Shown: positions 1 through 64,000 of the stretch, one piece after another
How the letters are laid out: every line of letters begins with the position of its first letter
How positions within the stretch are numbered: position 1 is the stretch's first letter
Source: a virus
Taxonomy: Duplodnaviria > Heunggongvirae > Uroviricota > Caudoviricetes
Direction: 5' to 3' (one strand)
IMG/VR virus record: IMGVR_UViG_3300034102_002845
Length of the DNA: 64,000 nt
Position numbers and translations under genes: made by a program
Notes under the pieces: generated by a model
Databases searched by the model: none
Told to the model about the DNA's origin: nothing
Seen by the model: only the letters and a program-made list of their open reading frames with translations

Positions 1-252
1 CTCTCTGGTTCCTCGGCCCGTTGAACAAACGGGTGAAGCTCTCCCAGGCACTCGCAACTGGCACGGCAGATGACGTTCGCTTTGCCGCTCAGGCATCCCT
101 GCCTGGCGTAACATGCCCTAAGGCACGCAAGCGCCTCGAACTCGCCCTGCGAGTGCCTTCAGAGAAGCAAGTTGAGGGAAAGGCGGTTAACCGAACCTCT
201 ACGGGCGGTTTACCGGCTTGGCTTTCCGAAGGAAAAGCGGTATAGTAAGTGC

Positions 253-444
253 ATGGAAAACACCGCTCCCATGACCGCCACACTCACCAAGGTTCTTCAC
301 GCCTACGGCAACCTTGAGGTTCAAGAAACGATGCGCTTCGCCAACGTTTCAAGCGCAGCACGCTTTCGCCGCGACATGCTCAACAAGCGTGTGGGTAGGC
401 CATGCGCCGGATCCGCCTACACCATCATTGCCGTTGAGTGGTGA
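253..444 (+). CDS. hypothetical protein (probably leaderless)
   Basis: ATG 6 nt after TATAGT, in frame with track ORF 172..444. Confidence 0.6.
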   Translation: MENTAPMTATLTKVLHAYGNLEVQETMRFANVSSAARFRRDMLNKRVGRPCAGSAYTIIAVEW

Positions 445-534
445 GCATGGATACCTGTAAAGAGCCCGTGTGGGCTAGCCCCGCCAAGAGCAAGCCCGAG
501 CCCTTTGAGGAAGTTCAGGTGAGAGTGGGAGAGG

Positions 535-1413
535 TTGTCAACCCTCGCCGCTTTGCGAGGCAGTCCAGTTACGTTTTATCGGCCTATATTAACAGGATGG
601 GGGAGTGGCGCCAGCTTTGGAACCCATCTCTCGAACCCCTGGTCGGTGTTGTGTCCTGGCGTTACATTCCCGGAACTAGGCCATGTAGGCCATGAGGGAA
701 AAAGACCGAAATACAACCCTAATCACCCTAATCGTCGGGGCCTTAGTAACCTTCCTTCTCGAGACCTTTTTCACCGCACCCTGAAGTACGAATTTCGCCT
801 CACCGCTGGAAATCCTCGACTTGTTCGCGCTGTCAATTATGGGATTGACACCTTTGAAGCAGGTACTCCAATTCTCGCAATCGAAAGCATTGACAAAGAC
901 GGTTTAGGCATTACCACGGATTGGATGACCGCCCAGAAGGCTTCACTCAATGGTGGGCACATTGCGGCTTTACGTTACCTTTTCAACGCCCAAAACAAGC
1001 TTGGATGGTACTACGGCACAACAAACGAGCCATACCGTAAAAAGATCGAAGTTGAGTACAGCACAGACTGCGTCCCTGAGGAATACCTTTATATTGAGAC
1101 TCACTTTCAGGTGAGTGCAGAGGAAGCGAAAGAACTAAAAACTGGCATCAGCCGCAATTTGTTCAGCGGAGCCCTGATTGCAACGGAAAGATGTTACGAT
1201 TCGAGCAAGTTTCACGAGTTTGCCCAGAGGAATGCCGCGTTAAACCGCAAAGTTGAGTTGTGCTTGCTTGACACGAACGTCCGGCGCGACGCTGAGGGCC
1301 GGTGGATGAAAGTTCCGAAGAAAATTGGCACCATGTCAGAGGCGTCACGTAAGACTCTTTCCGATGAGTACGGCAAGGTGTCACGATCACGTAAACTTTG
1401 GGAGGTTTCCTAA
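535..1413 (+). CDS. hypothetical protein (true start probably further downstream)
   Basis: 292-codon ORF; no motif recognised. Confidence 0.55.
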   Translation: MSTLAALRGSPVTFYRPILTGWGSGASFGTHLSNPWSVLCPGVTFPELGHVGHEGKRPKYNPNHPNRRGLSNLPSRDLFHRTLKYEFRLTAGNPRLVRAVNYGIDTFEAGTPILAIESIDKDGLGITTDWMTAQKASLNGGHIAALRYLFNAQNKLGWYYGTTNEPYRKKIEVEYSTDCVPEEYLYIETHFQVSAEEAKELKTGISRNLFSGALIATERCYDSSKFHEFAQRNAALNRKVELCLLDTNVRRDAEGRWMKVPKKIGTMSEASRKTLSDEYGKVSRSRKLWEVS

Positions 1414-1485
1414 CTTTCTCTACCCGCAAAAGACGAGCAGCCCTGGCCCATTAAACTACCTCAGACCCTTGACTCTTGGCCCCTA

Positions 1486-2070
1486 ATGATTGAAACTACC
1501 AAAGTCTTTCAGTACAGGATTCTTGAAGAACTCCCTATTGACCACTTGAGCGAGTTTAAGAACCACGACCGTTTAACTGTTTTTTACCATAAGGGGACAA
1601 CGTGTGTTCAGTGTAGTAGAACAGGGACACGCCTCATTAGAGGAGAAGGTAGAGGCGGACAACATTGGGACATTTACACAGACGATCTATATCCTCTTAC
1701 TGTTGATCACATTGTCCCTAAATCTCGTGGTGGTGGTGAGGAACTCGAAAATAAGCAACCAATGTGTGCGGGTTGCAACTTCAACAAAGGGAACGGGGAT
1801 AAGCCGTACAGCCGCACTGACTGGGTACCTGCAGGGTTCTCTAAATGTTCTCTTCTGGATGACTTGAGCCTATTAGCGGGAAAGCCAGTCTGGAAGCGTT
1901 CACCCAAACCAAACTCCAATCGAAAGCACAAAAAACTATACCATTTTGGAACTTGTTCTGAAGTTGCAATCAATCCACTAACCAAGAGAATAGCCGCAGC
2001 TGTTGCAGAAAAGCCTGGCGTCTTATTTGACTTGAGAACTCTTTTTGTTCCACAAGGCGAGTATTCCTAG
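1486..2070 (+). CDS. HNH endonuclease
   Basis: TVDHIVPKSRGG...N.QPMCAGCNFNKG HNH motif with CxxC pairs. Confidence 0.85.
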   Translation: MIETTKVFQYRILEELPIDHLSEFKNHDRLTVFYHKGTTCVQCSRTGTRLIRGEGRGGQHWDIYTDDLYPLTVDHIVPKSRGGGEELENKQPMCAGCNFNKGNGDKPYSRTDWVPAGFSKCSLLDDLSLLAGKPVWKRSPKPNSNRKHKKLYHFGTCSEVAINPLTKRIAAAVAEKPGVLFDLRTLFVPQGEYS

Positions 2071-2100
2071 CTCCCCAAACCACCACTCAACTAAACACCC

Positions 2101-2331
2101 ATGAGCATCGCTGACATTCTCACTAACCACCCGGCAATGTCCGTCAGACGTACTTTCTTTTATGCTGGATTTGAGCTAAAAGCTGACGGAGTCCAAAACT
2201 ACTTTCAGGGGTTCTACATCACCGACAAATTCGACCCCGAGGCTGGGTTTGGTCTCGTACGAACCGACATAACGCAGCATTTGGGCTCCGATCCCGGTAA
2301 AGTGCACATCTCTACCTTCACACCTTTGTAG
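2101..2331 (+). CDS. hypothetical protein
   Basis: ORF in tightly packed + strand run. Confidence 0.55.
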   Translation: MSIADILTNHPAMSVRRTFFYAGFELKADGVQNYFQGFYITDKFDPEAGFGLVRTDITQHLGSDPGKVHISTFTPL

Positions 2332-2337
2332 TCTTAA

Positions 2338-2958
2338 ATGACGCACCCCATGGAAGACGATGCACCATCCTATAACCCTGCCGAAGACAGTTTTGTCGCC
2401 ACCGTCAACGAACTTGCAACACGTACTGGCCAAAGCAAAGCAGATGTGCTCGCGAATGCTGTGAACTTATACTACGATTTTGTCACTGAGAAGCAAAGTA
2501 CGGGCCAAGAAAAAGTTGAGATTCAACCTGGTGCTACAGCACTAATTCAACAGAAAGGTCCATGGTGGATCGGTTGGGTTGAAGAGGTTCCTGGGGTAAA
2601 CGCTCAGGAACGCACTCGTGACAGTCTTCTTGCGTCTTTGACAGAAATCCTTAGGGAAGAAGAGACACTTCGACGAGAGAAGAGGGAGAAATTACCAACG
2701 GATGAAACCCTAGTGTGGGGTATAGCTGAGCTGTTCTATCAGATAAACGGTGACTGGCTGAGTGCAAACGATGTAGCGACTAGGCTTGGCATAAATGTTA
2801 ATCATGCACGGTATCTCCTGGAAGGATCCCAGCAGTTTCTCCACACAACGGGCTTCGGTCACCCTCGCCTGTACACCACTAAGAAAAAATACTTCAGGTG
2901 GTCTAACCTAAAGCATATAATCGCGGACTTTCTTTCGCAGCAAATTTCTGTTAAGTAA
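2338..2958 (+). CDS. fusion protein: RHH-like segment, HicB-family antitoxin domain and HTH-like tail
   Basis: IQQKGPWWIGWVEEVPGVNAQERTRDSLLASL matches the HicB pattern; VNELATRTGQSKADVLANAVNLY resembles RHH helices. Confidence 0.6.
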   Translation: MTHPMEDDAPSYNPAEDSFVATVNELATRTGQSKADVLANAVNLYYDFVTEKQSTGQEKVEIQPGATALIQQKGPWWIGWVEEVPGVNAQERTRDSLLASLTEILREEETLRREKREKLPTDETLVWGIAELFYQINGDWLSANDVATRLGINVNHARYLLEGSQQFLHTTGFGHPRLYTTKKKYFRWSNLKHIIADFLSQQISVK

Positions 2959-2966
2959 GCAACTCT

Positions 2967-3293
2967 ATGACCAATCTCGAACCAGAAGGTGAAAGTTATC
3001 CTTACAGTGTGAGAGTAAGCGAAAAGGGAAAGAAGCACGCTGAAAGAATTGCAGCGTTACTGGAGCTTGACGAGTGGTGGCAAGCTTACGGTATTGGTTT
3101 TCTTTTTGCGATAGACCACGCTGAAGCCCACGTCAAGGGTAGCACCGAAGTAGTATTTTGCAGGCCAGAAGTTAAGGAGCTGCTGGAGAACAACCCGCAG
3201 TTTATTGAAGCACTTTGCGAAGAAGGTGTAGTCGAGTGGCTGACGCCGTTTGTCTTAGCCAAGTTGAAAAACAAGAGTACCACGCCAAACTAA
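2967..3293 (+). CDS. hypothetical protein
   Basis: ORF in operon. Confidence 0.6.
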   Translation: MTNLEPEGESYPYSVRVSEKGKKHAERIAALLELDEWWQAYGIGFLFAIDHAEAHVKGSTEVVFCRPEVKELLENNPQFIEALCEEGVVEWLTPFVLAKLKNKSTTPN

Positions 3294-3313
3294 CCAATCA
3301 TAGATCTAAAATC

Positions 3314-3520
3314 ATGAACATACTTCAGTCTATTCGCCGCGCCATTCGTGCTCTCCCAATAAACTTTCTATGCCGCATAGGAGTCCATGAGTGGCACTTC
3401 CTGCTATCCGAGGTTGGTTACGTCCCCCTGAGGGGCTGGCCGAACGGTACAACATGCCTTCACTGTAGAAAGCCACACCCTTGCTCCACCCCCAGTCTAA
3501 GAGATGAGAATGTTAGATGA
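3314..3520 (+). CDS. small Cys/His-rich hypothetical protein
   Basis: LCRIGVHEW...CLHC motif; stop overlaps next gene. Confidence 0.5.
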   Translation: MNILQSIRRAIRALPINFLCRIGVHEWHFLLSEVGYVPLRGWPNGTTCLHCRKPHPCSTPSLRDENVR

Positions 3521-4013
3521 ACGTTTCATCGGGGGCGACTTCTATGATTTCCTACGTGGAGAAGGATTCATATGCGGCAAAGAGACAGGGCTTAAGATAG
3601 CCGCAGGAAATCCAAACGTTTTCGTAACGAATCTCTGCGACTATTACGGTCCGTACATAATGAGGTATGTAGGTACAATTGACCAGGCTGAAGCCCTTCG
3701 CCTCAATGATGTTGATATCGTGTACAAATGGGCAAAAAAGTTTCACCCTGTGCACTACTTCTATAGCCACCTTCTCACGAACAGTCAAAAGTGCGAGAGT
3801 GGAAGTGGGTGCATGAAGTGGGACGTGTGGACTGCCGTGGCCGAGGACAACCCAGACTGGCGTGCTATTCCAGGAACACCCTACTACGGGAAACTAACCG
3901 TCAGGAACCTGAGAAAGAAGTCACTCCCGATTGCCATAGACGAGAAAAAGGTGGAACAGTGGATTTCTGCTTCGGCGGAAATTCCAGGGTTATACACCGT
4001 ATTAACCGTTTAA
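3504..4013 (+). CDS. hypothetical protein
   Basis: 169-aa ORF. Confidence 0.6.
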   Translation: MRMLDERFIGGDFYDFLRGEGFICGKETGLKIAAGNPNVFVTNLCDYYGPYIMRYVGTIDQAEALRLNDVDIVYKWAKKFHPVHYFYSHLLTNSQKCESGSGCMKWDVWTAVAEDNPDWRAIPGTPYYGKLTVRNLRKKSLPIAIDEKKVEQWISASAEIPGLYTVLTV

Positions 4014-4237
4014 CCTCCCGAATTTTGACTAAACTAGTGCAGTAGGTGCGCTTGGCGCAACCCGCGAGCAAGTTTTAACTACAAATGTACAAGAGGCTCG
4101 CACAGAGTACTCGTCGTACAAACAAAGTTTCTGACTGACGAGGGCATTTGCGCCCTCCAAACCAGACTCATCCTAGCGCAAGCTTCAGCGTGCTCTGACT
4201 CGTAGGGGTCACACGTGTCGTCTCTTGTAGCAGAAGG

Positions 4238-5029
4238 GTGCCAATAAACCAAACAACTATTCAAACAATGTTTAGAACTGATGGCTCCACACACTACTCC
4301 GGTGTGTTGAACGAACTTGAGACCATACGAGTAATGCAGCAGTTGAACCTCCTGAGCGAGGAAACTACACGACTCGGGGGCACACGGCATAAGGCCGACT
4401 GGGAGGATAGAGGGGTTTCCTACAGCGCCAAACACAAGTCTTGCTTGGGTAAGGGATCCTTTGATTGGATTAATACAACACGCCTAGGACAAAGCGACAC
4501 AGACATAGTTAAAAACTTTCTCAGAAATGTTCACGAACTTTCCTGTAAGGTTGTTCCAGACAAGGCAAACACGGCAGTTGTGAAAACTGCACGGAGCCTT
4601 TTCTCGGATACCTCACGGGAACTTTTGGATGAATGGACCTCGGACAACCTTTCTGATTTTCTGTCAGAACACCTTGTTGGTCCCAATCGAAGTATGCAGT
4701 GTGTAATAACAGAATCCAGCAAGCGAAAGTTGTACATTTTTCCAGTGAGCAATCACCCTGCGGTCCGAATGCTGAAACAAGGATACACCCCAAAGCTGAG
4801 TGGCACTGCAAAAGGTTCTCGTAAGATCACGTTTTGTAAGGGGTCGGACGAAGTAGAATCGGGACTTAGGCTTCGCCTAACGTTGAATAACGGTGTGAAG
4901 GCTCTTTTAGGGTTAGCTACGGATAAGGATGGAAGGAAAAAGCACAGCAGCTTGGTTGCAAAACTACAGCAGGACAACATAAAGCAGCTTGTTGAAAGGA
5001 GCGACGCCGAAGTTTATGACTATGCGTAA
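4238..5029 (+). CDS. hypothetical protein, possible PD-(D/E)xK endonuclease
   Basis: 263-aa ORF; E...KAD...SAK spacing is only suggestive. Confidence 0.45.
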   Translation: MPINQTTIQTMFRTDGSTHYSGVLNELETIRVMQQLNLLSEETTRLGGTRHKADWEDRGVSYSAKHKSCLGKGSFDWINTTRLGQSDTDIVKNFLRNVHELSCKVVPDKANTAVVKTARSLFSDTSRELLDEWTSDNLSDFLSEHLVGPNRSMQCVITESSKRKLYIFPVSNHPAVRMLKQGYTPKLSGTAKGSRKITFCKGSDEVESGLRLRLTLNNGVKALLGLATDKDGRKKHSSLVAKLQQDNIKQLVERSDAEVYDYA

Positions 5030-5125
5030 AAGCTTAGCTTAAACGCCCCTTGCCAAGGGCGGTTTACCCCCTTGCCTTTCCGAAAGGAAAGCGGTATAGT
5101 TACTTTGTAACAACCTTGTCCCCCT

Positions 5126-5506
5126 ATGACAACTTGGTGCTACAGCGACCAAATGAACCCCTACGGGTTTAAAGACCTAGTAGAAGGTGTGAAAACTCCG
5201 CAGTCTCACCCGTACAGCTACGACCCTTTCACGATATGGAAGAATCGTGTAGAGCCTAAAAATGCCGTCTACTCCGACCGACTTCTGAGTTGGGATCGCA
5301 AAAGGCACGACGAGCTTTGCAAGAGACACTTCAAAAATCAAGGGCATAACTGGTCTCATCGCGATCCCCGCAAAATTGAACGCTTTCTGAGAGACTACTT
5401 CGACAGTCCCACACTGGTTCTTTGCGAAGTTATTCAAGGGTGCAATGTGAGCAATGGCTACCCTTATTGGGCCTTTCTTTACACTTCACCTGGACTTGAA
5501 GAATGA
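5126..5506 (+). CDS. conserved phage hypothetical protein
   Basis: first ORF after promoter; CNVSNGYPYW motif. Confidence 0.65.
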   Translation: MTTWCYSDQMNPYGFKDLVEGVKTPQSHPYSYDPFTIWKNRVEPKNAVYSDRLLSWDRKRHDELCKRHFKNQGHNWSHRDPRKIERFLRDYFDSPTLVLCEVIQGCNVSNGYPYWAFLYTSPGLEE

Positions 5507-5740
5507 CACACGTGTCCTTCATAACTCTCGTACCTCTGGCAGAAACTCACTTCGACGTCACAACGGTGCCAAGGGTGGGAGATGATATTTGCCTGGAAGC
5601 TCCTAATGGTGCTCTTGTGATGTTCAAGGTGAAAAAGTCACATGGTACGTGGCAAGTAAACCTTACACGGGGCTTGAGGCAGAAGTTAATCTTTCGCTGG
5701 TGGGGCGGCAAGGGGGTAACACCTTTCACCAGGGCGGTTT
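5503..5740 (+). pseudogene. frameshifted hypothetical gene, paralog of 6104..6352
   Basis: Shares VPRVG motif. Adding one A to the A5 run near 5633 restores VKKVTWYV...EVNLSL, matching the paralog's V.KVVW...VTVHL pattern. Confidence 0.5.
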
Positions 5741-5807
5741 CCCGCCTTGCCCCTTGCTGCTAAACCACGCTATAGTAAATACAGCGAACCAACTCACGCA
5801 CTCTAAA

Positions 5808-6023
5808 ATGAACGACTTGATTGAGGCTCTTCAAATTCTGCGTAAGTACGGGAACCCTGATAAACCCACCTACTGCGGCCATGACGTACTCTCTGTTTCA
5901 CCTGAGATAGACCCTGACGACGTGTCAGACGAGGATAGGAAAAAACTCGATGAGCGTGGGTTCTTCGTATCTACCGCCGACGGAGTGAAGGTCTTTCGTT
6001 CTTTCTGGTTTGGAAGTTGCTGA
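5808..6023 (+). CDS. conserved phage hypothetical protein
   Basis: MNDLIEALQILRKYG...HDVL motif; follows promoter. Confidence 0.65.
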   Translation: MNDLIEALQILRKYGNPDKPTYCGHDVLSVSPEIDPDDVSDEDRKKLDERGFFVSTADGVKVFRSFWFGSC

Positions 6024-6103
6024 GGCGGTTTACCGCCTTGTTTTCCCGAAGGAAAACGGTATAATTAATTCAGCTCAAGCAAACCCACTCGCCCACTCCG
6101 AAA

Positions 6104-6352
6104 ATGAAGATCAACTTTCGCACCGAGTCATCGGTCAAACTTCAAAGGAAATCCTGCGTTTCGTCCGTAGTCCCTCGTGTGGGAGAAACGATTGAGTTGC
6201 CTGCGTTAGACGAGAAGGAGCCTTGTAAGGCTGAGTACACAGTGAGCAAAGTAGTTTGGGAGCTAAACGACTACTTCATGGACACAGACGACCTTCAAGT
6301 TACAGTCCATCTGGTTTTTATTAGATGGTTTCCGAGAACCACGGCCCGATGA
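6104..6352 (+). CDS. hypothetical protein (VPRVG family)
   Basis: first ORF after promoter. Confidence 0.6.
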   Translation: MKINFRTESSVKLQRKSCVSSVVPRVGETIELPALDEKEPCKAEYTVSKVVWELNDYFMDTDDLQVTVHLVFIRWFPRTTAR

Positions 6353-6600
6353 ACACCGAAACCATCGAGGAGGCTTGCAACGAAGCTTGCCGAGACATTG
6401 CAGTTCTGATACACTCCCGCAAGAACTCAGGTAAACCCTTACCAACATCTGAGGTTTTAGCGGTTGGGTTAGAGCGACTGCTTTCCCACGGGGTGTCACA
6501 GAAAGACTTGTGGAGCTGTGTAGATGCCTTGTTCAGGAGAGCCGAAGACCTAAAGTTCCAGAAAGCTTTGGATGGTGGCTCCTCCGAGGTAGGCCGGTAA
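6349..6600 (+). CDS. hypothetical protein
   Basis: ATGA overlap with upstream stop. Confidence 0.55.
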   Translation: MNTETIEEACNEACRDIAVLIHSRKNSGKPLPTSEVLAVGLERLLSHGVSQKDLWSCVDALFRRAEDLKFQKALDGGSSEVGR

Positions 6601-6693
6601 GTAGCTCCTTTCGGGGCGGTTTCCCGGCTTGTTTTTGCTCGGCAGCTAAGTTAAACTAATCACAGCCACCCGACCTCTCACCCTTGGCTCCCA

Positions 6694-7263
6694 ATGACTG
6701 AAACCACCAAAGTCTTTCAGTACAGGATTCTTGAAGAACGCCCCCTTGACCACTTGACCGAGTTTAAACATCACCCCCGTCTAACTGTTTTTTACCATAA
6801 AGGCACGACTTGCGTTCAGTGTAGTAAAACAGGAACCCGACTTATTAAAGGTGAAGGTAGGAGTGGCCATCATTGGGATATTTACACTGATGACCTGTAC
6901 CCAATCACTGTTGATCATATTATCCCCAAATCCCATGGTGGCGGTGAGGAACTCGAAAATAAGCAACCAATGTGTGCGGGTTGCAACTTCAACAAAGGGA
7001 ACGGGGTAGTAAGGCCAAGGAAGACAAGGAAGACAGAGCTACCACCAAACATGGTAAGTGCTCTTGAGTTTAAAGACCCCGGAAGAGAAATCGTGGGCAA
7101 GACGCTTTGGCGAAAGACCGGGAAGTCGAGGACGATGGAACCCGTAGGAGAAGCTAGTTCCGTTGCCCCTAACCCGCATACCGGGGAAACCTCCGCAAAG
7201 TTAGTGGGGAACGACCGCACATTTCTCCATCTTTCTTCGTTATACCTGTGCGTCACAGCTTAG
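6694..7263 (+). CDS. HNH endonuclease (paralog of 1486..2070)
   Basis: near-identical N-terminal ~105 aa including the HNH motif. Confidence 0.85.
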   Translation: MTETTKVFQYRILEERPLDHLTEFKHHPRLTVFYHKGTTCVQCSKTGTRLIKGEGRSGHHWDIYTDDLYPITVDHIIPKSHGGGEELENKQPMCAGCNFNKGNGVVRPRKTRKTELPPNMVSALEFKDPGREIVGKTLWRKTGKSRTMEPVGEASSVAPNPHTGETSAKLVGNDRTFLHLSSLYLCVTA

Positions 7264-7350
7264 ACCGGTTAACCCCCTTGCTCCGGGGCGGTTTCCCCCT
7301 TGTTTCTGCGGTGCAGAAACGGTATAGTTACTTTATTGACCTCCGACCCA

Positions 7351-8088
7351 ATGACCACCTTTCAGTTCTACGAAGTCGGCGGTGCCGTGAGAGACTCCCT
7401 CCTTGGGATATCGAGCAAGGACGTTGACTTCTCCGTTGTTGCTCCCGAGGGCGTCTTTCCCACGGCAGACAGCGCCTTTCTGGCAATGGAATCCCAGCTC
7501 ACCGGGCAAGGCTTTCAGGTCTTCGAATCTCGCCGTGAGTTCCTGACCATTCGTGCACGGGTCCCGAAGGGCCATGCGCTGGAAGCCCGCACCGCTGTCG
7601 CTGATTTCGTACTGGCCCGCCGAGACGGTCCTTACAGCGATGGCAGGCGGCCAGACTGGGTCGCTCCTGGTACCCTGGCCGATGATCTGGCTCGGCGTGA
7701 CTTTTCTGTAAATGCACTCGCCCGAGGCGTGGACGGCACCCTGATAGACCTGTTCGGTGGTGTGGAGGATTTGGGTGCCAGTCTGCTGCGCTTTGTGGGT
7801 GACCCCACGAACAGAATCGCTGAGGACGGGCTAAGGGTTGTGCGTGGCTTCCGCTTCTACATCACCAAAGGTCTTGACATCGAGGCCGAAACTTGGAAAG
7901 CCCTCATCTCCGAGTTCGCTGCGGAGAAGCTCTCGAAAGTTTCCGTCGAAAGGGTGCGCGAAGAACTGAACAAAATGTTCCGTGCAAACACCCTGCACTC
8001 TCTTCGCTTGCTCGGTGAGCTGCCTCAGCACACCCAAGAAGCGATCTTCCGCGACGGTCTCCGCCTCGACGCCACAATGGCTCAGTGA
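7351..8088 (+). CDS. cca: class II tRNA nucleotidyltransferase (CCA-adding/poly(A) polymerase family), compact
   Basis: VGGAVRD.LLG..SKDVDF, RRDFSVNALA and EDGLRVVRGFRF motifs. Confidence 0.85.
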   Translation: MTTFQFYEVGGAVRDSLLGISSKDVDFSVVAPEGVFPTADSAFLAMESQLTGQGFQVFESRREFLTIRARVPKGHALEARTAVADFVLARRDGPYSDGRRPDWVAPGTLADDLARRDFSVNALARGVDGTLIDLFGGVEDLGASLLRFVGDPTNRIAEDGLRVVRGFRFYITKGLDIEAETWKALISEFAAEKLSKVSVERVREELNKMFRANTLHSLRLLGELPQHTQEAIFRDGLRLDATMAQ

Positions 8089-8184
8089 GGTCCTTGCGGA
8101 CTGCTTACTGAGGGCGGTTTGCCGCCCTGCCTTTTCGACAGGAAAGCGGTATAGTTAGTATGGAAGGTGAACAACCCCAAACCA

Positions 8185-8361
8185 ATGAAAAATCATCCGG
8201 AAATCAACTCGTTTCTCACGCTGGCTGAGGAGATTCAAGATCTGCAAAAGGCTAAGGATCTTCTTCTTGAAGTGTTTTTCGCCTTGGACAGGGGGAATCC
8301 GGTTGACCTGTCCTTAAAGCGTCAGGTTCAAGACTACTTCAAGCTTGACGAGGACGAATGA
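8185..8361 (+). CDS. hypothetical protein
   Basis: after promoter; ATGA overlap with next gene. Confidence 0.55.
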   Translation: MKNHPEINSFLTLAEEIQDLQKAKDLLLEVFFALDRGNPVDLSLKRQVQDYFKLDEDE

Positions 8362-8876
8362 CGAAGCCCATACTTCTTGGAGCCATTCACCTTGACGACG
8401 ACGTCGTAGTGAGTCACCTGATCAAAGAACTTCAGCAGACTGACACTGGCAGCCTTAATTACGTCATTCCTTTAAAAGGCGTGTACGATGGAATAGGAGA
8501 AACGCTAAAAAAGCGTGCTGCTCTTTCGGGCTTTAAGCCACGGAAATCAGCATTGTACGGCTCAGGGTCGATTATACCGATTGTAGGGTCAATCGGGTTG
8601 CACAATGACCCCGGACTCGGGAATGTACTGTGTTGGCTTTTGTACTCAGACTTTCCGAGCCACATCTGTCAGCACAAGGGTATGACCTCGAACGGTTCTT
8701 ATCAACGACCTAAACCTGAGCTAATAACCTCTCACGGGTCGCTCACAGTGAGCCAAGGCGAGTTTTTTGTGTTCAACGCTAACAACGGCCACGCCTGGGT
8801 GTCGAACACTCGCTGTGTGCTCGCTCAGATCCCCGTATCAAAACTCCCATCAAAAAAGCAGAGTTTCAAACCATGA
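8358..8876 (+). CDS. possible 2OG-Fe(II)/cupin-fold protein
   Basis: GLHND...FVFNANNGHAW, an HxD...H arrangement. Confidence 0.4.
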   Translation: MTKPILLGAIHLDDDVVVSHLIKELQQTDTGSLNYVIPLKGVYDGIGETLKKRAALSGFKPRKSALYGSGSIIPIVGSIGLHNDPGLGNVLCWLLYSDFPSHICQHKGMTSNGSYQRPKPELITSHGSLTVSQGEFFVFNANNGHAWVSNTRCVLAQIPVSKLPSKKQSFKP

Positions 8877-8962
8877 GCATCGTACACAGCACTCCTGTCC
8901 TTCAGTCTACCACTCGCACAGGGAGGGAAAAGTTCTGGCAAGAGTGTGTGGCAAACATCTGA
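8873..8962 (+). pseudogene. 29-codon truncated copy of the DNA ligase N-terminus
   Basis: MSIVHSTPVLQSTTRTGREKFWQ versus ligase MNIVYSTPVLQSTTRIGKVKFWQ. Confidence 0.8.
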
Positions 8963-9017
8963 GATACTAATTGTCTCCACCTAGGCAGGGTAAGTAATAT
9001 AGAGCTAATTACATAAA

Positions 9018-9888
9018 ATGCAACCAAGAGTATATGTGTACAGAATAACATTTGAGGAAGTTCCGAATTTTTATCATGGGTGGCATAAAGAAAAAATTTA
9101 TGATGAACTTTATATGGGTTCCCCTATAACCTGTAGAGATCTTTGGGAACTTTACACCCCTAAGAAAGAGATACTAAAAGAGTTTGACTATTCTGAGGAG
9201 GGGATGTGGGAGGCTCTAAGCTATGAAGACAAGCTGATAGAAGAGAACTGGCTTAATCCCTTAGCTCTTAATAGGAGCCGAGGGGGTTTTATGCACCCAT
9301 GTTTATTGCAGCAGATGTGGAAGGATCAGAAGTATAGGACTAAGAAATCAGAGCAAGTTCGATCCCAAATGATAGATCAGTGGAAGGATCCAGAGTTCAG
9401 AAGAAAGATGGCTTACCACAGACAGAACAACGGACACATGGAAAGATGGAGAAATACCCTGGAAACTCTGAAGGATAACTCCGAACACTGGGAAAGAATG
9501 TCTATCTTAATGTCAGAAATGACTAAAAATAGGTGGGAAGACCCGGGATTCCGGGAAAGAATTTCCTCTGCTGCTAGAGAACAAATGCTGGAGCAGTGGA
9601 AAGACCCTGTCTTCAGGGGGAAAAAGATCACAGGACAGCTCAGGGGAAAGAAACTCTCAGTACGGTACCATGTGGGTAACAGATGGAACTCCGGAGGGTA
9701 ACAGAAAAATTAACCAGGGTGATGAGGTGCCCGTTGGTTTCTTTAGGGGGAGAACCTTTAATTCGGGGGAAGAGAACCCTAATTTTGGGAAAATGTGGAT
9801 AACGGATGACACTAAAGAAGGTAGTAGGATGGTACCTAAAGATTCAGACATACCTGGGGGGTTTAGAAAAGGCAGAGTTAGGGGTTAA
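9018..9888 (+). mobile_element. free-standing homing endonuclease-like gene (GIY-YIG-like N-terminus, WKDPEFR repeats, NUMOD-like C-terminal repeats), split by a frameshift near 9616-9625
   Basis: VYVYRITF...FYHG...YMGS; two MW.TD.T..G.R...G..PxGF..GR repeats in the +1 frame. Confidence 0.7.
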
Positions 9889-9964
9889 AAAATTGTGAAC
9901 TCCCCTTGAAACAACTTGCCCTCAGCTGTACCCCCTTGGCACTAAATATTAACTGAAAAAAGAA

Positions 9965-11092
9965 ATGAACATAGTTTATAGCACCCCTGTCCTACAGTCA
10001 ACAACTCGCATCGGCAAGGTCAAGTTTTGGCAAGGTCACGTTCTTTGTGATGACCGGGGGCAGTGGTTCACACAGTCGTCGTACTGGCAAACCAATAACG
10101 ATAGCTCTTCCTCAGTGATTCAGTTTAGTGATCCTTACTACGTTTGCGGCAAGAATATAGGCAGGTCTAACGAGACCTCCTCCGAGACTCAAGTTTACCT
10201 TGAAATCGAACGTGACTTTAAAAAGCAAGCAGATAAAGGTTACTCGGAGACTGGAAAAAAGTCAAAGGTTCTCCCACTGCCCATGTTGGCTCACAAGTTC
10301 TCGGAAAAAGGACACAAGGTTATCTGGCCTGCTTTCGTTCAACCTAAACTGAACGGACAACGGATGCTACTCGACAATAATGGGGGGTGGTCTCGCGGCG
10401 GCAAAGAAATCATTCCAGAGTGCATTGCTCACATCAAAGATGAGATTGGGCTATTACCTGACGGTGTGATTCTAGACGGAGAACTCATTCTGCCGGGAAA
10501 CCTTCTGCTGCAAAAAACAATGACGGCTATCAAAAAGTTTCGACCAGAGTTGTCCCCCACTCTCGTATACTGGGTATACGACATTGTTGACCCCTCTAAG
10601 ACATTCTCGGAAAGGTTTAGCTTGTTGAGAAACATTCTTGTCCTTGACAAAGAGCATGTGAAAGTCACACCTACGAAGACGGTGGGCAACGCTGCCGAAG
10701 TAATGGCCTACCACGAACATTTCGTTCGCCTCAGATTCGAGGGTTCCATGGTTCGCTTTGACTTGGAAGGTTACGACATTGGCCACCGCAACAACCAACT
10801 CCAGAAAGTGAAAGATTTCGTTGACGGCGAGTTTGAGGTTCTCGATATTGTGGAAGGCGGAGGCAGGTTCAAAGGTGCGGCAATCTTCGAGTGTCGTGCC
10901 ACCACCACGGAAACTTTCACAGTAGTTCCCGAAGGCGACATGGACTACCGCAGAGACCTTTACAGGAATCGAGAGGAAATTCTTTCCACAACGAAGTATC
11001 TTACCGTTCGATACCAAGAACTGAGCAAAGATGGCGTTCCAATCTTTCCTGTTGGGGTATCCTTGCGAGAGACTCAGACGGAGGGTTTCTGA
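9965..11092 (+). CDS. ATP-dependent DNA ligase
   Basis: QPKLNG (motif I), LDGEL (III), EGSMVR (IV), LQKVK (V), C-terminal OB fold. Confidence 0.9.
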   Translation: MNIVYSTPVLQSTTRIGKVKFWQGHVLCDDRGQWFTQSSYWQTNNDSSSSVIQFSDPYYVCGKNIGRSNETSSETQVYLEIERDFKKQADKGYSETGKKSKVLPLPMLAHKFSEKGHKVIWPAFVQPKLNGQRMLLDNNGGWSRGGKEIIPECIAHIKDEIGLLPDGVILDGELILPGNLLLQKTMTAIKKFRPELSPTLVYWVYDIVDPSKTFSERFSLLRNILVLDKEHVKVTPTKTVGNAAEVMAYHEHFVRLRFEGSMVRFDLEGYDIGHRNNQLQKVKDFVDGEFEVLDIVEGGGRFKGAAIFECRATTTETFTVVPEGDMDYRRDLYRNREEILSTTKYLTVRYQELSKDGVPIFPVGVSLRETQTEGF

Positions 11093-11203
11093 TAGGCTAG
11101 GGCGGTTAACCGCCCAAACCGAACGGTTTCCCGACTTGTTTTCCCGAGAAGAAAGCGCTATAATAGGTTTATGCAAACAGGCCTGAGTACATCCTGATAA
11201 AAC

Positions 11204-11440
11204 ATGAGAGATACCCAAAGTAGCGTCCACACAACACACTGCTGTCCCAAATGCGGTTGCAAGTACTTTGACCCTGACTGTCCAGTTGAACTTGGTGTAC
11301 GGGAAGCTGAGTATGACTGCGAGGATTGTCAGAAGCGAGAAGAAGAGCTACGAGAGCAATTTTCCCAAATGTACCTTTACGAGTTGTCACAAACCCTAAA
11401 CTTAATCCACAGTTTCATAGATGCTAAGACCAATGAATGA
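11204..11440 (+). CDS. small Zn-finger-like hypothetical protein
   Basis: CPKC...CEDC. Confidence 0.5.
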   Translation: MRDTQSSVHTTHCCPKCGCKYFDPDCPVELGVREAEYDCEDCQKREEELREQFSQMYLYELSQTLNLIHSFIDAKTNE

Positions 11441-11768
11441 AGATAAACTGGGCGAAGTCTCAGACGGTTACCACACCTTTGACGAACTTTACGAGCACAG
11501 GCACAGCCTGTTCCTTGCCCTGATGCGTTGCCTGCCTTACTGCTCCTGGCTCAGCCGTTGGCACGATGATGGAACTTTCTTCGAAGGTATGTTCATTTGC
11601 GGCATCGACTTACCCCGCGCAGGCGGCACAGTAACGTACCACCTTCCAGAGAGGCTCTGGGCTACAGCGGTGGCCACAGGTGCGAAGAAACTAGAAAGAG
11701 CGCCTAAATGGGACGGTCACACTTCAGACGATGTTGTCTCACGTTTAATCCACTTTGCAACTTTTTAG
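11433..11768 (+). CDS. conserved phage hypothetical protein
   Basis: SDGYHTFDELYEHR...APKWDGHT motif. Confidence 0.7.
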   Translation: MNEDKLGEVSDGYHTFDELYEHRHSLFLALMRCLPYCSWLSRWHDDGTFFEGMFICGIDLPRAGGTVTYHLPERLWATAVATGAKKLERAPKWDGHTSDDVVSRLIHFATF

Positions 11769-11840
11769 CTCAGCAGAGTATCCCTAAAGTTTAACACGGT
11801 TAAATTTCAAGCTAACACACCCCAAAGAATCACACCAAAA

Positions 11841-12731
11841 ATGAGTCACTTTTCAGTAATGGTTATTGGCCCCAACCCTGAGGACCAACTTGCACCGTAC
11901 CACGAGTTTGAATGCACAGGAGTAGACGACGAGTATGTCCAGGATGTTGACACCACAGAGGATGTCCTCAGCCGCTTAACAATAGTGGGTGTAGACGGTA
12001 AGACGGAAACTTTGCAGGAAGCACTTGAGTGGCACGGGCTTGAAAACAGGGTTGTTGGTGATTTGTCTGAAGTTGAGACGGAAGGAGACCACAAGTACGG
12101 CTGGGTCCTTGTTCAAAGCGGCCAGTTAGTGAAAGCTGTGAGGAGAACCAATCCGAACGCAAAGTGGGACTGGTACCAAGTTGGCGGGCGGTGGACTGGC
12201 TTCCTTAAGCTAAAGCCCGGTGCAAAGGGGAGCGTCGGTGAACCAGGGCTAATGACACAACCTGCCTCGGTTGGTAGGGCAGACGCGGCACTTTTCGGAG
12301 ACATCGACATTGAGGGGATGCGCCATGACGCCGGAGAAGAAGCCTCTGAGCGTTGGATTCGTGCTCGAAAGGTAGCTCCAGACCTGTGGGAAAGCTGGGA
12401 GTCTGTTCGAAACCGATTCGACTCCCTTGACGATGCGCGAGAGTTTTACAATGGCCAAGACGCGATTAAAGCCTTACACAAGGGGGATATTTGGTTCGAC
12501 ACAGACCAGTTTCTAACTGACCATGGCACCTATGTCGAAGACGCACGGAACGCCGCGTTGACAACTTTTACAGTCATCTACCAAGGAACCTGGTACGAGC
12601 GTGGCAAAATGGGGTGGTTCGGATGTGTCTCCGAAGAGAAAGAAAAGGATGTTTGGCTAGAAACCTTTGAGGAAATTCTGGGCAAGCTCACTCCCACCGA
12701 CTTAGTCACAATTGTTGACTGCCACATTTAA
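11841..12731 (+). CDS. conserved phage hypothetical protein
   Basis: MSHFSVMV...NPNAKWDWYQVGGRW...VDCHI motif set. Confidence 0.75.
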   Translation: MSHFSVMVIGPNPEDQLAPYHEFECTGVDDEYVQDVDTTEDVLSRLTIVGVDGKTETLQEALEWHGLENRVVGDLSEVETEGDHKYGWVLVQSGQLVKAVRRTNPNAKWDWYQVGGRWTGFLKLKPGAKGSVGEPGLMTQPASVGRADAALFGDIDIEGMRHDAGEEASERWIRARKVAPDLWESWESVRNRFDSLDDAREFYNGQDAIKALHKGDIWFDTDQFLTDHGTYVEDARNAALTTFTVIYQGTWYERGKMGWFGCVSEEKEKDVWLETFEEILGKLTPTDLVTIVDCHI

Positions 12732-12835
12732 CCCTGCATCTGCCATACAAAAACACAAGGCAGGGCGGTTTCCCGAACTACCGGGGGGCGGTTTCCCGGC
12801 TTGTTTCTGCTCAGCAGAAACGGTATAGTAAGTTC

Positions 12836-13240
12836 ATGGAAAGCAAAGCCCCGATGATCTACGCCACCGCCGCTCGCTCCCCAATCGCGCACAGCCTGGA
12901 CGGGTCCCAGTTCACCGCAGAACCTTGCGACTCTCCCGCAAAACAGCGGAGGCAGTGGTGGGACGTTTGCGAGCACCCCGACCAAGACCTTTGCCTTGAG
13001 GACGGCGAGTTTCAGCTTTCCGGACCGCACGGCTTCCGCAGAATCGCACGGTTTACAGGGCGAATGCGCTGGGTCAACTCCGGCACCTGTGCACCTACAA
13101 TCGAGGTGTTCGATGTGGACACGGTTGTTGCAATGGTGGGAGACCTCCCCGTGATTGTGGGATGCAGAGGTGAGCGAATCAAGGGAACCTGGTGGACTCA
13201 CTGGAATGCTGTGAACCACGATATTGTAACCCTAAAGTGA
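12836..13240 (+). CDS. hypothetical protein (probably leaderless)
   Basis: ATG 6 nt after TATAGT. Confidence 0.6.
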   Translation: MESKAPMIYATAARSPIAHSLDGSQFTAEPCDSPAKQRRQWWDVCEHPDQDLCLEDGEFQLSGPHGFRRIARFTGRMRWVNSGTCAPTIEVFDVDTVVAMVGDLPVIVGCRGERIKGTWWTHWNAVNHDIVTLK

Positions 13241-13245
13241 CTGTC

Positions 13246-13644
13246 ATGAAGTATTACAATGACTATCCGACTGAGCCAATTGGTAAGGGAAACCCGTACC
13301 ACTGCTGTTCCTATTGCAAAGTTTCCGTCCCGTCAATAAACGGCAACCTTGAAAACCACTTAGAATGGTGCGAGTACCGCAGACTCAAAACTCTTGAGGA
13401 GGACTTGGAGCTTGCTAAACTGGAGATCGAGTGCCTCAAACTAGAGGCCCAACAGCCCCTACATTGCGTATTTCGCAGTTGGTCTGAAGAGTATTTAGGA
13501 TCAGGAGATGACGTCTCAACCTTAAAGCTTTTTCACAGGGCTGAAGACGCCCTCGAGTACGAGGACCAGCTTAAGAAAGAGTATAATTGCGATAGAGACG
13601 GGAGTACTAATTTTGTAGAAACAACGACCAAACACATTCTTTGA
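13246..13644 (+). CDS. hypothetical protein
   Basis: GNPYHCCSYC...H...CEYR motif. Confidence 0.6.
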   Translation: MKYYNDYPTEPIGKGNPYHCCSYCKVSVPSINGNLENHLEWCEYRRLKTLEEDLELAKLEIECLKLEAQQPLHCVFRSWSEEYLGSGDDVSTLKLFHRAEDALEYEDQLKKEYNCDRDGSTNFVETTTKHIL

Positions 13645-13654
13645 AGTACAGCCC

Positions 13655-14110
13655 ATGAAAGTGTTTCTTGATGATGAAAGGCCCACGCCAGGCGGCTGGG
13701 TACGTGCCTTCACCGCCCCTGAAGCCATCGAGTTGCTGACAACAGGGCAAGTCACTGAGCTTTCTTTGGATCACGACCTTGGGCCGGAAGAAGCAGGAAC
13801 TGGATACGACGTTTGCCTGTGGGTGGAAGAGAAAGTCTTCTCTCAAGACTTTTGTACTGAGGACCCTTTTACACCTCCAATCATGAGTGTGCATTCCGCC
13901 AACCCTGTTGGTCGGCAACGAATGGAATTTGCTATTCAAGTAATTTACCATCACTTTAAGGTTACTCAGCCTACGGAGTGGGATTCCTTTAAGCAAACTC
14001 TCCAAGAGAGCCGACGTGACGCGTCCAGAGAATCCTTAGATGCCATCTACAAGCTCCAACAGGACCTGGGTGGTTATGGCGACGACTACGGACCAACGAC
14101 GCGAGACTGA
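13655..14110 (+). CDS. cyclic-phosphate-processing receiver-like domain protein
   Basis: VFLDDER, SLDHDLG, TGYDV and HSANPVG motifs. Confidence 0.75.
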   Translation: MKVFLDDERPTPGGWVRAFTAPEAIELLTTGQVTELSLDHDLGPEEAGTGYDVCLWVEEKVFSQDFCTEDPFTPPIMSVHSANPVGRQRMEFAIQVIYHHFKVTQPTEWDSFKQTLQESRRDASRESLDAIYKLQQDLGGYGDDYGPTTRD

Positions 14111-14219
14111 ACTCGCTTCAGATTCCAACACGAGGACAGACCGTTGCCGGTACGGTTTTCCGTCCCCTTGCTCCCCCGCAACAGGGGCTATAATTAGGAG
14201 GTAAGCAAGCCGAACGAAA

Positions 14220-14417
14220 ATGGGCGTCATTGCCGACTCACTCCGCGCCAGTCTTCGGGACCTGGCCCAAGCTGATGCCCGACTTTACCGGGGCCTGGCC
14301 GACGAGCTGGGGTCTCATACTCCAGCGCTCCCTAGCGCCGTGACTGAGGCGGAACTAGCCGCTGCTGTCGCGCTGCTCAAAGCGCACGGATACCGGGTTA
14401 CAGCACCCAAAGCTTGA
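14220..14417 (+). CDS. small hypothetical protein, host-like (GC-rich, AGGAGG RBS)
   Basis: after promoter; strong SD. Confidence 0.6.
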   Translation: MGVIADSLRASLRDLAQADARLYRGLADELGSHTPALPSAVTEAELAAAVALLKAHGYRVTAPKA

Positions 14418-14438
14418 TCCCAACACCAACCCCACAAA

Positions 14439-14924
14439 ATGGCAATGAAAACCCTTAGCTACACAACCATTGATCGACAAGCCTTGAGTTGGCCATCTGG
14501 CCCGTGGGACAATGAGCCCGACAAGGTCCAGTGGCCTGACATGGCGACCGGACTCCCTTGCTTAGCAGTTCGCCACCCTGACTTAGGACATTGGTGCGGC
14601 TACGTTGGCGTTGACAACGAGCACCCTTGCTTCGGTAAGAACTGGGAGGATGTTCCGGGAATTGATATCCACGGCGGACTCACTTTCTCCGACCACTGTC
14701 AACCTGACAGTGAGGAGACAGGAATATGCCACATTCCAGGTGAGGGACAACCCGACCACGTTTGGTGGTTCGGCTTCGACTGCGCCCACTACGGTGATTC
14801 TTCACCGCAACTACAAGTTTACTTAGGTACGGAACGCCACCAAGAATACAGGACTCTTAAGTACGTGAAAGAAGAGTGCGGTTTTCTTGCACGCCAACTT
14901 TCCTACACTACCCTACTCGCGTAA
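14439..14924 (+). CDS. conserved phage hypothetical protein
   Basis: GHWCGYVG...HGGLTFS...GFDCAHYGD motif. Confidence 0.75.
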   Translation: MAMKTLSYTTIDRQALSWPSGPWDNEPDKVQWPDMATGLPCLAVRHPDLGHWCGYVGVDNEHPCFGKNWEDVPGIDIHGGLTFSDHCQPDSEETGICHIPGEGQPDHVWWFGFDCAHYGDSSPQLQVYLGTERHQEYRTLKYVKEECGFLARQLSYTTLLA

Positions 14925-15306
14925 AGTGGAAAAGAATCTTCTCGACGCTTTTGACCTTGAAAAGTACGACTACGAAGTCGCCTTTGAGTTTCGCGACTCT
15001 GGCTTCTTTCGCCGACTTTTCACTCGCAAAAAAGATTTCTTGGTGTATTACATTCGTCGAGTGCCGAAGATTGCGTCTGACCCGGCGAAAGAGAGTCAGG
15101 GGGAGAAGGTTCTATCGTCTTTGACAAGACTTACGAGCGTTAACAGTCGGGAAGAGACTTTCTATGCTTTTTGCTCAGGAAATGACCAGTCATGGGGTCC
15201 AATGCACTTTTCTACCTCAGACGAACCTCAACAGTTGCTCATGAGAGTACGCCTGAAGCTTCGACTCTCAAGCGACAACGTTACCTTTTCTACCGCAACT
15301 CACTAG
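14887..15306 (+). CDS. hypothetical protein, tandem paralog A (start uncertain)
   Basis: FD...Y.Y.VAFEFR.SGF.RRL.TRK.D.L.YYIRR shared with the next ORF. Confidence 0.6.
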   Translation: MHANFPTLPYSRKVEKNLLDAFDLEKYDYEVAFEFRDSGFFRRLFTRKKDFLVYYIRRVPKIASDPAKESQGEKVLSSLTRLTSVNSREETFYAFCSGNDQSWGPMHFSTSDEPQQLLMRVRLKLRLSSDNVTFSTATH

Positions 15307-15332
15307 GGTTTGCAGCACACTGAATTAAAACT

Positions 15333-15716
15333 TTGACAATGGTAAACGTACCACTCAGTAATTTTGATTTCGACCGCTACAACTATGTAGTAGCATTTGA
15401 GTTTCGCAATTCGGGTTTTCTTCGTAGGCTTCTCACTCGAAAGAGTGATCATTTGTTATACTACATTCGACGGGAATGTAAGCTGAAATCTCAAAAACAA
15501 GACGGGGAGGAAATACTGTCTAGTTACTACTATCTTGAGGATCTTGAGAGATGGTTTTGTTTCCTTTCAAGAGGTGATGCCAGTTACAAACCCATATACT
15601 GGAACAACCCCACTGAACCCCAGGAGTTTCTCACCCGAACATATATGAAACTCAAACCTTCCCAAGACAACGTTATTTTTTCGACCACAAGCCTCAACTC
15701 CACGGAACAAAAATAA
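15333..15716 (+). CDS. hypothetical protein, tandem paralog B
   Basis: same motif as 14887..15306. Confidence 0.6.
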   Translation: MTMVNVPLSNFDFDRYNYVVAFEFRNSGFLRRLLTRKSDHLLYYIRRECKLKSQKQDGEEILSSYYYLEDLERWFCFLSRGDASYKPIYWNNPTEPQEFLTRTYMKLKPSQDNVIFSTTSLNSTEQK

Positions 15717-15725
15717 CCTAGCAAT

Positions 15726-16493
15726 ATGGCACACACAGACACTCTCGGAGACCTCCTTAAGACCCAAGAACAGGCGGAAGCGGGTCGAAAAGCCGACCCG
15801 TTCCTTCCCCTTGTGGCACGTATCGACGGTAGCTGCTTCAGTGCTTTCACTAGGGGGCTAGAGCGACCGTTTGACGAGCGATTTATGCAGTTAATGATTG
15901 AAACCACCAAGTTTCTCGTTGACAAGAGTGAAGCCCAACTTGGGTACTGCCAAAGCGATGAAATTACTCTCTACTGGTACCTCGACAAGGAAAGTTTCTC
16001 GAACAGGGAGTTCTGGTTCGGCGGAAAGTTTCAAAAGCTGACCTCGATCCTGGCCGGCTCCGCATCGTCATACTTTAGTGCGAACATTCCAAAAGTTCTG
16101 CATGAAAAGCAAGGGTGCTATCCCGTGTTTGACGCGAGAGTGTGGAATGTCCCGGACTTAGAACACGCATACCTAAACTTTGTCTGGAGACAACAAGATG
16201 CGCAGAAAAACTCCGTGTCCATGTACGCTCGCCACTTCTTCTCCCACAAGTCTCTTCAGGGCAAAACCTGCCAAGAGATGAAGGAGATGCTCGCCGAAGT
16301 CGGAAAGCCGTGGGAAGAACTCCCTAAGTTTTTCACTCACGGGACGTTCGTGCGAAGACAGCGCCGTCTTGTCAACCCGGAGGATCTTGTTGGCATTCCC
16401 GAGAAGTACCGCCCGACCAAGGCAATCGTTCGCACTGTTGTTGAAAAGTGGGAGCCTTATGGGGAACTTTCCTTGAGCGACTTTGCTCCTTAG
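15726..16493 (+). CDS. thg1: Thg1-like 3'-5' nucleotidyltransferase (tRNA-His guanylyltransferase family)
   Basis: ARIDG, QSDEITL, FDARV and WRQQDAQKNSVSM motifs. Confidence 0.9.
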   Translation: MAHTDTLGDLLKTQEQAEAGRKADPFLPLVARIDGSCFSAFTRGLERPFDERFMQLMIETTKFLVDKSEAQLGYCQSDEITLYWYLDKESFSNREFWFGGKFQKLTSILAGSASSYFSANIPKVLHEKQGCYPVFDARVWNVPDLEHAYLNFVWRQQDAQKNSVSMYARHFFSHKSLQGKTCQEMKEMLAEVGKPWEELPKFFTHGTFVRRQRRLVNPEDLVGIPEKYRPTKAIVRTVVEKWEPYGELSLSDFAP

Positions 16494-16692
16494 TTCCATG
16501 CGCGGTACTGAGTACCCCCTTGGGATTTCCCTGAGCAACCCTACTCCTTAGGCCCATTGCGCTGTGGGGAACTCACCCAGGAACTTTCCCCGTGCGACTT
16601 TACTTCCTCGGCCCCTGGCGCTATACTGGTTTCACCAGGGAATTCGCCCCCTTAGTCCCCTTACGCTGTAAGGGATTCATCGGGAGACCAAT

Positions 16693-16764
16693 GCGAGTGT
16701 AGTTCAGCGGTAGAACGTTAGCTTCCCAAGCTAAATGTCGCCGGTTCAAATCCGGTCACTCGCT
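16693..16764 (+). tRNA. trnG: tRNA-Gly(CCC)
   Basis: cloverleaf; loop TTCCCAA. Confidence 0.9.
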
Positions 16765-16790
16765 CTCTTCCCCGTAAAGTAATAATCGTT

Positions 16791-17255
16791 ATGGAACCGT
16801 TAAACGAAGACCCGAATTCAGCAAGCCCTCCCATTAGCCCTGGCTCAGTGGAACAGATTGAAAAGGAAGTTATTGAGTTCTTGAACACAAAGGGAGGACG
16901 TGCAAAGCTTCGTGAAGTTCAAACTAGGTTTGAGCAGGAAACAGTGAAGTCCATTCAAAACCTCACAGTCGCACCGGGGTCTGTAGTTCTCGACATGATT
17001 GCAAACAACAAGCTTTATCTCAATTCCGACTGGGAAGCTGTACTAATGCACACCTGTCCAGTCAAGGCATTACCTCTGCCCACTCGGTACGTCACCACTG
17101 GGAGCTTTTCCGTGCGCAACGATATAATCTGCCCACGCTGCGGTCTTCAGCATGTTGATCGGGGCGACTGGGCCAAGAGACTGCACAGAAAGCACCTCTG
17201 CGAACGATGCGGCTGCATCTGGCAGCCTGAGGATGGGTATAGTTTCGGAATCTGA
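16791..17255 (+). CDS. hypothetical protein with C-terminal Zn finger
   Basis: CPRC...H...H.CERC. Confidence 0.55.
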   Translation: MEPLNEDPNSASPPISPGSVEQIEKEVIEFLNTKGGRAKLREVQTRFEQETVKSIQNLTVAPGSVVLDMIANNKLYLNSDWEAVLMHTCPVKALPLPTRYVTTGSFSVRNDIICPRCGLQHVDRGDWAKRLHRKHLCERCGCIWQPEDGYSFGI

Positions 17256-17688
17256 CCCTAAGTGTTCAATTCAGTGAGCAGGGCGGTTTACCGCCTTGCC
17301 TTTTCCAGGAATTTAAGGTATAATTAACGAGAAGCTGATCGATGACACCGGAACAATGAAGTCCACATTTTACGTGAAGAACGAAAAGGTTGAAAGTACA
17401 AAAGCTCTCGTTCGCCAACACGCAACTCTAAGATTTCTGCAGAACCCTTTACAGGGGGATCTACGACGGAGTTTTGCCTTGAGGGCGAGGTCCAAGACTT
17501 TAATTCTCTCAACGTGCTGATGGAGGAGCTAAACGTCAAAGAAAAACCAGAACCAGGGAGCTTTGTTGAACATTTCTGGTCTGTTGTAAAGGGTTCCCCT
17601 CGCAATCGCAACCTGTGAGTGCTCCGGGGTTAATTCTCTCACAACCCAAGCGGGCGGTAAACCGCCCCTTTACTGGGGGTTTACACCC

Positions 17689-18237
17689 TTGGTCCTGTGG
17701 ATCAGAACCGGTATAATTAGTTCAGTCAAAGCAACCCCCCAAGCAACCGTGAAAAGCACTGAAAGCGCCGAAAGCCCCAAACCGCCTACGGTAGAACTCG
17801 TCGAGTATTGTTGGGCTAACCGAGAGCGGTACATTCGTGACAGTCTGGAGCCCATGTATAGGGATCGATTCGACGAAGCCATTGAGGGGTTCGACTGCCT
17901 TGTTGGAATGGTAGAAGATGGAACTGTGTCCACAATGGAAGAACTGTCTAAGTACGGGATGGACTACCGAGAGGCTGTAGCCAGTCCTTCACCCACCCCA
18001 CCAACCTACACGGACCGAGAAAGCATCATGGGGCTAGCCCTTGATTCAGGTTTTGAGAAGAACTGGGCGGTTGTCCAAGGCGACGGCGACACCGATGAGC
18101 TGGCGGCCGGAAACCAGGCGCTGCCGTTGCTTTACCCCTACTACCGGGCGATCCAGATCTTGCCGGCGGAGCTGATTCAGCTCCTGCAGACGGAACTCAC
18201 TGGTGAAGGCGGCAGGTTGAAAAACTACCTCGCTTAA
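17689..18237 (+). CDS. hypothetical protein (start uncertain, probably after the promoter at 17712)
   Basis: long ORF; promoter lies inside its 5' part. Confidence 0.45.
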   Translation: MVLWIRTGIISSVKATPQATVKSTESAESPKPPTVELVEYCWANRERYIRDSLEPMYRDRFDEAIEGFDCLVGMVEDGTVSTMEELSKYGMDYREAVASPSPTPPTYTDRESIMGLALDSGFEKNWAVVQGDGDTDELAAGNQALPLLYPYYRAIQILPAELIQLLQTELTGEGGRLKNYLA

Positions 18238-18345
18238 ACGACCCAAGCGCACTTTAAATCAGGTGCCCTTACCACAAAATTCGCCCCTCCCGCCCGATGG
18301 GGCGGTTACCCGCCCTTTACTTCCCCGGTCAAACCGGCTATGCTT

Positions 18346-18412
18346 AAGGGGTGGTTGAGAGCTTCGCCTCTCGCCCTGAACCCGGTCTATCCGGGGCAAC
18401 TTGAAAATTTAA
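18346..18412 (+). promoter_or_regulatory. tRNA-operon leader 1: two hairpins plus boxA-like GCAACTTGAAAATTTAA
   Basis: conserved with leaders at 25398, 27208 and 29459. Confidence 0.75.
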
Positions 18413-18425
18413 GAGTTTCACACAC

Positions 18426-18497
18426 TGGTACGTAGCTCAGTGTTAGAGCTGGGGCCTAATCAGCCAGCGGTCGCAGGTTCAATTCCTGCCGTACCAG
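18426..18497 (+). tRNA. degenerate tRNA, anticodon AAT (Ile-like), weak anticodon stem
   Basis: good acceptor, D and T arms; only 3 bp in anticodon stem; C37. Confidence 0.5.
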
Positions 18498-18523
18498 TTG
18501 CCCCTGTAAATTCAGGGGTGTAA

Positions 18524-18597
18524 GCTGCAGTAGGCGAATTGGTTAAGCCGCCAGACTTTCAATCTGGAAATTACGGGTTCAAACCCCGTCTGCAGTA
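18524..18597 (+). tRNA. trnE: tRNA-Glu(TTC)
   Basis: cloverleaf; loop CTTTCAA. Confidence 0.9.
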
Positions 18598-18702
18598 TGA
18601 CCCTGCGGTTTTAACCCCAGGGCAAACCCACCTTGCCCCTACAGATCGGGAGATAACCTCAAAACGAGTCATCGTGGACGGGGATAAGACTCGGTGGGTT
18701 TC

Positions 18703-18829
18703 TGACTAAGAGTGTTAGCGGTTAGCATGTTCCTTTGGGCGAAAACAGTAAGATAGAACGAAGGCCAAGTTCCGTATCTGTAAGTAGTTTTGGACAGAGG
18801 AGGTTGAGGTTCGAGTCCTCATTAGTCAA
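18703..18829 (+). ncRNA. tRNA-like RNA with ~52-nt hairpin insertion in the anticodon arm
   Basis: TGACTAA/TTAGTCA acceptor, TGAGG-TTCGAGT-CCTCA T arm, insert closed by AAAAC/GTTTT. Confidence 0.65.
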
Positions 18830-19039
18830 TTGTCCCCGGCGAAACCGGGTAAGAGGGAAAATTGTCCCTAGGCAACAGGGTGCTTCGTTATGCCCTGACC
18901 ATCAAACATAACGCCATTTCTCGTGAGGGTAAGATCGAGACTCTGCATCCCGGAGTTAAGGGACGCTTCCCCTGGTTGTCGGACAACGAGGCGTTGCATC
19001 TTACGAAAATGATGCAAGTCACAGCTGGTAACTGTGACA

Positions 19040-19101
19040 GGGGATAAGTCTGGTTGACGTTCTGTGCACAAGAACCACGGGTTCGATTCCCGGTTTCTTC
19101 G
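19040..19101 (+). ncRNA. compact 62-nt tRNA-like RNA (GCA in 7-nt loop)
   Basis: GTC/GAC D stem, GTTCT/AGAAC stem, T arm, 1-nt variable region. Confidence 0.45.
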
Positions 19102-19342
19102 TTGGTTTGCGACAGCAAACCGGAAATTGCCCTGGAGGCACACTCACAGGCAAACGCGAGAGAAATTATGGACAATAGAGCCCGAGACGAATTCTCGGGT
19201 ACTCACCCGGCACCCTTCGGGTCCCTTCAAGGGATAACTCCTTAGCCTCATAATGTGAGTGCCTTTCGGGCATTATTCTGCCTGACACAATTCCTCACCG
19301 GACGGTGGGGTGGACCACGGTGATACGGGTTAGGACGAATGT

Positions 19343-19420
19343 TGAAACGGAGCTGGATGCCCATACTCGTACAGGATGGCCTCTGTGCGAACAATGCAGG
19401 TTCGATCCCTGCCGTTTTAA
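19343..19420 (+). ncRNA. degenerate tRNA-Tyr(GTA)-like RNA
   Basis: TGAAACG/CGTTTTA acceptor, GCAGG-TTCGATC-CCTGC T arm, poor D arm. Confidence 0.4.
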
Positions 19421-19705
19421 TTGCCTATGACTAACCACCAGGGAGTCTTGGTAAGGTTTAATCACATGGCAACAAGGTGTCTCGCAGCCTTGACCAAAAG
19501 TGCAGGACCGAAGCGGGGTTTTCACCGCTTGCCGAAACTCTCTGAGGCATGATGAGGGGTTGATGTACCACCAACTGAACTGGTACTCCTGTCAACTTGG
19601 GCCAAGTTGTAAAGTCCCGGCTGGTAATCGGGGAAATCGGCGTTGTTCCTGGAGCTGTATCTGGGGCAGACTCTGCAGAGGCGCCAACTCTCGAAAGAGG
19701 GTTTC

Positions 19706-19781
19706 CGGGACATCGCCTAACTTGGCTATGGCACCACTTTTGGGAAGTGGAAAAATCTCAGTTCGAATCTGAGTTTCCCGA
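19706..19781 (+). tRNA. trnP: tRNA-Pro(TGG)
   Basis: CCACT-TTTGGGA-AGTGG. Confidence 0.85.
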
Positions 19782-19958
19782 TTGCCACTTTGCGCTGGAA
19801 AGATAAACCAGGCTGCCGGTGGCTCAAACCCCCCTTGTTACAAAATTCCTGCTAAACAAGGGGGGGGGGTAAGCGCAGGCTCATCCTTAGATGCCATTTG
19901 TTGGTTTCCTTAGTCTAAGGTGGTATAAAGGTAAACCAACAATCCCTCCGGAGGGGAA

Positions 19959-20023
19959 GGTGCGTGGCTTAGTGGTAAAGCTGGTCCGAAAGGCTGAACG
20001 CAGGTTCGATTCCTGCCGCACCA
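19959..20023 (+). ncRNA. mini-tRNA with anticodon arm replaced by a GAAA tetraloop hairpin
   Basis: GGTGCG/CGCACC acceptor, GCTT/AAGC D stem, canonical T arm. Confidence 0.6.
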
Positions 20024-20252
20024 CTCAAAGTGAGATTCGAGAGTTAGTCGCCTCGACACCCGCAGGGGTGTAGCTTAAAAGACTCCCTAACAGAGCGCAC
20101 TCAACCCCAGTCATCCCACGGCGCTGGTCGCATAGCCGAAGGCACTTCCTGAAGAAGGAACAACTACCGCTGGCGGACCTGGGGCGGTTTGTTGTAAAAC
20201 AATTGGTAATCAGTAGCGTCTCGCGAGCAACGCTGATACAACCAGGTCCTGC

Positions 20253-20320
20253 GACCCTAAGTTAATGCCTCCACGCGGCAGGGTTGGTAACTTTCCCTTT
20301 TGGGAAAGGCTAAATTAACT
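20253..20320 (+). ncRNA. HDV-like self-cleaving ribozyme
   Basis: P1 GACCCT/AGGGTT with G+1.U wobble, P2 AGTTAAT/ATTAACT, P3 GCC/GGC, L3 TCCACGC, P1.1 CC/GG, P4 CTTTCCC/GGGAAAG, J4/2 GCTAA. Confidence 0.85.
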
Positions 20321-20467
20321 GGGAATTTCTCATCCCGTACGTGAGAAACCTCGACCAAGGTGAGAAGTCAGTCGCTCAGGACACTCTGGGAAAACCTGCC
20401 AAGGGTTAATTTGGACGGAACTTTCATCCGTTACGTGAAAGCTCTCCTTTGGATTTCGAAGGAATCC

Positions 20468-20545
20468 GGGGTACTTTGACAGCGATTTGCTTTAAAACCT
20501 CCAGTAGGTCTGGCAATTCGGTGGGTTTGATTCCCGCTTACTCCA
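20468..20545 (+). ncRNA. tRNA-like RNA with G3.U70 and A73, no D stem
   Basis: GGGGTAC/TTACTCC-A acceptor, GTGGG-TTTGATT-CCCGC T arm. Confidence 0.45.
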
Positions 20546-20924
20546 TTGGATTTTCTCAAATCCGACACCCCAGAAAAGTTTACTACCCCTGGTAGTGACT
20601 ATAATGGATGAGTCACTGCTCTGCTTGGGCGAAAGCTAAACGGATAACCGGACCGTTCAGCTCCAAGTATCAGGTTTCCCCTGGGTTAGCTCCCAGGGGG
20701 TTTAACCCATTCTAGAAACTGGGATCGTAAGGAAAACGTCGTTAAGTTCTCGTCACTGCCCTGTAAACAGACGTTAACATGGGGTGCTTTCTTGAGGGCT
20801 GTCTTGCCGCTGGTGCCGCTAGATGAAACACTCTTACCGGCCAGTTTGCGAGCCCTGCTGAAAGCTTAGTCCCCTCTGTGCGGCATTGGTTCGCCAAGGC
20901 CACGGGATTAGCCTCCCGTGCTAC

Positions 20925-21000
20925 CCAGGTATCGCCTAACTTGGCTATGGCACCTCTTTCGGGAAGAGGAATAGTCCCGGTTCAAATCCGGGTGCCTGGA
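20925..21000 (+). tRNA. trnP: tRNA-Pro(CGG)
   Basis: CCTCT-TTCGGGA-AGAGG. Confidence 0.9.
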
Positions 21001-21071
21001 TGTCCCACTAACGTGGGAGCAAGGAAACTTGATAACTAAGAAACTATTCTGTCGCAAATGCGATAGCATTT

Positions 21072-21144
21072 GGGGTCTTAGCTCAGTTGGTAGAGCATCT
21101 CTGTGGCACGGAGAAGGTGACCGGTTCGACCCCGGTAGATTCCA
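21072..21144 (+). tRNA. trnA: tRNA-Ala(GGC)
   Basis: G3.U70; loop GTGGCAC. Confidence 0.9.
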
Positions 21145-21172
21145 CTTTGTGGGCAACCACAAACTAGATCAA

Positions 21173-21246
21173 GGGCTTACATGTACCAAGGCTGGCGAGA
21201 TTGCTTTGCAAGCAAACTGTGAAGAGTTCGATTCTCTTTAGGTCCA
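21173..21246 (+). tRNA. trnA: tRNA-Ala(TGC), atypical D arm
   Basis: G3.U70; loop TTTGCAA. Confidence 0.8.
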
Positions 21247-21264
21247 CTTTCGCTAACGCGAAAA

Positions 21265-21382
21265 CACGAGGGAGAAATGTCGGTTCAAGTCCGACCCTGG
21301 GAGCCTATAACGTAGGGTCCTGGGTAGTTTAACTGGTGCCAAGGACTTGTTATCAGTACGCACAAGTCCAAAAACTTCTCCC
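21265..21382 (+). ncRNA. apparently circularly permuted tRNA (3' half 21265-21303 precedes 5' half 21318-21382)
   Basis: acceptor TCCTGGG/CCTGGGA and anticodon stem TTCTCCC/GGGAGAA pair between the halves. Confidence 0.7.
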
Positions 21383-21386
21383 ACAA

Positions 21387-21459
21387 CCCCTCATAGTGTA
21401 GCGGCCAAGCACGCACCTCTGTCTAAGGTGTATCACGGGTTCAAATCCCGTTGAGGGGG
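21387..21459 (+). tRNA. trnD: tRNA-Asp(GTC)
   Basis: CACCT-CTGTCTA-AGGTG. Confidence 0.9.
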
Positions 21460-21495
21460 TTATTCCGAGGGGTGGCCACCCCAATGACGAATAAA

Positions 21496-21555
21496 GCCAG
21501 AGTCCCTGGATAGGGAAGAGTCGCGACAACTGGGTTCGAATCCCAAGCTCTGGTG
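21496..21555 (+). ncRNA. 60-nt mini-tRNA-like RNA lacking an anticodon arm
   Basis: GCCAGAG/CTCTGGT acceptor, TCCCT/AGGGA hairpin, TTCGAAT T loop. Confidence 0.55.
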
Positions 21556-21640
21556 TTGATACTTCGTATCAATTGCTGCTCCGGCAACGCTGCGGTGTTG
21601 CCTAAGAGCAAATCCCCTTTCTTTAAACCTCAAAGAAAGA

Positions 21641-21700
21641 TTTCACGATCCTACTGGAGGATTGCCATCGGCAAAGCAGGTTCGAGTCCTGCCTTGGAAA
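21641..21700 (+). ncRNA. 60-nt mini-tRNA-like RNA
   Basis: ATCCT/AGGAT and TGCC/GGCA hairpins, GCAGG-TTCGAGT-CCTGC T arm. Confidence 0.5.
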
Positions 21701-21791
21701 TTGGTGCGAAGATCCCTAAATCTTTAAGCCAGCTTGCCTCAGAATCCAGCTGTTTGCTTAGGGGCGAACGATCTCTGGTGAAAAGAGCGAG

Positions 21792-21864
21792 TCTCTCATC
21801 GACTAATTGGACAAGTCCCCGCCCGCTCAGGGTGGTAATCCAGGTTCGAACCCTGGTGAGAGTG
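21792..21864 (+). tRNA. trnE: tRNA-Glu(CTC)
   Basis: CCGCC-CGCTCAG-GGTGG; G at position 33. Confidence 0.75.
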
Positions 21865-21893
21865 TTTGCTCTAGCGTGCTAGAGTAGTTAAGA

Positions 21894-21967
21894 GCCCGAG
21901 TGACCCAGCGGAAGAGGTGCCTGACTTAAAATCAGGAAGTCGTAGGGTTCGAATCCCACCTCGGGTA
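21894..21967 (+). tRNA. trnL: tRNA-Leu(TAA), short variable loop
   Basis: CCTGA-CTTAAAA-TCAGG. Confidence 0.85.
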
Positions 21968-22018
21968 TTGCTCCTTTGGCCTGGGCCTGGAAGCTCAGTG
22001 AATAAGGAACAAACAATC

Positions 22019-22094
22019 GCGTATGTACCCCAACCGGAAGAGGGGCAACACTGAGACTGTTGTTATGTGGAGGTTCGACCCCCTCTCATGCGCA
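22019..22094 (+). tRNA. trnL: tRNA-Leu(GAG), short variable loop
   Basis: CAACA-CTGAGAC-TGTTG. Confidence 0.8.
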
Positions 22095-22167
22095 TTTTCC
22101 TCTCACCCCTTTCCTCACGGTGGCGTGAACTTGGAAAGAACCCTACGGTTGAAAACCATGGGCAAAA

Positions 22168-22238
22168 TCTCGAATCGACTAGTGGTAGGTCGCCTGTCTC
22201 TGAAACAGGAAACTTTGGTTCGAATCCAAATTTGAGAA
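22168..22238 (+). tRNA. trnQ: tRNA-Gln(CTG)
   Basis: CCTGT-CTCTGAA-ACAGG; U1-A72. Confidence 0.85.
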
Positions 22239-22291
22239 TAACGCTTGGGGCGTGTGTGCGGTCCTGCGTACGTTTCTCGTATAGAAACCTT

Positions 22292-22380
22292 GGAAGAGTG
22301 GTCGAGTGGCTGATGACGATTGCTTGGAAAGCAATTGAGGCGCAAAAGCGTCTCCGGAGGTTCGAATCCTCTCTCTTCCG
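22292..22380 (+). tRNA. trnS: tRNA-Ser(GGA)
   Basis: long variable arm; loop TTGGAAA. Confidence 0.9.
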
Positions 22381-22439
22381 TCTCACTTGAGAGTAGTACA
22401 GCATATAGGGTAAATTAAGGAAGTCAATACGAGCTTATT

Positions 22440-23141
22440 ATGTCGCTAGGTTACTTCTCAGACGAGGTAGTTGAGTGGCTTTACGAAAATTACTCAGAGT
22501 TGGCCGGGAGTATTCTCTACGAATTTACAACGTGCCAGCGACCCAACGGGACTGTCTACGGCACGGCAGGAACTTGTCGAAAAGGCACAGAGATAGAACA
22601 ACGCCGCCAGGAGTCAATAACTCACCTGAACACTACCCTGGCTTCCTTAAGGGACAAGCTAGATAAGTCCCCCAAAGAGGGCAGGGACAGGATAAATAGA
22701 CTGATCACCAAGTTGGAAACGGACCTAAAGGCTATTCAGGGTGTCAAAGGGGTGGAAAAGAAAAGTACGGGGGTCGGTAGTAGGGCAACAAGTCAGGATC
22801 TTTCTCGAAATACTAGAGATGCCTCCTCGATGACGCCTGAAAGGTCTCAAAATAAGGAGTATGGGTTTTACGGTACTACTCAATACGCGAATCCCAAGGA
22901 AGTGGAAGAGCGCTGGCGTAACGCATCACGAGGGATTCAGTCTCAAGGGGTGCTTCCGATATACGCACGACGCCTGCTCGACGCGTCGTGGGGTAGGCAT
23001 TTGGCAAATGAGCTGGGGAAGACACCGACTGACAAGGTTTGGAAAACGGTCCAAGGAAAGCTTGAGAAGCGTGGTTCACCAGAACGAAAACACTTCCTGA
23101 AGATGTTGAGGATGGTCACACAAGAGGACTACGAAGATTGA
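22440..23141 (+). CDS. hypothetical protein with C.R..G..YGT.G.CRKG motif
   Basis: motif shared with 40625..41434. Confidence 0.7.
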   Translation: MSLGYFSDEVVEWLYENYSELAGSILYEFTTCQRPNGTVYGTAGTCRKGTEIEQRRQESITHLNTTLASLRDKLDKSPKEGRDRINRLITKLETDLKAIQGVKGVEKKSTGVGSRATSQDLSRNTRDASSMTPERSQNKEYGFYGTTQYANPKEVEERWRNASRGIQSQGVLPIYARRLLDASWGRHLANELGKTPTDKVWKTVQGKLEKRGSPERKHFLKMLRMVTQEDYED

Positions 23142-23321
23142 TTGGGCTTGATGGCCCTGCGTAGGCCCCAGAGAGCTCCGAACTCGGGTATAGGCCCCTT
23201 GGGGCTGAGTTCAGGTGAGTGGCCCTTCAAGGACATTCAGGTGCTTTCAGGGCGGTCTTCACTGCGTAAAGGGCGGTTTACCTCCCTTTGTTTTTCACGG
23301 CGGAAACGGTATAATTAAAGG

Positions 23322-23510
23322 GTGAGTGGTGCCAATGACATGGAAGTCTTTGCTGTAATGATCGAACCTTACGGGTTTGTTGACTCCTTTGGTTTCGAAG
23401 ATGCCCGTCTGCGTCTTTTTGTGCGTCAGGAACACGCTGAAGCTTACCGAAAGGAGCTTACCGATGAGGGGTACGACGGGGTCCTGTTGAAACCCCTCCC
23501 AGTGCTTTAA
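23322..23510 (+). CDS. hypothetical protein (probably leaderless, GTG start)
   Basis: start 6 nt after TATAAT. Confidence 0.5.
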   Translation: MSGANDMEVFAVMIEPYGFVDSFGFEDARLRLFVRQEHAEAYRKELTDEGYDGVLLKPLPVL

Positions 23511-23555
23511 CTCGACTCAGTTTACACCTTGTCCCTGGAAACTCCGAATTTAACC

Positions 23556-23993
23556 ATGAAAATCAACTTCGACACCATCGCCCTGCCAACAGAGTGCTCT
23601 GGTGGGGTTGTCTCAGGGAATTTCTTCCTGGTTGCTGACAACGACCTAGACTTTGAGATCGCCCACGCAGACGTAATTGAGGCGGAAACAAACTACGAAA
23701 AATACAAGAATTTCCCCCTAGGCAAGGAAAGACGGTTTAAAGTTCTCTATGAGGCGTGCGAAAGGCTACTAAAAGCCCTGTGGAAAGTTCGTAAGGTTCA
23801 AGGAACGGACGAGGCAGTTTTTCTCCTGAGACTTCATAAAGGGTTCGCCAGGAACCTTTACAATCTTCTTCAATACGGCTGGTCCATCGACCCGAAGCTG
23901 GCGAATACCCGGAAGTTTAAGGACATAACTTACGAATTTTTCAGTTGGGGAGGAGACTACTCCTACGACTTTTTCAATCGCACAATGCCGTAA
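23556..23993 (+). CDS. hypothetical protein
   Basis: ORF. Confidence 0.6.
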   Translation: MKINFDTIALPTECSGGVVSGNFFLVADNDLDFEIAHADVIEAETNYEKYKNFPLGKERRFKVLYEACERLLKALWKVRKVQGTDEAVFLLRLHKGFARNLYNLLQYGWSIDPKLANTRKFKDITYEFFSWGGDYSYDFFNRTMP

Positions 23994-24082
23994 GCGTGTT
24001 AGGGTTGTGTGGCCCACAGACCCGTTGAGGGCGGTTTTCCCCCTTTGTTTTGCTCGGCAAAACCGCTATACTTACAGGGTAA

Positions 24083-24286
24083 GTGATTCTAATCACAACG
24101 ATGAGAACTCCCCTCGGATCTTACCGAAATCGCGCCCACAGAGAAATAACAGAGGTTTGCGCCATGGTGCACCCCGACTGTATAGCTTATTTGTATGGTT
24201 TCTCTCCCTGGCCGAACCTTGAATTGCGAAGAACCGTCTCAGAGACTTATGAACGTTTGCGAAACGACTTCCCTGGTTGCCACTGA
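24083..24286 (+). CDS. hypothetical protein
   Basis: after promoter. Confidence 0.45.
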   Translation: MILITTMRTPLGSYRNRAHREITEVCAMVHPDCIAYLYGFSPWPNLELRRTVSETYERLRNDFPGCH

Positions 24287-24345
24287 AAGATCATAAGCAA
24301 CCCCACTCACAAAAGTTTTGACTCCGCTAGTCTCACCAGCTCACA

Positions 24346-24534
24346 ATGGACCACATTTTCGTCCTCCTAATTTTCAGATGGGGAGACTTTGACATTCGGC
24401 AAAGCCTACTCGTCTCTGCTCACTCAACTGAGACCCTCGCCCTAACAGCCGGCTTCAACCTTGGCTTACCTAACGAACCTCCAGAAGACGACGGGGACTG
24501 GTTCGGAGTTGAGAAGGTTAGGTTCGGAGTCTAA
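24346..24534 (+). CDS. hypothetical protein
   Basis: ORF. Confidence 0.45.
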   Translation: MDHIFVLLIFRWGDFDIRQSLLVSAHSTETLALTAGFNLGLPNEPPEDDGDWFGVEKVRFGV

Positions 24535-24543
24535 CCATCCCTT

Positions 24544-24945
24544 TTGTTAATACACACAAGCAAACCTATGTTCTCCACAAAACCTTCGCTCATCGAGAAA
24601 ACTACATTGTTTTCGATTGACAATCACTCAGACAAGCAGGTTACGGTGACCACTCGCTTTACCCACCCTAGCACAGGTGAAGAAGTAGGAGAGTATTCCT
24701 ATATAGTCTTCTGTGAGAGTGCTTACCTTGGCAGCAACGGGGACGCGGTTCTGGTTAGCCCGTGGAAATGGGTGGGACACTGGGTCACCTATTACTTGAA
24801 GGACGGTGTCACGGAGGTATCCGTGCCCTCCGTCTCTCACGTTCAGGCACGCAGAGTCCTTAATCGAAGAACCTCGTGGTGGGGTCGAGTAATGAATACG
24901 CTAACTGGGTACGGGAGCGGCGAATTGTTTGCACCTTGGAACTAG
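24544..24945 (+). CDS. hypothetical protein
   Basis: ORF. Confidence 0.55.
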   Translation: MLIHTSKPMFSTKPSLIEKTTLFSIDNHSDKQVTVTTRFTHPSTGEEVGEYSYIVFCESAYLGSNGDAVLVSPWKWVGHWVTYYLKDGVTEVSVPSVSHVQARRVLNRRTSWWGRVMNTLTGYGSGELFAPWN

Positions 24946-25073
24946 GCCACTAGGCCAGTAGGGCGGTTTCCCGCCCTTGTATCTACCCCGCAGAAACGCT
25001 ATAGTTACTTCAGTGCTTTAGACAAAGCTGCTCTCTGGCATGCATCCACATTACACAAAACCACGCGAGAATC

Positions 25074-25307
25074 ATGGAAGACCACACCGAACGTTACTTA
25101 ATTGAGCAGAAAGTTGAAAACTTTCTCAAAGCCCAACAGACACTGAAAGGTTTGAATCAGATTAGAGAGAGTCAAGAAGTTAATAAGATCGGGGACATAG
25201 AGGGCGACCACGTGAAAGCCGACGGTCTCCTAGTGGACTTCGTTCTCTATCTGGGGTTCACAGAGATCGTAGAAGCTTACGAGTCTATCGGAAAATGGTA
25301 CGCCTGA
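25074..25307 (+). CDS. hypothetical protein
   Basis: GDIEGDHVKAD.LL...Y..IGKWYA phage motif. Confidence 0.6.
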   Translation: MEDHTERYLIEQKVENFLKAQQTLKGLNQIRESQEVNKIGDIEGDHVKADGLLVDFVLYLGFTEIVEAYESIGKWYA

Positions 25308-25397
25308 AAGAGGTTTACTTTTTGTAAAGTGCGCTAAGCTAGCTTGCGACTGGGGTTCAAGAGGGCGGTTTCCCCGCTTTACTTCCCTGGTGAAAAA

Positions 25398-25475
25398 CGC
25401 TATACTAAAGGGGTGGTTGGGAAGCTCGGCTTCCTCCTCGCTCCCGCTCTTGCGGACGGCACCTCGAAAACTTAA
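25398..25475 (+). promoter_or_regulatory. tRNA-operon leader 2 with boxA-like GCACCTCGAAAACTTAA
   Basis: same architecture as the other leaders. Confidence 0.75.
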
Positions 25476-25481
25476 TACCAA

Positions 25482-25554
25482 GGGAGCGTAGCTCAGCGGT
25501 AAGAGCAATCGGTTGATAACCGATAGGCCGCCTGTTCAAATCAGGCCGTTCCCA
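25482..25554 (+). tRNA. trnI: tRNA-Ile(GAT)
   Basis: ATCGG-TTGATAA-CCGAT. Confidence 0.9.
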
Positions 25555-25617
25555 TTTTCGCATTAGCGAAAAAGGTTGCCCAAGTACCTGCGATGGTGCT
25601 TTCTAAACTTGGGATTT

Positions 25618-25690
25618 GGGTTTGTAGCTCAATTGGCAGAGTAACCGGCTCTTACCCGGAACGTTGTGGGTTCGAATCCCACCAAACCCA
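25618..25690 (+). tRNA. trnK: tRNA-Lys(CTT)
   Basis: loop CTCTTAC. Confidence 0.85.
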
Positions 25691-25797
25691 TGGCCTTCGG
25701 GCATTTTTCGTAGAGCGAAAAAACGAACTGAAACGTTCCTCGCAGAGGTGAGACGCTCTGCCCCTATCGGCTAACTTTTGTTTTCCGATAAGAAAAC

Positions 25798-25870
25798 GGG
25801 GGCACATGTTCCAAGGTGGCGAGGACGCTTCGCAAGCGACTTGTGATCGGTTCAATTCCGATTGTCTCCA
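25798..25870 (+). tRNA. trnA: tRNA-Ala(CGC), atypical D arm
   Basis: G3.U70; loop TTCGCAA. Confidence 0.75.
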
Positions 25871-26022
25871 TTTTCGCACTCGCGAAAATTCCTTAAGCGA
25901 GGTTGCCGGTTTGCAACTTAAGGGATGGTAATAACCGGCTAGAGTAAGGATTCCTACTCATAAGGGGACGCTCGCGACCCCAGAGTGCTTCTTAATACCC
26001 CCTGCCGTAATGCAGGGCTCAA

Positions 26023-26103
26023 TGGGGTGTAGCATAATTGGTAATGCAGCTGGCTGTTAACCAGTGTCGAAAGACAATGAAGGTTCGAATCCTTCCACTC
26101 CAG
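26023..26103 (+). tRNA. trnN: tRNA-Asn(GTT) with extra GAAA-capped variable arm
   Basis: loop CTGTTAA; TGTC-GAAA-GACA arm. Confidence 0.85.
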
Positions 26104-26169
26104 TTTCTCCTACAGGAGAATACTAAACGGGAAGAGAACCTATTTCAGATTCTCTTCATACGTTAAGAA

Positions 26170-26324
26170 CGAAGTGTGCCGGAATTGGTATACGGCGGTG
26201 TGGATTCAGCCAATACGGATGGGGTTGTGAACAAATAGCAACCTCCTAGCTCATGGTTGCAACCACCGATCAGGTAACAGCTAGACGTAATCCTGATATG
26301 AGAGTTCGAGTCTCTCCACTTTGG
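26170..26324 (+). ncRNA. 155-nt tRNA-Leu-like scaffold with expanded anticodon domain and variable arm
   Basis: CGAAGTG/CACTTTG acceptor, Leu-type D loop, GAGAG-TTCGAGT-CTCTC T arm. Confidence 0.65.
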
Positions 26325-26418
26325 TTACCCTAAAACTTAGCCCGTGTACAACGGGTGAAAAAAAGGGGGTAAAGTTTCTTTAACTGTGTACCCTTATAAG
26401 AGGGATTGCGCAGCAATC

Positions 26419-26503
26419 CGCCCCATCGACTAACGGCGTCGTAGCCAGGTTAGGTCGCTACTTTCTTAAGGTAGAAATGCCGGTTCGACTCCGGCTGGGG
26501 CGA
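26419..26503 (+). tRNA. trnK: tRNA-Lys(CTT) with ~13-nt hairpin insertion in the D loop
   Basis: CTACT-TTCTTAA-GGTAG; GGC-GTCGTA-GCC insertion. Confidence 0.7.
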
Positions 26504-26506
26504 TTC

Positions 26507-26629
26507 CCCTAAGGTAAATAGCGGAACTAAAACTGAGTTCGATTCTCGGGATACTTGGAAGTTGTGTGGGTTCGATTCCCAACTAGAGTGCCGGCGCACG
26601 GGAAGGTTCGAAGCCTTCTATCTTAGGGT
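26507..26629 (+). ncRNA. RNA with three tandem T-loop hairpins inside a closing stem
   Basis: TTCGATT, TTCGATT and TTCGAAG hairpins; CCCTAAG/CTTAGGG closure. Confidence 0.6.
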
Positions 26630-26632
26630 GAT

Positions 26633-26721
26633 GGAAGATTGGCCGAGTGGTTGAAGGCGACGGTTTGCTAAACCGTTGAGCTGCGCAAGCAGCTCCGTGA
26701 GTTCGAATCTCACATCTTCCG
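26633..26721 (+). tRNA. trnS: tRNA-Ser(GCT)
   Basis: long variable arm; loop TTGCTAA. Confidence 0.9.
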
Positions 26722-26751
26722 TTGTTCTCTCCGAAGAACTACAAGAAAAAT

Positions 26752-26822
26752 GCCCTTCAAGCATTGTGGTGATGCAGCAGTTTTGTAAACTGCAGAGCAG
26801 GGTTCGATTCCCTGGCAGGGCT
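26752..26822 (+). tRNA. trnT: tRNA-Thr(TGT)
   Basis: GCAGT-TTTGTAA-ACTGC. Confidence 0.85.
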
Positions 26823-26934
26823 TTGCTCCGTGATTCGCTCAGTTAACCGAACGAACCGGGGCGGTTTCCCACCCTTTCGCTTCACGGTGAAACCAGCTAA
26901 ACTTAAATTGTTACCGTTGGTCCTCCAAATCAAA

Positions 26935-27159
26935 ATGGCTCAAGCAACTTTCGGCACCCTTAAAGGGTTGAGTGTTCGCAAAGAGAACGAGCTTTGTGTA
27001 TCCATCGCTGGAGAACTCACCGAGCTTTTGGAAGAGGGAGCATCCGCTCCTACCCGAGACGAGATTCTTGCGAAGCTGCAGGACTGCGTCAGGATGTACG
27101 GCAACGGGCACCTTGACGATTTCTTCGTTCGCAAGGTTGTATTTGAGTTCACCCTTTGA
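26935..27159 (+). CDS. hypothetical protein
   Basis: ATG after promoter, within track ORF 26830..27159. Confidence 0.55.
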   Translation: MAQATFGTLKGLSVRKENELCVSIAGELTELLEEGASAPTRDEILAKLQDCVRMYGNGHLDDFFVRKVVFEFTL

Positions 27160-27207
27160 TACGGCGGTTCCCGTCCTTGTTTCTGCCCCGCAGAAACGCT
27201 ATACTAA

Positions 27208-27283
27208 AGGGGTGGTTGAGAGAGGGCTTCGCCCTCACCTCCTCCCCGCTTTTGCGAAAGCAAAAGGCAACTTGAAAATTTAA
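27208..27283 (+). promoter_or_regulatory. tRNA-operon leader 3 with GAAA hairpin and boxA-like GCAACTTGAAAATTTAA
   Basis: conserved leader. Confidence 0.75.
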
Positions 27284-27288
27284 TACGG

Positions 27289-27360
27289 GGGGCATTAACT
27301 CAGCGGTAGAGTATCCGGCTTTTAACCGGTCAGTCCTCGGTTCGAATCCGAGATGCCCCA
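27289..27360 (+). tRNA. trnK: tRNA-Lys(TTT)
   Basis: loop CTTTTAA. Confidence 0.9.
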
Positions 27361-27427
27361 TTTTCTGCTTTGCAGAAAAACGGCAGCACGTTCAGGGACC
27401 GATTCAATTCCGGTCAACAGAGTTAAC

Positions 27428-27586
27428 GGGAAATTAGCTCAGCGGTAGAGCCCTGGGCACATTACCCAGGTGAGTGCTTCAGTACGAGTGTCGAATGGCG
27501 GATTGATCCCCGACCTTCGCCTTTGTAACAGCACGCTCACAACCTGATCAGTTGAGAGAGCGTTGGTTCGATTCCAACATATCCCA
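27428..27586 (+). ncRNA. 159-nt tRNA(CAT)-like RNA with 92-nt variable-region insert
   Basis: CTGGG-CACATTA-CCCAG arm, normal D and T arms, insert 27470-27561. Confidence 0.7.
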
Positions 27587-27636
27587 TTGAAAACCTTTCG
27601 GTTTTCTAGCTACAAACTTACCGTGTTATGGTAATT

Positions 27637-27724
27637 GGAGAGAGTCCGGCTGGACGAGGAGACCGTCTTGAAAACGGTTACAGGGGGGAGACCCCCTGCG
27701 CAGGTTCGATTCCTGTTCTCTCCG
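27637..27724 (+). tRNA. trnS: tRNA-Ser(TGA)
   Basis: loop CTTGAAA; long variable arm. Confidence 0.85.
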
Positions 27725-27769
27725 TTTGCCCCACTGTGGGCAATCTGTTCACCCCACTGTGGTTGAAGT

Positions 27770-27841
27770 GCGAATGTAACTCAGCGGTAGAGTACCTCGT
27801 TGCCAACGAGAATGTCGAGGGTTCAAATCCCTTCATTCGCT
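27770..27841 (+). tRNA. trnG: tRNA-Gly(GCC)
   Basis: loop TTGCCAA. Confidence 0.9.
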
Positions 27842-27869
27842 CTTTCCCTTAAATAGGGATCACAGTCAA

Positions 27870-27951
27870 GCCCGCCTGGTGAAATTGGTATATACGCTAG
27901 TTTTAGGAACTAGTGCCGAAAGGCGTGGGAGTTCGAGTCTCCCGGCGGGTA
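27870..27951 (+). tRNA. trnL: tRNA-Leu(TAG)
   Basis: loop TTTAGGA; long variable arm. Confidence 0.9.
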
Positions 27952-28001
27952 TGTTCTCTTTACGGAGAACTCTAGCTCCTTGACTTAATTCAGGGTGCAA
28001 A

Positions 28002-28120
28002 GAGCAAGTAGCTCAGTTGGTAGAGCGGCAACCTCCTCTGAGTCTCGCAAGAGACTCTCGGTAAAGGACCGTAACGCTGGAGGGCAAAGCAAGCCGTTGG
28101 TTCAAGTCCAACCTTGCTCC
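28002..28120 (+). ncRNA. 119-nt tRNA scaffold with anticodon arm replaced by a branched domain
   Basis: GAGCAAG/CTTGCTC acceptor, canonical D and T arms, GAGTCTC-GCAA-GAGACTC hairpin. Confidence 0.7.
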
Positions 28121-28195
28121 TTTCCTTGCTACCTCAGCCAAGGGTTTACTTCCCCCTTGGGAAGCTATCATAGCTTCTATACTCAAGGCAGCCGC

Positions 28196-28266
28196 TTCGA
28201 AGTCGTCTAACGGTAGGACACCTCCCTTTGAAGGAGATTATATAGGTCCGAATCCTATCTTCGAAA
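28196..28266 (+). tRNA. trnQ: tRNA-Gln(TTG)
   Basis: loop CTTTGAA. Confidence 0.8.
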
Positions 28267-28317
28267 CTTGCCTTGAGAAGTTTACTCCTAGCTAAAAACG
28301 CTATAGTAAAGGTGTAA

Positions 28318-28391
28318 CGCGGACGAGTGTCACGGTAGTCACGCTGGGCCCATAACCCAGAGGAGCAGGGGTTCAATTCCCCGGTCCGCCA
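28318..28391 (+). tRNA. trnfM: initiator tRNA-fMet(CAT)
   Basis: unpaired position 1; three consecutive G-C pairs in the anticodon stem. Confidence 0.8.
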
Positions 28392-28413
28392 TTGTTTTGC
28401 TTTCGCAAAACTT

Positions 28414-28464
28414 AGGTGATTCAGCGATTCATACCTCACTTTCTTTGGTAGAAAACAATCATCT
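28414..28464 (+). ncRNA. 50-nt repeated structured element, copy 1
   Basis: GRTGATT-CAGCGATTCA...TTTC-TTTGGTA-GAAA..AATCATC. Confidence 0.75.
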
Positions 28465-28495
28465 AGCCTAACTTTGTTGGGAACTCTCAAAGCAT

Positions 28496-28568
28496 GGTGG
28501 TAGAAGCCTAAGGGATGGGCAACTGGTTGTGAACCAGTAATTAGCGGGTTCGAGTCCCGTCTATCACC
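28496..28568 (+). tRNA. trnH: tRNA-His(GTG) with encoded G-1
   Basis: loop TTGTGAA; C73. Confidence 0.85.
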
Positions 28569-28603
28569 CTTTTCGCTTACGCGAAATTACACTAAAGCAA
28601 AAT

Positions 28604-28676
28604 GCGGTCGTAACTCAGTCGGTAGAGTGTCTTCCTTCCAAGTAGAAAGTCGCGTGTTCGAGTCACGTCGACAGCT
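28604..28676 (+). tRNA. trnG: tRNA-Gly(TCC)
   Basis: loop CTTCCAA. Confidence 0.8.
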
Positions 28677-28707
28677 CTTTTCTCTCACGAGAAAACTCAA
28701 GTAAAAT

Positions 28708-28789
28708 GCGGGTATAGCTCAGCGGTAGAGCACTTGTTTTCCAAACAAGAGGCGAATAGTTCACGCAGGTTCAAATCCTGTTACCCGCT
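28708..28789 (+). tRNA. trnG: tRNA-Gly(TCC) with 15-nt variable region
   Basis: CTTGT-TTTCCAA-ACAAG; GCGAA-TAG-TTCAC arm. Confidence 0.8.
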
Positions 28790-28820
28790 CTTTTCTCTCA
28801 CGAGAAAACTTAAGTAAAAT

Positions 28821-28891
28821 GCCGGAGTCGTCTAGTGGTAAGACTACTGCTTCCAAACCAGAAAACGGGGGTTCGATTCCTCTCTCCGGTG
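28821..28891 (+). tRNA. trnW: tRNA-Trp(CCA), weak anticodon stem
   Basis: loop TTCCAAA by canonical numbering; G73. Confidence 0.6.
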
Positions 28892-28957
28892 TAGTTTGCA
28901 CGGAAAAAGGACGGTTTAGACCCCTGTGTCTGCCTCGCAAAACGCTATGCATACCTT

Positions 28958-29167
28958 ATGGAAAACAGCCCATCTTGGCACTCGTACAAAGCCGTCAACA
29001 TAGACGGGATCTACTACAACACACCCTTCATTAAAGAGGTTGTCGAGCAGTTGATCCGGAAAAGCTTCCTCGTTCGATCCGGACTTGATGAATATTCCCT
29101 TGCCGAGGTCTTTGCACTCAAAGTTCTTGACGGTAGTAACAAGCTTCCTTCTGAAAACGGGCGGTAA
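28958..29167 (+). CDS. hypothetical protein (probably leaderless)
   Basis: ATG 6 nt after -10-like hexamer. Confidence 0.55.
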   Translation: MENSPSWHSYKAVNIDGIYYNTPFIKEVVEQLIRKSFLVRSGLDEYSLAEVFALKVLDGSNKLPSENGR

Positions 29168-29226
29168 ACCGCCCTTTCCCTTTCCGAGGAAAGGCGCTAT
29201 GATTGCACTGTAGCCGGAACAAACTA

Positions 29227-29397
29227 ATGACCTTTTATCTCAAGAAAGCCGTGACCGGGGATTCTGTTGGGGGTGAAAGCTACCCAAGCTACGGCGAGGC
29301 AATAAACGCAGCTCGCGACATTTCCCGCTCAACTGGTGAGGACATTTACATTGTCGATGCAGTTACGGGGGCGGTGTGGGACACCGTATTAACCTGA
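29227..29397 (+). CDS. small hypothetical protein
   Basis: after promoter. Confidence 0.5.
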   Translation: MTFYLKKAVTGDSVGGESYPSYGEAINAARDISRSTGEDIYIVDAVTGAVWDTVLT

Positions 29398-29458
29398 AGG
29401 CCCCCAGCAAAGGGACGGTAAACCGCCCTTTCGCCCCACGGAGAAACCGGTTATACTA

Positions 29459-29527
29459 AAGGAGTGGTTGGGAAGCTCGGCTTCCGCCTCGCTTCCGCTC
29501 TTGCGGGGGGGCAACTTGAAAATTTAA
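29459..29527 (+). promoter_or_regulatory. tRNA-operon leader 4 with boxA-like GCAACTTGAAAATTTAA
   Basis: near copy of leader 2. Confidence 0.75.
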
Positions 29528-29532
29528 ACATT

Positions 29533-29614
29533 GCCGGCCTGGCGGAATTGGTAGTCGCGCCTGACTCAAAATCAGGTTCCGAAAGGAGTGAGAGTTCGAG
29601 TCTCTCGGTCGGTA
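29533..29614 (+). tRNA. trnL: tRNA-Leu(CAA)
   Basis: loop CTCAAAA; long variable arm. Confidence 0.9.
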
Positions 29615-29725
29615 TGTTCTCTTAACGAGAACTTTAAACAATGCCCTGGTAGCTTGGTGTACCAGACTCGAGAGTTCAAGTATCTCATCGGGTGTAGTCC
29701 GGGTAAAACTTCTTAGCATTGCGCT

Positions 29726-30475
29726 TTGAAGATGGAGCCACGGATCTATTTATACCGGATAACTTTTGAAGGTAGACCCGAATGGTATTTGGGTATACAT
29801 AAAGAGAAAAAATTTGACGAGTACTATATGGGTTCTCCATGTACTCACAAGGAATTTTGGAAACTTCATACGCCTATAAAAGAGATTCTAGAAACTTTCG
29901 ACAACTCTGAAAAGGGTTGGAAAACAGCCAATATGCGGGAGCAAGAGCTAATTTCTCCTCACCTGAACGATCCCCTATGCTTGAACGAGAATTGCGGATC
30001 AGTAACTTCTTTGGCAGTTAGATCTAACACCATGAAGAGGCTAAATAAACTATGGTGGTCCGACGAAAAACACAGAGCCATGCTTTCTAAAGCCAGAAAA
30101 CTCCAGTGGCAAAACCCGGAGTATAAAGAATTCATGCTTAAAAGAGCGTCTGAAGCTAATTTAAAGAGATACGCTTGCGGGGCCGAAAGGGAAAGGATGT
30201 CCAACACAATGACAGAAAAGTGGAAAGACCCTGAGTTTAGAGACAAAATGAGGTCCCTTAATAGTTCTCACAGACTGTCCGATGAAACTATAAAGGAAAG
30301 ATTTGAAAAAGTCAAAACTGCCGGGATAGACCTAAGTAAGTATGGTTGGGTACAAAAGGTATCTAACCTTTGGGGAGTTTCCCATACTCAGGTTAAAAGA
30401 GTATTTAAAAAGCACTGGAAGGGGGAACCCCCTTACTCCAGGAAGCTTTCTACTAAGGCACTGTTGGCCCCCTGA
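29726..30475 (+). mobile_element. free-standing homing endonuclease-like gene (paralog of 9018)
   Basis: RIYLYRITFE...YLGIHKEKKFDEYYMGSP; WKDPEFR repeats. Confidence 0.7.
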
Positions 30476-30673
30476 CCAGAAAGATACAGCGTGCCCTGTT
30501 TAAGGGACACCCCGTGTACGAAAAAGAGCGGGGTGCAAGGTTAGTGAGAAACCTGACATGAGCCGATAACTCACTGTGGGCGAGGTGTTTGCTATAGCCC
30601 AGCAAAAGTCCAGGAGTGGTTTCCTGGCAGCCCCTTAGGGGGTGAAAGACCTTGGTGAAAACCCAAGGCGAAA

Positions 30674-30745
30674 GGTTTCATAGTGTAGCGGCTAACACAC
30701 CTCTCTGTCTAAGAGGAAGCAGGGGTTCGAATCCCCTTGGAACCG
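30674..30745 (+). tRNA. trnD: tRNA-Asp(GTC)
   Basis: CCTCT-CTGTCTA-AGAGG. Confidence 0.9.
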
Positions 30746-30800
30746 TTTTGCTAACGCAAAACCCAAAGCCATGGGATACTGATGGTAACAAAGGTGTGAT

Positions 30801-30870
30801 TCCTTAGGTTAAGCGACTGCAATCGCGTAAACCCTCCTTAAAATGGTATTTGCAGATACTGTGCTAGGGA
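30801..30870 (+). ncRNA. candidate kissing-loop RNA
   Basis: hairpin loops CTGCAA and TTGCAG are complementary; TCCTTAG/CTAGGGA closure. Confidence 0.5.
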
Positions 30871-30874
30871 GTTT

Positions 30875-30945
30875 TGGGTGCTAGCTCAATGGCAGAGCGT
30901 CCTCTGAGATGGGGAAGGTTGCGGGTTCGAGTCCCGTGCGCCCAG
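30875..30945 (+). tRNA. class I tRNA, anticodon probably GAG (Leu-like), G73; identity uncertain
   Basis: good acceptor, D and T arms; imperfect anticodon stem. Confidence 0.55.
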
Positions 30946-31004
30946 TTTGCCTTCGGGGTTCCCTCAAGGGTAACAACTTTCCAGGGCACGAACCTTGGTC
31001 ACAA

Positions 31005-31076
31005 CGGAAATGAGCTTGAAGGGTAAAGCGCACGGTTGAAGCCCGTGAGTACTCGGTTCGATGCCGAGATTTCCGA
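31005..31076 (+). tRNA. trnF: tRNA-Phe(GAA)
   Basis: CACGG-TTGAAGC-CCGTG. Confidence 0.85.
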
Positions 31077-31115
31077 TCTTCCCTTCACAGGGTAGAAATG
31101 CGATAGCATTTTCGA

Positions 31116-31165
31116 AGATGATTCAGCGATTCACAAATTTCTTTTTGGTAGAAAAACAATCATCT
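31116..31165 (+). ncRNA. 50-nt repeated structured element, copy 2
   Basis: near-identical to copy 3. Confidence 0.75.
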
Positions 31166-31284
31166 TGTTTAACCCACGGTTACAAGCTTCGGAACTGACT
31201 TAGAAAGTGGTGCCGACACTGCTCACAGTTTTAACTGAAGAGTTAAGTCAATCTCCTTGACCGTGGCGGGTAAACGGTCTATAA

Positions 31285-31356
31285 CGGAATGTAGCTCAGA
31301 GGGAGAGCGCTCGTCTGGGGGGCGAGAAGTCGTCGGTTCGATCCCGGCCATTCCGA
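31285..31356 (+). tRNA. trnP: tRNA-Pro(GGG)
   Basis: C1-G72; loop CTGGGGG. Confidence 0.85.
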
Positions 31357-31530
31357 TACCAACCGCAATGGGCCCTATGCGGTTGGGTTCGCCGAGCAAG
31401 TGACGAAAATCCCTAAATTCACCGATCTTGAAAGTAGTTGGATTTAGCATAGGGAAACTAACAAACTTGCAACTGGTAGAGCAATTTGCCCCTAGTAGGG
31501 TAAAACACCTAAGTTACACGCTTAGCGCAA

Positions 31531-31603
31531 GGGGCCATAGCTCAATTGGTAGAGCACCTGTTTTGCAAGCAGGGGGTATGGGGATCGTAACCCCATGGTT
31601 CCA
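31531..31603 (+). tRNA. trnA: tRNA-Ala(TGC), T loop ATCGTAA
   Basis: G3.U70; loop TTTGCAA. Confidence 0.8.
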
Positions 31604-31663
31604 CTCGGGGAATACCCCACCCGGTCTGTCCGTCCGGGTCTATATAAGACGAAACGGCTCTAA

Positions 31664-31735
31664 CCGGGGGTAGCTCAGAGGAAGAGCACTGGTTTTGGGA
31701 ACCAGAAGTCGGGATTTCGAAATTCCCCTCTCGGA
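31664..31735 (+). tRNA. trnP: tRNA-Pro(TGG)
   Basis: CTGGT-TTTGGGA-ACCAG. Confidence 0.85.
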
Positions 31736-31757
31736 CTGTTTTGCGAATGCAAAACTA

Positions 31758-31806
31758 AGATGATTCAGCGATTCACAATTTCTTTTTGGTAGAAAAACAA
31801 TCATCT
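31758..31806 (+). ncRNA. 50-nt repeated structured element, copy 3
   Basis: near-identical to copy 2. Confidence 0.75.
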
Positions 31807-31839
31807 TGTACAACCTTTGAGTCACAGCTCAAAGTAAAA

Positions 31840-31922
31840 GGGTGTGTGCCCGAGCGGTCGAAGGGAACCGGCTGTAACCCGGTTTGTTATGCACACGTAG
31901 GTTCGAATCCTTACCACACCCA
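31840..31922 (+). tRNA. trnY: tRNA-Tyr(GTA)
   Basis: loop CTGTAAC; long variable arm. Confidence 0.9.
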
Positions 31923-31967
31923 TTGTTTTGCTAGCGCAAACCCCCCCGTAAACCACGGTACTCTAAA

Positions 31968-32546
31968 ATGAGTCACGACGAAGACTATGAGTTTGAAAAA
32001 GCCTATTGGGGCGACTGTTGCAATACTTACGACGAAGAAACGAAGCAGTTTGTCTACGGGAGACTAATGGGATTGCGTCAGACTCACTACGGTTTTGACG
32101 TGGCCGGAAAGAGAGTCCTTGATATTGGGGGTGGCCCGAGTAGTCTTCTCCTAAAAGCTGTAAACCTATCTGAAGGAAAAGTTGTAGACCCGATTGCCTA
32201 CCCCCAATGGACCGTTGACCGGTACGAGACTAAAAACATCTCGGTTTCGGTTTCGCTGGGGGAAGACATTGAAGAGGAAGGGTGGGACGAGGTATGGATG
32301 TACAATTGCCTCCAGCACACCGTAGACCCTGCAAAGATCATTCGTAACGCCCTGAGAGCCGCACCGATTTTCCGAATTTTCGAATGGGTAGACGTCCCGG
32401 CCCACGAAGGCCACCCTCACAAACTCACCGAAGTTTCTCTGAATGAGTGGATAGGCCAGCTAGGTTGCACCGCCAATCTGTCCGAGTTCGGGTGCTACGG
32501 ACGAGCCTACTACGGGTGTTTTCAAACTCGTTGCCCTAACCCTTAG
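31968..32546 (+). CDS. class I SAM-dependent methyltransferase
   Basis: RVLDIGGG motif I; WDEVWMYNCLQH. Confidence 0.8.
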   Translation: MSHDEDYEFEKAYWGDCCNTYDEETKQFVYGRLMGLRQTHYGFDVAGKRVLDIGGGPSSLLLKAVNLSEGKVVDPIAYPQWTVDRYETKNISVSVSLGEDIEEEGWDEVWMYNCLQHTVDPAKIIRNALRAAPIFRIFEWVDVPAHEGHPHKLTEVSLNEWIGQLGCTANLSEFGCYGRAYYGCFQTRCPNP

Positions 32547-32861
32547 ATAGCAAGGTTAACCAAATCGCCCTAGGGCGGTTTACCGCCCTTGCACCGACGG
32601 TTTCCACCCTTGTTTCTGCGGGACAGAAACGCTATAGTAGTTAGGTTGGAACCAAAGCACCATGGACCCCCCTGAACCAAAACCTTAGTCTGACCGACCG
32701 TGTCTGGCGGTTTGCCGCAGATCACGTTGACCCAGACCCCTTAATTCAGGCTAGATTCCTATCCCTTGTCTCAGCTCTCCTGGACGCAGGGATCGAGTCA
32801 GGACGCGAAGCTGAACCCGTGGGTTAACACCCCACCCACCCCTTGACCCTTAGAGCCAACG

Positions 32862-33062
32862 ATGAAAATCAAAGCAATCACCCCTATGGGTACTTTCCTC
32901 TCTGTAGAGCTTCACATAACGGACCTCAAAAGACACTGTCTCGAAGAGACGTTGACTACGAAGATGAAAGATCTTAAGTTCTTCAACTTTGTTACTGATG
33001 AGGGTCCGACCTATTTGGGTACGGACGTGATTCAAAACTCCGTTTTTGTCCTCCTGGGTTGA
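32862..33062 (+). CDS. hypothetical protein
   Basis: ORF. Confidence 0.45.
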   Translation: MKIKAITPMGTFLSVELHITDLKRHCLEETLTTKMKDLKFFNFVTDEGPTYLGTDVIQNSVFVLLG

Positions 33063-33174
33063 AAGCGATAGGGCACAGGTTTCACTAACGTAAAACACTT
33101 AGAGTCCCACACCCTTAGAGGTGGTGACCACCTTGACTCCCTGAGACTTCTTCATGAAGATCTTCCAAATAAAC

Positions 33175-33246
33175 ACTCGGTTAGCTCAGCGGTAGAGCGC
33201 CCTCCTTACAAGTGGGATGTCGCCGGTTCAATCCCGGCACCGAGTA
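33175..33246 (+). tRNA. trnV: tRNA-Val(TAC)
   Basis: loop CTTACAA. Confidence 0.9.
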
Positions 33247-33332
33247 TTTGGAGCCTTCCTTGAAAAGATCGCTCCTTCGCATCCCAGGTATGAAGCCACC
33301 ATACCAACCCCCTGGACTTAAATCCACGGCAA

Positions 33333-33403
33333 GCCCCTATAGCTCAGTGGCAGAGTGCCTCTTTGGTAAGGAGGAGACGCGAGTTCAACTCTCGCTGGGG
33401 GCT
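33333..33403 (+). tRNA. trnT: tRNA-Thr(GGT)
   Basis: loop TTGGTAA. Confidence 0.9.
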
Positions 33404-33408
33404 TTTCT

Positions 33409-33792
33409 TTGAGTGCGAGTATTTGTATGGATCCCTCACGAGCCTTGCTCCTTGTGACTTTGCTCCTTGTCAAGCACTTTGTTGTGGACTGGTTGTTGCA
33501 AACAGACGACGAGGTGAAGCACAAGGGCACCTACCTCCATCCCAATGGAATACAGCACTCGGCGAAGCACGCACTTGCAACAATGCTCGTGTTCCTTCCC
33601 TTCTTCCCTCCTGAGTCTATCTTCTTAGGGTTGATTGACGGTGTGCTACATTATCACATTGACTGGCTAAAGCAAAATCTTGCTCGAACCCTAAGGCTCT
33701 CACCAACCAACAAGGAGTTCTGGGTGCTCATCGGCATTGACCAGCTTCTTCACCAACTCACTTACTTGGCCTTGGTCTTTTCACAGATTTAA
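33409..33792 (+). CDS. DUF3307-like membrane protein
   Basis: KHFVVDWLLQ...HYHIDW.K...IGIDQLLH. Confidence 0.75.
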   Translation: MSASICMDPSRALLLVTLLLVKHFVVDWLLQTDDEVKHKGTYLHPNGIQHSAKHALATMLVFLPFFPPESIFLGLIDGVLHYHIDWLKQNLARTLRLSPTNKEFWVLIGIDQLLHQLTYLALVFSQI

Positions 33793-33918
33793 CGCCATAG
33801 GAGTCCTGCAGAAGCTGAAAGAGTTTGTAATTTCCCGTTCGGTTGAAGGCGGTTAACCGCCCAGCCTTGGCCGGTTCCCCGGCTTGTTTCTACCCCGCAG
33901 AAACGGTATAGTAAGTGC

Positions 33919-34086
33919 ATGGAAGAAACCACCAAGCAACAAATCCTCCGACTCATTCAGTCGGAGAAGGAAGCCCGGTCCAAGGCACTGTCCGGTCAGA
34001 TGGGAACCAAACAAGCCTACGGCTTCATCGCCGGTTACACGGAGTCAATCCTTGCTCAGATAGAGCAATTGCTCACGGAGCCTTGA
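33919..34086 (+). CDS. 55-aa hypothetical protein (probably leaderless; not in ORF track)
   Basis: ATGGAA 6 nt after TATAGT; MEETTKQQILRL... Confidence 0.5.
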   Translation: MEETTKQQILRLIQSEKEARSKALSGQMGTKQAYGFIAGYTESILAQIEQLLTEP

Positions 34087-34154
34087 GGTTTAGACGGGTT
34101 ACCTCCCCCGTAAACCCGCTAAGGTTGAACCAGGGGGAAACAACCCCGAAGCAC

Positions 34155-34228
34155 GTTCCAGTCGCCAAGTGGTTAAGGCGCGGGCCTGCAAAGTCCGTAT
34201 TTCGTCGGTTCGACTCCGACCTGGAACT
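34155..34228 (+). tRNA. trnC: tRNA-Cys(GCA)
   Basis: loop CTGCAAA; U73. Confidence 0.9.
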
Positions 34229-34275
34229 TTCCCCTCAAAGGGAATCCAACGCCATCTCTCTACTCCCAGAATACA

Positions 34276-34722
34276 ATGAAACAACTAACTTTCTCAACTG
34301 GTTCCCAAGTTGAAGCTCAGTTCGGTGCCCCGACCCTTGCCCGTCGAAAAACTTTGGTGCAAAAACGTGAGACGTCCGGTAGGGAGGTTTTCTCTTTTCC
34401 TTGGGGAGAATTAGAAGCGGTACAAGGAGTGGACTACGTACTCACACCACTCGATGGCACCGATTCGTACCCTTGCAAGATTGACATCTTTGCAGATAGC
34501 TGGGAAGAGACTGTGCCGAATTCGGGAGTGTATCGGCGCAAGGCTCTGGCCAAAATTGTCCAAGTGCCGCTAGGCTTCGAGATCACCCTTGAGACCCTTG
34601 AAGGTGACACGAAAGTGTACCACCCTGACTATATTGCGATTGGGGTTACGGACGAGGTTTATAGCAACGGGAAAGAGTGGGTCGATGCCAATCTTGACAT
34701 CCTCTCTCAAACTTGCATCTGA
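34276..34722 (+). CDS. PGDYG-like hypothetical protein
   Basis: GVDYVL...YPCKIDIF..S; TLEG....PDYIAIG. Confidence 0.55.
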   Translation: MKQLTFSTGSQVEAQFGAPTLARRKTLVQKRETSGREVFSFPWGELEAVQGVDYVLTPLDGTDSYPCKIDIFADSWEETVPNSGVYRRKALAKIVQVPLGFEITLETLEGDTKVYHPDYIAIGVTDEVYSNGKEWVDANLDILSQTCI

Positions 34723-35034
34723 CACGACGCTTAAGGCTTCCAGGGTAGCCCGTCAAAGCTACCCTTAAACTAAAACCGATTAACAACGTGGAAACCCCAA
34801 ACCCAAGATTTCATCCCCGCCACACCGTTCGGGAGTGGATGTTAGAATCCCGACATGGTTAAGGTAGAATTGATTGGCAGCGCTGCTCCTGGATTGCCGC
34901 AAGGCGTTATCTGCGCAAGTTTCAACGCAGGCTGATTTGATTGACTCTTTCACCGTGGCTCACTTGAAAACCCACCGCACTAAGTAGAATGTCACGCTAC
35001 CCAAGCCCCACACCCCAACTCACTGCATTGGCGC

Positions 35035-35274
35035 ATGGTACCGATTTCTGAGAAAACAAGGACTAGACTACTAAAAGAAAGTCAGTCTTGGTTAGACTAT
35101 CATGGGACAGCTGCAGTTGAAAAGGTGGTAGCCAACTATCCGCGTGTTTGCCCTGATTTCATAAGGAAACACGCTCTGGTAATGAGAGCAATACACGACT
35201 TACCCGCCGAAATTGACAGGTTTAATAGGTTCAACTGGTGCCTTAAAACCCCTAACTGCGTGACCCCTGTTTAA
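35035..35274 (+). CDS. hypothetical protein
   Basis: ORF. Confidence 0.4.
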   Translation: MVPISEKTRTRLLKESQSWLDYHGTAAVEKVVANYPRVCPDFIRKHALVMRAIHDLPAEIDRFNRFNWCLKTPNCVTPV

Positions 35275-35602
35275 ATTCGAACTGCCCACGGCCCACTCAG
35301 AAGGCTCCGGCACTGGAGCTAAAGAGCTAGCCGACGAGTACCAGGCTGCGTACCGGGCGATTAACTGGGCCTGCGAGGCTCTGGCAGTCACCACCTGTGA
35401 CGCTAGGGACTTTCACTCAGAGTGTGCCTGGAAGCAAGCCCAGCTTGACCGAGATGATATGTTCAGCAAGTTGACTGAGTTGCAGCATTACACCGCGTCT
35501 TGGATGTGCCGGGTTTGCTCAACCCCGACTTGCGGACCCCTCACCAGCGTCAGTATCGCTGAGTAGCCTAAACAACACACTCGTTTCATTCTAACTCAAC
35601 CC

Positions 35603-35842
35603 ATGCCTAAGTTCGAAGTCATTCTCCCCTGTACAATGAGCGTCCATATGATTGTGGACGCCGTAGACAGAGAGGACGCCGTAGACAAAGCGTTAGAGGT
35701 ACCCTTTATCTGTAAAATAGATGGCGATGAGGGGAAGAGTGTAAGCGTATGGGAGTTTGAAGCACACAGGGAAGTTGTAAAAGGTAATGTTTTCTACGGC
35801 GTACAAAATGAGCCGGAGGTGACTTTGGCCGAGCACGACTGA
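35603..35842 (+). CDS. hypothetical protein
   Basis: MPKFEV...V.AVDREDAVDKA phage motif. Confidence 0.55.
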   Translation: MPKFEVILPCTMSVHMIVDAVDREDAVDKALEVPFICKIDGDEGKSVSVWEFEAHREVVKGNVFYGVQNEPEVTLAEHD

Positions 35843-36186
35843 GGTCCCTGTCGCAAGGTTACACTAAAGTGGGCGGTTTACCGAACCTAAACCGACGGTT
35901 TCCACCCTTGTTTCTGCAGCGCAGAAACGGTATAGTTACTTCATTGAAGCCCCGCCCATGACCCCAGCCACTCTTCCTCCCGTCGCTCGCGAGATCGAAG
36001 CCCAAATCCTTAAGGGGTGCGGCTCAAGGGTTGAGTAGTTCTTTCGCAGTGGCGACGCCTACACCCTTGTGGGATCCTCCGACGCTGTCCGTGCAGCTAC
36101 ATCCTTTTGCGTATCCAACAGACTAGCCAAGCTGACTGAGGAAATTCACTATAACAAAGAAACGGAAGAGGCATACGGATACTTAG

Positions 36187-36921
36187 TTGCAGCTTGACCG
36201 AAAACCTGAAACCCCACCCCCCAAGCGAACCATGTTTGACCCCAACAGCATCACCCCTCCAGCGGAGTATGTTGACTACATTGCAAATAACACACATCGC
36301 AATACGATTCAGTCCGCAGCCTTCTGGGCCCAATGGGGAGCAGCCAAGGCTGTTGAAGAACTGAGGCATCAAATGCCAACGGATGGCATTCGGGACAGGC
36401 CTCCGACTGAGGCAGATGGGGACCTTTATAAGGGGCAGGTGCAGATTCTTGAGTACGGGTACTGGAGAAACACCCACTGGACGTCCGTTGCTTCAAACCA
36501 CTGCGGAGCACTCAAGACTGACGGAGACAGGCCCGATTTATTGCCATGGCTTCACACACCCAGCTGGCGTCCGAAGCCAGAGCTCACGCCTAACGAGCGT
36601 GCGCTGGCGCTGCTAAAAGGAGTACGTGACCAGTTTACCGATGAGGAGTTCACCCTTCTTACAAGGGTTGTGGAGTCTGCGCCCGTTAAAACTACTCCCG
36701 CCACACCCTTAACCATTGGAAACCACGTAGTTAAGCCCGGAGATATCTTGACTCTTCGCAACAATAAGGCCATCACCGTCCACCAGGTAGTCTGGGGCGA
36801 CGATCTGTGGCAAGTTTCATACAGAGTTCAGCCCCTTGGCGAGACACTCGGCTGCGTATCCGTTTATGCCAATGGCATTAACCCCTTTTACAGAGAGTTA
36901 GATATTCTTGCAGTCAAGTAG
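36187..36921 (+). CDS. hypothetical protein
   Basis: 244-aa ORF. Confidence 0.55.
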   Translation: MQLDRKPETPPPKRTMFDPNSITPPAEYVDYIANNTHRNTIQSAAFWAQWGAAKAVEELRHQMPTDGIRDRPPTEADGDLYKGQVQILEYGYWRNTHWTSVASNHCGALKTDGDRPDLLPWLHTPSWRPKPELTPNERALALLKGVRDQFTDEEFTLLTRVVESAPVKTTPATPLTIGNHVVKPGDILTLRNNKAITVHQVVWGDDLWQVSYRVQPLGETLGCVSVYANGINPFYRELDILAVK

Positions 36922-36931
36922 GTGACTACCC

Positions 36932-37222
36932 TTGTCTGAGCCAACCACTGACACATTTAACGCCGATTGGGCATCACCACCCGGTGAATTGATCGGGGTG
37001 GTCCTTGAGGAACTCGGCTGGACCCGCGCCGAGCTGGCCCAGCGGCTGGATTTCAGTGCCGAAGGCGTTGATGACCTTTTAAATGGGCGCACAGCGATCA
37101 CGGGGGCTACGGCTGAGGCTCTTGCAAACGTCCTCGGGCACACGGCGGGCTTTTGGCTGCGGCTTGAGTCAAACTATCAGAACGACCTGGTGCGCATTTC
37201 GCCGTCGAAAATCTTGCTTTAG
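36932..37222 (+). CDS. HigA-family (Xre HTH) antitoxin-like protein
   Basis: SPPGE.I...LEE.G.T.AELA.RL......LLNG...IT...A..LA.VLG....FWL.LE.NY. Confidence 0.8.
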   Translation: MSEPTTDTFNADWASPPGELIGVVLEELGWTRAELAQRLDFSAEGVDDLLNGRTAITGATAEALANVLGHTAGFWLRLESNYQNDLVRISPSKILL

Positions 37223-37337
37223 GGCGGTTTCCACCCCTTGCCCTGGGGCGGTTTCCCCGTTTGTTTTCCAGAAGGAAAACGCTATAGTTGCTCCAGGGAA
37301 AGCACCACCCAACTCATAAAAACCACTGAAGCCCTGT

Positions 37338-37580
37338 ATGAAAACAACACTGAAACAACTCGTTGACCAGGGATTTGTCTTCGATAAAGCTCCACGTAGT
37401 GACGAAAACCGTATTTTCCGGAACACACGGGACGGTAATCTTTATCAGGTGTTCCTTGTAACACCGCATTTGCACACTGGGGGCTACCTGGCAGCCCAGC
37501 GTATGTTTTTTGCGAATGGGGATCCCAAAGCGATCCCGGAGTCTCGGCTCAAAGACTACGTTGTTGTTGCTCATCGGTAA
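37338..37580 (+). CDS. hypothetical protein
   Basis: after promoter. Confidence 0.55.
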   Translation: MKTTLKQLVDQGFVFDKAPRSDENRIFRNTRDGNLYQVFLVTPHLHTGGYLAAQRMFFANGDPKAIPESRLKDYVVVAHR

Positions 37581-37615
37581 CTTAAGTGAACAATCCCCTC
37601 GCAACGAAATAGAAT

Positions 37616-38035
37616 ATGGTCGTTGACCCTAATGACACCCCTACGAGTCTCGTAAAAGTCCAAGAGATTATCGAAGGAAAAAATACCGTAGTTCAACAAG
37701 TTCTAAACACACCCCTTTGGGTTTTGACTGCAGAACTACCACCCTTACAAAAGGGGGACTACGTCCTCGCCACCAAGTACGACGACGGCGACCCCTGTGA
37801 TCAGTTCTGTGTGGGCATTTACCGTAACCCTCTCACTCAGTACACCAGCCTTAGACACGACATCGTGGACTCGGATGGTAATCTTTTTCGGGGGAACGGC
37901 TTTCGGCGTGCAGAGGTTATAACTCAGGAAGAAGGGAGTGCCCTTATCGCGTTGTTCCCGGAAATAAGTGATAAGCCTGGGAAATCTCTATGGTGGCACC
38001 TTGATACAATCCGAGGCGTGCCCAACCCCCTATGA
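37616..38035 (+). CDS. hypothetical protein
   Basis: GDYVLATKY.DGDP.D..CVG phage motif. Confidence 0.6.
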   Translation: MVVDPNDTPTSLVKVQEIIEGKNTVVQQVLNTPLWVLTAELPPLQKGDYVLATKYDDGDPCDQFCVGIYRNPLTQYTSLRHDIVDSDGNLFRGNGFRRAEVITQEEGSALIALFPEISDKPGKSLWWHLDTIRGVPNPL

Positions 38036-38062
38036 CCCTTGTGAGAACCTAGACGAGTAGCC

Positions 38063-38479
38063 ATGACAGACACACAACCGAAGACAACCCCGGAAACATT
38101 TTGCATCTGGCTTCAAGGCTTCTTAGATGGAGCTGGCAGTGAACTTACATCCAACCAGCTTTCTGCCTTAAAGGAAAAGCTCCACACAGTTTTCTCTCAT
38201 TTTAACCCAGACACAGACTCCCGCACCAGCGACACAGTATCGGAGGAACTTCGCAGAGTCTACGACGAGTACTTAAGAGACAGGGAGAAGAAAGTCCCTC
38301 TTTCGCCCTTCGTACCCTCTCCGTGGTCGCCGCAAGCCCCGGTTCAAATCCCCATTCCGTATAACCCTTACAGGCACCCTGGTATCGAACCCTGGAACCC
38401 CCACAAGGTTTATACGGGGCCAGCTGTAACACAAACGTTGACTGACGCACAGCTTCACCGAAACTTCACATCTCGCTAA
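38063..38479 (+). CDS. hypothetical protein (F..WLQGF family)
   Basis: motif shared with 39691 and 39943. Confidence 0.6.
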   Translation: MTDTQPKTTPETFCIWLQGFLDGAGSELTSNQLSALKEKLHTVFSHFNPDTDSRTSDTVSEELRRVYDEYLRDREKKVPLSPFVPSPWSPQAPVQIPIPYNPYRHPGIEPWNPHKVYTGPAVTQTLTDAQLHRNFTSR

Positions 38480-38488
38480 TACAATAAA

Positions 38489-39658
38489 ATGGGCAGCTGG
38501 AACAAAACTTGTGGTCTATCCAACCTTCACATTCATGCTGGGCAACCCGTCTATGTGTTTATCCTTGAGGAAAATGTAAATAAGGGTGACTTTTGCTATT
38601 CTAGCTGCCTTTACACACCGTGTCTTGTGCCGTTCACCAGCGTGTACGACGATTACGGTGGCGGAGAGAACTCCTCTGGCATTAGCCTTCCCTACCTCCT
38701 CGATGGCTTACGAAAGAACCTCGTTGAGCTTGAAGTTGGGGCGAATAGCTACCACGACATCACCGTGAAGCGCGAAGAGTTCGACATTGATAAGTTCTTC
38801 GAGTCCTGTCACGAAGACCGCCTTCAAGTTTCCAGCCACAGGGGCAATAGGCCAGTGAAATTTACGATGATGCGCAAAGACGTTGTAGACGGGGTCCTGA
38901 ACCGCTTCTCGTTATACAACTACCAAGATTCAAAGTCTTACACTTACCGTGACTGTTTAGAACAGCTTGGGGCGGTGTCTGAGAAAATTGAAAAGGCTTT
39001 CAACGACCGGAATAACGGGTATGGGCCAACCTGGGTAGTTTCCGCAAAATTCCCCGAGTTGCACAAAATCAAGTATATCTTAGACTGGTCAGGCTCGTTG
39101 TTTACAGAGCAATTACTGTCTGGGCTGTTTAGTGGCAACAGGACGGCTTCATCGTTAAATGTTGATGATATTGTCTTTAGTATTGCAACAGCAGCGAGCC
39201 TTAGCCAGGGAGAAAGACTGTGCAACCTGAAAGAGTTTCTCTCAGACTGCCTAAAGGGTATTGTCCTTGACACTTTCATGGACAAGACACGAAAGCTGTG
39301 GACTCCAGGGGGACACGAGGGTAGCCAGAACACTGACTTGGACGGACACAAGATTCTTCTCTCAGTTGTCCAAGATGTTGTTCGCACCGAAGAAGACAAA
39401 ACAGAAAGGGAGGAGTGGCCCCTGTATGACCAAGAATCTTTGCTCAGCCCTACAACTCCATGCAACCACTTTGAGGTAAGAATGAGCGTCGAACTCGCAC
39501 AAGAGTTTCACGAGATTCAGGAAATTACTGGACTGAATGCGGCTGAAGTGTTTCGTCGCGCCATTGCTATCTACAAAATTGCAAAGGAGGCTGTGAAAAA
39601 CGGCGAACAAGTCATTCTCAGGTCCGAAGAGAGGGAGAGGTGGCTCACTTCAATCTAA
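38489..39658 (+). CDS. conserved phage protein with C-terminal RHH-like domain
   Basis: MGSWNKTCGLS N-terminus; FEVRMSVELAQEF.EI.E.TGLN.AEVFRRAI tail. Confidence 0.65.
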   Translation: MGSWNKTCGLSNLHIHAGQPVYVFILEENVNKGDFCYSSCLYTPCLVPFTSVYDDYGGGENSSGISLPYLLDGLRKNLVELEVGANSYHDITVKREEFDIDKFFESCHEDRLQVSSHRGNRPVKFTMMRKDVVDGVLNRFSLYNYQDSKSYTYRDCLEQLGAVSEKIEKAFNDRNNGYGPTWVVSAKFPELHKIKYILDWSGSLFTEQLLSGLFSGNRTASSLNVDDIVFSIATAASLSQGERLCNLKEFLSDCLKGIVLDTFMDKTRKLWTPGGHEGSQNTDLDGHKILLSVVQDVVRTEEDKTEREEWPLYDQESLLSPTTPCNHFEVRMSVELAQEFHEIQEITGLNAAEVFRRAIAIYKIAKEAVKNGEQVILRSEERERWLTSI

Positions 39659-39690
39659 CTTCTTTACTTCACTCACATCTTTCATACAAA

Positions 39691-39903
39691 ATGAACAAAG
39701 ACGAATTTTCAACTTGGCTCCAGGGGTTCATCCTTGGTGTCACAGGTGTAGAACTGAATGAAAACCAAGTAAGTCTCATCAAAGGTAACCTGAACAAGGT
39801 GAAGTCTGACACGGCCAATACCCCCGTTACAGAGACACTCACAGGTACGACCCCGTGGCGTCCTGGCGGCACCGGCCCGAACGGTGAAATTTACCGCTGC
39901 TGA
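39691..39903 (+). CDS. hypothetical protein (F..WLQGF family)
   Basis: motif. Confidence 0.55.
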   Translation: MNKDEFSTWLQGFILGVTGVELNENQVSLIKGNLNKVKSDTANTPVTETLTGTTPWRPGGTGPNGEIYRC

Positions 39904-39942
39904 TTTGATCCCTTACACAACTCACCCTAACACCTAATTAAA

Positions 39943-40266
39943 GTGAAATCACGCGACTTTTGCTACTGGCTTCAAGGATTCTTCGAGCTTGCCGAACCGG
40001 TCACACTCACACCGACGCAAGTTGAAACGATCCAAAACCACTTGAGTATGGTTTTCTACCACGAGATTGACCCTTCCTTTAGTGGTCCGAAAGAACAAGA
40101 AGCCCTAAATAGGCTTCACTCACCAAATATACACTCGGTTAGCTCAGCGGTAGAGCGCCCTCCTTACAAGTGGGGGGTGCCACAGAGTGAATCCACGTGT
40201 CCAGAGTCGGGGCACCATACGGCGCACGGAGAAGATCGTACATCGACCACCAGGATTAAATGTTGA
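39943..40266 (+). CDS. hypothetical protein (F..WLQGF family) containing an embedded tRNA-Val fragment
   Basis: motif; 40131-40174 identical to 33173-33216. Confidence 0.65.
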   Translation: MKSRDFCYWLQGFFELAEPVTLTPTQVETIQNHLSMVFYHEIDPSFSGPKEQEALNRLHSPNIHSVSSAVERPPYKWGVPQSESTCPESGHHTAHGEDRTSTTRIKC

Positions 40267-40273
40267 GCAAACA

Positions 40274-40462
40274 ATGACACTCCTCGACCCACCCACTCTG
40301 GCAGAAATAACCCGTATCGCCAGCGAGATTGCTGATGAAAAAAATAATGCGGCACGAACGCAGAGTCGGTTGGGTAAGTGGTCTCATTGGCGTTGCGTTC
40401 GTGGGTGGAATTGTACACTCTATTTGGCTCCTGAAGCAGCTCAGTGCGTTTACGAGTCTTAG
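40274..40462 (+). CDS. hypothetical protein
   Basis: ORF. Confidence 0.45.
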   Translation: MTLLDPPTLAEITRIASEIADEKNNAARTQSRLGKWSHWRCVRGWNCTLYLAPEAAQCVYES

Positions 40463-40513
40463 CTGAGGGTACAATAAATCTTTGCTTAAAACCCCGCCAC
40501 ACGGCGGGAACAA

Positions 40514-40585
40514 GGCTGTATAGTTCAGCGGTAGAACAGCTCTTTCATACGGAGTGGGTCGCAGGTTCGATTCCTGCTACAGCTT
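40514..40585 (+). tRNA. tRNA-Met/Ile2(CAT)
   Basis: GCTCT-TTCATAC-GGAGT. Confidence 0.85.
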
Positions 40586-40624
40586 TTACGGATGATTTCT
40601 AGGTAAGAGGGTAAATTTGTAAGA

Positions 40625-41434
40625 GTGCCCCCTTCCATGCAAAGTTCTTTTTCTTACGAAAGTTTTCGAAAACTCTCGCAACTTTTACCTGAGGGGTACA
40701 CGCTCGACTTCGCACGTTGTGTGAGGAAAGACGGCACTGCGTACGGAACATCGGGAAAGTGCCGTAAAGGCGTAGAGCAGGTGAAGGAAGTCCTGCGCAG
40801 GGCGGTGAAGAGGTCCGACGAGGAGAAACAGGAACAAGAGTACGAAGATCGCTGGTGGGCCAAACAGATTAACGAAAAGCTAGTTGATGAGCCCGAAAGA
40901 CGAGATATTGCTATCAAGAGGTTTAACCTAAATCGTGACAAGGCCAACAACATACGAAACTTAGACGATGGGTCCACAGTTGTCGTGTCGAACCAGACTT
41001 TTGTCTCCTTAAAGAGAAGACTGAACGACTTTGACGAAGTTTCCCTAAAATTCAAGGGGAACACGAAGGAAGTTGATTTTCTTGTAAATGGGGAGTACGA
41101 CTACGGGAGTATAGAAGACCCTCGCGACAAAGTCAAAGCGGCACTCACCGTAAGACGTATGTTTGGGCTCCTCACGCAGTCTCTTACCCCAGGCGAGGTC
41201 ATTCATTGTTACGCCTACGACGAGGACGGCAGAGGAGACAAACGCAAGAAAGCCTACGAGCGAATAGGATTTGTGGACAAAGGAGACGGACAATTGGTTG
41301 GCCAGGTTCGCAAAGGTGGTGGCGTTGAGCCGCCGCACTCCTTCTCCGAGAACCTTGGAAGTTTGAAAGACTGGTACGTTGTTCTATTCGGGGAGCTTCC
41401 CTCAAGGGGGACACCGAAGGATCACCTTGGTTGA
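40625..41434 (+). CDS. protein with C.R.DG..YGT.G.CRKG motif and possible GNAT-like C-terminus
   Basis: motif shared with 22440; DGRGDKRKKAYERIGF. Confidence 0.65.
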   Translation: MPPSMQSSFSYESFRKLSQLLPEGYTLDFARCVRKDGTAYGTSGKCRKGVEQVKEVLRRAVKRSDEEKQEQEYEDRWWAKQINEKLVDEPERRDIAIKRFNLNRDKANNIRNLDDGSTVVVSNQTFVSLKRRLNDFDEVSLKFKGNTKEVDFLVNGEYDYGSIEDPRDKVKAALTVRRMFGLLTQSLTPGEVIHCYAYDEDGRGDKRKKAYERIGFVDKGDGQLVGQVRKGGGVEPPHSFSENLGSLKDWYVVLFGELPSRGTPKDHLG

Positions 41435-41486
41435 GATTAAGCTTGCACACCTGCAAACACCCTGACACACTCTTCAACATAGTCGA

Positions 41487-41735
41487 ATGAAAAAGACCAC
41501 AGGAAAGTACGACCACTCAACCGCCGAGGGGCAAAAGCGAATGATGGCGGAGTCGATGGGCAGATTCTACTCCCCCCCCCCCAAACCAATAACCGCATGG
41601 AAGCCAGGTGACCCTGACTATGGGGCTGACCCTATCGGTGATGGTACCCATCGTATGGTTCCCTCTGGTGACATTGTTTCTCTTGAGGAAAGGTGCAGAA
41701 GGCTTGCACGCCTACAAAACCTATCAGAATCCTGA
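41487..41735 (+). CDS. hypothetical protein
   Basis: DYGADPIGDG..RMVPSG motif. Confidence 0.5.
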   Translation: MKKTTGKYDHSTAEGQKRMMAESMGRFYSPPPKPITAWKPGDPDYGADPIGDGTHRMVPSGDIVSLEERCRRLARLQNLSES

Positions 41736-41897
41736 CACCCTAAAGAAGCATGGCAAAACCTGAGTCAAAACAGGAGTCAATCCTGCTGTGGCAGCGAGGA
41801 AAGCGTAGGTGGAAGAGCCACCTGCGGTCTCTACCCTACATAAAAAGACAGATATCTCGCACTCGACGACGTCTAGCAAGGAGGGCTTTACGGACCC

Positions 41898-42158
41898 TTG
41901 AATAGGCTATACTGCGCCGTACACCTGCCCCAGGTCACTATGGACTTTGACAACCCTCATACCCCAGAAATCCCACGTCCTCCCGCACCGGACAGCATCA
42001 TTAGTTATGAGCTTGTCCCCGGTGACTCACGTTTAGGCAGCGACTCGTACATTCTTGCAGTGGATCAGGGCGGTTCTCTTTGGCTCTGCTTTCACCTACG
42101 GGGCACTCGGCGCTCCGACGTCCCCTCCCTGTCTCACAACTGGCAACGACTAAACTAG
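41898..42158 (+). CDS. hypothetical protein
   Basis: ORF. Confidence 0.4.
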   Translation: MNRLYCAVHLPQVTMDFDNPHTPEIPRPPAPDSIISYELVPGDSRLGSDSYILAVDQGGSLWLCFHLRGTRRSDVPSLSHNWQRLN

Positions 42159-42230
42159 GGCGGTTTACCCTCCTTCTCGGGGGCGGTTTACCCCTTGTCT
42201 CTGCGGGGGTAGAAACGGTATAGTTAGTTC

Positions 42231-42527
42231 ATGGAAAACAACCTCAGCCTCAGCCCCGCCCAGATCACCGCCATCGAAGAAACTCTTGCGAGTATGACTC
42301 GCGGTTTCGAGAAACGCCCCTTAGTAGACTCTTTGCTCCTGACACTGTTCCCCGAGCAAGACCCTAAGTTCCTGAGGAGCTGGGGCTCACTCAGATACAC
42401 TCATCTGAAAGTGACAGCGTTTCCTGAACGCCAGCTCTGGATCCTAAAGAATATGGTTGAGGGGGTTATTTCAGGGGCTGCCCAGGACTGGTACAAGGGC
42501 TACCTTGAAGAGTACCCCGGTGCATAA
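42231..42527 (+). CDS. hypothetical protein (probably leaderless)
   Basis: ATG 6 nt after TATAGT. Confidence 0.6.
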   Translation: MENNLSLSPAQITAIEETLASMTRGFEKRPLVDSLLLTLFPEQDPKFLRSWGSLRYTHLKVTAFPERQLWILKNMVEGVISGAAQDWYKGYLEEYPGA

Positions 42528-42581
42528 CGCACTTGGCTAAAACCAAGCAGGTGTGGCCCCGTGTAGCCCACTCCTGAGCAA

Positions 42582-42654
42582 GCCGGCATAGTTCAGCGGA
42601 CAGAACGCGAGCCTTCTAAGCTTGATGTCGGGGGTTCAAATCCCTCTGCCGGTG
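42582..42654 (+). tRNA. trnR: tRNA-Arg(TCT)
   Basis: loop CTTCTAA. Confidence 0.9.
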
Positions 42655-42674
42655 TTAACCAACCTTACAAAACA

Positions 42675-43019
42675 ATGCAAGACCGCGAAACCCACCTGCG
42701 TGGAGTTGCCGCATGGAAATTCGCCTACGCTCAGCTCAGCGAGCGTCAGCGCACTCGTAAAATGGAAATCAAGGACTCTCAGAGAAGCATCGAAGATCTT
42801 CCTGTGTTCTCCTACGTCTGGCCGCAAGAACGCCAAGACGAGTGGAACCTTAAGTACGGACGTTCCTACGGCTCCTACACCAGCTACCATTCTAAGCTTC
42901 AGCTCGCCGTTAACGACGTTGCCCTTCAAGCACAGGCGATGCTTCGAATCCGCTCTGAAATGAGGGCTCAAGCGGGTCGGGACACTTCCTTAGTTCCTAC
43001 CGTTGCAGTTGCTTCCTGA
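42675..43019 (+). CDS. hypothetical protein
   Basis: ORF. Confidence 0.6.
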   Translation: MQDRETHLRGVAAWKFAYAQLSERQRTRKMEIKDSQRSIEDLPVFSYVWPQERQDEWNLKYGRSYGSYTSYHSKLQLAVNDVALQAQAMLRIRSEMRAQAGRDTSLVPTVAVAS

Positions 43020-43128
43020 GTAGCTTCGGGGGTGAGAGGGCGGTAAACCGTTTCATTTGGGACGGTTTCCCCGCTTGTTTCTGCACCGAAGAAACGGTAT
43101 GATTAATTCAGTCGAGCCACTCGAAACA

Positions 43129-43662
43129 ATGACCAACCCCAGCCAAATTTCTGACGAAGAAACCACTCAAACAGTTGCCCAGTGGGCAGCTAGTAAAGAC
43201 CGAGCAGAACGCAAAGCTCATCTAAAGGCTGAGAAAGCTGCGCAGCAGCAAAAGGATCTTGAGGCGAATTTGGCTGCGGCGACAGCAGAGTTGCCGTGGA
43301 CCATCCTGAGCCTTATGGCTAAAGCCAGAGAGCTTAGGGTGGACCCCATCCTTGAACGAATCACCTACAGTGAGTTCGGTGAGGCTGTAACACCGGATCG
43401 ATTCTCCCTTACTCTCGACACTTCAGATCCGATGGGTGGAGGCGGTGTGAAATTCTCTCGGCGGGGGCCTCAGACACAATCGGAGCTGAGTTCCCTTGAG
43501 TCCGACCTTTGGGACGCAAAGGAGTTCCTAATCGAGGTTCAACGCTTAAAGGATGAAGAGAAGCGAGTTCGAGAACGGAAAGCCGAACTTTTAGCTTCCC
43601 TAAGCCAGGACGATCTGGAAATCCTGGGACTTGCACCCAAACCAACTACAAGTCGGTGGTGA
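43129..43662 (+). CDS. hypothetical protein
   Basis: after promoter; LLASLSQDDLEILGL tail. Confidence 0.55.
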   Translation: MTNPSQISDEETTQTVAQWAASKDRAERKAHLKAEKAAQQQKDLEANLAAATAELPWTILSLMAKARELRVDPILERITYSEFGEAVTPDRFSLTLDTSDPMGGGGVKFSRRGPQTQSELSSLESDLWDAKEFLIEVQRLKDEEKRVRERKAELLASLSQDDLEILGLAPKPTTSRW

Positions 43663-43922
43663 CGCACATGAGAAAACAAAACGTGGAATTGCACAACAAA
43701 AACGTGGCGTTGCAGAGGCAAGTTACTCTGCTACAAAATCATTGCAAAACCCTTGAGACGCTAAGGCGAATTGAGACTCTGAACGCTACAAACTTTGAAA
43801 ACTTCCTTGTTAAGAACCACTACAGGTTAGTTTTCTTGGATGGGCAAATTCACTTCCCCGTCTATCACCACCCAGGGGTAAAGGTGTGCGCCGAGGGAAG
43901 ATTTGCACGTCAAATGGGGTAG
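43656..43922 (+). CDS. hypothetical protein
   Basis: ORF. Confidence 0.4.
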   Translation: MVTHMRKQNVELHNKNVALQRQVTLLQNHCKTLETLRRIETLNATNFENFLVKNHYRLVFLDGQIHFPVYHHPGVKVCAEGRFARQMG

Positions 43923-43948
43923 TCACCCCCGGCAAATTATGCAGCCAA

Positions 43949-44022
43949 GCCTCCTTAGCTCAGCGGATTAGAGCACACGGTTTCGGCCCGTGGTGTCAGA
44001 GGTTCGAATCCTCTAGGGGGCG
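43949..44022 (+). tRNA. trnR: tRNA-Arg(TCG)
   Basis: CACGG-TTTCGGC-CCGTG. Confidence 0.9.
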
Positions 44023-44094
44023 TAACCCCATAAGGTTACCATCATACTGAGTCCGGTTTGCCCCTTGCAGGGACCATACGGGCTTAAGCCAAAA

Positions 44095-44168
44095 GCCCTG
44101 TTAGTTCAGTGGATTAGAACATCTCTTTCCTAAAGAGAATGTCGCAGGTTCAAATCCTGCACAGGGCG
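44095..44168 (+). tRNA. trnR: tRNA-Arg(CCT)
   Basis: TCTCT-TTCCTAA-AGAGA. Confidence 0.9.
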
Positions 44169-44175
44169 TTTACCC

Positions 44176-44436
44176 TTGTCCCCCCTAAGTAAGCCCACTA
44201 TAACCTCAACCCTAAACTCCGAAAACCTTGATCCCCTGGACCCTGCTCTCGCATGTTGTGCGAATGGGCCCAAACCATTAACTCTGGCCACTAGCTGTGT
44301 TATGTCTGGGACTCCTCCGTACCCTCACGAAGACTGGAATGCTTACTTTAACGATGTGGCTAAGACAGGGACTTTGGAAAATTTGCGTATAAGCGCCATT
44401 CACAACAACGGCGTAAGAAAGCCACTACTGAACTGA
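44176..44436 (+). CDS. hypothetical protein
   Basis: ORF. Confidence 0.35.
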   Translation: MSPLSKPTITSTLNSENLDPLDPALACCANGPKPLTLATSCVMSGTPPYPHEDWNAYFNDVAKTGTLENLRISAIHNNGVRKPLLN

Positions 44437-44670
44437 TTACAAACAAATGAGAAGCTTATTAGCTCTGTACCCCCTCCTCCTACTTACCGGTGTCATTTTC
44501 ATGGCCGCTGGATTTGCCATACCGGGGACAATGGGATACATTCTCGCAATGCTAGGCGGAGGAATTATTGGATTGGCGCTATTTGCTTAGGTTCGAGAGG
44601 GGGGTAGCCGCCCTAACTCGGACGGTTTCCCCGCTTTCCCTCACAGAGCAAAAGGCGGTATAGTACAAGT

Positions 44671-45063
44671 ATGGAAAACACCGCCCCTCGCCGTGGGATT
44701 CTCTGGTTGTCCAAACCGGACCAGAACTCCCCAGTTCACCCAATCTTCAGCCAAGCTGCTGAGCACTTTCACGTTACTTTGCAGTTTGGTGTGGTGGAGA
44801 ATGAGATTCCAGATGGGATCTTAGGGAGAACTTTCACAGTTCGTGCCACTGAGAACTGCTTTGGCGACCGCATTCATGCCCTGCGAGTTGAGCTTCCGAA
44901 CGGAATCCGGAGTGTTTGCTTGAACAAGCACCCTCACATGACAATTTCGATGCTTCCCGGTGTACGACCGGTTGAGTCGAATGTGATGCTTCAATCTCCA
45001 CTTTCAATTCAAAGAGAGAACTTTGGTCTTTCCCTCGTTTGCGAGTTTGTACCCTTTAACTGA
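44671..45063 (+). CDS. 2H phosphoesterase (cyclic phosphodiesterase-like), probably leaderless
   Basis: two HxT motifs: HFHVTL and HPHMTI. Confidence 0.7.
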   Translation: MENTAPRRGILWLSKPDQNSPVHPIFSQAAEHFHVTLQFGVVENEIPDGILGRTFTVRATENCFGDRIHALRVELPNGIRSVCLNKHPHMTISMLPGVRPVESNVMLQSPLSIQRENFGLSLVCEFVPFN

Positions 45064-45075
45064 GCCCTGTGACCC

Positions 45076-45318
45076 ATGAACGACTCCCCTGAATTAATCG
45101 TATCTTTTGAGGTAGTCCCCCAGAGCGTTGCAGTTTACACCACTGCGAGTGGGGATAAAGTGACTAAGGTTACGCTCGAACACGTGATTGCTCTCGACAC
45201 CAACGCAAAGCTATGGGTGAGACTAGTGGGAAATCACGAAGAGGTGGCTCCAGGAACTTTGCAGTTGTGGAGCTGTCTAAACTCACAACACAACACTCCA
45301 GCAAAAGCCCATGACTAA
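45076..45318 (+). CDS. hypothetical protein
   Basis: ORF. Confidence 0.45.
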   Translation: MNDSPELIVSFEVVPQSVAVYTTASGDKVTKVTLEHVIALDTNAKLWVRLVGNHEEVAPGTLQLWSCLNSQHNTPAKAHD

Positions 45319-45583
45319 ACAATCAGAGAACGAGTACTATGACGAACTGGAGCAGGACATGAGAGACCTTGCAGCCGAACTCGGAGTTTCTGTGAGTTGC
45401 GCTCAAGACTTGTGGTACTTGCGCACTCGTTCTCGACACACTCCGACGCTGGAAGCCGAGCTAATTGCACTTCACGCCTCAGGTACCCCTCCTCTGAATA
45501 TGTGTGACTTCGGTGTAACTGATGCCACCCAGGAAAACATTCGGAAAGTTTGTGAAAACGTCGGGAGTCTTCATGGGAACTGA
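45311..45583 (+). CDS. hypothetical protein
   Basis: YLRTRSR.T..LE.ELI.LH motif. Confidence 0.55.
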   Translation: MTKQSENEYYDELEQDMRDLAAELGVSVSCAQDLWYLRTRSRHTPTLEAELIALHASGTPPLNMCDFGVTDATQENIRKVCENVGSLHGN

Positions 45584-45763
45584 AAAAGACGGGGAAGACG
45601 CGGAACTGTTCCGATTTTGGGCGCAAGAAATGTGCTCTAACCGCAGACAGGTATCCAACGCTTTAGAGTGGTGCCGAACACCATCCGAAGTTCGAAGCGC
45701 ACTCTCGGCGATTCGTGCGCTGAACAAAGCTTGTCCAAAAAACAACACCTGAGGGATACTGTC

Positions 45764-45913
45764 ATGGCGTCAAACGTGAAAGACAACACCGTTGAGGTGC
45801 GCTTGCTGAGTGAGATCCCGTATCAAATTCCCGTAGTGAGAGAGCCCGAGTGGAAGCGAAGCGTCTACAAGCAAATTCAGGCCGAGTTTCGACTCGATCG
45901 AGAAAGATGCTAA
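45764..45913 (+). CDS. small hypothetical protein
   Basis: ORF. Confidence 0.35.
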   Translation: MASNVKDNTVEVRLLSEIPYQIPVVREPEWKRSVYKQIQAEFRLDRERC

Positions 45914-45933
45914 GGTAGGGCCGGGGAGAACCC

Positions 45934-46005
45934 ACCCACGTAGCACAGCGGTAGTGCAGCCGTTTCGTAAGCGGCAGGTCGCTGGTTCGAATCCAGTCGT
46001 GGGTT
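45934..46005 (+). tRNA. trnT: tRNA-Thr(CGT)
   Basis: GCCGT-TTCGTAA-GCGGC. Confidence 0.9.
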
Positions 46006-46069
46006 TACCCCCTTGTCCACTTCCCTAAGCCAACCTTAGTTAATACCCTTCAACTCCCGCACAAAACAC

Positions 46070-46373
46070 ATGACCGCACCTGAATTTACATCGACCCAAA
46101 CCATCGAAAGCATTGCAACCCCTGAGACGTATGAGACTGTATACTGTACGAAGTACGCCCTTTCCAAGGGAATTTTAAGGTCACTGGAAAGGCTACGGTC
46201 GACGGGTATTTCTCAGAAAAGCCCTATAAAGCAGCCTACCATACCCTATTTCTTGGCCGTGGCGACTGGCACCGAAGCTGGGCCGAAGCCGCAGCGGACG
46301 CGGAGAGGCGGTACTGAAAAAGCAAATTGTTAAGCTAAATCAGCTTAAGCTTGTGGAGGTTGACCGACCCTGA
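46070..46373 (+). pseudogene. phage hypothetical gene with two apparent frameshifts
   Basis: VYCTKYALSKGI continues in a shifted frame as F.V...GRGDWHRSWAEA..DAERR, then LKKQIVKL. Confidence 0.55.
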
Positions 46374-46528
46374 GTCCCTTCTGTGCTGTTACGTAGGGTT
46401 ACCAACCCTCAAGGGTTGCCCTTTCCACCCAGACAAGGAAGGGTAACCGGTTGCTCCGGGGCGGTTTCCCGGCTTGTTTCTGCGGCGCAGAAACGGTATA
46501 CTTACTTTAGTGCAAACCCTCAAGTCCT

Positions 46529-46861
46529 ATGACCCTCCTCGAACAGTTTCTCCTTAAGCGTATTTTCAAGCGCCAGGTCCGCCAAGGCCCTGACCACGAC
46601 ATACGAATCCAGAACCTGTACCTTATGGTTCGTCAAGCTGCTGCGGAAGAGTTTTCTAAAGACAACTACATCACGTTGGAATCCTTTCTTGAGGAGCAAT
46701 TTCAAGCGTCTTGTGTCACAGACCAGAGGCAACCTGGGCTAAGCATGGGCGATGCTCACGAGATTTGGGCTCTTGCACAGTTAGCGCCTAATGAAGGCAT
46801 CGAAGATAGCGTCGATCGAATTCTCGGTTTCTTTAAATCGAAACGACTTAACCGTAACTGA
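46529..46861 (+). CDS. hypothetical protein
   Basis: AHEIWALAQLAPNEGIEDSV.RI module. Confidence 0.55.
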   Translation: MTLLEQFLLKRIFKRQVRQGPDHDIRIQNLYLMVRQAAAEEFSKDNYITLESFLEEQFQASCVTDQRQPGLSMGDAHEIWALAQLAPNEGIEDSVDRILGFFKSKRLNRN

Positions 46862-46879
46862 AACAACACAGCAAAACAA

Positions 46880-47596
46880 ATGGAAAACACCAAACTAACA
46901 CCAAAGGAAGCCTTTGAAACAATCTACAGCAGGTTGAACTTTTTAGAACGTGCTTGTTTGTATGGCGAAGAAGCTGAGATTGTTCGAGATGCACTATACT
47001 CAATGGCCAAACTTTCTGGTGGTTATTTCCCACCCGAACCCGACTCCGAACTTGGTGTGAAAATGAGTAAGGAAACTGATGATCAGAGCATAGTCGCCAG
47101 AAGTCAGGCGATTAATGCTAGATCCATAGCGCGAGTCGACCGGATTAGACGCAGCTTTGCAGAAGCCCGATTAGCACCACGTATTCTAGCAATGTGCAAG
47201 AGGCGTGGTTGGTCACTGCACTGGTCGGCTCGTGGTGCATACCTACACCTTGAGGCATCAGAACTAATTGAGGCGATTCGTGGGAAGCGTGGTGATCCGA
47301 AGTCGGAAGCCGCAGATGTTCTACTTGTCTTGATGTCAATTACAGAGGCCAATGGGATCTCCTGGTCAGACGTTGTTGCGCAAGCTACAGCAACGTGCGC
47401 ACGGCTGGAGACCTGCGACCCCTACCCTGGAGAAGAGAGACAAGAGCATGAATGCGCCACGAGTCAAACCCCTCACACTCGCTCTACCCTGTTTCGAATG
47501 CCTGCACAAATTACATTCTACACCCTCTTCACTGCTTTCCAGACTCTGCTCTTGTGTTGGGAAATTGCGGTGGCCTTAGACCTCTTACCAAACTAA
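46880..47596 (+). CDS. MazG-like nucleotide pyrophosphohydrolase domain protein
   Basis: LHLEASELIEA...EAADVLLVL. Confidence 0.65.
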   Translation: MENTKLTPKEAFETIYSRLNFLERACLYGEEAEIVRDALYSMAKLSGGYFPPEPDSELGVKMSKETDDQSIVARSQAINARSIARVDRIRRSFAEARLAPRILAMCKRRGWSLHWSARGAYLHLEASELIEAIRGKRGDPKSEAADVLLVLMSITEANGISWSDVVAQATATCARLETCDPYPGEERQEHECATSQTPHTRSTLFRMPAQITFYTLFTAFQTLLLCWEIAVALDLLPN

Positions 47597-47598
47597 CA

Positions 47599-47940
47599 AT
47601 GACTGTAACTATGAGATCCGCTTTGAAGCGGTTGATTGAACTTGAGGACCAAAATGGACCTGACCCGGCAATCGCAAATTCCTGGACTGACGCCATTGAC
47701 GATGCTCGCACTGCCTTGCTAAAGACTCCGGGCCAAACGAACCCGGTAGACGAAGATGAGATAGTATACCTAGAGAGCCGCCTGTGGGTGACGGCTAACA
47801 GCTTAGAACACTTTGGTCAATGTCACGTAGTTCCCCCTGCCCTACTTTTCCGCGCCGCAGAACTCATCTCGAAGCTGGACGCTAGAATTGACGAGCTTGA
47901 GTATCTAGTACAAGAAAATATCGACAGAATCGCACCATGA
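47599..47940 (+). CDS. hypothetical protein
   Basis: ORF in operon. Confidence 0.5.
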   Translation: MTVTMRSALKRLIELEDQNGPDPAIANSWTDAIDDARTALLKTPGQTNPVDEDEIVYLESRLWVTANSLEHFGQCHVVPPALLFRAAELISKLDARIDELEYLVQENIDRIAP

Positions 47941-48521
47941 GCACCGATCATGAGCACGCGGATTACATGCTGCGGTTTCGCAGTATTATTGGGAAGAACA
48001 GCACTGCCCTTGCTGAGACGGAAAAGGAAACTTCAGTGACACAGGCACCGGGTAAAAGCAAGCAATTGCGCCTCGTCGAGCAAGGTATTGCGTTTTGCTT
48101 CGGCAAGTTTCAACCTAGCCCTTTTGAAGCCCGTTACATTGACCCTTGGGTTGTAGCTGACGTGTTCGGGGCAGAGGCGTTGGCCGAGTTTAGCGGGTCC
48201 GGACCTTCACCGAATCAGGGATCGAGCCTAGCCGATGTTAGACAACTGTGTGTAGACAACGAAATTGCGATGTTTGTTGACTCAAACGACTTTGACACCG
48301 TTGTTGTCGCAATTCTGGAGATTGTTCGCACCGCCCTTGCCCACAGGGTAGCTTTGCCACCCCGGAGCCAGGGAGTAGACCAGTGGTACCCTGACTTTGC
48401 TAATTGGCTTGAGGGGGAAATGCCCGAGGGCACAGTTATAGGTGATCCGTTGTGGTGGGCTTCAAAGATCGCTAGCTACTTCTGCTGCCCTGCCCCAACA
48501 ACTACAACCGAACAACCATGA
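47937..48521 (+). CDS. hypothetical protein
   Basis: ATGA overlaps; WLEGEMPEGTVIGDP.WWA module. Confidence 0.55.
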   Translation: MSTDHEHADYMLRFRSIIGKNSTALAETEKETSVTQAPGKSKQLRLVEQGIAFCFGKFQPSPFEARYIDPWVVADVFGAEALAEFSGSGPSPNQGSSLADVRQLCVDNEIAMFVDSNDFDTVVVAILEIVRTALAHRVALPPRSQGVDQWYPDFANWLEGEMPEGTVIGDPLWWASKIASYFCCPAPTTTTEQP

Positions 48522-48733
48522 CAACAACAAATGACTGGGCAAAAGCCCTTACGAGCTTTGTCGATGAAATTGGAGGCGATGGCCCTTCTCTTTGGCAGTG
48601 GGCCGGAATTACTCCGACTCCAGAAAAAGTTGTGGACTACCTTCGAGATCAAGTCCATTATCTTATAGCGCTGTACGCGCACCCCAAGCCTAGTGCTACC
48701 CGCCCCTCACGGTTGATGATCTTGCGGATATAA
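48518..48733 (+). CDS. hypothetical protein
   Basis: ATGA overlap. Confidence 0.45.
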   Translation: MTTTNDWAKALTSFVDEIGGDGPSLWQWAGITPTPEKVVDYLRDQVHYLIALYAHPKPSATRPSRLMILRI

Positions 48734-49410
48734 TGCGGGGTGACACTCTTAACCCAATTACCGCTGGTTTTACGATAGAAGACCTTGCTCGTCATCTGCT
48801 AACTCATCCTGCTACTGCACCGTTGCTTAATCCCGCATTACACACACACTCTGGTACACCTGCCTTAGAAGAAACAGACCGGCTCGCCGTTGACCAGTTT
48901 GCCGCTGAAATGAAGCTTAAACTTTCCCGAAAGAGCAAAGAAGGCAAGCAAGGGTGGAAAGAAGCATCCGCTGAGCACCTGTCTCGTCTTCTATGCGAAC
49001 ACATTCGCAAAGGGGACCCAGTGGATGTTGCAAACTTTGCCATGATGCTACATCAGAATGGTCAAAGCATTACACCGGATTGTACACCTTTGGCAGATGT
49101 GGACGCCTTGATTCATGCACTTAACACTACTGCCGAGTATATGGAGCCAGGGAGTGAGGACCGCTGGGATATCGAAAACGTTGCCTTTCAGCTGTCGGAG
49201 CTACCCAACAGAAGGCCGCCATCACCTGAGAATCAAAACGTGAAAAATGTTGTGGAATGGCTACAGACTGAGTCGGGAGAAGCTTCCTACGAAGGAAGGG
49301 TTAGCATGGCAGAACGACTCGCTTGCGCTGCGATTTTAGTACAGGAGCAGGAAGCCAGGATAGCAGAGCTTGAGGCGCAAAATGTTGAACTTGGACGGGT
49401 AGGTTGGTAG
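48733..49410 (+). CDS. hypothetical protein
   Basis: FAAEMKLKL...G..GW...L..H..KGDPVDVANFAMML phage module. Confidence 0.6.
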   Translation: MRGDTLNPITAGFTIEDLARHLLTHPATAPLLNPALHTHSGTPALEETDRLAVDQFAAEMKLKLSRKSKEGKQGWKEASAEHLSRLLCEHIRKGDPVDVANFAMMLHQNGQSITPDCTPLADVDALIHALNTTAEYMEPGSEDRWDIENVAFQLSELPNRRPPSPENQNVKNVVEWLQTESGEASYEGRVSMAERLACAAILVQEQEARIAELEAQNVELGRVGW

Positions 49411-49555
49411 CTAGCGCAAAATGACCCAGGGGTTACGGGTTTACTTTAACCGAGTGCACCCAAAACTAAGGGGGTGCTAAACCCCCTTAAAACGAATGTT
49501 CTCCGGGCGTACCCCCGGAAATTCTTCATCCGTTTTCTACACTCAGTTCTAGTCT

Positions 49556-51232
49556 ATGAAACCATTAACCCTGGTTGAGCTAATTGCAAAAGAGTCGTTC
49601 GTCGAGCTGCGCTACAGCGACACCCTCAATAGCATTCTGCCCAGTTTCAGCCGCTTTCAGGTTTCCGTCAACGGCATCCGCCGCAGCCTCACTGGCCCCG
49701 CCATGCTGCGCGGCGGCGGCACCACCATCCGCCTGAACCTCGCCACACCGATCCTGGCCACGGACACCGTTGCGATTACTTATGGCAGCGTAAATGGACT
49801 CGACAAAGTTGGTTTCGGCGACATTCGCTCTTTAAGCACTAATCAGAAGGCCGCTTTCTTTCGCAACCAAAAGGCCGCCAACATCACGCCACCGGTCAAT
49901 CAGCCTGGTCCCGACCAAGTTCTGTCTTGGATTAGCTGTGCTCTGGAAGCAATCCAATCAGCGGGCAGCAATAGAAAACCTGGAGTGCCTCCTACCACGG
50001 GTAGTCGTCTGATGGCAATGCTTTCCACGGCAATGTTGGACACTCGGGCAGCGTTCGGTGATCAAGTGGCATTCTACAAGATCGACCAAAACGCACCCGC
50101 TGCCGCTAGCGTAGATGCCGCTTTGATTGGTGCGGCCTACCGCATTCTTTCGTTGGAGCTTCCTGGAGAACAAGAAATACTCCAAAAGCACTACAAATCA
50201 AGTCTGGCCAATCTGACGGGAACCTCGCAGAGCATTCACTCTGGCTTAGCCCTGGGGTCCGGAATAGCTGATCAAATCCGCTCACTAAGATCCAACGACG
50301 GATCAACAAATAATACACCTTATCAACCCCCTACTAATAGCTTTCCGGGATATACCTGGATGCCAGCCTCAAGCGGACCCAATGCAGGGGCTGCTCTAGG
50401 CCCCAATTGGGGCACAGTAAAACCTTGGGGTTTAGACAGTGAAGTTACACATAGGACCAACGGTCTGCAGGGGAGGCCAGACGTGAACTTGGACCTGTAC
50501 GCCAGAGACTTAGCTGAAGTGCGTTTGTACGGCGGACTAACAAACACTGCAACCACCACCTCGCGCCGCAATGCCGACCAGACGGACATTGCTCTTTTTT
50601 GGGCTTACGATCGGCCTGACACCTATAGGCCGTATGGTCAGTTGTTTGATATTGCGACTGAAATAGCAACGAACCAAGCAACAACCCCAGCTAACAACGC
50701 TAGGTTATTCGCTAGCTTAAGCGTCGCCATGGCAGACGCCGTAACCGTGGCATGGAAGAAAAAATACGACAATGTTCAGCCTCGACCGTGGGACGTAATC
50801 ACTGGCAGTTTTTCCGACGAAGACGGCTCAGACCTCACTGTCCGAGACACAGAGTGGAAGTCGTTGCTTTCCTCCATAAACGGAGTACAATCTCCACCGT
50901 TCCCTGACTTTATATCTGGCCACTCAGTAATGGGTGGAGTATTTGCGAGTGTAATGACACACTTTTTTGGTGACAACCTCGTATGGTCAACAACTTCGCA
51001 GGACCTGCCCGGAAAGTCTCGATCTTTTGACGGTCGCATTGCAAACGGGAGTCTAGGTGATATAAGCTCCGTGACAAGCTCTAGCCTGTGGAAAGATAAC
51101 AGCTTCTTTGAAGCTGGCTTGGAAAATGCCATAGGACGTGTTTATGGTGGCGTTCACGTTCGAGAAGCATGCGAGGATTCTTTTCTCTTGGGAGTTGCGA
51201 TAGGAAATTCCACAGTGCACAAGCTTGGTTAG
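49556..51232 (+). CDS. vanadium-dependent haloperoxidase (PAP2 superfamily) with N-terminal SwmB-like domain
   Basis: K-X6-RP (KYDNVQPRP), PPFPDFISGHS and R-X5-H (RVYGGVH) motifs; N-terminal LRYSDTL...FQVSVNG...V.ITY repeat. Confidence 0.85.
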   Translation: MKPLTLVELIAKESFVELRYSDTLNSILPSFSRFQVSVNGIRRSLTGPAMLRGGGTTIRLNLATPILATDTVAITYGSVNGLDKVGFGDIRSLSTNQKAAFFRNQKAANITPPVNQPGPDQVLSWISCALEAIQSAGSNRKPGVPPTTGSRLMAMLSTAMLDTRAAFGDQVAFYKIDQNAPAAASVDAALIGAAYRILSLELPGEQEILQKHYKSSLANLTGTSQSIHSGLALGSGIADQIRSLRSNDGSTNNTPYQPPTNSFPGYTWMPASSGPNAGAALGPNWGTVKPWGLDSEVTHRTNGLQGRPDVNLDLYARDLAEVRLYGGLTNTATTTSRRNADQTDIALFWAYDRPDTYRPYGQLFDIATEIATNQATTPANNARLFASLSVAMADAVTVAWKKKYDNVQPRPWDVITGSFSDEDGSDLTVRDTEWKSLLSSINGVQSPPFPDFISGHSVMGGVFASVMTHFFGDNLVWSTTSQDLPGKSRSFDGRIANGSLGDISSVTSSSLWKDNSFFEAGLENAIGRVYGGVHVREACEDSFLLGVAIGNSTVHKLG

Positions 51233-51362
51233 TAGTTGTTACACTCTAAAGGGGCGGTTAACCGTTTGCCCTGGGACGGTTTCCCGGCTTGTTTTCTGAT
51301 GAGTTACACGCTATAGTTATCAAAAGAACTAGTATTCCCCCATCACACCACAAGAGCTACGC

Positions 51363-51641
51363 ATGTCACTCAGCATTCTCCGAGACCTAATCGCCGATGA
51401 TTCCTATGCCATTAGTTTTCAGACTCTTGGTCAGTATCGCTCTGCCCTACTGAAAGAACTTGACTCCCAGGAACAAGACACCAGGACTTGGGGTTCAACC
51501 AATCCCTTAGAAAAGTCAGCCCTTGACTACATCGTTTGGTATGAGCAAATAAGAGCAGAAATAGGGTGGAACGAAGCTCAGCATAATGTTCGTATGACTC
51601 TTTCCCTCCCTCTCCTGCCTACCCCAAAACCCGGCCAATGA
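51363..51641 (+). CDS. hypothetical protein
   Basis: LIADDSYA.SFQTLGQYRSALLK module. Confidence 0.6.
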   Translation: MSLSILRDLIADDSYAISFQTLGQYRSALLKELDSQEQDTRTWGSTNPLEKSALDYIVWYEQIRAEIGWNEAQHNVRMTLSLPLLPTPKPGQ

Positions 51642-51892
51642 TCCTATCTGACTTTACGCCAACTAAAATCACCGGAAAAAGCGCACTCGACTACACGTAC
51701 TTTGCCGACGTAACTGTCACTACTACCACGGGAGCACTGTGGTGGAAGAAAACAAACGTGTCAAGACAAACCATCTCGCGTGAGTTCTTGGGATACTGGT
51801 TTTTCGTGGACACTGGTGAGTACACTCCTGGGAGCCAAGCTGAGAACCTGGAACAATCTTTTAAGGCAAAAGCGAACCTACCCCTGGAATAG
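51638..51892 (+). CDS. hypothetical protein
   Basis: ATGA overlap. Confidence 0.55.
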   Translation: MILSDFTPTKITGKSALDYTYFADVTVTTTTGALWWKKTNVSRQTISREFLGYWFFVDTGEYTPGSQAENLEQSFKAKANLPLE

Positions 51893-51894
51893 TA

Positions 51895-52509
51895 ATGTTG
51901 GAACAGAACTTTCGTAAACTGTGCACCGAGCTGCTAGTTGCCCTGGACGAGGCATCTGAGGCGCTTGACCGAACGAGCGACTGCTGCTATGTCAGTTTTC
52001 CAGAGGTCTACGCTCAGTGCTCAGACCTAATCGGAAAACACGACAAGCTCCTTGAAAGAGCTCGGGCCGCACTGAATGGGCCGGTATTAGACGAAACCAA
52101 CGATATTGCCATAGGGCATCGTGGACTAAACAACACAGAGGTCCTTAGAGACGCCATCTCTTGGTTAGGTTGGAGACCAGAGGGGAAACCCAGCCTGCCG
52201 GGCTCTGACTTCATTTCAAACTCAGACGAGATACGACGTTGGAACGCCATTGCTCGCGCCCTGGCTACCTTAGCAGGTCCCCTTTCGTGTTACGGGAAAG
52301 TGTATGATGCTTTCTCGGACCATGAAGAAGGTACTAGTAGGGTTCTGAGCATAGCTAAAGAGATCGACAAGTGTTTCGGCGCTGTCGAGGAGATTCGGCT
52401 CGTTATGTCTACGGAACAACAACAGCGGTACGCGGCACGGATCACTAAAATTGATGCTCGAAACAAGGTAGCTCAACAAAACTACACGAAAACTATAGAA
52501 GATTTTTAA
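51895..52509 (+). CDS. hypothetical protein
   Basis: NFR.LC.ELL.AL N-terminus shared with 52548. Confidence 0.55.
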   Translation: MLEQNFRKLCTELLVALDEASEALDRTSDCCYVSFPEVYAQCSDLIGKHDKLLERARAALNGPVLDETNDIAIGHRGLNNTEVLRDAISWLGWRPEGKPSLPGSDFISNSDEIRRWNAIARALATLAGPLSCYGKVYDAFSDHEEGTSRVLSIAKEIDKCFGAVEEIRLVMSTEQQQRYAARITKIDARNKVAQQNYTKTIEDF

Positions 52510-52547
52510 AAGTCGATGCCGCCAACCAAGTACCGCACTAAAATGCC

Positions 52548-53090
52548 ATGAGTTATAACTTTCGTGAGCTTTGCACCAGGATGCTCGAAGCTTGCAATTC
52601 TTACTTGTTCTTTGCGGACGCCGAGACAACCACCGCGTCCCAAAGGGCGGAGCGACTGAATGGGGCTCTGAAAGAGGCTTCTCTTGCATTGAGAACCCCT
52701 GTTTCGGAAGACCCCTTTGACATTTTCCTTAAGATGCGGGTTGGCGAAGACGGTAACACTTCAGGTTACTACATAGACCACCCTGAGTTCTACTGTGACC
52801 TGGAGGAAGAAAAGGGTGTGTGGAGTGTTTATTTTAGGGATAAGAAAACCGATCAGGAAGTGTTTGAAGAGCAAAGTAACAAACCCACACGCTCAGAAAT
52901 CCTGACTTGGATAGAAGACCGATCATCTTGGGGCTCAGACGACTACCTTGGCCGAGTGGCTCATATAGTAGAAGAAGCCCTGGCACACTGGCCCCCTAAG
53001 ACTAGAAGGGGGGGCGGTTTCCCCCTCCTCGTTTTGCGGAGGAAAAGCCGCTATAATAAAGGAGACAGAAGAGAGACCTCATGTCGCTAA
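52548..53090 (+). CDS. hypothetical protein
   Basis: NFRELC..ML.A N-terminus. Confidence 0.5.
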   Translation: MSYNFRELCTRMLEACNSYLFFADAETTTASQRAERLNGALKEASLALRTPVSEDPFDIFLKMRVGEDGNTSGYYIDHPEFYCDLEEEKGVWSVYFRDKKTDQEVFEEQSNKPTRSEILTWIEDRSSWGSDDYLGRVAHIVEEALAHWPPKTRRGGGFPLLVLRRKSRYNKGDRRETSCR

Positions 53091-53250
53091 CACAACTTCC
53101 CATCCAAGACCTGGCTGAGATCGGGAGGCTGATACGTCTTTTTGAAGGCGACGCTGAGTGCATCGCCGCAGAGCAACTCGACTTGATTAATCTAACGGAC
53201 AAAGACTTGCTGAGTGCTGTCCGCATCCTACGACTTCTTCTTTCAACCCC

Positions 53251-53451
53251 ATGACACTCACAGTGATCCAAATTTTGACAACGATCTACATCTCAGGTGT
53301 TGTGGTAGTTGCACTTGTTCACCGAGTGGAACTAACTTTAGGTGATGTTTTCACATGGGGTACGTACAAGTCTCCGGTTAAACCAGCGAGGGTTGCGTTG
53401 CTTTGGCCTTTGTTCCTCCTGAACAACTTTCTGAGACGTGTTCTCAAATGA
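53251..53451 (+). CDS. small membrane hypothetical protein
   Basis: hydrophobic segments, LLWPLF. Confidence 0.45.
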   Translation: MTLTVIQILTTIYISGVVVVALVHRVELTLGDVFTWGTYKSPVKPARVALLWPLFLLNNFLRRVLK

Positions 53452-53478
53452 GTTCATTCCCTTTATTTTTGTAAAACT

Positions 53479-53907
53479 GTGAAGCTCATGCCTACACAAC
53501 AACACTACTCACAGGGTTTAACTGAGCTTGGACTCGACCGGTCCCGACGGGAAATTAGAAAACTTCGGGAGTTATGCGCAGCCATTTACCAAGTTTGCGG
53601 AGTTCTCAACGCGAGCGTAGAGGTGCTTGACGCTTTATCCGCCGCCAGCACCGGTGACTACGACGGAAATCCCTTGGACCTCCTTCCGTACAACTCGTTG
53701 AACCCTGTCCCTAAGACCGAAAGGTTACCTGGAGCTGAAGAATGTGACTCGAAGGGGTACTGCTGGTGGGGCAACCCCTCCATAGGGGGAAGTTCTCACC
53801 CAATGTACTCCTGTAGCTCGTGGAAATACTCGGCCAGGGTTGGGGACGGCAGCCACTGGTTGCCCTACTACGCGCTTCCTGAGGTACCTGCTCGCCCCAT
53901 GCTCTAA
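53479..53907 (+). CDS. hypothetical protein
   Basis: ERLPG.E.CD..G.CWWG...SHWLPYYALP module. Confidence 0.55.
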   Translation: MKLMPTQQHYSQGLTELGLDRSRREIRKLRELCAAIYQVCGVLNASVEVLDALSAASTGDYDGNPLDLLPYNSLNPVPKTERLPGAEECDSKGYCWWGNPSIGGSSHPMYSCSSWKYSARVGDGSHWLPYYALPEVPARPML

Positions 53908-54088
53908 ACTGGCACGGGTCACAAATCAGACGGCAAGCAGAACGACACCCCCTAAAAAGTATGCGAACTTTCTAAAAGTTTTCAGAAAAGTGGGTGGCTT
54001 GAAAGTCCCACTCCTCTTTTCACGAGCGTTCCCCCAAGCTTACGACACAAATTTTCCAGTACTTAATCTCTCAGACCATTCACAAACG

Positions 54089-54547
54089 ATGACCATTCAA
54101 ACAAGACAAGCAGCTTTTGAAACCAACAGTTCAAGCACCCACTCACTCAGTATCTCTTCAGGTTCCACAGATCTCCTTGATACCTTGCCCTTAAACGAAC
54201 AGGGGGAAGTGGTCCTCAATGGGGGCCAGTTTGGCTGGGGAGTGGAAGACTACTCCGATGCGGGCACTAAGGCGAGTTACGCGGCCATTTACGTTTCCGA
54301 CTGGTCTGGGGAAAAGAGTGCGGAGTTCAAGGAAGTTCTTGACACAGTAATCAAGCAGCAAACGGGTTGCTCAAACGTTGTATACGATTTTTCTACAGAC
54401 TGGTCTCACCCAAGGGAAACATCGTACATCGACCACCAGTCTGTTGAGGGGGGTCAGCTAGACTACTTGTTCGAAGACCCAGAACTTTTGCGCCAGTTTA
54501 TCTTCAACCCTCGCAGTGTCCTTCATACCGACAATGACAATTACTGA
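54089..54547 (+). CDS. FETNSSSTHS-motif phage protein
   Basis: R..AFETNSSSTHSLSI...YIDHQS. Confidence 0.75.
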   Translation: MTIQTRQAAFETNSSSTHSLSISSGSTDLLDTLPLNEQGEVVLNGGQFGWGVEDYSDAGTKASYAAIYVSDWSGEKSAEFKEVLDTVIKQQTGCSNVVYDFSTDWSHPRETSYIDHQSVEGGQLDYLFEDPELLRQFIFNPRSVLHTDNDNY

Positions 54548-55430
54548 GACAGTCCTTCACGCGTACAAAAACGGCAACTGCAACGTTACTTTGTGGTCTG
54601 GCGGCACCAAGACTCGAGAGAATCTGGACGCAGACCACCCTTGGGCAGAACACCCGGAAAGCATTGACATTAAGGTTACAAACTTTTGCGACCTGGCATG
54701 CCCTTACTGTCACGAAAACTCTACTCTCGAAGGAAAGCACGGGGATCTGAACCGCTTACTTACAGTTTTGGAGCCTTTACCGCCAGGAGTAGAGCTGGCG
54801 ATAGGGGGTGGAAACCCTCTCTCTCACCCTGACCTTATACCGTTCCTTCGCAAAGTTAAGACCAAAGGGTTGGTGGCTAATTTAACCGTAAACGAGAGAC
54901 ACCTGGAACCCTACAAGTTTCTTTTGAGCTACTTGCGATGGAAAGATCTAATAAAAGGTATTGGTGTTTCAGTTACAGGTTCGAACCTACCCCTGGTAAA
55001 ACAATTTCTGGAAAACAACCCGCACACCGTGTTTCATGTAATTGCTGGTGTGCACTCGCCCAGAGTTCTATCAGACCTAAGCACCCTCCCGAACAGCAAA
55101 ACTCTTGTGCTCGGGTACAAAACCTTTGGCCGTGGTATCCAGTTCTACGGTAACAAGACCAAGAAGCTTCTTTCCGAATGGTACAGGGCCATCCCAACTT
55201 TCCTTGGAAAGACACACTTGTCGTTCGACAACCTTGCTGTGGAACAACTTAACATCAAGAGATTGCTAACGAACGAGGGTTGGTCAAAGTTTTACATGGG
55301 GGACGACGGTAGCTTCACAATGTACATCGACGCCGTCGACGGAACGTACGCAAAAACAAGTCGGAGCAGCGAACGCACTCCGTTCGATAGCACGGACCTA
55401 CTCACTTACTTCCAAAGTTTGTCCAAGTGA
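54534..55430 (+). CDS. radical SAM protein
   Basis: CDLACPYC (CxxxCxxC), GGGNPL. Confidence 0.9.
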   Translation: MTITETVLHAYKNGNCNVTLWSGGTKTRENLDADHPWAEHPESIDIKVTNFCDLACPYCHENSTLEGKHGDLNRLLTVLEPLPPGVELAIGGGNPLSHPDLIPFLRKVKTKGLVANLTVNERHLEPYKFLLSYLRWKDLIKGIGVSVTGSNLPLVKQFLENNPHTVFHVIAGVHSPRVLSDLSTLPNSKTLVLGYKTFGRGIQFYGNKTKKLLSEWYRAIPTFLGKTHLSFDNLAVEQLNIKRLLTNEGWSKFYMGDDGSFTMYIDAVDGTYAKTSRSSERTPFDSTDLLTYFQSLSK

Positions 55431-55530
55431 AGGGATGGTTTTCCGCCCTTGTTTCTGCGCTGCGGAAACGCTAAAGTTGTACTGAATGAAGCAGCAAAAC
55501 ACACAACCAACTCCAACCGACACACAACAG

Positions 55531-55891
55531 ATGAAAAAAGCTATTTACAAGTTCTTCTTCGACTGCGGAAGAATGGGCGAGCTTGAGGGAATTTTTGTTG
55601 CCGAACTTCAGGATGTCAAAAGGTTGGTCGATAGTGGTGAAGAACTTTATTTCGGCGAAGTTCTCGGATAAGCACAGCGAAATTTCCGGAGTTGTATCCG
55701 TGGAAAACTTCACTTTCGTAACAGATAAGGAAGAAATTGTAAACTTCTTCGAGATCCACGGGATGGCAACGGGCATTAACCCGCTTAGCTACTTCGAAGA
55801 AGAGGGTGCTGAGGATGACATTAATGAAGAGGACAGTGGTGGCGACGTTCTAAGCGAGGACCATTCTTTTGAGGGCTTCCCGTGGAACTAA
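55531..55891 (+). pseudogene. phage hypothetical gene with a 1-nt frameshift near 55668
   Basis: YKFFFDCGRMGELEG...YFGEVLG* continues as KHSEISG in the next frame. Confidence 0.6.
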
Positions 55892-56106
55892 TCAACGCTA
55901 AACTGATTGACAAGCTAAGGTTAGTGGCCTCAAGGCGCCACCTTCTAGACCGGACGGACGAGCAAGGGACATATGACTTCGACCTGCACAACATAGACAG
56001 GGTCGACGACGCTTTTGACACAGGGTGCAGAGTCGGAGAGATTTATTTTGCGCGAGAACTTTGCACACTATTACGCATAGAGTACACAATTGAGTCCGAC
56101 GACTGA
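55882..56106 (+). CDS. hypothetical protein
   Basis: ORF. Confidence 0.55.
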   Translation: MELINAKLIDKLRLVASRRHLLDRTDEQGTYDFDLHNIDRVDDAFDTGCRVGEIYFARELCTLLRIEYTIESDD

Positions 56107-56120
56107 CTTACTGACCCCCA

Positions 56121-56471
56121 ATGAGCAAACCCCAAACAACCTTCAGCAACCTCTTAAGCAAACTTCAAGGGCTTAACCTCAAGCAAACGGGTTACTGGAT
56201 CGACGACCTTCCGGAAGACATTTACGAAAACTTCTTCTACGGCACCGACTACGAAGTTGTGGCTAGGGACTTAGACCTTGATAGGCACAGGTGGTACGAA
56301 ATTTCCACAGAAGTGATCAAGATTCACGGGTCTTTCCTTGGAATACGCCAAGTTACCCATATTAAGAACGAAAACGACAGTGTCGGAGACACTAGCTTCG
56401 TGTATCAATTCTTTGAAATGCGGGAGAAAACAGTGACTTCCTACGAAAAGGTGCCTAACATTGCTCAGTAA
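56121..56471 (+). CDS. hypothetical protein
   Basis: D.HRWYEISTEV motif. Confidence 0.6.
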   Translation: MSKPQTTFSNLLSKLQGLNLKQTGYWIDDLPEDIYENFFYGTDYEVVARDLDLDRHRWYEISTEVIKIHGSFLGIRQVTHIKNENDSVGDTSFVYQFFEMREKTVTSYEKVPNIAQ

Positions 56472-56697
56472 GTCCGACGAGCTCTACGTCTTAACCTTGC
56501 CTGGTTGGAGTGAGTCCACTGGAGTTCAGTCCGAGATCTCTTTCGCACAGCTGTTGGGAGTGCCTCTTTCTCTACACATTCCTGCGCTCCTGGGCGGTTA
56601 GCCGTTTGCTCGGGACGGTTTCCCGGCTTGGTTTCTCGAAGAGAAAGCGTTATAGTATTTACAGCCTGAATAACCCCCTCTACCACACCTAAGTAAA

Positions 56698-57306
56698 ATG
56701 GCTTCCACCCCTCCAACAATCCTACAAGTTAAGTCCCTGCGAGAAAAGACCGGTGCGGGCCTGATTCTCTGCAAAGAAGCACTTATTTTTTCTGACAGTG
56801 ATGAGGCCGGTGCGATCACGTGGTTGCGGCAGAGAGGAGTGGCCTTAGCCGATGGTAAGGTTGGTCGGAGCGCACGAGAAGGTACTGTGGGCAGCTACAT
56901 TCACACTGGCGGTAAGGTTGGAGTCCTTATCGAGGTGAACTGCGAAACGGATTTTGTGGCCAAATCGGAGCCTTTCCAGGAACTTGTTCGAAATCTTTCG
57001 ATGCAAATTGCAGCGTGCCCCTCTGTGTGCCACGTTTCAATCTTTGATATCCCTGAGGAGACTCTCCTTGAGGAGACTCGGATTGAGTCCGGCAAGGCAG
57101 ATCTTGCTAAGAAACCCGAAGCAATGCGAAACAAGATCGTTGAGGGTCGTGTGGCAAAGCGATTCAGAGAGCTGTCTCTCATGGACCAGCCCTACATCAA
57201 AGACAACTCAATGAGTATCGAAACATACGTGAAGAACTTCGCTGCGGTAGTTGGCGAAAACATCGTTGTGAAGCGATTCGTACGTTTTGTCCTCGGCAGC
57301 TCCTGA
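56698..57306 (+). CDS. tsf: translation elongation factor Ts (short cyanobacterial type)
   Basis: VK.LREKTGAG...CK.AL; YIHTGGKVGVLIEVNCETDFVA; L..QPYIKD; V.RFVRF.LG. Confidence 0.92.
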   Translation: MASTPPTILQVKSLREKTGAGLILCKEALIFSDSDEAGAITWLRQRGVALADGKVGRSAREGTVGSYIHTGGKVGVLIEVNCETDFVAKSEPFQELVRNLSMQIAACPSVCHVSIFDIPEETLLEETRIESGKADLAKKPEAMRNKIVEGRVAKRFRELSLMDQPYIKDNSMSIETYVKNFAAVVGENIVVKRFVRFVLGSS

Positions 57307-57320
57307 GTCTCCTTAAACAA

Positions 57321-57545
57321 ATGTGGTGCCCAGCCTTCTTACCATTGTGGATGCGAATGCCCCTCCCCCCGATGGGCAAAAGACTCGAAGATCTTCGAGC
57401 TGAGACCCTCGCCCTGAAGGAGGAAGAACTTTCTTTTCGAGAAGACACACTGAGGCTAAGAGCCCAGGAGCTGGCCCTTAAAGAGCTGGGGCTTGAAATT
57501 GAGTTAAACGAGTTAAACAAGCTGAAACAACCCCGAAAACAATGA
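57321..57545 (+). CDS. small coiled-coil hypothetical protein
   Basis: ORF. Confidence 0.4.
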   Translation: MWCPAFLPLWMRMPLPPMGKRLEDLRAETLALKEEELSFREDTLRLRAQELALKELGLEIELNELNKLKQPRKQ

Positions 57546-57754
57546 ACATCGAACTCGCAACACCTGGAACACGAGTGGCCTACGTCCCACTCCATGCCTC
57601 AGGATGCCTAGACCACTTTGACGTTGAGCACGGCACGGTATCCTCTCACAATGGTAAGAATGTTTTTGTAAAGTTCAACGAGGCAGTGTCCCGTTTTGGG
57701 TGGGACGGGGCTCCATCTCGGGCTTGTGACCCTGCCGACTTAGTAAAGGTTTGA
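57542..57754 (+). CDS. hypothetical protein
   Basis: VAYVP.HA......D.E.G.VSS.N...VFVKF motif. Confidence 0.55.
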   Translation: MNIELATPGTRVAYVPLHASGCLDHFDVEHGTVSSHNGKNVFVKFNEAVSRFGWDGAPSRACDPADLVKV

Positions 57755-57848
57755 CCGATTAACCCTTAGCGGGGTTACCTGTCTTGTTCACGTTACAAAC
57801 ACTCGCTACACTTAGTTGTCACACTCCGAAAACAACCTGAGCTTAAGC

Positions 57849-58117
57849 ATGGACAAGCCTTTCCTCTTAATTGCCGGCAATGACTACTACCCCCCAAGAA
57901 GGCAGTGGGGACTGGGTGCAATGTTTTTCTTCTCTAGACGAGGCACTCGAACTTGTAGTCAATGAAGACGCCCACACGTACTTCACAAAAGGAAGAAGGA
58001 AAGGGGAAATTAAGTCAACCCTTACCACTTTTGTAATAAAGGGTGGGGGGAGAAAGAGGGTACGACCGGAGCTGTGACTGGTACGAGATTATTGACTTGA
58101 GAGAGTGGGCTCAGTAA
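57849..58117 (+). pseudogene. phage hypothetical gene with two homopolymer frameshifts
   Basis: FLLIAGNDYYP|QEGSGDW...|CDWYEIIDLREW is restored by removing one C (57890-95) and one G (near 58045-50). Confidence 0.55.
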
Positions 58118-58157
58118 CCGCTAGCAGCATACCTAGACAAAACAGTAACCAGGCAAA

Positions 58158-59300
58158 ATGACAATTACACGAAAAGAAATTGAAGACGGGATGATCCTGT
58201 TTTGCAAGTCAGGCAGCCACGCCTATGGCCTCAACACCGAGATGTCTGACCTGGACTTTAAGGGCATCTGTGTTGCGCCACAGCGGTTTTACACCACTCT
58301 CGAAACATTTGAGCAAAAGGATAAAGGGTGGGCAGGGGAGCAACAAGACGAGGGTGAGTTCAACTCAAGATTCCCTGAGTTAGATAATTCCGACTCAGTG
58401 GTGTACGGCATTCGCAGGTACCTGAGCTTGTTACGGTCGCAAAACCCAAACATTTTGGAGATGCTGTGGCAAACTCCCGAAAGCTACCTATACCTTGACT
58501 TTCTGGGGCAGTCGCTAATTGATAACCGAAGGAAGCTCATTTCCAAGAGAATCTCTGGCACATTCGTTCAGTACGCAAGGTCCCAGATCAAGAAAATGGA
58601 GACTCACCGCAAGTGGCTCTTAAACCCTCCAACACGGCGACCGACGTGGGAGGACTACGGGGTTTCTTCGCCGAGCTTAACCCCCTCTCAAATCGAGTCA
58701 TTCATTGAGTACTTGTACTTGCTGATTAAAGACAGAATCGAATACTACCAGCCTTCAGTCGAGCTGTACGAGTTACTCAACGACCGAGTTGATTGGAAGG
58801 GAATCCTGAAGCAGAGTGTCTTACCGGAAGAGTGCTTCGACGAGACGCAGAAAATCACGAGGGCAAGTGACGAGTACATGGCCCTTCTTCACTCAAGCCA
58901 GCAGTACCGGTCAGATTTAAAACGGTGGAGTAATTACCAAGATTGGTTGACTAATCGGAATGTGAAGCGATCCGAAATTGAGCGGGCCTGTGGGTACGAT
59001 GGGAAGAACGCCAGCCACTGTGTTCGACTTATGAAAATGGCTATTGAGGGAATGCGAACCGGAGAGCTTCTTGTGAATAGGAAGTTAGCGGGGGACGCAG
59101 ATTTTCTTCTGGACATTAAGTACGGCAAGATTACGTATGACGAACTAAGCTCAATTGTAACTCAACTGTTTAAGGAGGCTGAGCACGTAATGACGAACGA
59201 GTGCGTCTTACCGAGCACGGTAGATGACCAACTCATCAATACTCTTTGCGCTGAGACTGTGGAAAAATTTCAAAGTCTCGGTTGTATTGAGAACCGGTGA
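58158..59300 (+). CDS. DNA polymerase beta-superfamily nucleotidyltransferase (RlaP-like)
   Basis: GSHAYG....SD.D.KG; NPNILEML; YDGKNASHCVRL. Confidence 0.8.
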   Translation: MTITRKEIEDGMILFCKSGSHAYGLNTEMSDLDFKGICVAPQRFYTTLETFEQKDKGWAGEQQDEGEFNSRFPELDNSDSVVYGIRRYLSLLRSQNPNILEMLWQTPESYLYLDFLGQSLIDNRRKLISKRISGTFVQYARSQIKKMETHRKWLLNPPTRRPTWEDYGVSSPSLTPSQIESFIEYLYLLIKDRIEYYQPSVELYELLNDRVDWKGILKQSVLPEECFDETQKITRASDEYMALLHSSQQYRSDLKRWSNYQDWLTNRNVKRSEIERACGYDGKNASHCVRLMKMAIEGMRTGELLVNRKLAGDADFLLDIKYGKITYDELSSIVTQLFKEAEHVMTNECVLPSTVDDQLINTLCAETVEKFQSLGCIENR

Positions 59301-59809
59301 GCGCAAGGGTAACATTTTCTGTGCGAATGCCTACTACTCATATGACAATTGAAACTGAGGCCATCGAAAAAATTGAGTTGGTTTTCACACATATTCAAAA
59401 TGTGCAGAGGAGCTGCTATAAGCTTGGCCTAAAGCTTATGAAACGTGGCGACATTGAGCTGGGGCGCAACTTAATAGCAAACGGGCAGATTCATGACAAT
59501 TCAAAGTTCAAGGGAATTGAATTTGCACACCTTTTTCACTCAGATCCCTTGCTATCTGAAGTCGTAAAGCACCACCAGTCAGTAAACCCTCACCACCCAG
59601 AGTACTGGGGAAGCATTCACGACATGCCCAAAGTTTACGTCGCTGAGATGGTTTGCGACTGGTACGCAAGGTCCACCGAGTTCGGAACAGGAGTGAGAGA
59701 GTGGATTGACGACAAGGCAACCGAAAAGTTCGCCTTTACAGTTGAAGATCCCATCTACGCGACCATACAGGAAATGCTGTCGTTGCTCCTTGAGCCTTCC
59801 TTCACCTGA
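59297..59809 (+). CDS. HD-like metal-binding hypothetical protein (DUF5662-like)
   Basis: HDNSK, HH...NPHHPEYW, EMVCDW. Confidence 0.65.
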   Translation: MSARVTFSVRMPTTHMTIETEAIEKIELVFTHIQNVQRSCYKLGLKLMKRGDIELGRNLIANGQIHDNSKFKGIEFAHLFHSDPLLSEVVKHHQSVNPHHPEYWGSIHDMPKVYVAEMVCDWYARSTEFGTGVREWIDDKATEKFAFTVEDPIYATIQEMLSLLLEPSFT

Positions 59810-59954
59810 GTCCTGTAGTTTCTTGGCCAGACCGGGAACGGTTAACCGTTTGATCCTGGGCGGTTTCCCGTCTTGTTTCTGCTCCGAAGAAACGGTATAG
59901 TATTTACATGAGCAGCGGTGCTCAGACACTTAGCCCCCTAACTCAGGAGACCCA

Positions 59955-60197
59955 ATGGACTTTCAGGAATTTGTCGAATGGGCTTCCAACCAACCCCAGA
60001 CCAAGGGTATTCGGTGGGGTCAACACCTTGTTAACCAGCTCATGAAGCTGAGCCCCACGGCTTATAGCCGAGTCCCAGAGGACCTAGACCCCTTCTACAG
60101 CGACACTCTTGTCCCAGGGTTCCTGGCCTTCCTAGGCGATAACTGGGGGAGTCTTACCACTCCGCTGTACCACCCTGAGATGGAGGAATGCGCTTAG
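59955..60197 (+). CDS. hypothetical protein
   Basis: R.GQ...N.L.......DPFY motif. Confidence 0.55.
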   Translation: MDFQEFVEWASNQPQTKGIRWGQHLVNQLMKLSPTAYSRVPEDLDPFYSDTLVPGFLAFLGDNWGSLTTPLYHPEMEECA

Positions 60198-60374
60198 TCC
60201 CCCGGTCAAACAAAGCCAGGGCAGCCCTGGAAAAGTCGATGGGCGGTGACAGCGCCGTTCGGCTGGAAAAACGCACTGGCAACAAAGTACTTGTCTCTTC
60301 CAAGAGTGGGTACTGCGTATGGGTCGACCTCTCGGGAGACCCTAACTGGGATCTTGTCCTTTAACCCTGCCCCT

Positions 60375-60674
60375 ATGAAGTTTATACTGAGCTTAATCCT
60401 CTGCGCCCTATGCTCGTTTTCTTCGGCACAACCTGCTTTCGCATACCACCCGGAGGGGTGGAGACCTTTCTGGTCAAAGGACGCTCAGAAAGTCACAGAG
60501 GAAAGCTGCAAGTTAATCGCTGGAGCACAAAGTGTTGGGACACAAACTTGGGAGTTTCTCTACAAGTGCCCCAACGGTGACTCCTTCTGGTCCGAGGTTC
60601 TCGTCCCCTTCAACCCCACACTGCTTACTCCGCCCTTCTCACCAAATGGAAAAGCGTCACCAGACTCAGACTGA
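60375..60674 (+). CDS. hypothetical protein with signal-peptide-like N-terminus
   Basis: MKFILSLILCALCSFSSAQPAFA. Confidence 0.5.
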   Translation: MKFILSLILCALCSFSSAQPAFAYHPEGWRPFWSKDAQKVTEESCKLIAGAQSVGTQTWEFLYKCPNGDSFWSEVLVPFNPTLLTPPFSPNGKASPDSD

Positions 60675-61044
60675 AGTCCCCTCGCAGACCTTGGGAGACC
60701 CCATAGCCCTGAGTAGCACAGTTGTGGATGGCCTCTGGATCCTGATAATTGTGGCACTATCCCTCTCTGCTCTATTCAGGGTCTCCCGAAGCAGGGTCTT
60801 TCGCCAGAAGTCCCGGTTTTGACTACACTAAAAACACTCTCAGGTAACTCCCGCAAAGTCCATGGAACTCTATCGTAGTCTCACAGCTGAAGAAGAGGAC
60901 TCTTTTCGTAGCTGGGCCAGGGAAAACTACGTCCCGTTTTCCGAGATAAAAGGATTCTGGCACCCTTCTGTGCAAGCAGAGTGTGTTCTCATGAATTCTG
61001 AAGCCGGTTTACTCACCCCATCTCACAGTTAAACTGTTAACACA

Positions 61045-61305
61045 ATGTCTCACCTTGATTGTTCCGAAGATGACTACAAACTAAACCTTATGATTGAAGT
61101 GGATAACCTACTCTATAAGTTCCAAAAAGAAATACTCAGTACGAGGCAGGTTATCCCGTGGGCGAGCACCAGGGTTGGACCCTGCTACGCTGTCCCTCAG
61201 GACCAAGTTGTAGGGGTGTTTAAGGGGCTGAAGAAAGAGCTTTTAGCACTTTTAGTACGGAAGTACGACGTGAAACCGAAACTTGAGGGGCTTAATGTGT
61301 CATGA
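61045..61305 (+). CDS. hypothetical protein
   Basis: ORF. Confidence 0.5.
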   Translation: MSHLDCSEDDYKLNLMIEVDNLLYKFQKEILSTRQVIPWASTRVGPCYAVPQDQVVGVFKGLKKELLALLVRKYDVKPKLEGLNVS

Positions 61306-61499
61306 CTGAAGGAGACCTAGAAAAGTTGGTAGAAAACGGAGACATTCTGAGCTACTCTTACTTAGAGGTTAAAGATTACCAGGGCTCACACTGCGGAGAA
61401 TACCTACAACTCAATTTACCGTCCGGAGCTTGCATAGGGGTAAGCTCGTGGTCAACTCCCGCCCCTGAAACGAGTGGGCTAAGAATAGGAGTTTATTAG
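61302..61499 (+). CDS. hypothetical protein
   Basis: ATGA overlap. Confidence 0.5.
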   Translation: MTEGDLEKLVENGDILSYSYLEVKDYQGSHCGEYLQLNLPSGACIGVSSWSTPAPETSGLRIGVY

Positions 61500-61530
61500 G
61501 CGGACAGTCCTACCATACGACTCTAAACTA

Positions 61531-61831
61531 GGGGTAGCTCTGGAAGATAGTGCCCTATACAGGGGTTCGAATCCCCTCACCTCCATTTGAGAACGTGACC
61601 GTCCCTTCTTCAACCTTCCGACTTACTGAGAAGGCAGGGTCACTGTGGGTTAAACTCCCACCTCTAGTCAAGGGGGTGCCATGGTCTCGCTAGGGTAAAG
61701 ATGTCGCCTGAGTGAAAGCCGCTTGCATAAGCACAAAATAGACGCTAACAACATCGTCAAATTCGAGAGGATTGCCGTTGCCGTTTGAGCAACCGCACTC
61801 TGACTCATAACTCGGGGGGTTTCGGCCCCCT
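61531..61831 (+). ncRNA. ssrA: two-piece (circularly permuted) tmRNA: acceptor piece ~61531-61585, intervening segment, coding piece from 61672; tag (A)ANNIVKFERIAVAV
   Basis: AGGGG-TTCGAAT-CCCCT T arm and CACCTCC-A lie upstream of GGGGGTG (G3.U70); helix TAGGGTA/TGCCCTA; tag ORF 61744-61788. Confidence 0.9.
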
Positions 61832-61891
61832 TACACCGCCAACTTTCCTGGCCAAAACAGCACCCTACACTCCAACCCACGCTGAAACACT

Positions 61892-62260
61892 GTGAACCTT
61901 GAACTAAAGGCCCTTAGTCCTTCAGGAAAGAAAAAGGCCAAGAAACTAATGTTGTACCCCGTAGAAATACGAAACTACGGTGTATTTAATTGGGCAGATT
62001 TCAAAAGTTCAGAAGACTTCTACCGGTTTAAGGTGGAGTGGGACACACACCAGGTCATGCGGGAGATCTTGTCTGGTTTGAACACCGAAGAGGTCACCCC
62101 GAATCCGACGAGCGACGCGGGAATTAACTGGACGAACTTGTCCGTGTCTCAAGAGAAAGTGTTTATTAACCTTGCCCGTATCATCCTGGACTTGAGGCAG
62201 AAAGCGGAAAACGCTGAAGAAGCGGCGAGAGAAGTCTCACGGCGGTTGGACAGAGTATGA
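61892..62260 (+). CDS. hypothetical protein
   Basis: ORF. Confidence 0.5.
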   Translation: MNLELKALSPSGKKKAKKLMLYPVEIRNYGVFNWADFKSSEDFYRFKVEWDTHQVMREILSGLNTEEVTPNPTSDAGINWTNLSVSQEKVFINLARIILDLRQKAENAEEAAREVSRRLDRV

Positions 62261-62466
62261 TAATGCTACTGAAGGGACCCGATGGGGGAAAATATATAGC
62301 CGACTGGACCCCTGATAGGGAGAGATGGCTAGTAACTGAGTTTGGCCCCCGAGTTGGTTCCGATGTGTTGCCGTCAGAGTGGTGGGACAAGGAAGCCATA
62401 AACCACTGGGGACGTTCTCAAACTTACGACAATCTTGATGCGTTTGCCATACTAGCATCCCACTAA
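62257..62466 (+). CDS. hypothetical protein
   Basis: ATGA overlap. Confidence 0.5.
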   Translation: MIMLLKGPDGGKYIADWTPDRERWLVTEFGPRVGSDVLPSEWWDKEAINHWGRSQTYDNLDAFAILASH

Positions 62467-62519
62467 GACTCCGACACGTTAACCATCAGAACCAGGCAGG
62501 GGCCTAAATCAGTAGGAAA

Positions 62520-63212
62520 ATGAAGATCCAATCAAAATTCAAGGACTACTACGACTATGTGGAGTATTTGTACTCTCAAGAAGGTGGTGACCCCTCGAAC
62601 ACTTACGTTCGCAAAGAGCTGTCACAGCCTGACCAACCGGACTCTTCGAATGTGTACGTAAACGTCAACGAAACTGATAACATACCTGACGTGCCCCGTC
62701 AACGAAACCACGGGGAGATCCTTCCGTGGGCGTTTAAATGGTGCTCAGTTTGCGGAGAGCTCTACCTTCTTGTTTCAAAAGAAAGTTCCACACCCGATTG
62801 GAAACTAATTACAGAAGACCACCCATCCTTGCGCATGCTACACAGCAGCCACCGGAGATGGTTCGAAGAAATTAGGATGGACGAAATATGGGGTGTTCCG
62901 AACAAAAGTTGTGTGGATATCTCAAGACAACTTCAGGTTCCCGTATTCGTGATAGAGCCCACTCCGAGGCTCAGCGGACTTAAAAAGTCGCCTCAAGTGG
63001 CCGTAAGTCGCGAGATCCCAAACCTTGGAAAATTGGGCTTCGCCTCAGTAATTCCTGCTGAGCAAATGTACCAAAATATATCAATGTTTATTACCTCGCT
63101 GAGGGATAGCCCAGACAATGTTCCACCTGTCAATGTATCGGACAAGGACCGGTTGACACAGAAGGGTTTTGACGCTAAGATATCCTTTCGAGGTAAGGTT
63201 CCCCGTGCTTAA
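62520..63212 (+). CDS. conserved phage hypothetical protein
   Basis: MKIQSKFKDYYD...L..LGF...IP....YQ.I..F...GFD.K.SFR. Confidence 0.7.
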   Translation: MKIQSKFKDYYDYVEYLYSQEGGDPSNTYVRKELSQPDQPDSSNVYVNVNETDNIPDVPRQRNHGEILPWAFKWCSVCGELYLLVSKESSTPDWKLITEDHPSLRMLHSSHRRWFEEIRMDEIWGVPNKSCVDISRQLQVPVFVIEPTPRLSGLKKSPQVAVSREIPNLGKLGFASVIPAEQMYQNISMFITSLRDSPDNVPPVNVSDKDRLTQKGFDAKISFRGKVPRA

Positions 63213-63448
63213 CATCGAATGCTATCCTCGTTGATTTTAGACTCAACCGCCTGCCCCTGGTGCGGGTCCCCAACCTACACGTGGGGCAACGTACTTCCCG
63301 GTCAGTCTACACCAGGTCTAGGAGCCTACGACTCAAGGGAGCGGGAGCATCGCACTTGTGTAGAGTGTAAGGCCACTGTTTCTTAGTGCTACCTTGCTCC
63401 CCGCAAATAGCTCAGGTCCGTTCACTCCTCTTAAACCAACTTGGAAAA

Positions 63449-64000
63449 ATGACAACTTTTGACAAATGCCTCGGAGCCTTTATTGGCCTTGCAATTGGTG
63501 ACGCGATGGGTGCGCCAGTGGAGTTTTCAGCCCCAGGGACATTCGAGCCAGTCACAGGCTACCGAGAAGGAGGACCCTTTAATCTGCCTTCAGGGTACTG
63601 GACGGACGACACATCGCAGGCTGTTTGCCTTGCCGAGTCTTTTATTCATTGCAATGGGCAGATCAATCTTGGAGACCAAATGCGTCGGTACTCCAACTGG
63701 TACGAGTACGGAAGGAACAGCTCAACAGGAGTCTGTTTTGACATCGGCAATGGAACACTCCGTGCAATTGAGACTTTTCTCGTTGAGGGGTCTTTGAGTC
63801 TCTATCCGGAGAATTCGAAAGGAAACGGGTCTTTGATGCGTTTGTCCCCCGTTTCTATTGTTTACCACAAATCGAGTGAGGGGGACGCTGTAGCAGCTTG
63901 TGACGCGTCATCCTCAACAACCCATGGCCACTTGGCATCCGACCTATGCAAAGATCTCGGTCGTTTGCTGCACCGATACTTGAATGGTACGGGGGAGAAA
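63449..64000 (+). CDS. ADP-ribosylglycohydrolase (DraG/ARH family), runs off the window; not in ORF track
   Basis: GLAIGDAMGAPVEF, G.WTDDTS, GNGSLMR motifs, read from ATG 63449. Confidence 0.9.
   Translation, partial: MTTFDKCLGAFIGLAIGDAMGAPVEFSAPGTFEPVTGYREGGPFNLPSGYWTDDTSQAVCLAESFIHCNGQINLGDQMRRYSNWYEYGRNSSTGVCFDIGNGTLRAIETFLVEGSLSLYPENSKGNGSLMRLSPVSIVYHKSSEGDAVAACDASSSTTHGHLASDLCKDLGRLLHRYLNGTGEK

What the first reader, a model, noticed from the sequence alone, without database searches (positions are those of the whole stretch)
28002..28120. Perfect tRNA frame whose anticodon arm is replaced by a three-way junction
Seen: a flawless acceptor (7 Watson-Crick pairs), D arm and T arm. The 69 nt between D and T arms form CCTCC/GGAGG enclosing GAGTCTC-GCAA-GAGACTC and CGGT-AAAGG-ACCG. 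No anticodon loop is identifiable. It resembles the tRNA-scaffold constructs used in RNA engineering.
Basis: partly seen in the sequence, partly recalled or inferred. Interest (0 to 1): 0.72.

Follow-up and report, generated by a model that had tools for sequence, protein, structure and literature searches.

The report
Anticodon-less tRNA-shaped phage RNA family
This is a real, conserved gene for a tRNA-shaped RNA that has no anticodon and carries a small conserved folded module instead; it belongs to a family of at least 65 such genes in uncultured phages, matched no Rfam family other than tRNA itself, and may work with a poorly understood RNA-repair ligase.

Summary
Window 28002-28120 has a perfect 7-bp acceptor stem, D arm and T arm. 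It scores as tRNA in Rfam (45 bits) only when the region is searched alone, and 59 nt replace the inner anticodon arm.

It is not a one-off. A covariance model finds about 65 distinct relatives at 68-110 bits (ordinary tRNAs reach 53 or less). They come from lake, sediment and other metagenomic phages of 38 to 543 kb, one copy per genome in the 16 whole records searched, almost always among tRNA genes.

The stems covary. A GGY-NAAGG-RCC hairpin and the junction around it are conserved.

No member yields a consistent anticodon. Contigs from four RNA libraries carry the element uninterrupted.

My best reading is a non-decoding RNA that uses the tRNA frame for processing and stability and the module as a docking site.

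There is one new lead. In a 38-kb phage without any tRNA gene, the element lies 7 nt behind an Rnl5-type nick-sealing RNA ligase gene, and 9 of 10 fairly complete element-bearing phages encode that ligase. This enrichment is shared with phages that have other interrupted tRNA genes.

This scan noted the same RNA earlier on a related genome.

The parts
28002..28008 (+). Acceptor stem, 5' strand (GAGCAAG)
   Evidence: Pairs with 28113-28119, 7 of 7 Watson-Crick. Across the family 6 of the 7 pairs show changes on both sides and 97% of cells are paired. G7-C66 is invariant.
28011..28026 (+). D arm: GCTC stem, AGTTGGTA loop with G18 G19, GAGC stem
   Evidence: Aligned to the D arm of Rfam's tRNA model. 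98% of cells are paired across the family.
28028..28029 (+). Remnant of the anticodon stem, 5' side (G27, C28), followed by unpaired AA (28030-28031)
   Evidence: Pairs with 28089-28090. These two pairs covary in the subfamily: GC/GC, GG/CU, GG/CC, AG/UU. About 20 other members keep a full 4-5-bp covarying stem here.
28032..28036 (+). Extension helix (P-ext), 5' strand CCTCC
   Evidence: Pairs with GGAGG at 28079-28083. In the family 3 of the 4 modelled pairs change on both sides and the innermost C-G is invariant.
28037..28039 (+). Junction strand J1 (TCT; TCA in most members)
   Evidence: Its C (28038) covaries with the G of J3 (28076): 56 C:G, 3 U:A, 1 U:G and 0 mismatches among 60 distinct sequences.
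28040..28057 (+). Hairpin 1 (GAGTCTC-GCAA-GAGACTC), optional and variable
   Evidence: Absent in about half the family. Where present, its sequence and loop differ but a hairpin is kept. A close relative seen in RNA-library contigs and in locus L342 has three fully compensatory pair changes: A-U to G-C, G-C to C-G, C-G to U-A.
28059..28071 (+). Hairpin 2 (CGGT-AAAGG-ACCG), the conserved signature of the family
   Evidence: The loop NAAGG is invariant even in members found without requiring it. The loop-closing pair covaries: U-A, C-G, U.G, G-C.
28072..28078 (+). Junction strand J3 (TAACGCT): A-rich, then YGCY
   Evidence: Conserved as A-rich plus GC(C/T) across the family. G at 28076 pairs with C at 28038.
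28079..28083 (+). Extension helix (P-ext), 3' strand GGAGG
28084..28088 (+). A-rich internal loop or bulge on the 3' strand (GCAAA)
   Evidence: Every member has a 3-8-nt A-rich bulge here (ATAA, AATAA, TGAAA, GTAAA). Some carry an extra hairpin at this site.
28089..28095 (+). Anticodon-stem remnant, 3' side (GC, 28089-28090), and variable loop AAGCC
   Evidence: alignment. The variable loop ends in GCC in all members, including five found without that constraint.
28096..28112 (+). T arm: GTTGG stem, TTCAAGT loop, CCAAC stem
   Evidence: 100% of cells paired.
28113..28120 (+). Acceptor stem, 3' strand (CTTGCTC), and discriminator C. No CCA is encoded (TTT follows).
   Evidence: The discriminator varies across the family: T 34, A 13, C 9, G 4.

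Best explanation
The element is a gene for a stable, non-decoding, tRNA-shaped RNA. Shown: it keeps every feature that makes a tRNA body (7-bp acceptor stem, D and T arms with the elbow-forming G18 G19 and TTC loops). It lies inside a poly-tRNA stretch, 50 nt behind tRNA-Leu(TAG). It belongs to a conserved phage family present once per genome in the 16 whole records searched. Its anticodon stem-loop is replaced by a long irregular arm: 2-5 stem pairs, an A-rich bulge on the 3' strand, a GC-rich 3-5-bp helix, a junction closed by a covarying C:G pair, an optional variable hairpin, and an invariant GGY-NAAGG-RCC hairpin flanked by A-rich linkers. Inferred: the tRNA frame lets the host's tRNA enzymes (RNase P, 3' trimming, CCA addition) cut the RNA out of the precursor and stabilise it. 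The conserved module is the working part, a docking site for a partner. The most likely pathway is the phage's RNA repair or anti-defence system built around an Rnl5-type nick-sealing RNA ligase, with the RNA acting as a tRNA-like cofactor, tether or decoy, much as the tRNA-like Y RNA YrlA accompanies Ro60 and RtcB in bacterial RNA-repair operons. I put about 0.8 on 'non-decoding structured RNA whose module is the selected part' and about 0.3 on the ligase or RNA-repair partnership. The stated confidence is for the whole statement.
For: Frame and fold.

Family: model R1 scores members at 67.7-109.8 bits and ordinary tRNAs at 53.4 or less. It finds 80 hits, 60 of them distinct, plus 7 more distinct variants.

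Covariation: 98.4% of cells are paired against 80% in shuffles. The covariation score is 0.457 against 0.098. Slid controls give 31-53% paired. The J1-J3 pair shows 56 C:G, 3 U:A, 1 U:G and 0 mismatches. The closing pair of hairpin 2 covaries while its loop is invariant. Hairpin 1 has three compensatory changes in a near relative.

Selection on the module rather than on a decodable tRNA: in the window's subfamily the anticodon stem is reduced to 2 pairs while the module is intact. The discriminator and acceptor sequence vary freely.

No anticodon.

Uninterrupted copies in RNA-library contigs: contig pieces from four lake metatranscriptome runs of three studies cover it without a joint. X2 record 6 spans 27769-28232 and X3 record 15 spans 28002-28219.

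Processing context: members sit 5-10 nt from ordinary tRNA genes. Terminator-like sites at 27163-27175 and 29159-29174 frame the local tRNA stretch.

Copy number and loss: one copy in each of the 16 whole records searched. A relative (G053) has only a deletion remnant at the syntenic site, so intact copies are being maintained.

Ligase lead: in the 93%-complete 37.9-kb phage G006, which has no ordinary tRNA gene, the element begins 7 nt after the stop codon of a 338-aa ligase. That ligase matches phrog_968, Pfam PHA02142 OB-fold plus RNA_ligase, and NgrRnl 5COT at E 1e-22 over its full length. The ligase lies 2.3-5.5 kb from the element in three other lineages. It is present in 9 of 10 element-bearing virus records that are at least 48% complete, against 2 of 25 tRNA-bearing control phages (Fisher 7e-6). 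RtcB is found in 1 of 20 and EndA in 0 of 20, so this is not a general enrichment of those two other RNA-processing enzymes; no other repair families were tested.
Against: No partner has been shown. Gene neighbours are not conserved across lineages.

The ligase is far more common than the element: 0 of 37 ligase-bearing phage records, 5 of them complete, have the element.

The ligase is about as frequent in phages with other kinds of interrupted tRNA genes: 12 of 22, p = 0.11 against the element set. The enrichment may therefore belong to those genes or to shared ancestry. The records are not phylogenetically independent.

The RNA-library data are assembled contigs. They can contain DNA, cannot show ends or CCA, and drop rare spliced forms.

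Processing by RNase P, CCA addition, stability and lack of aminoacylation are all inferred, not measured.
Confidence: 0.55

Rival explanations
1. It is an interrupted tRNA gene. The module is a small protein-dependent intron at or near the canonical 37/38 site. Its 3' end pairs with the anticodon loop, in a relaxed bulge-helix-loop layout. An endonuclease and a ligase remove it and produce a working tRNA.
For: About 20 members with an intact 5-bp anticodon stem share the 5' strand stem-CCC-UCA and the 3' strand GGG-(A-rich)-A-stem. Cutting after UCA and before the last bulge A would leave a 7-nt loop CCCUCAA. ARAGORN with introns reads 8 such members as Glu(CUC). The layout (stem, helix, bulge on each strand) resembles archaeal BHB/BHL introns. 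Many other phage tRNA genes carry 40-60-nt inserts whose removal restores canonical tRNAs, for example L094 Ile(GAU) and L102 Val(UAC). Phages with such genes are enriched for the Rnl5 ligase: 14 of 28 against 2 of 28.
Against: The putative loop would have C33 instead of the near-universal U33. The body is not tRNA-Glu-like, and the window already has Glu(CTC) and Glu(TTC) genes. In the window's own subfamily of about 39 distinct sequences, the stem is reduced to 2 pairs and the register is one nucleotide longer, so no canonical loop can be formed. ARAGORN assigns 16 different identities across the family. The discriminator varies. The 'intron' is better conserved than the 'exons'. EndA is absent in 20 of 20 records. 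Contigs from four RNA-library runs carry only the uninterrupted form. A loop junction is not the nicked duplex that Rnl5 ligases seal (PMC5397189).
Confidence: 0.1
2. It is a tRNA-scaffolded aptamer or sponge. The conserved junction and NAAGG hairpin bind a small molecule, for example a host immune signal or metabolite, or a host RNA or the ribosome, rather than a phage protein.
For: The conserved core is about 30 nt: a helix, a junction closed by an isolated covarying pair, A-rich linkers and an invariant loop, which is typical of compact ligand-binding folds. It occurs in a 38-kb phage with few candidate protein partners. No protein neighbour is conserved.
Against: The region matches no riboswitch or other Rfam family up to E = 10. 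No ligand or target is indicated. The only sequence-based target ideas I could test failed: a displayed codon was refuted, and the AAGGA Shine-Dalgarno or CsrA-like motif is not conserved.
Confidence: 0.1
3. It is mainly a cis-acting processing or stability signal, a tRNA-like punctuation mark like mascRNA behind MALAT1. RNase P cleavage there defines the ends of neighbouring transcripts, for example the 3' end of the ligase mRNA in G006.
For: It lies 7 nt behind the ligase stop codon in G006 with no recognisable terminator between them. Elsewhere it is packed between tRNAs.
Against: Any ordinary tRNA would serve that purpose. This does not explain the invariant NAAGG hairpin, the covarying junction, or strict single-copy conservation across phages of 38-543 kb.
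Confidence: 0.07
4. It is a decaying tRNA pseudogene or a chance fold.
For: It has no anticodon. A relative (G053) holds a deleted remnant at the same site.
Against: About 65 distinct sequences share the architecture with compensatory changes in five helices and one tertiary-like pair. It is 98% identical in the nearest record while hairpin 1 changes by paired substitutions.
Confidence: 0.02

Closest known systems
YrlA and other bacterial Y RNAs (tRNA-like module plus Ro60-binding stem; encoded with RtcB in the Salmonella rsr-yrlBA-rtcBA RNA-repair operon). From my own knowledge, plus the abstract of PMC7790460 as listed.
   Same: A non-coding RNA that imitates a tRNA body, is not used for decoding, and travels with RNA-repair enzymes. 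Phages also carry such RNAs.
   Different: In YrlA the RNA ends lie in the Ro60-binding stem and the 'acceptor' end is closed by a loop. Here the acceptor stem is open as in a real tRNA and the foreign module replaces the anticodon loop. The region gave no Rfam Y RNA match up to E = 10. The associated ligase is Rnl5-type, not RtcB (1 of 20 records).
Phage T4 species 1 and species 2 RNAs (rnaC, 139 nt; rnaD, 119 nt)
   Same: Small stable RNAs of unknown function encoded inside a phage tRNA cluster, directly behind tRNA-Arg. rnaC ends in a T-arm-like CCGGG-TTCGAAT-CCCGG hairpin.
   Different: Neither belongs to this family: rnaC reaches only 15.4 bits with R1 and rnaD gives no match. They lack the D arm plus NAAGG-hairpin architecture.
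Engineered tRNA-scaffold RNAs (Ponchon and Dardel design).
   Same: The same design: acceptor, D and T arms are kept for processing and stability, and the anticodon stem is extended to carry a foreign structured RNA.
   Different: Those are artificial. This is a natural, conserved gene family whose cargo is one specific conserved module.
Archaeal and eukaryal tRNA introns with the bulge-helix-bulge or bulge-helix-loop motif
   Same: An insert at the anticodon loop. A helix forms between loop nucleotides and the 3' part of the insert, flanked by unpaired stretches on opposite strands.
   Different: The helix is 3-5 bp, not 4. The bulges are 3-8 nt and there is an extra 3-5-nt linker. No EndA was found (0 of 20). 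Excision gives no canonical loop in this subfamily and a C33 loop in the others.
tmRNA
   Same: A tRNA-like acceptor and T-arm domain on a non-decoding RNA. A permuted tmRNA lies in the same window at 61496-61879.
   Different: tmRNA lacks a D stem, has a tag reading frame and pseudoknots, and has Ala identity (G3.U70). Here G3.U70 occurs in only 4 of 60 members and there is no reading frame.

Membership tests
Canonical tRNA (Rfam RF00005) | Cloverleaf frame: 7-bp acceptor stem, D arm, T arm, and a score above Rfam's gathering threshold | tested here: met
   45.4 bits against a threshold of 29, model positions 1-71, when searched locally. Not reported in the whole-window scan.
Canonical tRNA (Rfam RF00005) | 5-bp anticodon stem closing a 7-nt loop with U33 and an anticodon | tested here: not met
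   Only 2 stem pairs remain, and 59 nt replace 13 model positions. ARAGORN makes no call. 59 of 60 family members are not called.
Intron-containing tRNA gene (BHB/BHL type) | Removal of the insert restores a canonical anticodon stem-loop with a consistent anticodon across homologues | tested here: not met
   ARAGORN -i gives Arg(CCT) with two stem mismatches for this element and 16 different identities across the family. Intact-stem members give at best a C33 loop, CCCUCAA.
Intron-containing tRNA gene (BHB/BHL type) | A splicing endonuclease (EndA family) is available | tested here: not met
   PF01974 is absent from 20 of 20 element-bearing records, while four archaeal control genomes score. 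A host or unknown nuclease cannot be excluded.
Intron-containing tRNA gene (BHB/BHL type) | A spliced product exists | tested here: inconclusive
   Only uninterrupted contigs were seen in four RNA-library runs, with no joint inside 28002-28120. Contigs drop rare forms, and raw small-RNA reads were not available.
Group I intron in a tRNA gene | A ribozyme core of about 200 nt or more (P3-P8) inside the anticodon loop | tested here: not met
   The insert is about 46 nt, and there is no Rfam intron match up to E = 10.
Y RNA / YrlA | 5' and 3' ends paired in a Ro60-binding stem; closed tRNA-like acceptor end | tested here: not met
   The ends lie in an open acceptor stem. No Rfam Y RNA match.
T4 rnaC / rnaD stable RNAs | Sequence and structure homology to the T4 RNAs | tested here: not met
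   R1 with filters off gives 15.4 bits for rnaC and nothing for rnaD.
New family defined here (model R1) | tRNA frame, plus an A-rich 3' bulge, a GC-rich extension helix, a J1 C : J3 G pair and a GGY-NAAGG-RCC hairpin | tested here: met
   The window element scores 100.8 bits. All listed features are present.
Rnl5 nick-sealing RNA ligase (the proposed partner, G006 gene) | N-terminal OB module plus C-terminal nucleotidyltransferase domain, homologous to DraRnl and NgrRnl | tested here: met
   Pfam PF21189 plus PF09414. NgrRnl 5COT matches at E 1e-22 over residues 14-330 of 338. Of 14 control genomes only Deinococcus radiodurans scores. Catalytic activity and binding to the RNA were not tested.

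The most novel reading that the evidence does not exclude
The RNA is the dedicated RNA partner (cofactor, tether, substrate mimic or decoy) of phage Rnl5-type nick-sealing RNA ligases. The two form a ligase-plus-tRNA-mimic cassette that counters host attacks on tRNA. This would give the first physiological handle on the Rnl5 family, whose functions are described as 'uncharted' (PMC5397189), and a natural counterpart of engineered tRNA scaffolds.
Probability: 0.22. Interest if true: 0.85.

Novelty: new variant of a known kind. Interest (0 to 1): 0.68.

Why it matters
tRNA-like non-coding RNAs such as tmRNA, YrlA and viral tRNA-like structures are few, and each has taught something about how cells recognise tRNA shape. 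This is a widespread phage family that standard annotation misses: default ARAGORN and the whole-window Rfam scan both skip it. The frame of a real tRNA is kept intact, while the decoding end is exchanged for one conserved module.

Its presence as the only tRNA-like gene of a 38-kb phage, directly behind an Rnl5 RNA ligase gene, offers a compact two-gene system that can be expressed and tested. The biological role of that ligase family is still open.

It also bears on how phage tRNA counts are interpreted. Such genes should not be counted as tRNAs, as pseudogenes or as intron-bearing tRNAs without evidence.

Tried and rejected
1. An exact search for hairpin 1 (GAGTCTCGCAAGAGACTC) in viral contigs gave 10 unrelated hairpins and no homologue.

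2. BLAST of the window element and of two other members against GenBank phage genomes gave only a 28-nt D-arm match to a tRNA-Gly, or nothing. No cultured phage with the element was found at that sensitivity.

3. Clustering of ORFs within 3 kb of 60 members found no protein family shared beyond close relatives. The largest cluster is a spurious antisense ORF over the element.

4. The idea that J1 'CUC/CUU + A' displays a Leu codon, like a T-box specifier, is rejected. The C covaries with a G in J3, so it is paired within the RNA.

5. The idea that the hairpin shows an AAGGA Shine-Dalgarno or CsrA-type motif is rejected. The A after GG changes to G in members found without forcing it, and only NAAGG is invariant.

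6. K-turn, loop E and strict BHB motifs do not fit the sequences, by inspection.

7. Reading hairpin 2 as a displaced anticodon loop (U-N-AAG-G-A) fails. Position 33 is variable, and the loop sits 12-14 bp from the elbow side instead of 5.

8. Reverse co-occurrence: 0 of 37 ligase-bearing records have the element, so the ligase does not depend on it.

9. The search for related loci with the 10-sequence ligase alignment failed because no block was conserved enough. A 4-sequence alignment worked.

10. RNA-library runs: bins without cover and contig depth say nothing about expression level. No raw small-RNA reads were available, so RNA ends, CCA and splicing could not be measured.

11. The other tRNA-scaffold RNAs noted in this window do not belong to this family: 27428-27586 scores only 30 bits with R1.

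Full report
**Setting.** The window looks like part of a large phage genome. Nearly all long ORFs lie on the + strand. ARAGORN finds 43 tRNA genes and a permuted tmRNA. The nearest held record is a 277-kb, 98%-complete IMG/VR virus (G001), which carries the element at 98% identity. The element lies 50 nt behind tRNA-Leu(TAG) and 75 nt ahead of tRNA-Gln(TTG). Terminator-like hairpins at 27163-27175 and 29159-29174 frame the local run of tRNA genes.

**The observation.**
- a 7-bp Watson-Crick acceptor stem (28002-28008 with 28113-28119) and discriminator C at 28120, with no encoded CCA;
- a D arm with the GG of the D loop and a T arm with the TTC loop;
- 69 nt between them, in which CCTCC/GGAGG encloses GAGTCTC-GCAA-GAGACTC and CGGT-AAAGG-ACCG.

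RNAfold gives this structure as the minimum-free-energy fold (-44.3 kcal/mol, z = -2.9). Rfam's tRNA model matches end to end at 45.4 bits when the region is searched alone, with 59 nt in place of the 13 inner positions of the anticodon arm. It keeps two stem pairs, G27-C and C28-G. Default ARAGORN and the whole-window Rfam scan miss the gene. ARAGORN with introns allowed gives a poor Arg(CCT) model with two stem mismatches.

**A family, not a singleton.** A gapped pattern (D-arm end, 55-85 nt, T loop) returned more than 114 viral loci. About 90 of them have a perfect 7-bp acceptor stem around a 40-60-nt insert. These fall into several unrelated classes. Three loci (L086, L048, L077) share the window's hairpin YGGN-RAAGG-NCCR.

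Further patterns brought in more members: viral contigs, JGI and ENA metagenomes and GTDB genomes (where all hits are MAG contigs and two of about 210-230 kb are probably phages). I built a covariance model (R1). It separates members (67.7-109.8 bits) from ordinary tRNAs (53.4 bits or less) and gives 80 hits, 60 of them distinct. Two variants with an extra hairpin (L380, L393) and five distinct members found without requiring AAGGACC bring the total to about 67.

Each of the 16 whole records searched holds exactly one copy. The records range from 38 kb to 543 kb. Members almost always lie among tRNA genes, often 5-10 nt from the neighbour. The RNA-library runs that hold the stretch are mostly lake-water metatranscriptomes.

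**Architecture from comparison.**
- Acceptor stem: 7 bp, free to vary but always paired. Six of the seven pairs change on both sides, and G7-C66 is invariant.
- Discriminator: variable (T 34, A 13, C 9, G 4).
- D arm, variable loop ending in GCC, and T arm GTNGG/CCNAC: conserved, also in the five members found without that constraint.
- Anticodon stem: 4-5 covarying pairs in about 20 distinct members. In the window's subfamily it is reduced to the two outer pairs, which still covary, opposite an AA / GYAAA internal loop.
- A 3-8-nt A-rich bulge on the 3' strand.
- A GC-rich extension helix of 3-5 bp. Three of the four modelled pairs change on both sides.
- Junction strand J1 (U-C-N) and junction strand J3 (A-rich, then Y-G-C-Y). 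The J1 C and the J3 G covary: 56 C:G, 3 U:A in two lineages, 1 U:G, no mismatch.
- Hairpin 1 is optional. It is absent in about half the family and differs in sequence and loop where present.
- Hairpin 2: GGY-NAAGG-RCC. The NAAGG loop is invariant even where it was not required by the search. Its closing pair covaries (U-A, C-G, U.G, G-C).

Overall, 98.4% of cells are paired against 80% in shuffles. The covariation score is 0.457 against 0.098, and slid controls give 31-53% paired. That alignment was fitted to the model, which favours the structure, but the slid controls and the independent regex-based counts agree.

**Is it spliced into a tRNA?** I looked for this in four ways.
1. No excision gives a canonical loop in the window's subfamily. 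The 5' strand is one nucleotide longer and the stem is broken.
2. In intact-stem members, cutting after UCA and before the last bulge A would give CCCUCAA, a Glu(CUC) loop with C33 instead of U33. ARAGORN -i members that way, but it assigns 16 different identities over the family.
3. The archaeal splicing endonuclease is absent from 20 of 20 records.
4. Contig pieces from four metatranscriptome runs of three studies cover the element without any joint. X2 record 6 spans 27769-28232, X3 record 15 spans 28002-28219, X1 record 1 spans 27769-28108, and X4 record 21 spans 28039-28189.

These are assembled contigs that may include DNA and would drop rare spliced forms, so they show that the uninterrupted form is present, not that a spliced one is absent. 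The relative seen in X1 and X2, identical to locus L342, differs in hairpin 1 by three fully compensatory pair changes, which is direct evidence of selection on RNA structure. In X3, homology to the window begins exactly at 28002 after 21 unlike letters, which fits the 5' gene boundary.

**What it might do.** The 'cargo' is better conserved than the parts that would be exons, while the acceptor sequence and discriminator drift. This argues that the unspliced RNA is the product and that no single aminoacyl-tRNA synthetase identity is kept. G3.U70 occurs in only 4 of 60 members.

Gene neighbours are not conserved across lineages, with one informative exception. G006 is a 37.9-kb, 93%-complete phage with an SU10-type capsid gene and no ordinary tRNA gene. 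There the element starts 7 nt after the stop codon of a 338-aa RNA ligase. The ligase matches phrog_968 (E 2e-44) and Pfam PHA02142 OB-fold plus RNA_ligase, and it aligns over its full length with the Naegleria Rnl5 ligase 5COT (E 1e-22).

The same ligase type lies 2.3, 3.1 and 5.5 kb from the element in three other lineages and 15-172 kb away in the rest. It is present in 14 of 22 element-bearing records, and in 9 of the 10 virus records that are at least 48% complete, against 2 of 25 tRNA-bearing control phages (Fisher 7e-6). RtcB occurs in only 1 of 20.

Rnl5 ligases seal nicks in duplex RNA, and their physiological role is described as uncharted (PMC5397189). The only nick-sealing ligases with assigned roles are the guide-RNA-dependent editing ligases, as stated in the same paper.

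**Caveats on the ligase lead.**
- The ligase is far more widespread than the element. About 475 viral contigs encode a relative, and 0 of 37 such records, 5 of them complete, hold the element.
- Phages with other classes of interrupted tRNA genes carry the ligase almost as often: 14 of 28 overall, and 12 of 22 at 48% completeness or more, p = 0.11 against the element set. Many element-bearing phages also have such genes.
- The records are not phylogenetically independent.

The element-specific evidence is therefore mainly the G006 cassette and the three near-neighbour cases.

**Comparison with known RNAs.**
- The closest in kind are tRNA-like non-coding RNAs. YrlA also accompanies RNA-repair enzymes, but it has a closed acceptor end and a Ro60 stem.
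- T4's species 1 and 2 RNAs are stable RNAs of unknown role inside the tRNA cluster. rnaC has a T-arm-like end, but neither matches R1.
- The engineered tRNA scaffold is the closest in design.
- I found no description of this family in Rfam 15 or in the literature searches I ran. Those searches cover open-access text only.

**Loss in a relative.** G053 is a 201-kb relative with the same ligase type. At the syntenic site behind tRNA-Leu(TAG) it has only a remnant: the acceptor 5' strand and D-arm start are fused directly to the T-stem 3' strand and acceptor 3' strand. The gene can be lost, so the intact copies elsewhere are being maintained.

**Verdict.** The element is a new, well-supported family of anticodon-less tRNA-shaped phage RNAs. 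A non-decoding RNA whose conserved module is the functional part is likely (about 0.8). A role with the Rnl5 ligase or RNA repair is a testable lead (about 0.2-0.3). A spliced tRNA is unlikely for this subfamily (about 0.1).

An earlier follow-up in this scan (e1-5382044) described the same kind of RNA on a related genome and reached the same basic reading.

Noticed in passing
Loci L013-L125 (viral contigs), e.g. L094, L102, L106: Dozens of phage tRNA genes have perfect acceptor stems and 40-60-nt inserts between the D and T arms. They fall into at least three other classes, marked by ACAGCAAU, GUUACUUC or GUUCCUAUU. In several, the insert sits inside the 5' strand of the anticodon stem, and removing it restores a canonical tRNA (L094 Ile-GAU, L102 Val-UAC). 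That would leave a nick in a duplex, which is the substrate of Rnl5 or Rnl2 ligases.
   Followed up: partly
Records G088-G115 against G023-G050: The Rnl5-type ligase (phrog_968) is present in 14 of 28 phage records with such interrupted tRNA genes, but in only 2 of 28 tRNA-bearing control phages (Fisher 8e-4). This hints that the ligase joins the exons of stem-located phage tRNA inserts.
   Followed up: partly
window 27428-27586: Another tRNA-framed RNA (159 nt, 30 bits with R1, not in this family). In contigs of two RNA-library runs from two studies, 72 nt (27446-27517) are replaced by CTTC. This looks like a strain variant in which a long hairpin is cut down to a tetraloop, not like splicing.
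   Followed up: no
window 26419-26503, 26023-26103, 28708-28790: ARAGORN calls a tRNA with anticodon TTA (reads the stop codon UAA; 85 nt; Rfam 31 bits over 26435-26503 only). It also calls unusually long class-I tRNAs: Asn 81 nt and Gly(TCC) 83 nt.
   Followed up: no
window 61496-61879: A permuted (two-piece type) tmRNA gene with tag ANNIVKFERIAVAV, called by both ARAGORN and Rfam RF04321 (68 bits).
   Followed up: no
G053:C1 about 2060-2110 (L527 about 1855-1905): A deletion remnant of the element at the syntenic site behind tRNA-Leu(TAG): GGCAAG-TA-GCTCAGTTGGTAG is fused directly to TCCAAC-CTTGTTG.
   Followed up: yes
G006 (L403+L404), 31794-33499 minus strand: A cassette of Rnl5 ligase, the tRNA-shaped RNA and a 181-aa ORF with a strongly basic N-terminus (no Pfam or PHROG match), directly upstream of the terminase gene. 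The same small phage also has a calcineurin-type phosphoesterase and a MazG domain protein.
   Followed up: partly
L524 (phage T4 70908-71171): T4 rnaC (species 1 RNA) folds with z = -4.6 and ends in a T-arm-like CCGGG-TTCGAAT-CCCGG hairpin next to an acceptor-like closing stem. rnaD shows no significant fold (z = -0.8).
   Followed up: partly
window 58158-59300, 9965-11092, 54516-55430: An RlaP-type nucleotidyltransferase (RNA-repair associated), an ATP-dependent DNA-ligase-type gene and a radical SAM gene lie in the same window as the tRNA array.
   Followed up: no
L262 10999-11125 and 11136-11245: The phage that holds family member L262 also has two other tRNA-framed genes with long inserts immediately upstream. 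ARAGORN calls neither, even with introns allowed.
   Followed up: no

Follow-up and report, generated by a model that had tools for sequence, protein, structure and literature searches.

tmRNA tags are the classic example of a degradation signal, and nearly all of them end in Ala-Ala. In E. coli, ClpX recognition depends mainly on the Ala-Ala-COO- end, and a change of either terminal Ala raises the KM of ClpXP and hardly alters Vmax (PMC7652416). Phages also encode tmRNAs. Buchholz et al. 2022 (PMC9004378) found that 402 of 18,146 phage genomes carry a tmRNA gene, with 133 unique forms including 53 two-piece forms, nearly all aquatic, and Table S1 of that study lists as "Permuted" the tmRNAs of S-CBWM1, S-CAM1, S-CAM3, S-CRM01 and S-SSM7. 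The 2025 tmRNA database includes 79 sequences from phages, and tmRNA-bearing huge phages have been described (PMC7162821). The published proposals for aquatic phage tmRNAs are translation maintenance or protein tagging (PMC9004378). A two-piece phage tmRNA is therefore a known and catalogued kind, and the novelty that the initial annotation of our locus saw in the two-piece form itself falls away. What is new here is the Val-ended tag, the rebuilt tag-end hairpin and the long tRNA-like spacer.

The two-piece tmRNAs of the hosts Prochlorococcus, Synechococcus and Cyanobium (Rfam RF01851) share many features with the gene described here: the order of acceptor piece, spacer and coding piece, the G3.U70 pair, the discriminator A without an encoded CCA, 65 nt from the acceptor strand to the resume codon, a tag start of the ANNIV/ANKIV type, a UGA stop and a 3'-terminal hairpin. 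Unlike the hosts, our gene encodes a tag of 14 residues ending in AVAV rather than 16 residues ending in PVAA, has a shifted tag-end helix with the last codon and the stop in the loop, is ~25 nt shorter after the tag, and falls on a separate, phage-only branch.

The nearest isolate is the Synechococcus phage S-CBWM1 (Aokuangvirus, MG450654), with 77.6% identity over 30% of the query. It has in common with our locus the blocks around helix P2 and the small hairpin, the acceptor stem GGGGGUG/CACCUCC, a large tRNA array nearby and the lack of SmpB, whereas its tag (ANKIVAFHRQAVSCA by ARAGORN) ends in Cys-Ala and its spacer is 17 nt long. The GenBank record of S-CBWM1 has no tmRNA annotated in the examined stretch where ARAGORN finds a permuted tmRNA. 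OM43 phage Melnitz, the pelagimyophages and T4-like cyanophages (S-CAM3) likewise carry permuted tmRNAs without a phage SmpB (PMC9004378). The Melnitz-type genes differ from ours in their alphaproteobacterial lineage and their glutamine riboswitch (PMC9004378), and the marine T4-like cyanophages in having 77-85 nt before the tag (65 in hosts) and tags of the types ..STVAA, ..ELATA and ..ELVTA. Among the marine T4-like sequences from IMG/VR (L185-L247, of which L212 is S-CAM3), many tags have 21-24 residues (..ILTREFARTDELVTA and similar) and a Thr-Ala end. The mycobacteriophage tmRNAs (Bxz1 group) are also phage-encoded, but are one-piece, and the DS6A RNA consists of the tRNA-like domain only, has no tag frame and acts as an inhibitor (PMC4131195).

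Gene identification and anatomy

We analyzed a stretch of 64,000 nt, henceforth referred to as the window. ARAGORN called a permuted tmRNA at 61496-61879 (+) with the tag ANNIVKFERIAVAV followed by a stop codon. The Rfam model RF04321 (tmRNA_permuted) matched 61530-61788 with 68.1 bits against a gathering score of 47 (E 5.6e-11 over the entire window), and model positions 1-213 were fully covered. ARAGORN and a covariance model, which the initial annotation had named among the ways to check its reading, thus both call the gene. The host model RF01851 (cyano_tmRNA) aligned over 61505-61830 with 58 bits, under its cut-off of 70, whereas host genes score about 280-326 bits. These results support the identity of the locus as a phage-borne, cyanobacterial-type two-piece tmRNA, and the gene is real and, judged from the sequence, probably functional. 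Our main reading, to which we assign a probability of roughly 70%, is a working phage-encoded two-piece tmRNA of the picocyanobacterial type in a ~277-kb freshwater cyanophage that also encodes 43 tRNAs and EF-Ts.

Base reading confirmed the described arrangement, in which an acceptor piece (T arm, CACCTCC-A and no CCA) lies ahead of the spacer and is followed by the coding piece, and the 86-nt spacer, the GGGGGTG strand and G3.U70 are all present as first described (Table 1). CCA is not encoded, since the discriminator A61585 is followed by TTT. The features within the originally claimed span of 61531-61831 stand, but the gene start does not: it lies near 61500, ~30 nt farther upstream, where the 5' hairpin and the 5' strands of P2 sit. 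The gene had also been described as more compact than the host versions. This holds for the mature RNA and not for the whole gene, which the 86-nt spacer makes longer than most host genes. Within the RF01851 limits and without the spacer, the length is ~240 nt in the window, ~251 nt in a relative with the same tag ending (L013) and 268-277 nt in hosts. The 65 nt ahead of the tag equal the host value, and the shortening comprises 6 nt of tag and about 25 nt downstream of the tag.

Table 1. Features of the two-piece tmRNA gene and translation-related genes in the window
Feature	Position	Strand	Basis or remark
Array of 43 tRNA genes	16693..46005	+	ARAGORN, Rfam
Elongation factor Ts	56698..57306	+	Pfam PF00889, 103.4 bits; 4 kb upstream of tmRNA
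Acceptor piece	61500..61585	+	ARAGORN start 61496, RF01851 alignment start 61505, RNAalifold compensatory pairs
5' hairpin of acceptor piece	61506-61522	+	RNAalifold consensus
Helix P2, 5' strands	61531-61542 and 61551-61557	+	Acceptor piece
T arm AGGGG-UUCGAAU-CCCCU	61561-61577	+	Adjoins acceptor 3' strand; stem covaries
Acceptor 3' strand CACCUCC	61578-61584	+	Base reading
Discriminator A	61585	+	Base reading
Intervening segment, 86 nt	61586..61671	+	Predicted to be removed during maturation
Spacer closing stem GAG/CUC	61589-91 with 61662-64	+	Fold
Spacer long hairpin, 14-nt loop	61595-61643	+	Fold
Spacer T-arm-like hairpin GUGGG-UUAAACU-CCCAC, 5 bp, 7-nt loop	61645-61661	+	Fold
Coding piece	61672..61830	+	Rfam alignments, acceptor-stem table, RNAalifold
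Acceptor 5' strand GGGGGUG	61672-61678	+	G3 opposite U61582 = G3.U70
Helix P2, 3' strands	61691-61697 and 61708-61720	+	Coding piece
Small hairpin GCUUGCAUAAGC, invariant	61721-61732	+	Coding piece
Tag frame ANNIVKFERIAVAV	61744..61788	+	Resume codon GCU (Ala), last codon GUU 61783-85, stop UGA 61786-88
Tag-end hairpin, stem GUUGC/GCAAC, loop C-GUU-UGA	61777..61793	+	RNAalifold
3'-terminal G+C hairpin GGGGGG-UUUC-GGCCCCC	61814..61830	+	Last RF01851 helix; kept in relatives

Structural conservation and covariation

The 7-bp acceptor stem is fully paired, and G3.U70 and the discriminator A are invariant in ~117 of the ~117 phage and host genes compared. Acceptor-stem pairs 4-7 are compensated across relatives, and pair 5 occurs as G-C, C-G, A-U or U-A. 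The RNAalifold consensus of 10 relatives has 60 pairs, 24 of which show double compensatory changes. The pairs cover the 5' hairpin, the two P2 segments between the pieces, the T arm, the acceptor stem, the tag-end hairpin and the terminal hairpin, and compensatory changes occur in the acceptor stem, the T arm, P2 and the 5' hairpin. The small hairpin GCUUGCAUAAGC occupies the site of the RF01851 hairpin upstream of the resume codon; it is invariant, and thus carries no covariation signal.

The tag-end stem pairs 61777-81 with 61789-93 (RNAalifold columns 307-311 with 319-323). It covaries only at the pair of the Val12 wobble base (UA, CG, AU, GC), and the other four pairs are fixed on the coding side, which is the pattern that a joint constraint on RNA and peptide would predict. 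The last Val codon and the stop of the window tag sit in the loop of this hairpin. We consider the element rebuilt in the phage, because the RF01851 host consensus places the last tag codons in the 3' strand of a helix.

Three copies from the window's own clade (L007 1360-1669, L008 552-862 and L014 72-382) have the T loop GGCAGUA instead of UUCGAAU. These copies retain intact stems, G3.U70 and an intact tag, and both ARAGORN and Rfam call them nonetheless.

Relatives and selection on the tag peptide

Pattern scans of IMG/VR retrieved ~90 viral contigs with cyanobacterial-type permuted tmRNAs, several of which were missed by ARAGORN and found by Rfam. One of the scans demanded Ala-Val at codons 11-12 and therefore favored the AVA[A/V] groups; the other scans left the ending free. 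The window belongs to a group of ~12 IMG/VR contigs of up to 279 kb with tags of the form AN[N/K]IVKFER[I/T]AVAV. This group, henceforth referred to as the AVAV clade, comprises the window, L003, L004, L005 (the same virus as G001), L007, L008, L010 and L013-L018. The nearest record to the window is G001, a 277-kb IMG/VR virus that is 98% complete by CheckV and has the same tmRNA and tag. The sister group (L009, L011 and L012) has the tag ANNIVAFERVAVAA. On L011, an AVAA-group contig, an Rfam abiF motif (2356-2407 (-), 37.5 bits, gathering score 37) lies directly upstream of the tmRNA.

Within the AVAV clade, the tag codons have undergone at least 8 synonymous changes (codons 2, 6, 7, 11, 12 and 13) and minimally 2 non-synonymous changes (N/K at codon 3 and I/T at codon 10). 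By chance, 77% of changes should be non-synonymous; the probability of this outcome is then 2.5e-4, and this codon count shows that purifying selection acts on the tag peptide. All copies in the clade use GTT as the last Val codon. Because this codon shares its loop with the stop, the invariance of GTT cannot be put down to constraint on the peptide only. The related ..LATV group uses GTT, GTC and GTA for its final Val.

Tag endings in phages and their hosts

We searched 121 genomes of the picocyanobacterial family with RF01851 and ran ARAGORN on 32 of them. The model scored above its cut-off in 104 of the 121 genomes, with nearly all scores at ~280-326 bits. The 32 host tags have 16 residues and the form ANNIVRFSRQxAPVAA (ANNIVRFSRQAAPVAA served as the host comparison tag). 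All 32 end in VAA and stop at UGA, and none of the 32 genes encodes CCA; the stop codon and the lack of CCA are as in the phage gene.

The phage tags are different. Among the 86 viral contigs with complete tags, 32 end in Val (AV in 22, TV in 7 and LV in 3), 29 in Ala-Ala, 22 in Thr-Ala, and one each in Pro-Ala, Val-Ala and Cys-Ala. The window tag ends in Ala-Val and lacks the C-terminal Ala-Ala of the ssrA-type ClpXP degron (PMC7652416). The initial annotation had pointed to a non-canonical AVAV end, set against the Ala-Ala of hosts; with VAA in 32 of 32 hosts and AVAV kept in ~12 related viral contigs, the contrast is stronger than was assumed there. Literature searches on how phage tmRNA tags end yielded no publication on this topic.

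The phage-specific block GTGAAAGCNGCTTGCATAAGCACAAAA had no exact match in 185,579 bacterial species genomes, and thus no sampled host carries the window-type form. A second tmRNA-like copy occurs in three host genomes (G011, G018 and G041), and in none of the three does it end in Val. The second copies in G011 and G018 look degenerate. The one in G041 is a compact permuted tmRNA-like gene that occurs besides the normal one (L172, about 1960-2260 (-), corresponding to G041:C1:926930-927148), scores 65.9 bits with RF01851 and 61.6 bits with RF04321, has the tag ANNIKRTERTLAIAA with an AA end, and is followed by a hairpin and a T run.

Origin of the phage copies

A maximum-likelihood tree placed all phage sequences on one side of a branch and the 32 hosts on the other (SH-aLRT 100), and the same branch was recovered with the tag columns left out (SH-aLRT 99). 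Because the phage copies form a separate branch (SH-aLRT 99-100), a recent capture of a host gene is ruled out. S-CBWM1 forms a long branch that is sister to the AVAV/VVAV clade. On this tree, 4-5 changes are required to account for the Val ending, at least three of which are forced by well-supported branches; the deeper branching order is unsure because the searches were quick and the RNAs are short.

tmRNA genes are common attachment sites. The locus could accordingly be imagined as a non-functional remnant, either of an integration site or of a host tmRNA that was once captured, and the RF01851 score under the gathering score, together with the outcome of simple scans for promoter-like and terminator-like sites (see below), would fit such a relic. 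This reading was already disfavored, and we give it almost no weight: both halves are complete, every helix covaries, the gene is conserved over contigs of 65-279 kb, the phage copies make up a long-lived phage-only branch, and the locus is present in six lake metatranscriptome libraries.

The intervening spacer

Unlike the host spacers of 6-46 nt, the spacer of the window measures 86 nt and is tRNA-like in layout. A second AVAV-clade member, L017, has a spacer of 82 nt, and most phage relatives have 5-13 nt. A dedicated scan for spacers of 36-66 nt found none. The window spacer folds with -26.8 kcal/mol (z -1.97), and the z-scores of the two long spacers are modest, at -2.0 for the window and -2.5 for L017. 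The L017 spacer has the same architecture, with a 5-bp hairpin of GUGGG-UUAGAAU-CCCAC, and in both spacers the 3' strand of the closing stem follows immediately after the 5-bp hairpin. The letters of the long stem differ between the window and L017, and the pairing is kept.

This modeled layout resembles a tRNA without a D arm; since it comes from two lineages only, we treat the resemblance as a lead and not as a result. As a D-armless tRNA mimic, the 86-nt spacer would recruit tRNA-processing enzymes to free both pieces. We also considered other identities for the spacer. A mobile repeat was rejected, as no second copy was found inside the window. A small gene was rejected as well, as the L017 counterpart has the same fold and, by eye, no common start codon or reading frame.

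Proposed mechanism and the fate of tagged proteins

Starting from the observed gene anatomy, base-pair covariation, selection on the peptide and phage-specific Val ending, we propose the following course of events. A single precursor would be transcribed from the gene. Host tRNA-processing enzymes would excise the structured 86-nt spacer, with an RNase P cut at G61672, and a 3' nuclease and a CCA-adding enzyme would act after A61585. The two pieces would be held together by the acceptor stem and helix P2 and charged by the host AlaRS via G3.U70. With host SmpB and EF-Tu, the RNA would enter ribosomes stalled on broken mRNAs during infection. Translation would restart at GCU 61744 and stop at UGA 61786, which would free the ribosome and leave the tag on the product.

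SmpB (PF01668) had no match in the 98%-complete G001 or in S-CBWM1, and ClpP (PF00574) had none in G001. The function of the tmRNA would therefore depend on the host SmpB accepting a diverged tRNA-like domain, the host protein standing in as it does for other phages. The need to draw on the host pool also allows for a decoy, in which the phage RNA titrates host SmpB, EF-Tu or AlaRS and thereby suppresses host tagging and ClpXP destruction, its own tagging being secondary. There is a precedent in the tRNA-like-domain-only tmRNA of DS6A, which inhibits tmRNA in E. coli (PMC4131195, PMC11915505). A pure decoy would not need a tag, however, and every copy has an intact tag frame that is under purifying selection, with a conserved resume codon and stop. 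We therefore regard a decoy as highly improbable.

What would the Val ending do? When C-terminal pentapeptides were screened, 91% of the top 100 degrons contained Ala-Ala, and the final position of the selected degrons showed a ~40% depletion of Val and Leu (PMC10862746). Engineered ssrA variants with AAV and ASV ends (Andersen 1998, cited in PMC2860132) resemble the window tag in that a C-terminal Val replaces the final Ala. They differ from it in being laboratory forms of the E. coli tag, and no natural phage tag is among the variants as presented in PMC2860132. In Synechocystis, EYFP levels were progressively lower with ASV, AAV and LVA tags, as in E. coli, and the AAV and ASV tags were still degraded in both organisms, less efficiently than LVA (PMC2860132). 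By analogy, these published data argue for a quantitative weakening over a loss of degradation: the Val end is most likely a weaker degron and not a dead one, and any change in the fate of tagged proteins may be small. The corresponding proposal for the phage tag, that the Val end increases the KM of the ClpXP-type host protease and that rescued products would thus be destroyed more slowly or by another route, has in our estimate slightly less than an even chance of being correct.

The ending could instead be neutral, with the RNA serving in rescue only, Ala or Val being equally good or irrelevant, and Val marking a lineage. The phage endings are very diverse (AA, TA, AV, TV, LV, VA, PA and CA), a spread that could reflect loose constraint. 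The tree has 4-5 switches between Ala and Val, which is how a character under weak constraint would behave; the AAV and ASV tags are still degrons in Synechocystis; and the final GTT, which lies in a loop and never varies in the AVAV clade, could be held by RNA constraint alone. Against neutrality, the hosts are invariant (32 of 32 end in VAA), which means that this position is constrained in the same cells; each phage clade keeps its ending despite synonymous turnover; and in E. coli both terminal Ala matter for KM, with Val depleted at the last position of degrons. On balance, we consider a neutral ending unlikely, while allowing it a real share of the probability.

More broadly, an old phage-only tmRNA lineage may have repeatedly swapped the host Ala-Ala for Ala-Val, Thr-Val, Leu-Val or Thr-Ala, which would uncouple rescue from ClpXP destruction or redirect the products to another protease ("rescue without destroy"), with the 86-nt spacer as a D-armless tRNA mimic. 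This combined scenario is speculative, and we think it more probably wrong than right. Its interest lies in the comparison that it suggests. The same proteases read host and phage tags, the hosts in our sample all have Ala-Ala and two thirds of the phage copies do not, so that the contrast in endings is a natural experiment on the purpose of the tag. If the Val end slows or redirects proteolysis, phages would be shown to adjust protein quality control besides the supply of ribosomes, and the phage tags would be natural graded degrons for picocyanobacteria.

Genome context and expression

The locus occurs in sequencing runs of lake and freshwater metagenomes. Six metatranscriptome libraries, all from lakes, contained roughly half the words of the interval 61400-62000. 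In the four runs that we compared with the window, the contigs from RNA libraries carry a G001-like allele, cover the gene at a depth of 3-5, and are all unbroken through the spacer and past 61830. In three of these runs the contigs start at 61499, 61504 and 61517, and in one of the four the contig starts upstream of the gene. The starts at 61499-61517 are a weak hint at the 5' end of the RNA. The contigs are compatible with a precursor starting at the gene edge and could also be contaminating DNA. Pattern scans gave no promoter-like site and no terminator at the gene end, and did not classify the 3' hairpin as a terminator; such scans are uninformative for a phage with its own promoters.

In the window, ARAGORN calls an 85-nt "tRNA-Stop" with the anticodon UUA at 26419-26503 (+), which the Rfam tRNA model scores at only 31.4 bits. 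We considered that UAA might be avoided in the phage tag due to a tRNA with the anticodon UUA, and this was ruled out by the 32 of 32 host tags that stop at UGA too. A tRNA-Ser(UGA) at 27636-27724 (+) scores 53.2 with the Rfam tRNA-Sec model (gathering score 47), probably due to its long extra arm.

Several protein-coding genes surround the tmRNA. An RlaP-type nucleotidyltransferase of an "RNA repair pathway" family (58158-59300 (+); PF10127, 67.9 bits; phrog_388, E 1.4e-50) may bear on RNA repair or 3'-end addition, a role at the 3' end being considered because no tmRNA copy encodes CCA. It is followed by a DUF5662 protein at 59297-59809. An ADP-ribosylglycohydrolase (63386-64000 (+), running past the window end; PF03747, 128 bits) may reverse a host ADP-ribosylating defense. 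Farther upstream are a radical-SAM protein (54516-55430 (+); PF04055, 32 bits) and a 558-aa protein (49556-51232 (+)) with a C-terminal PAP2 domain (31.5 bits), which an earlier sequence-only reading had taken for a vanadium haloperoxidase.
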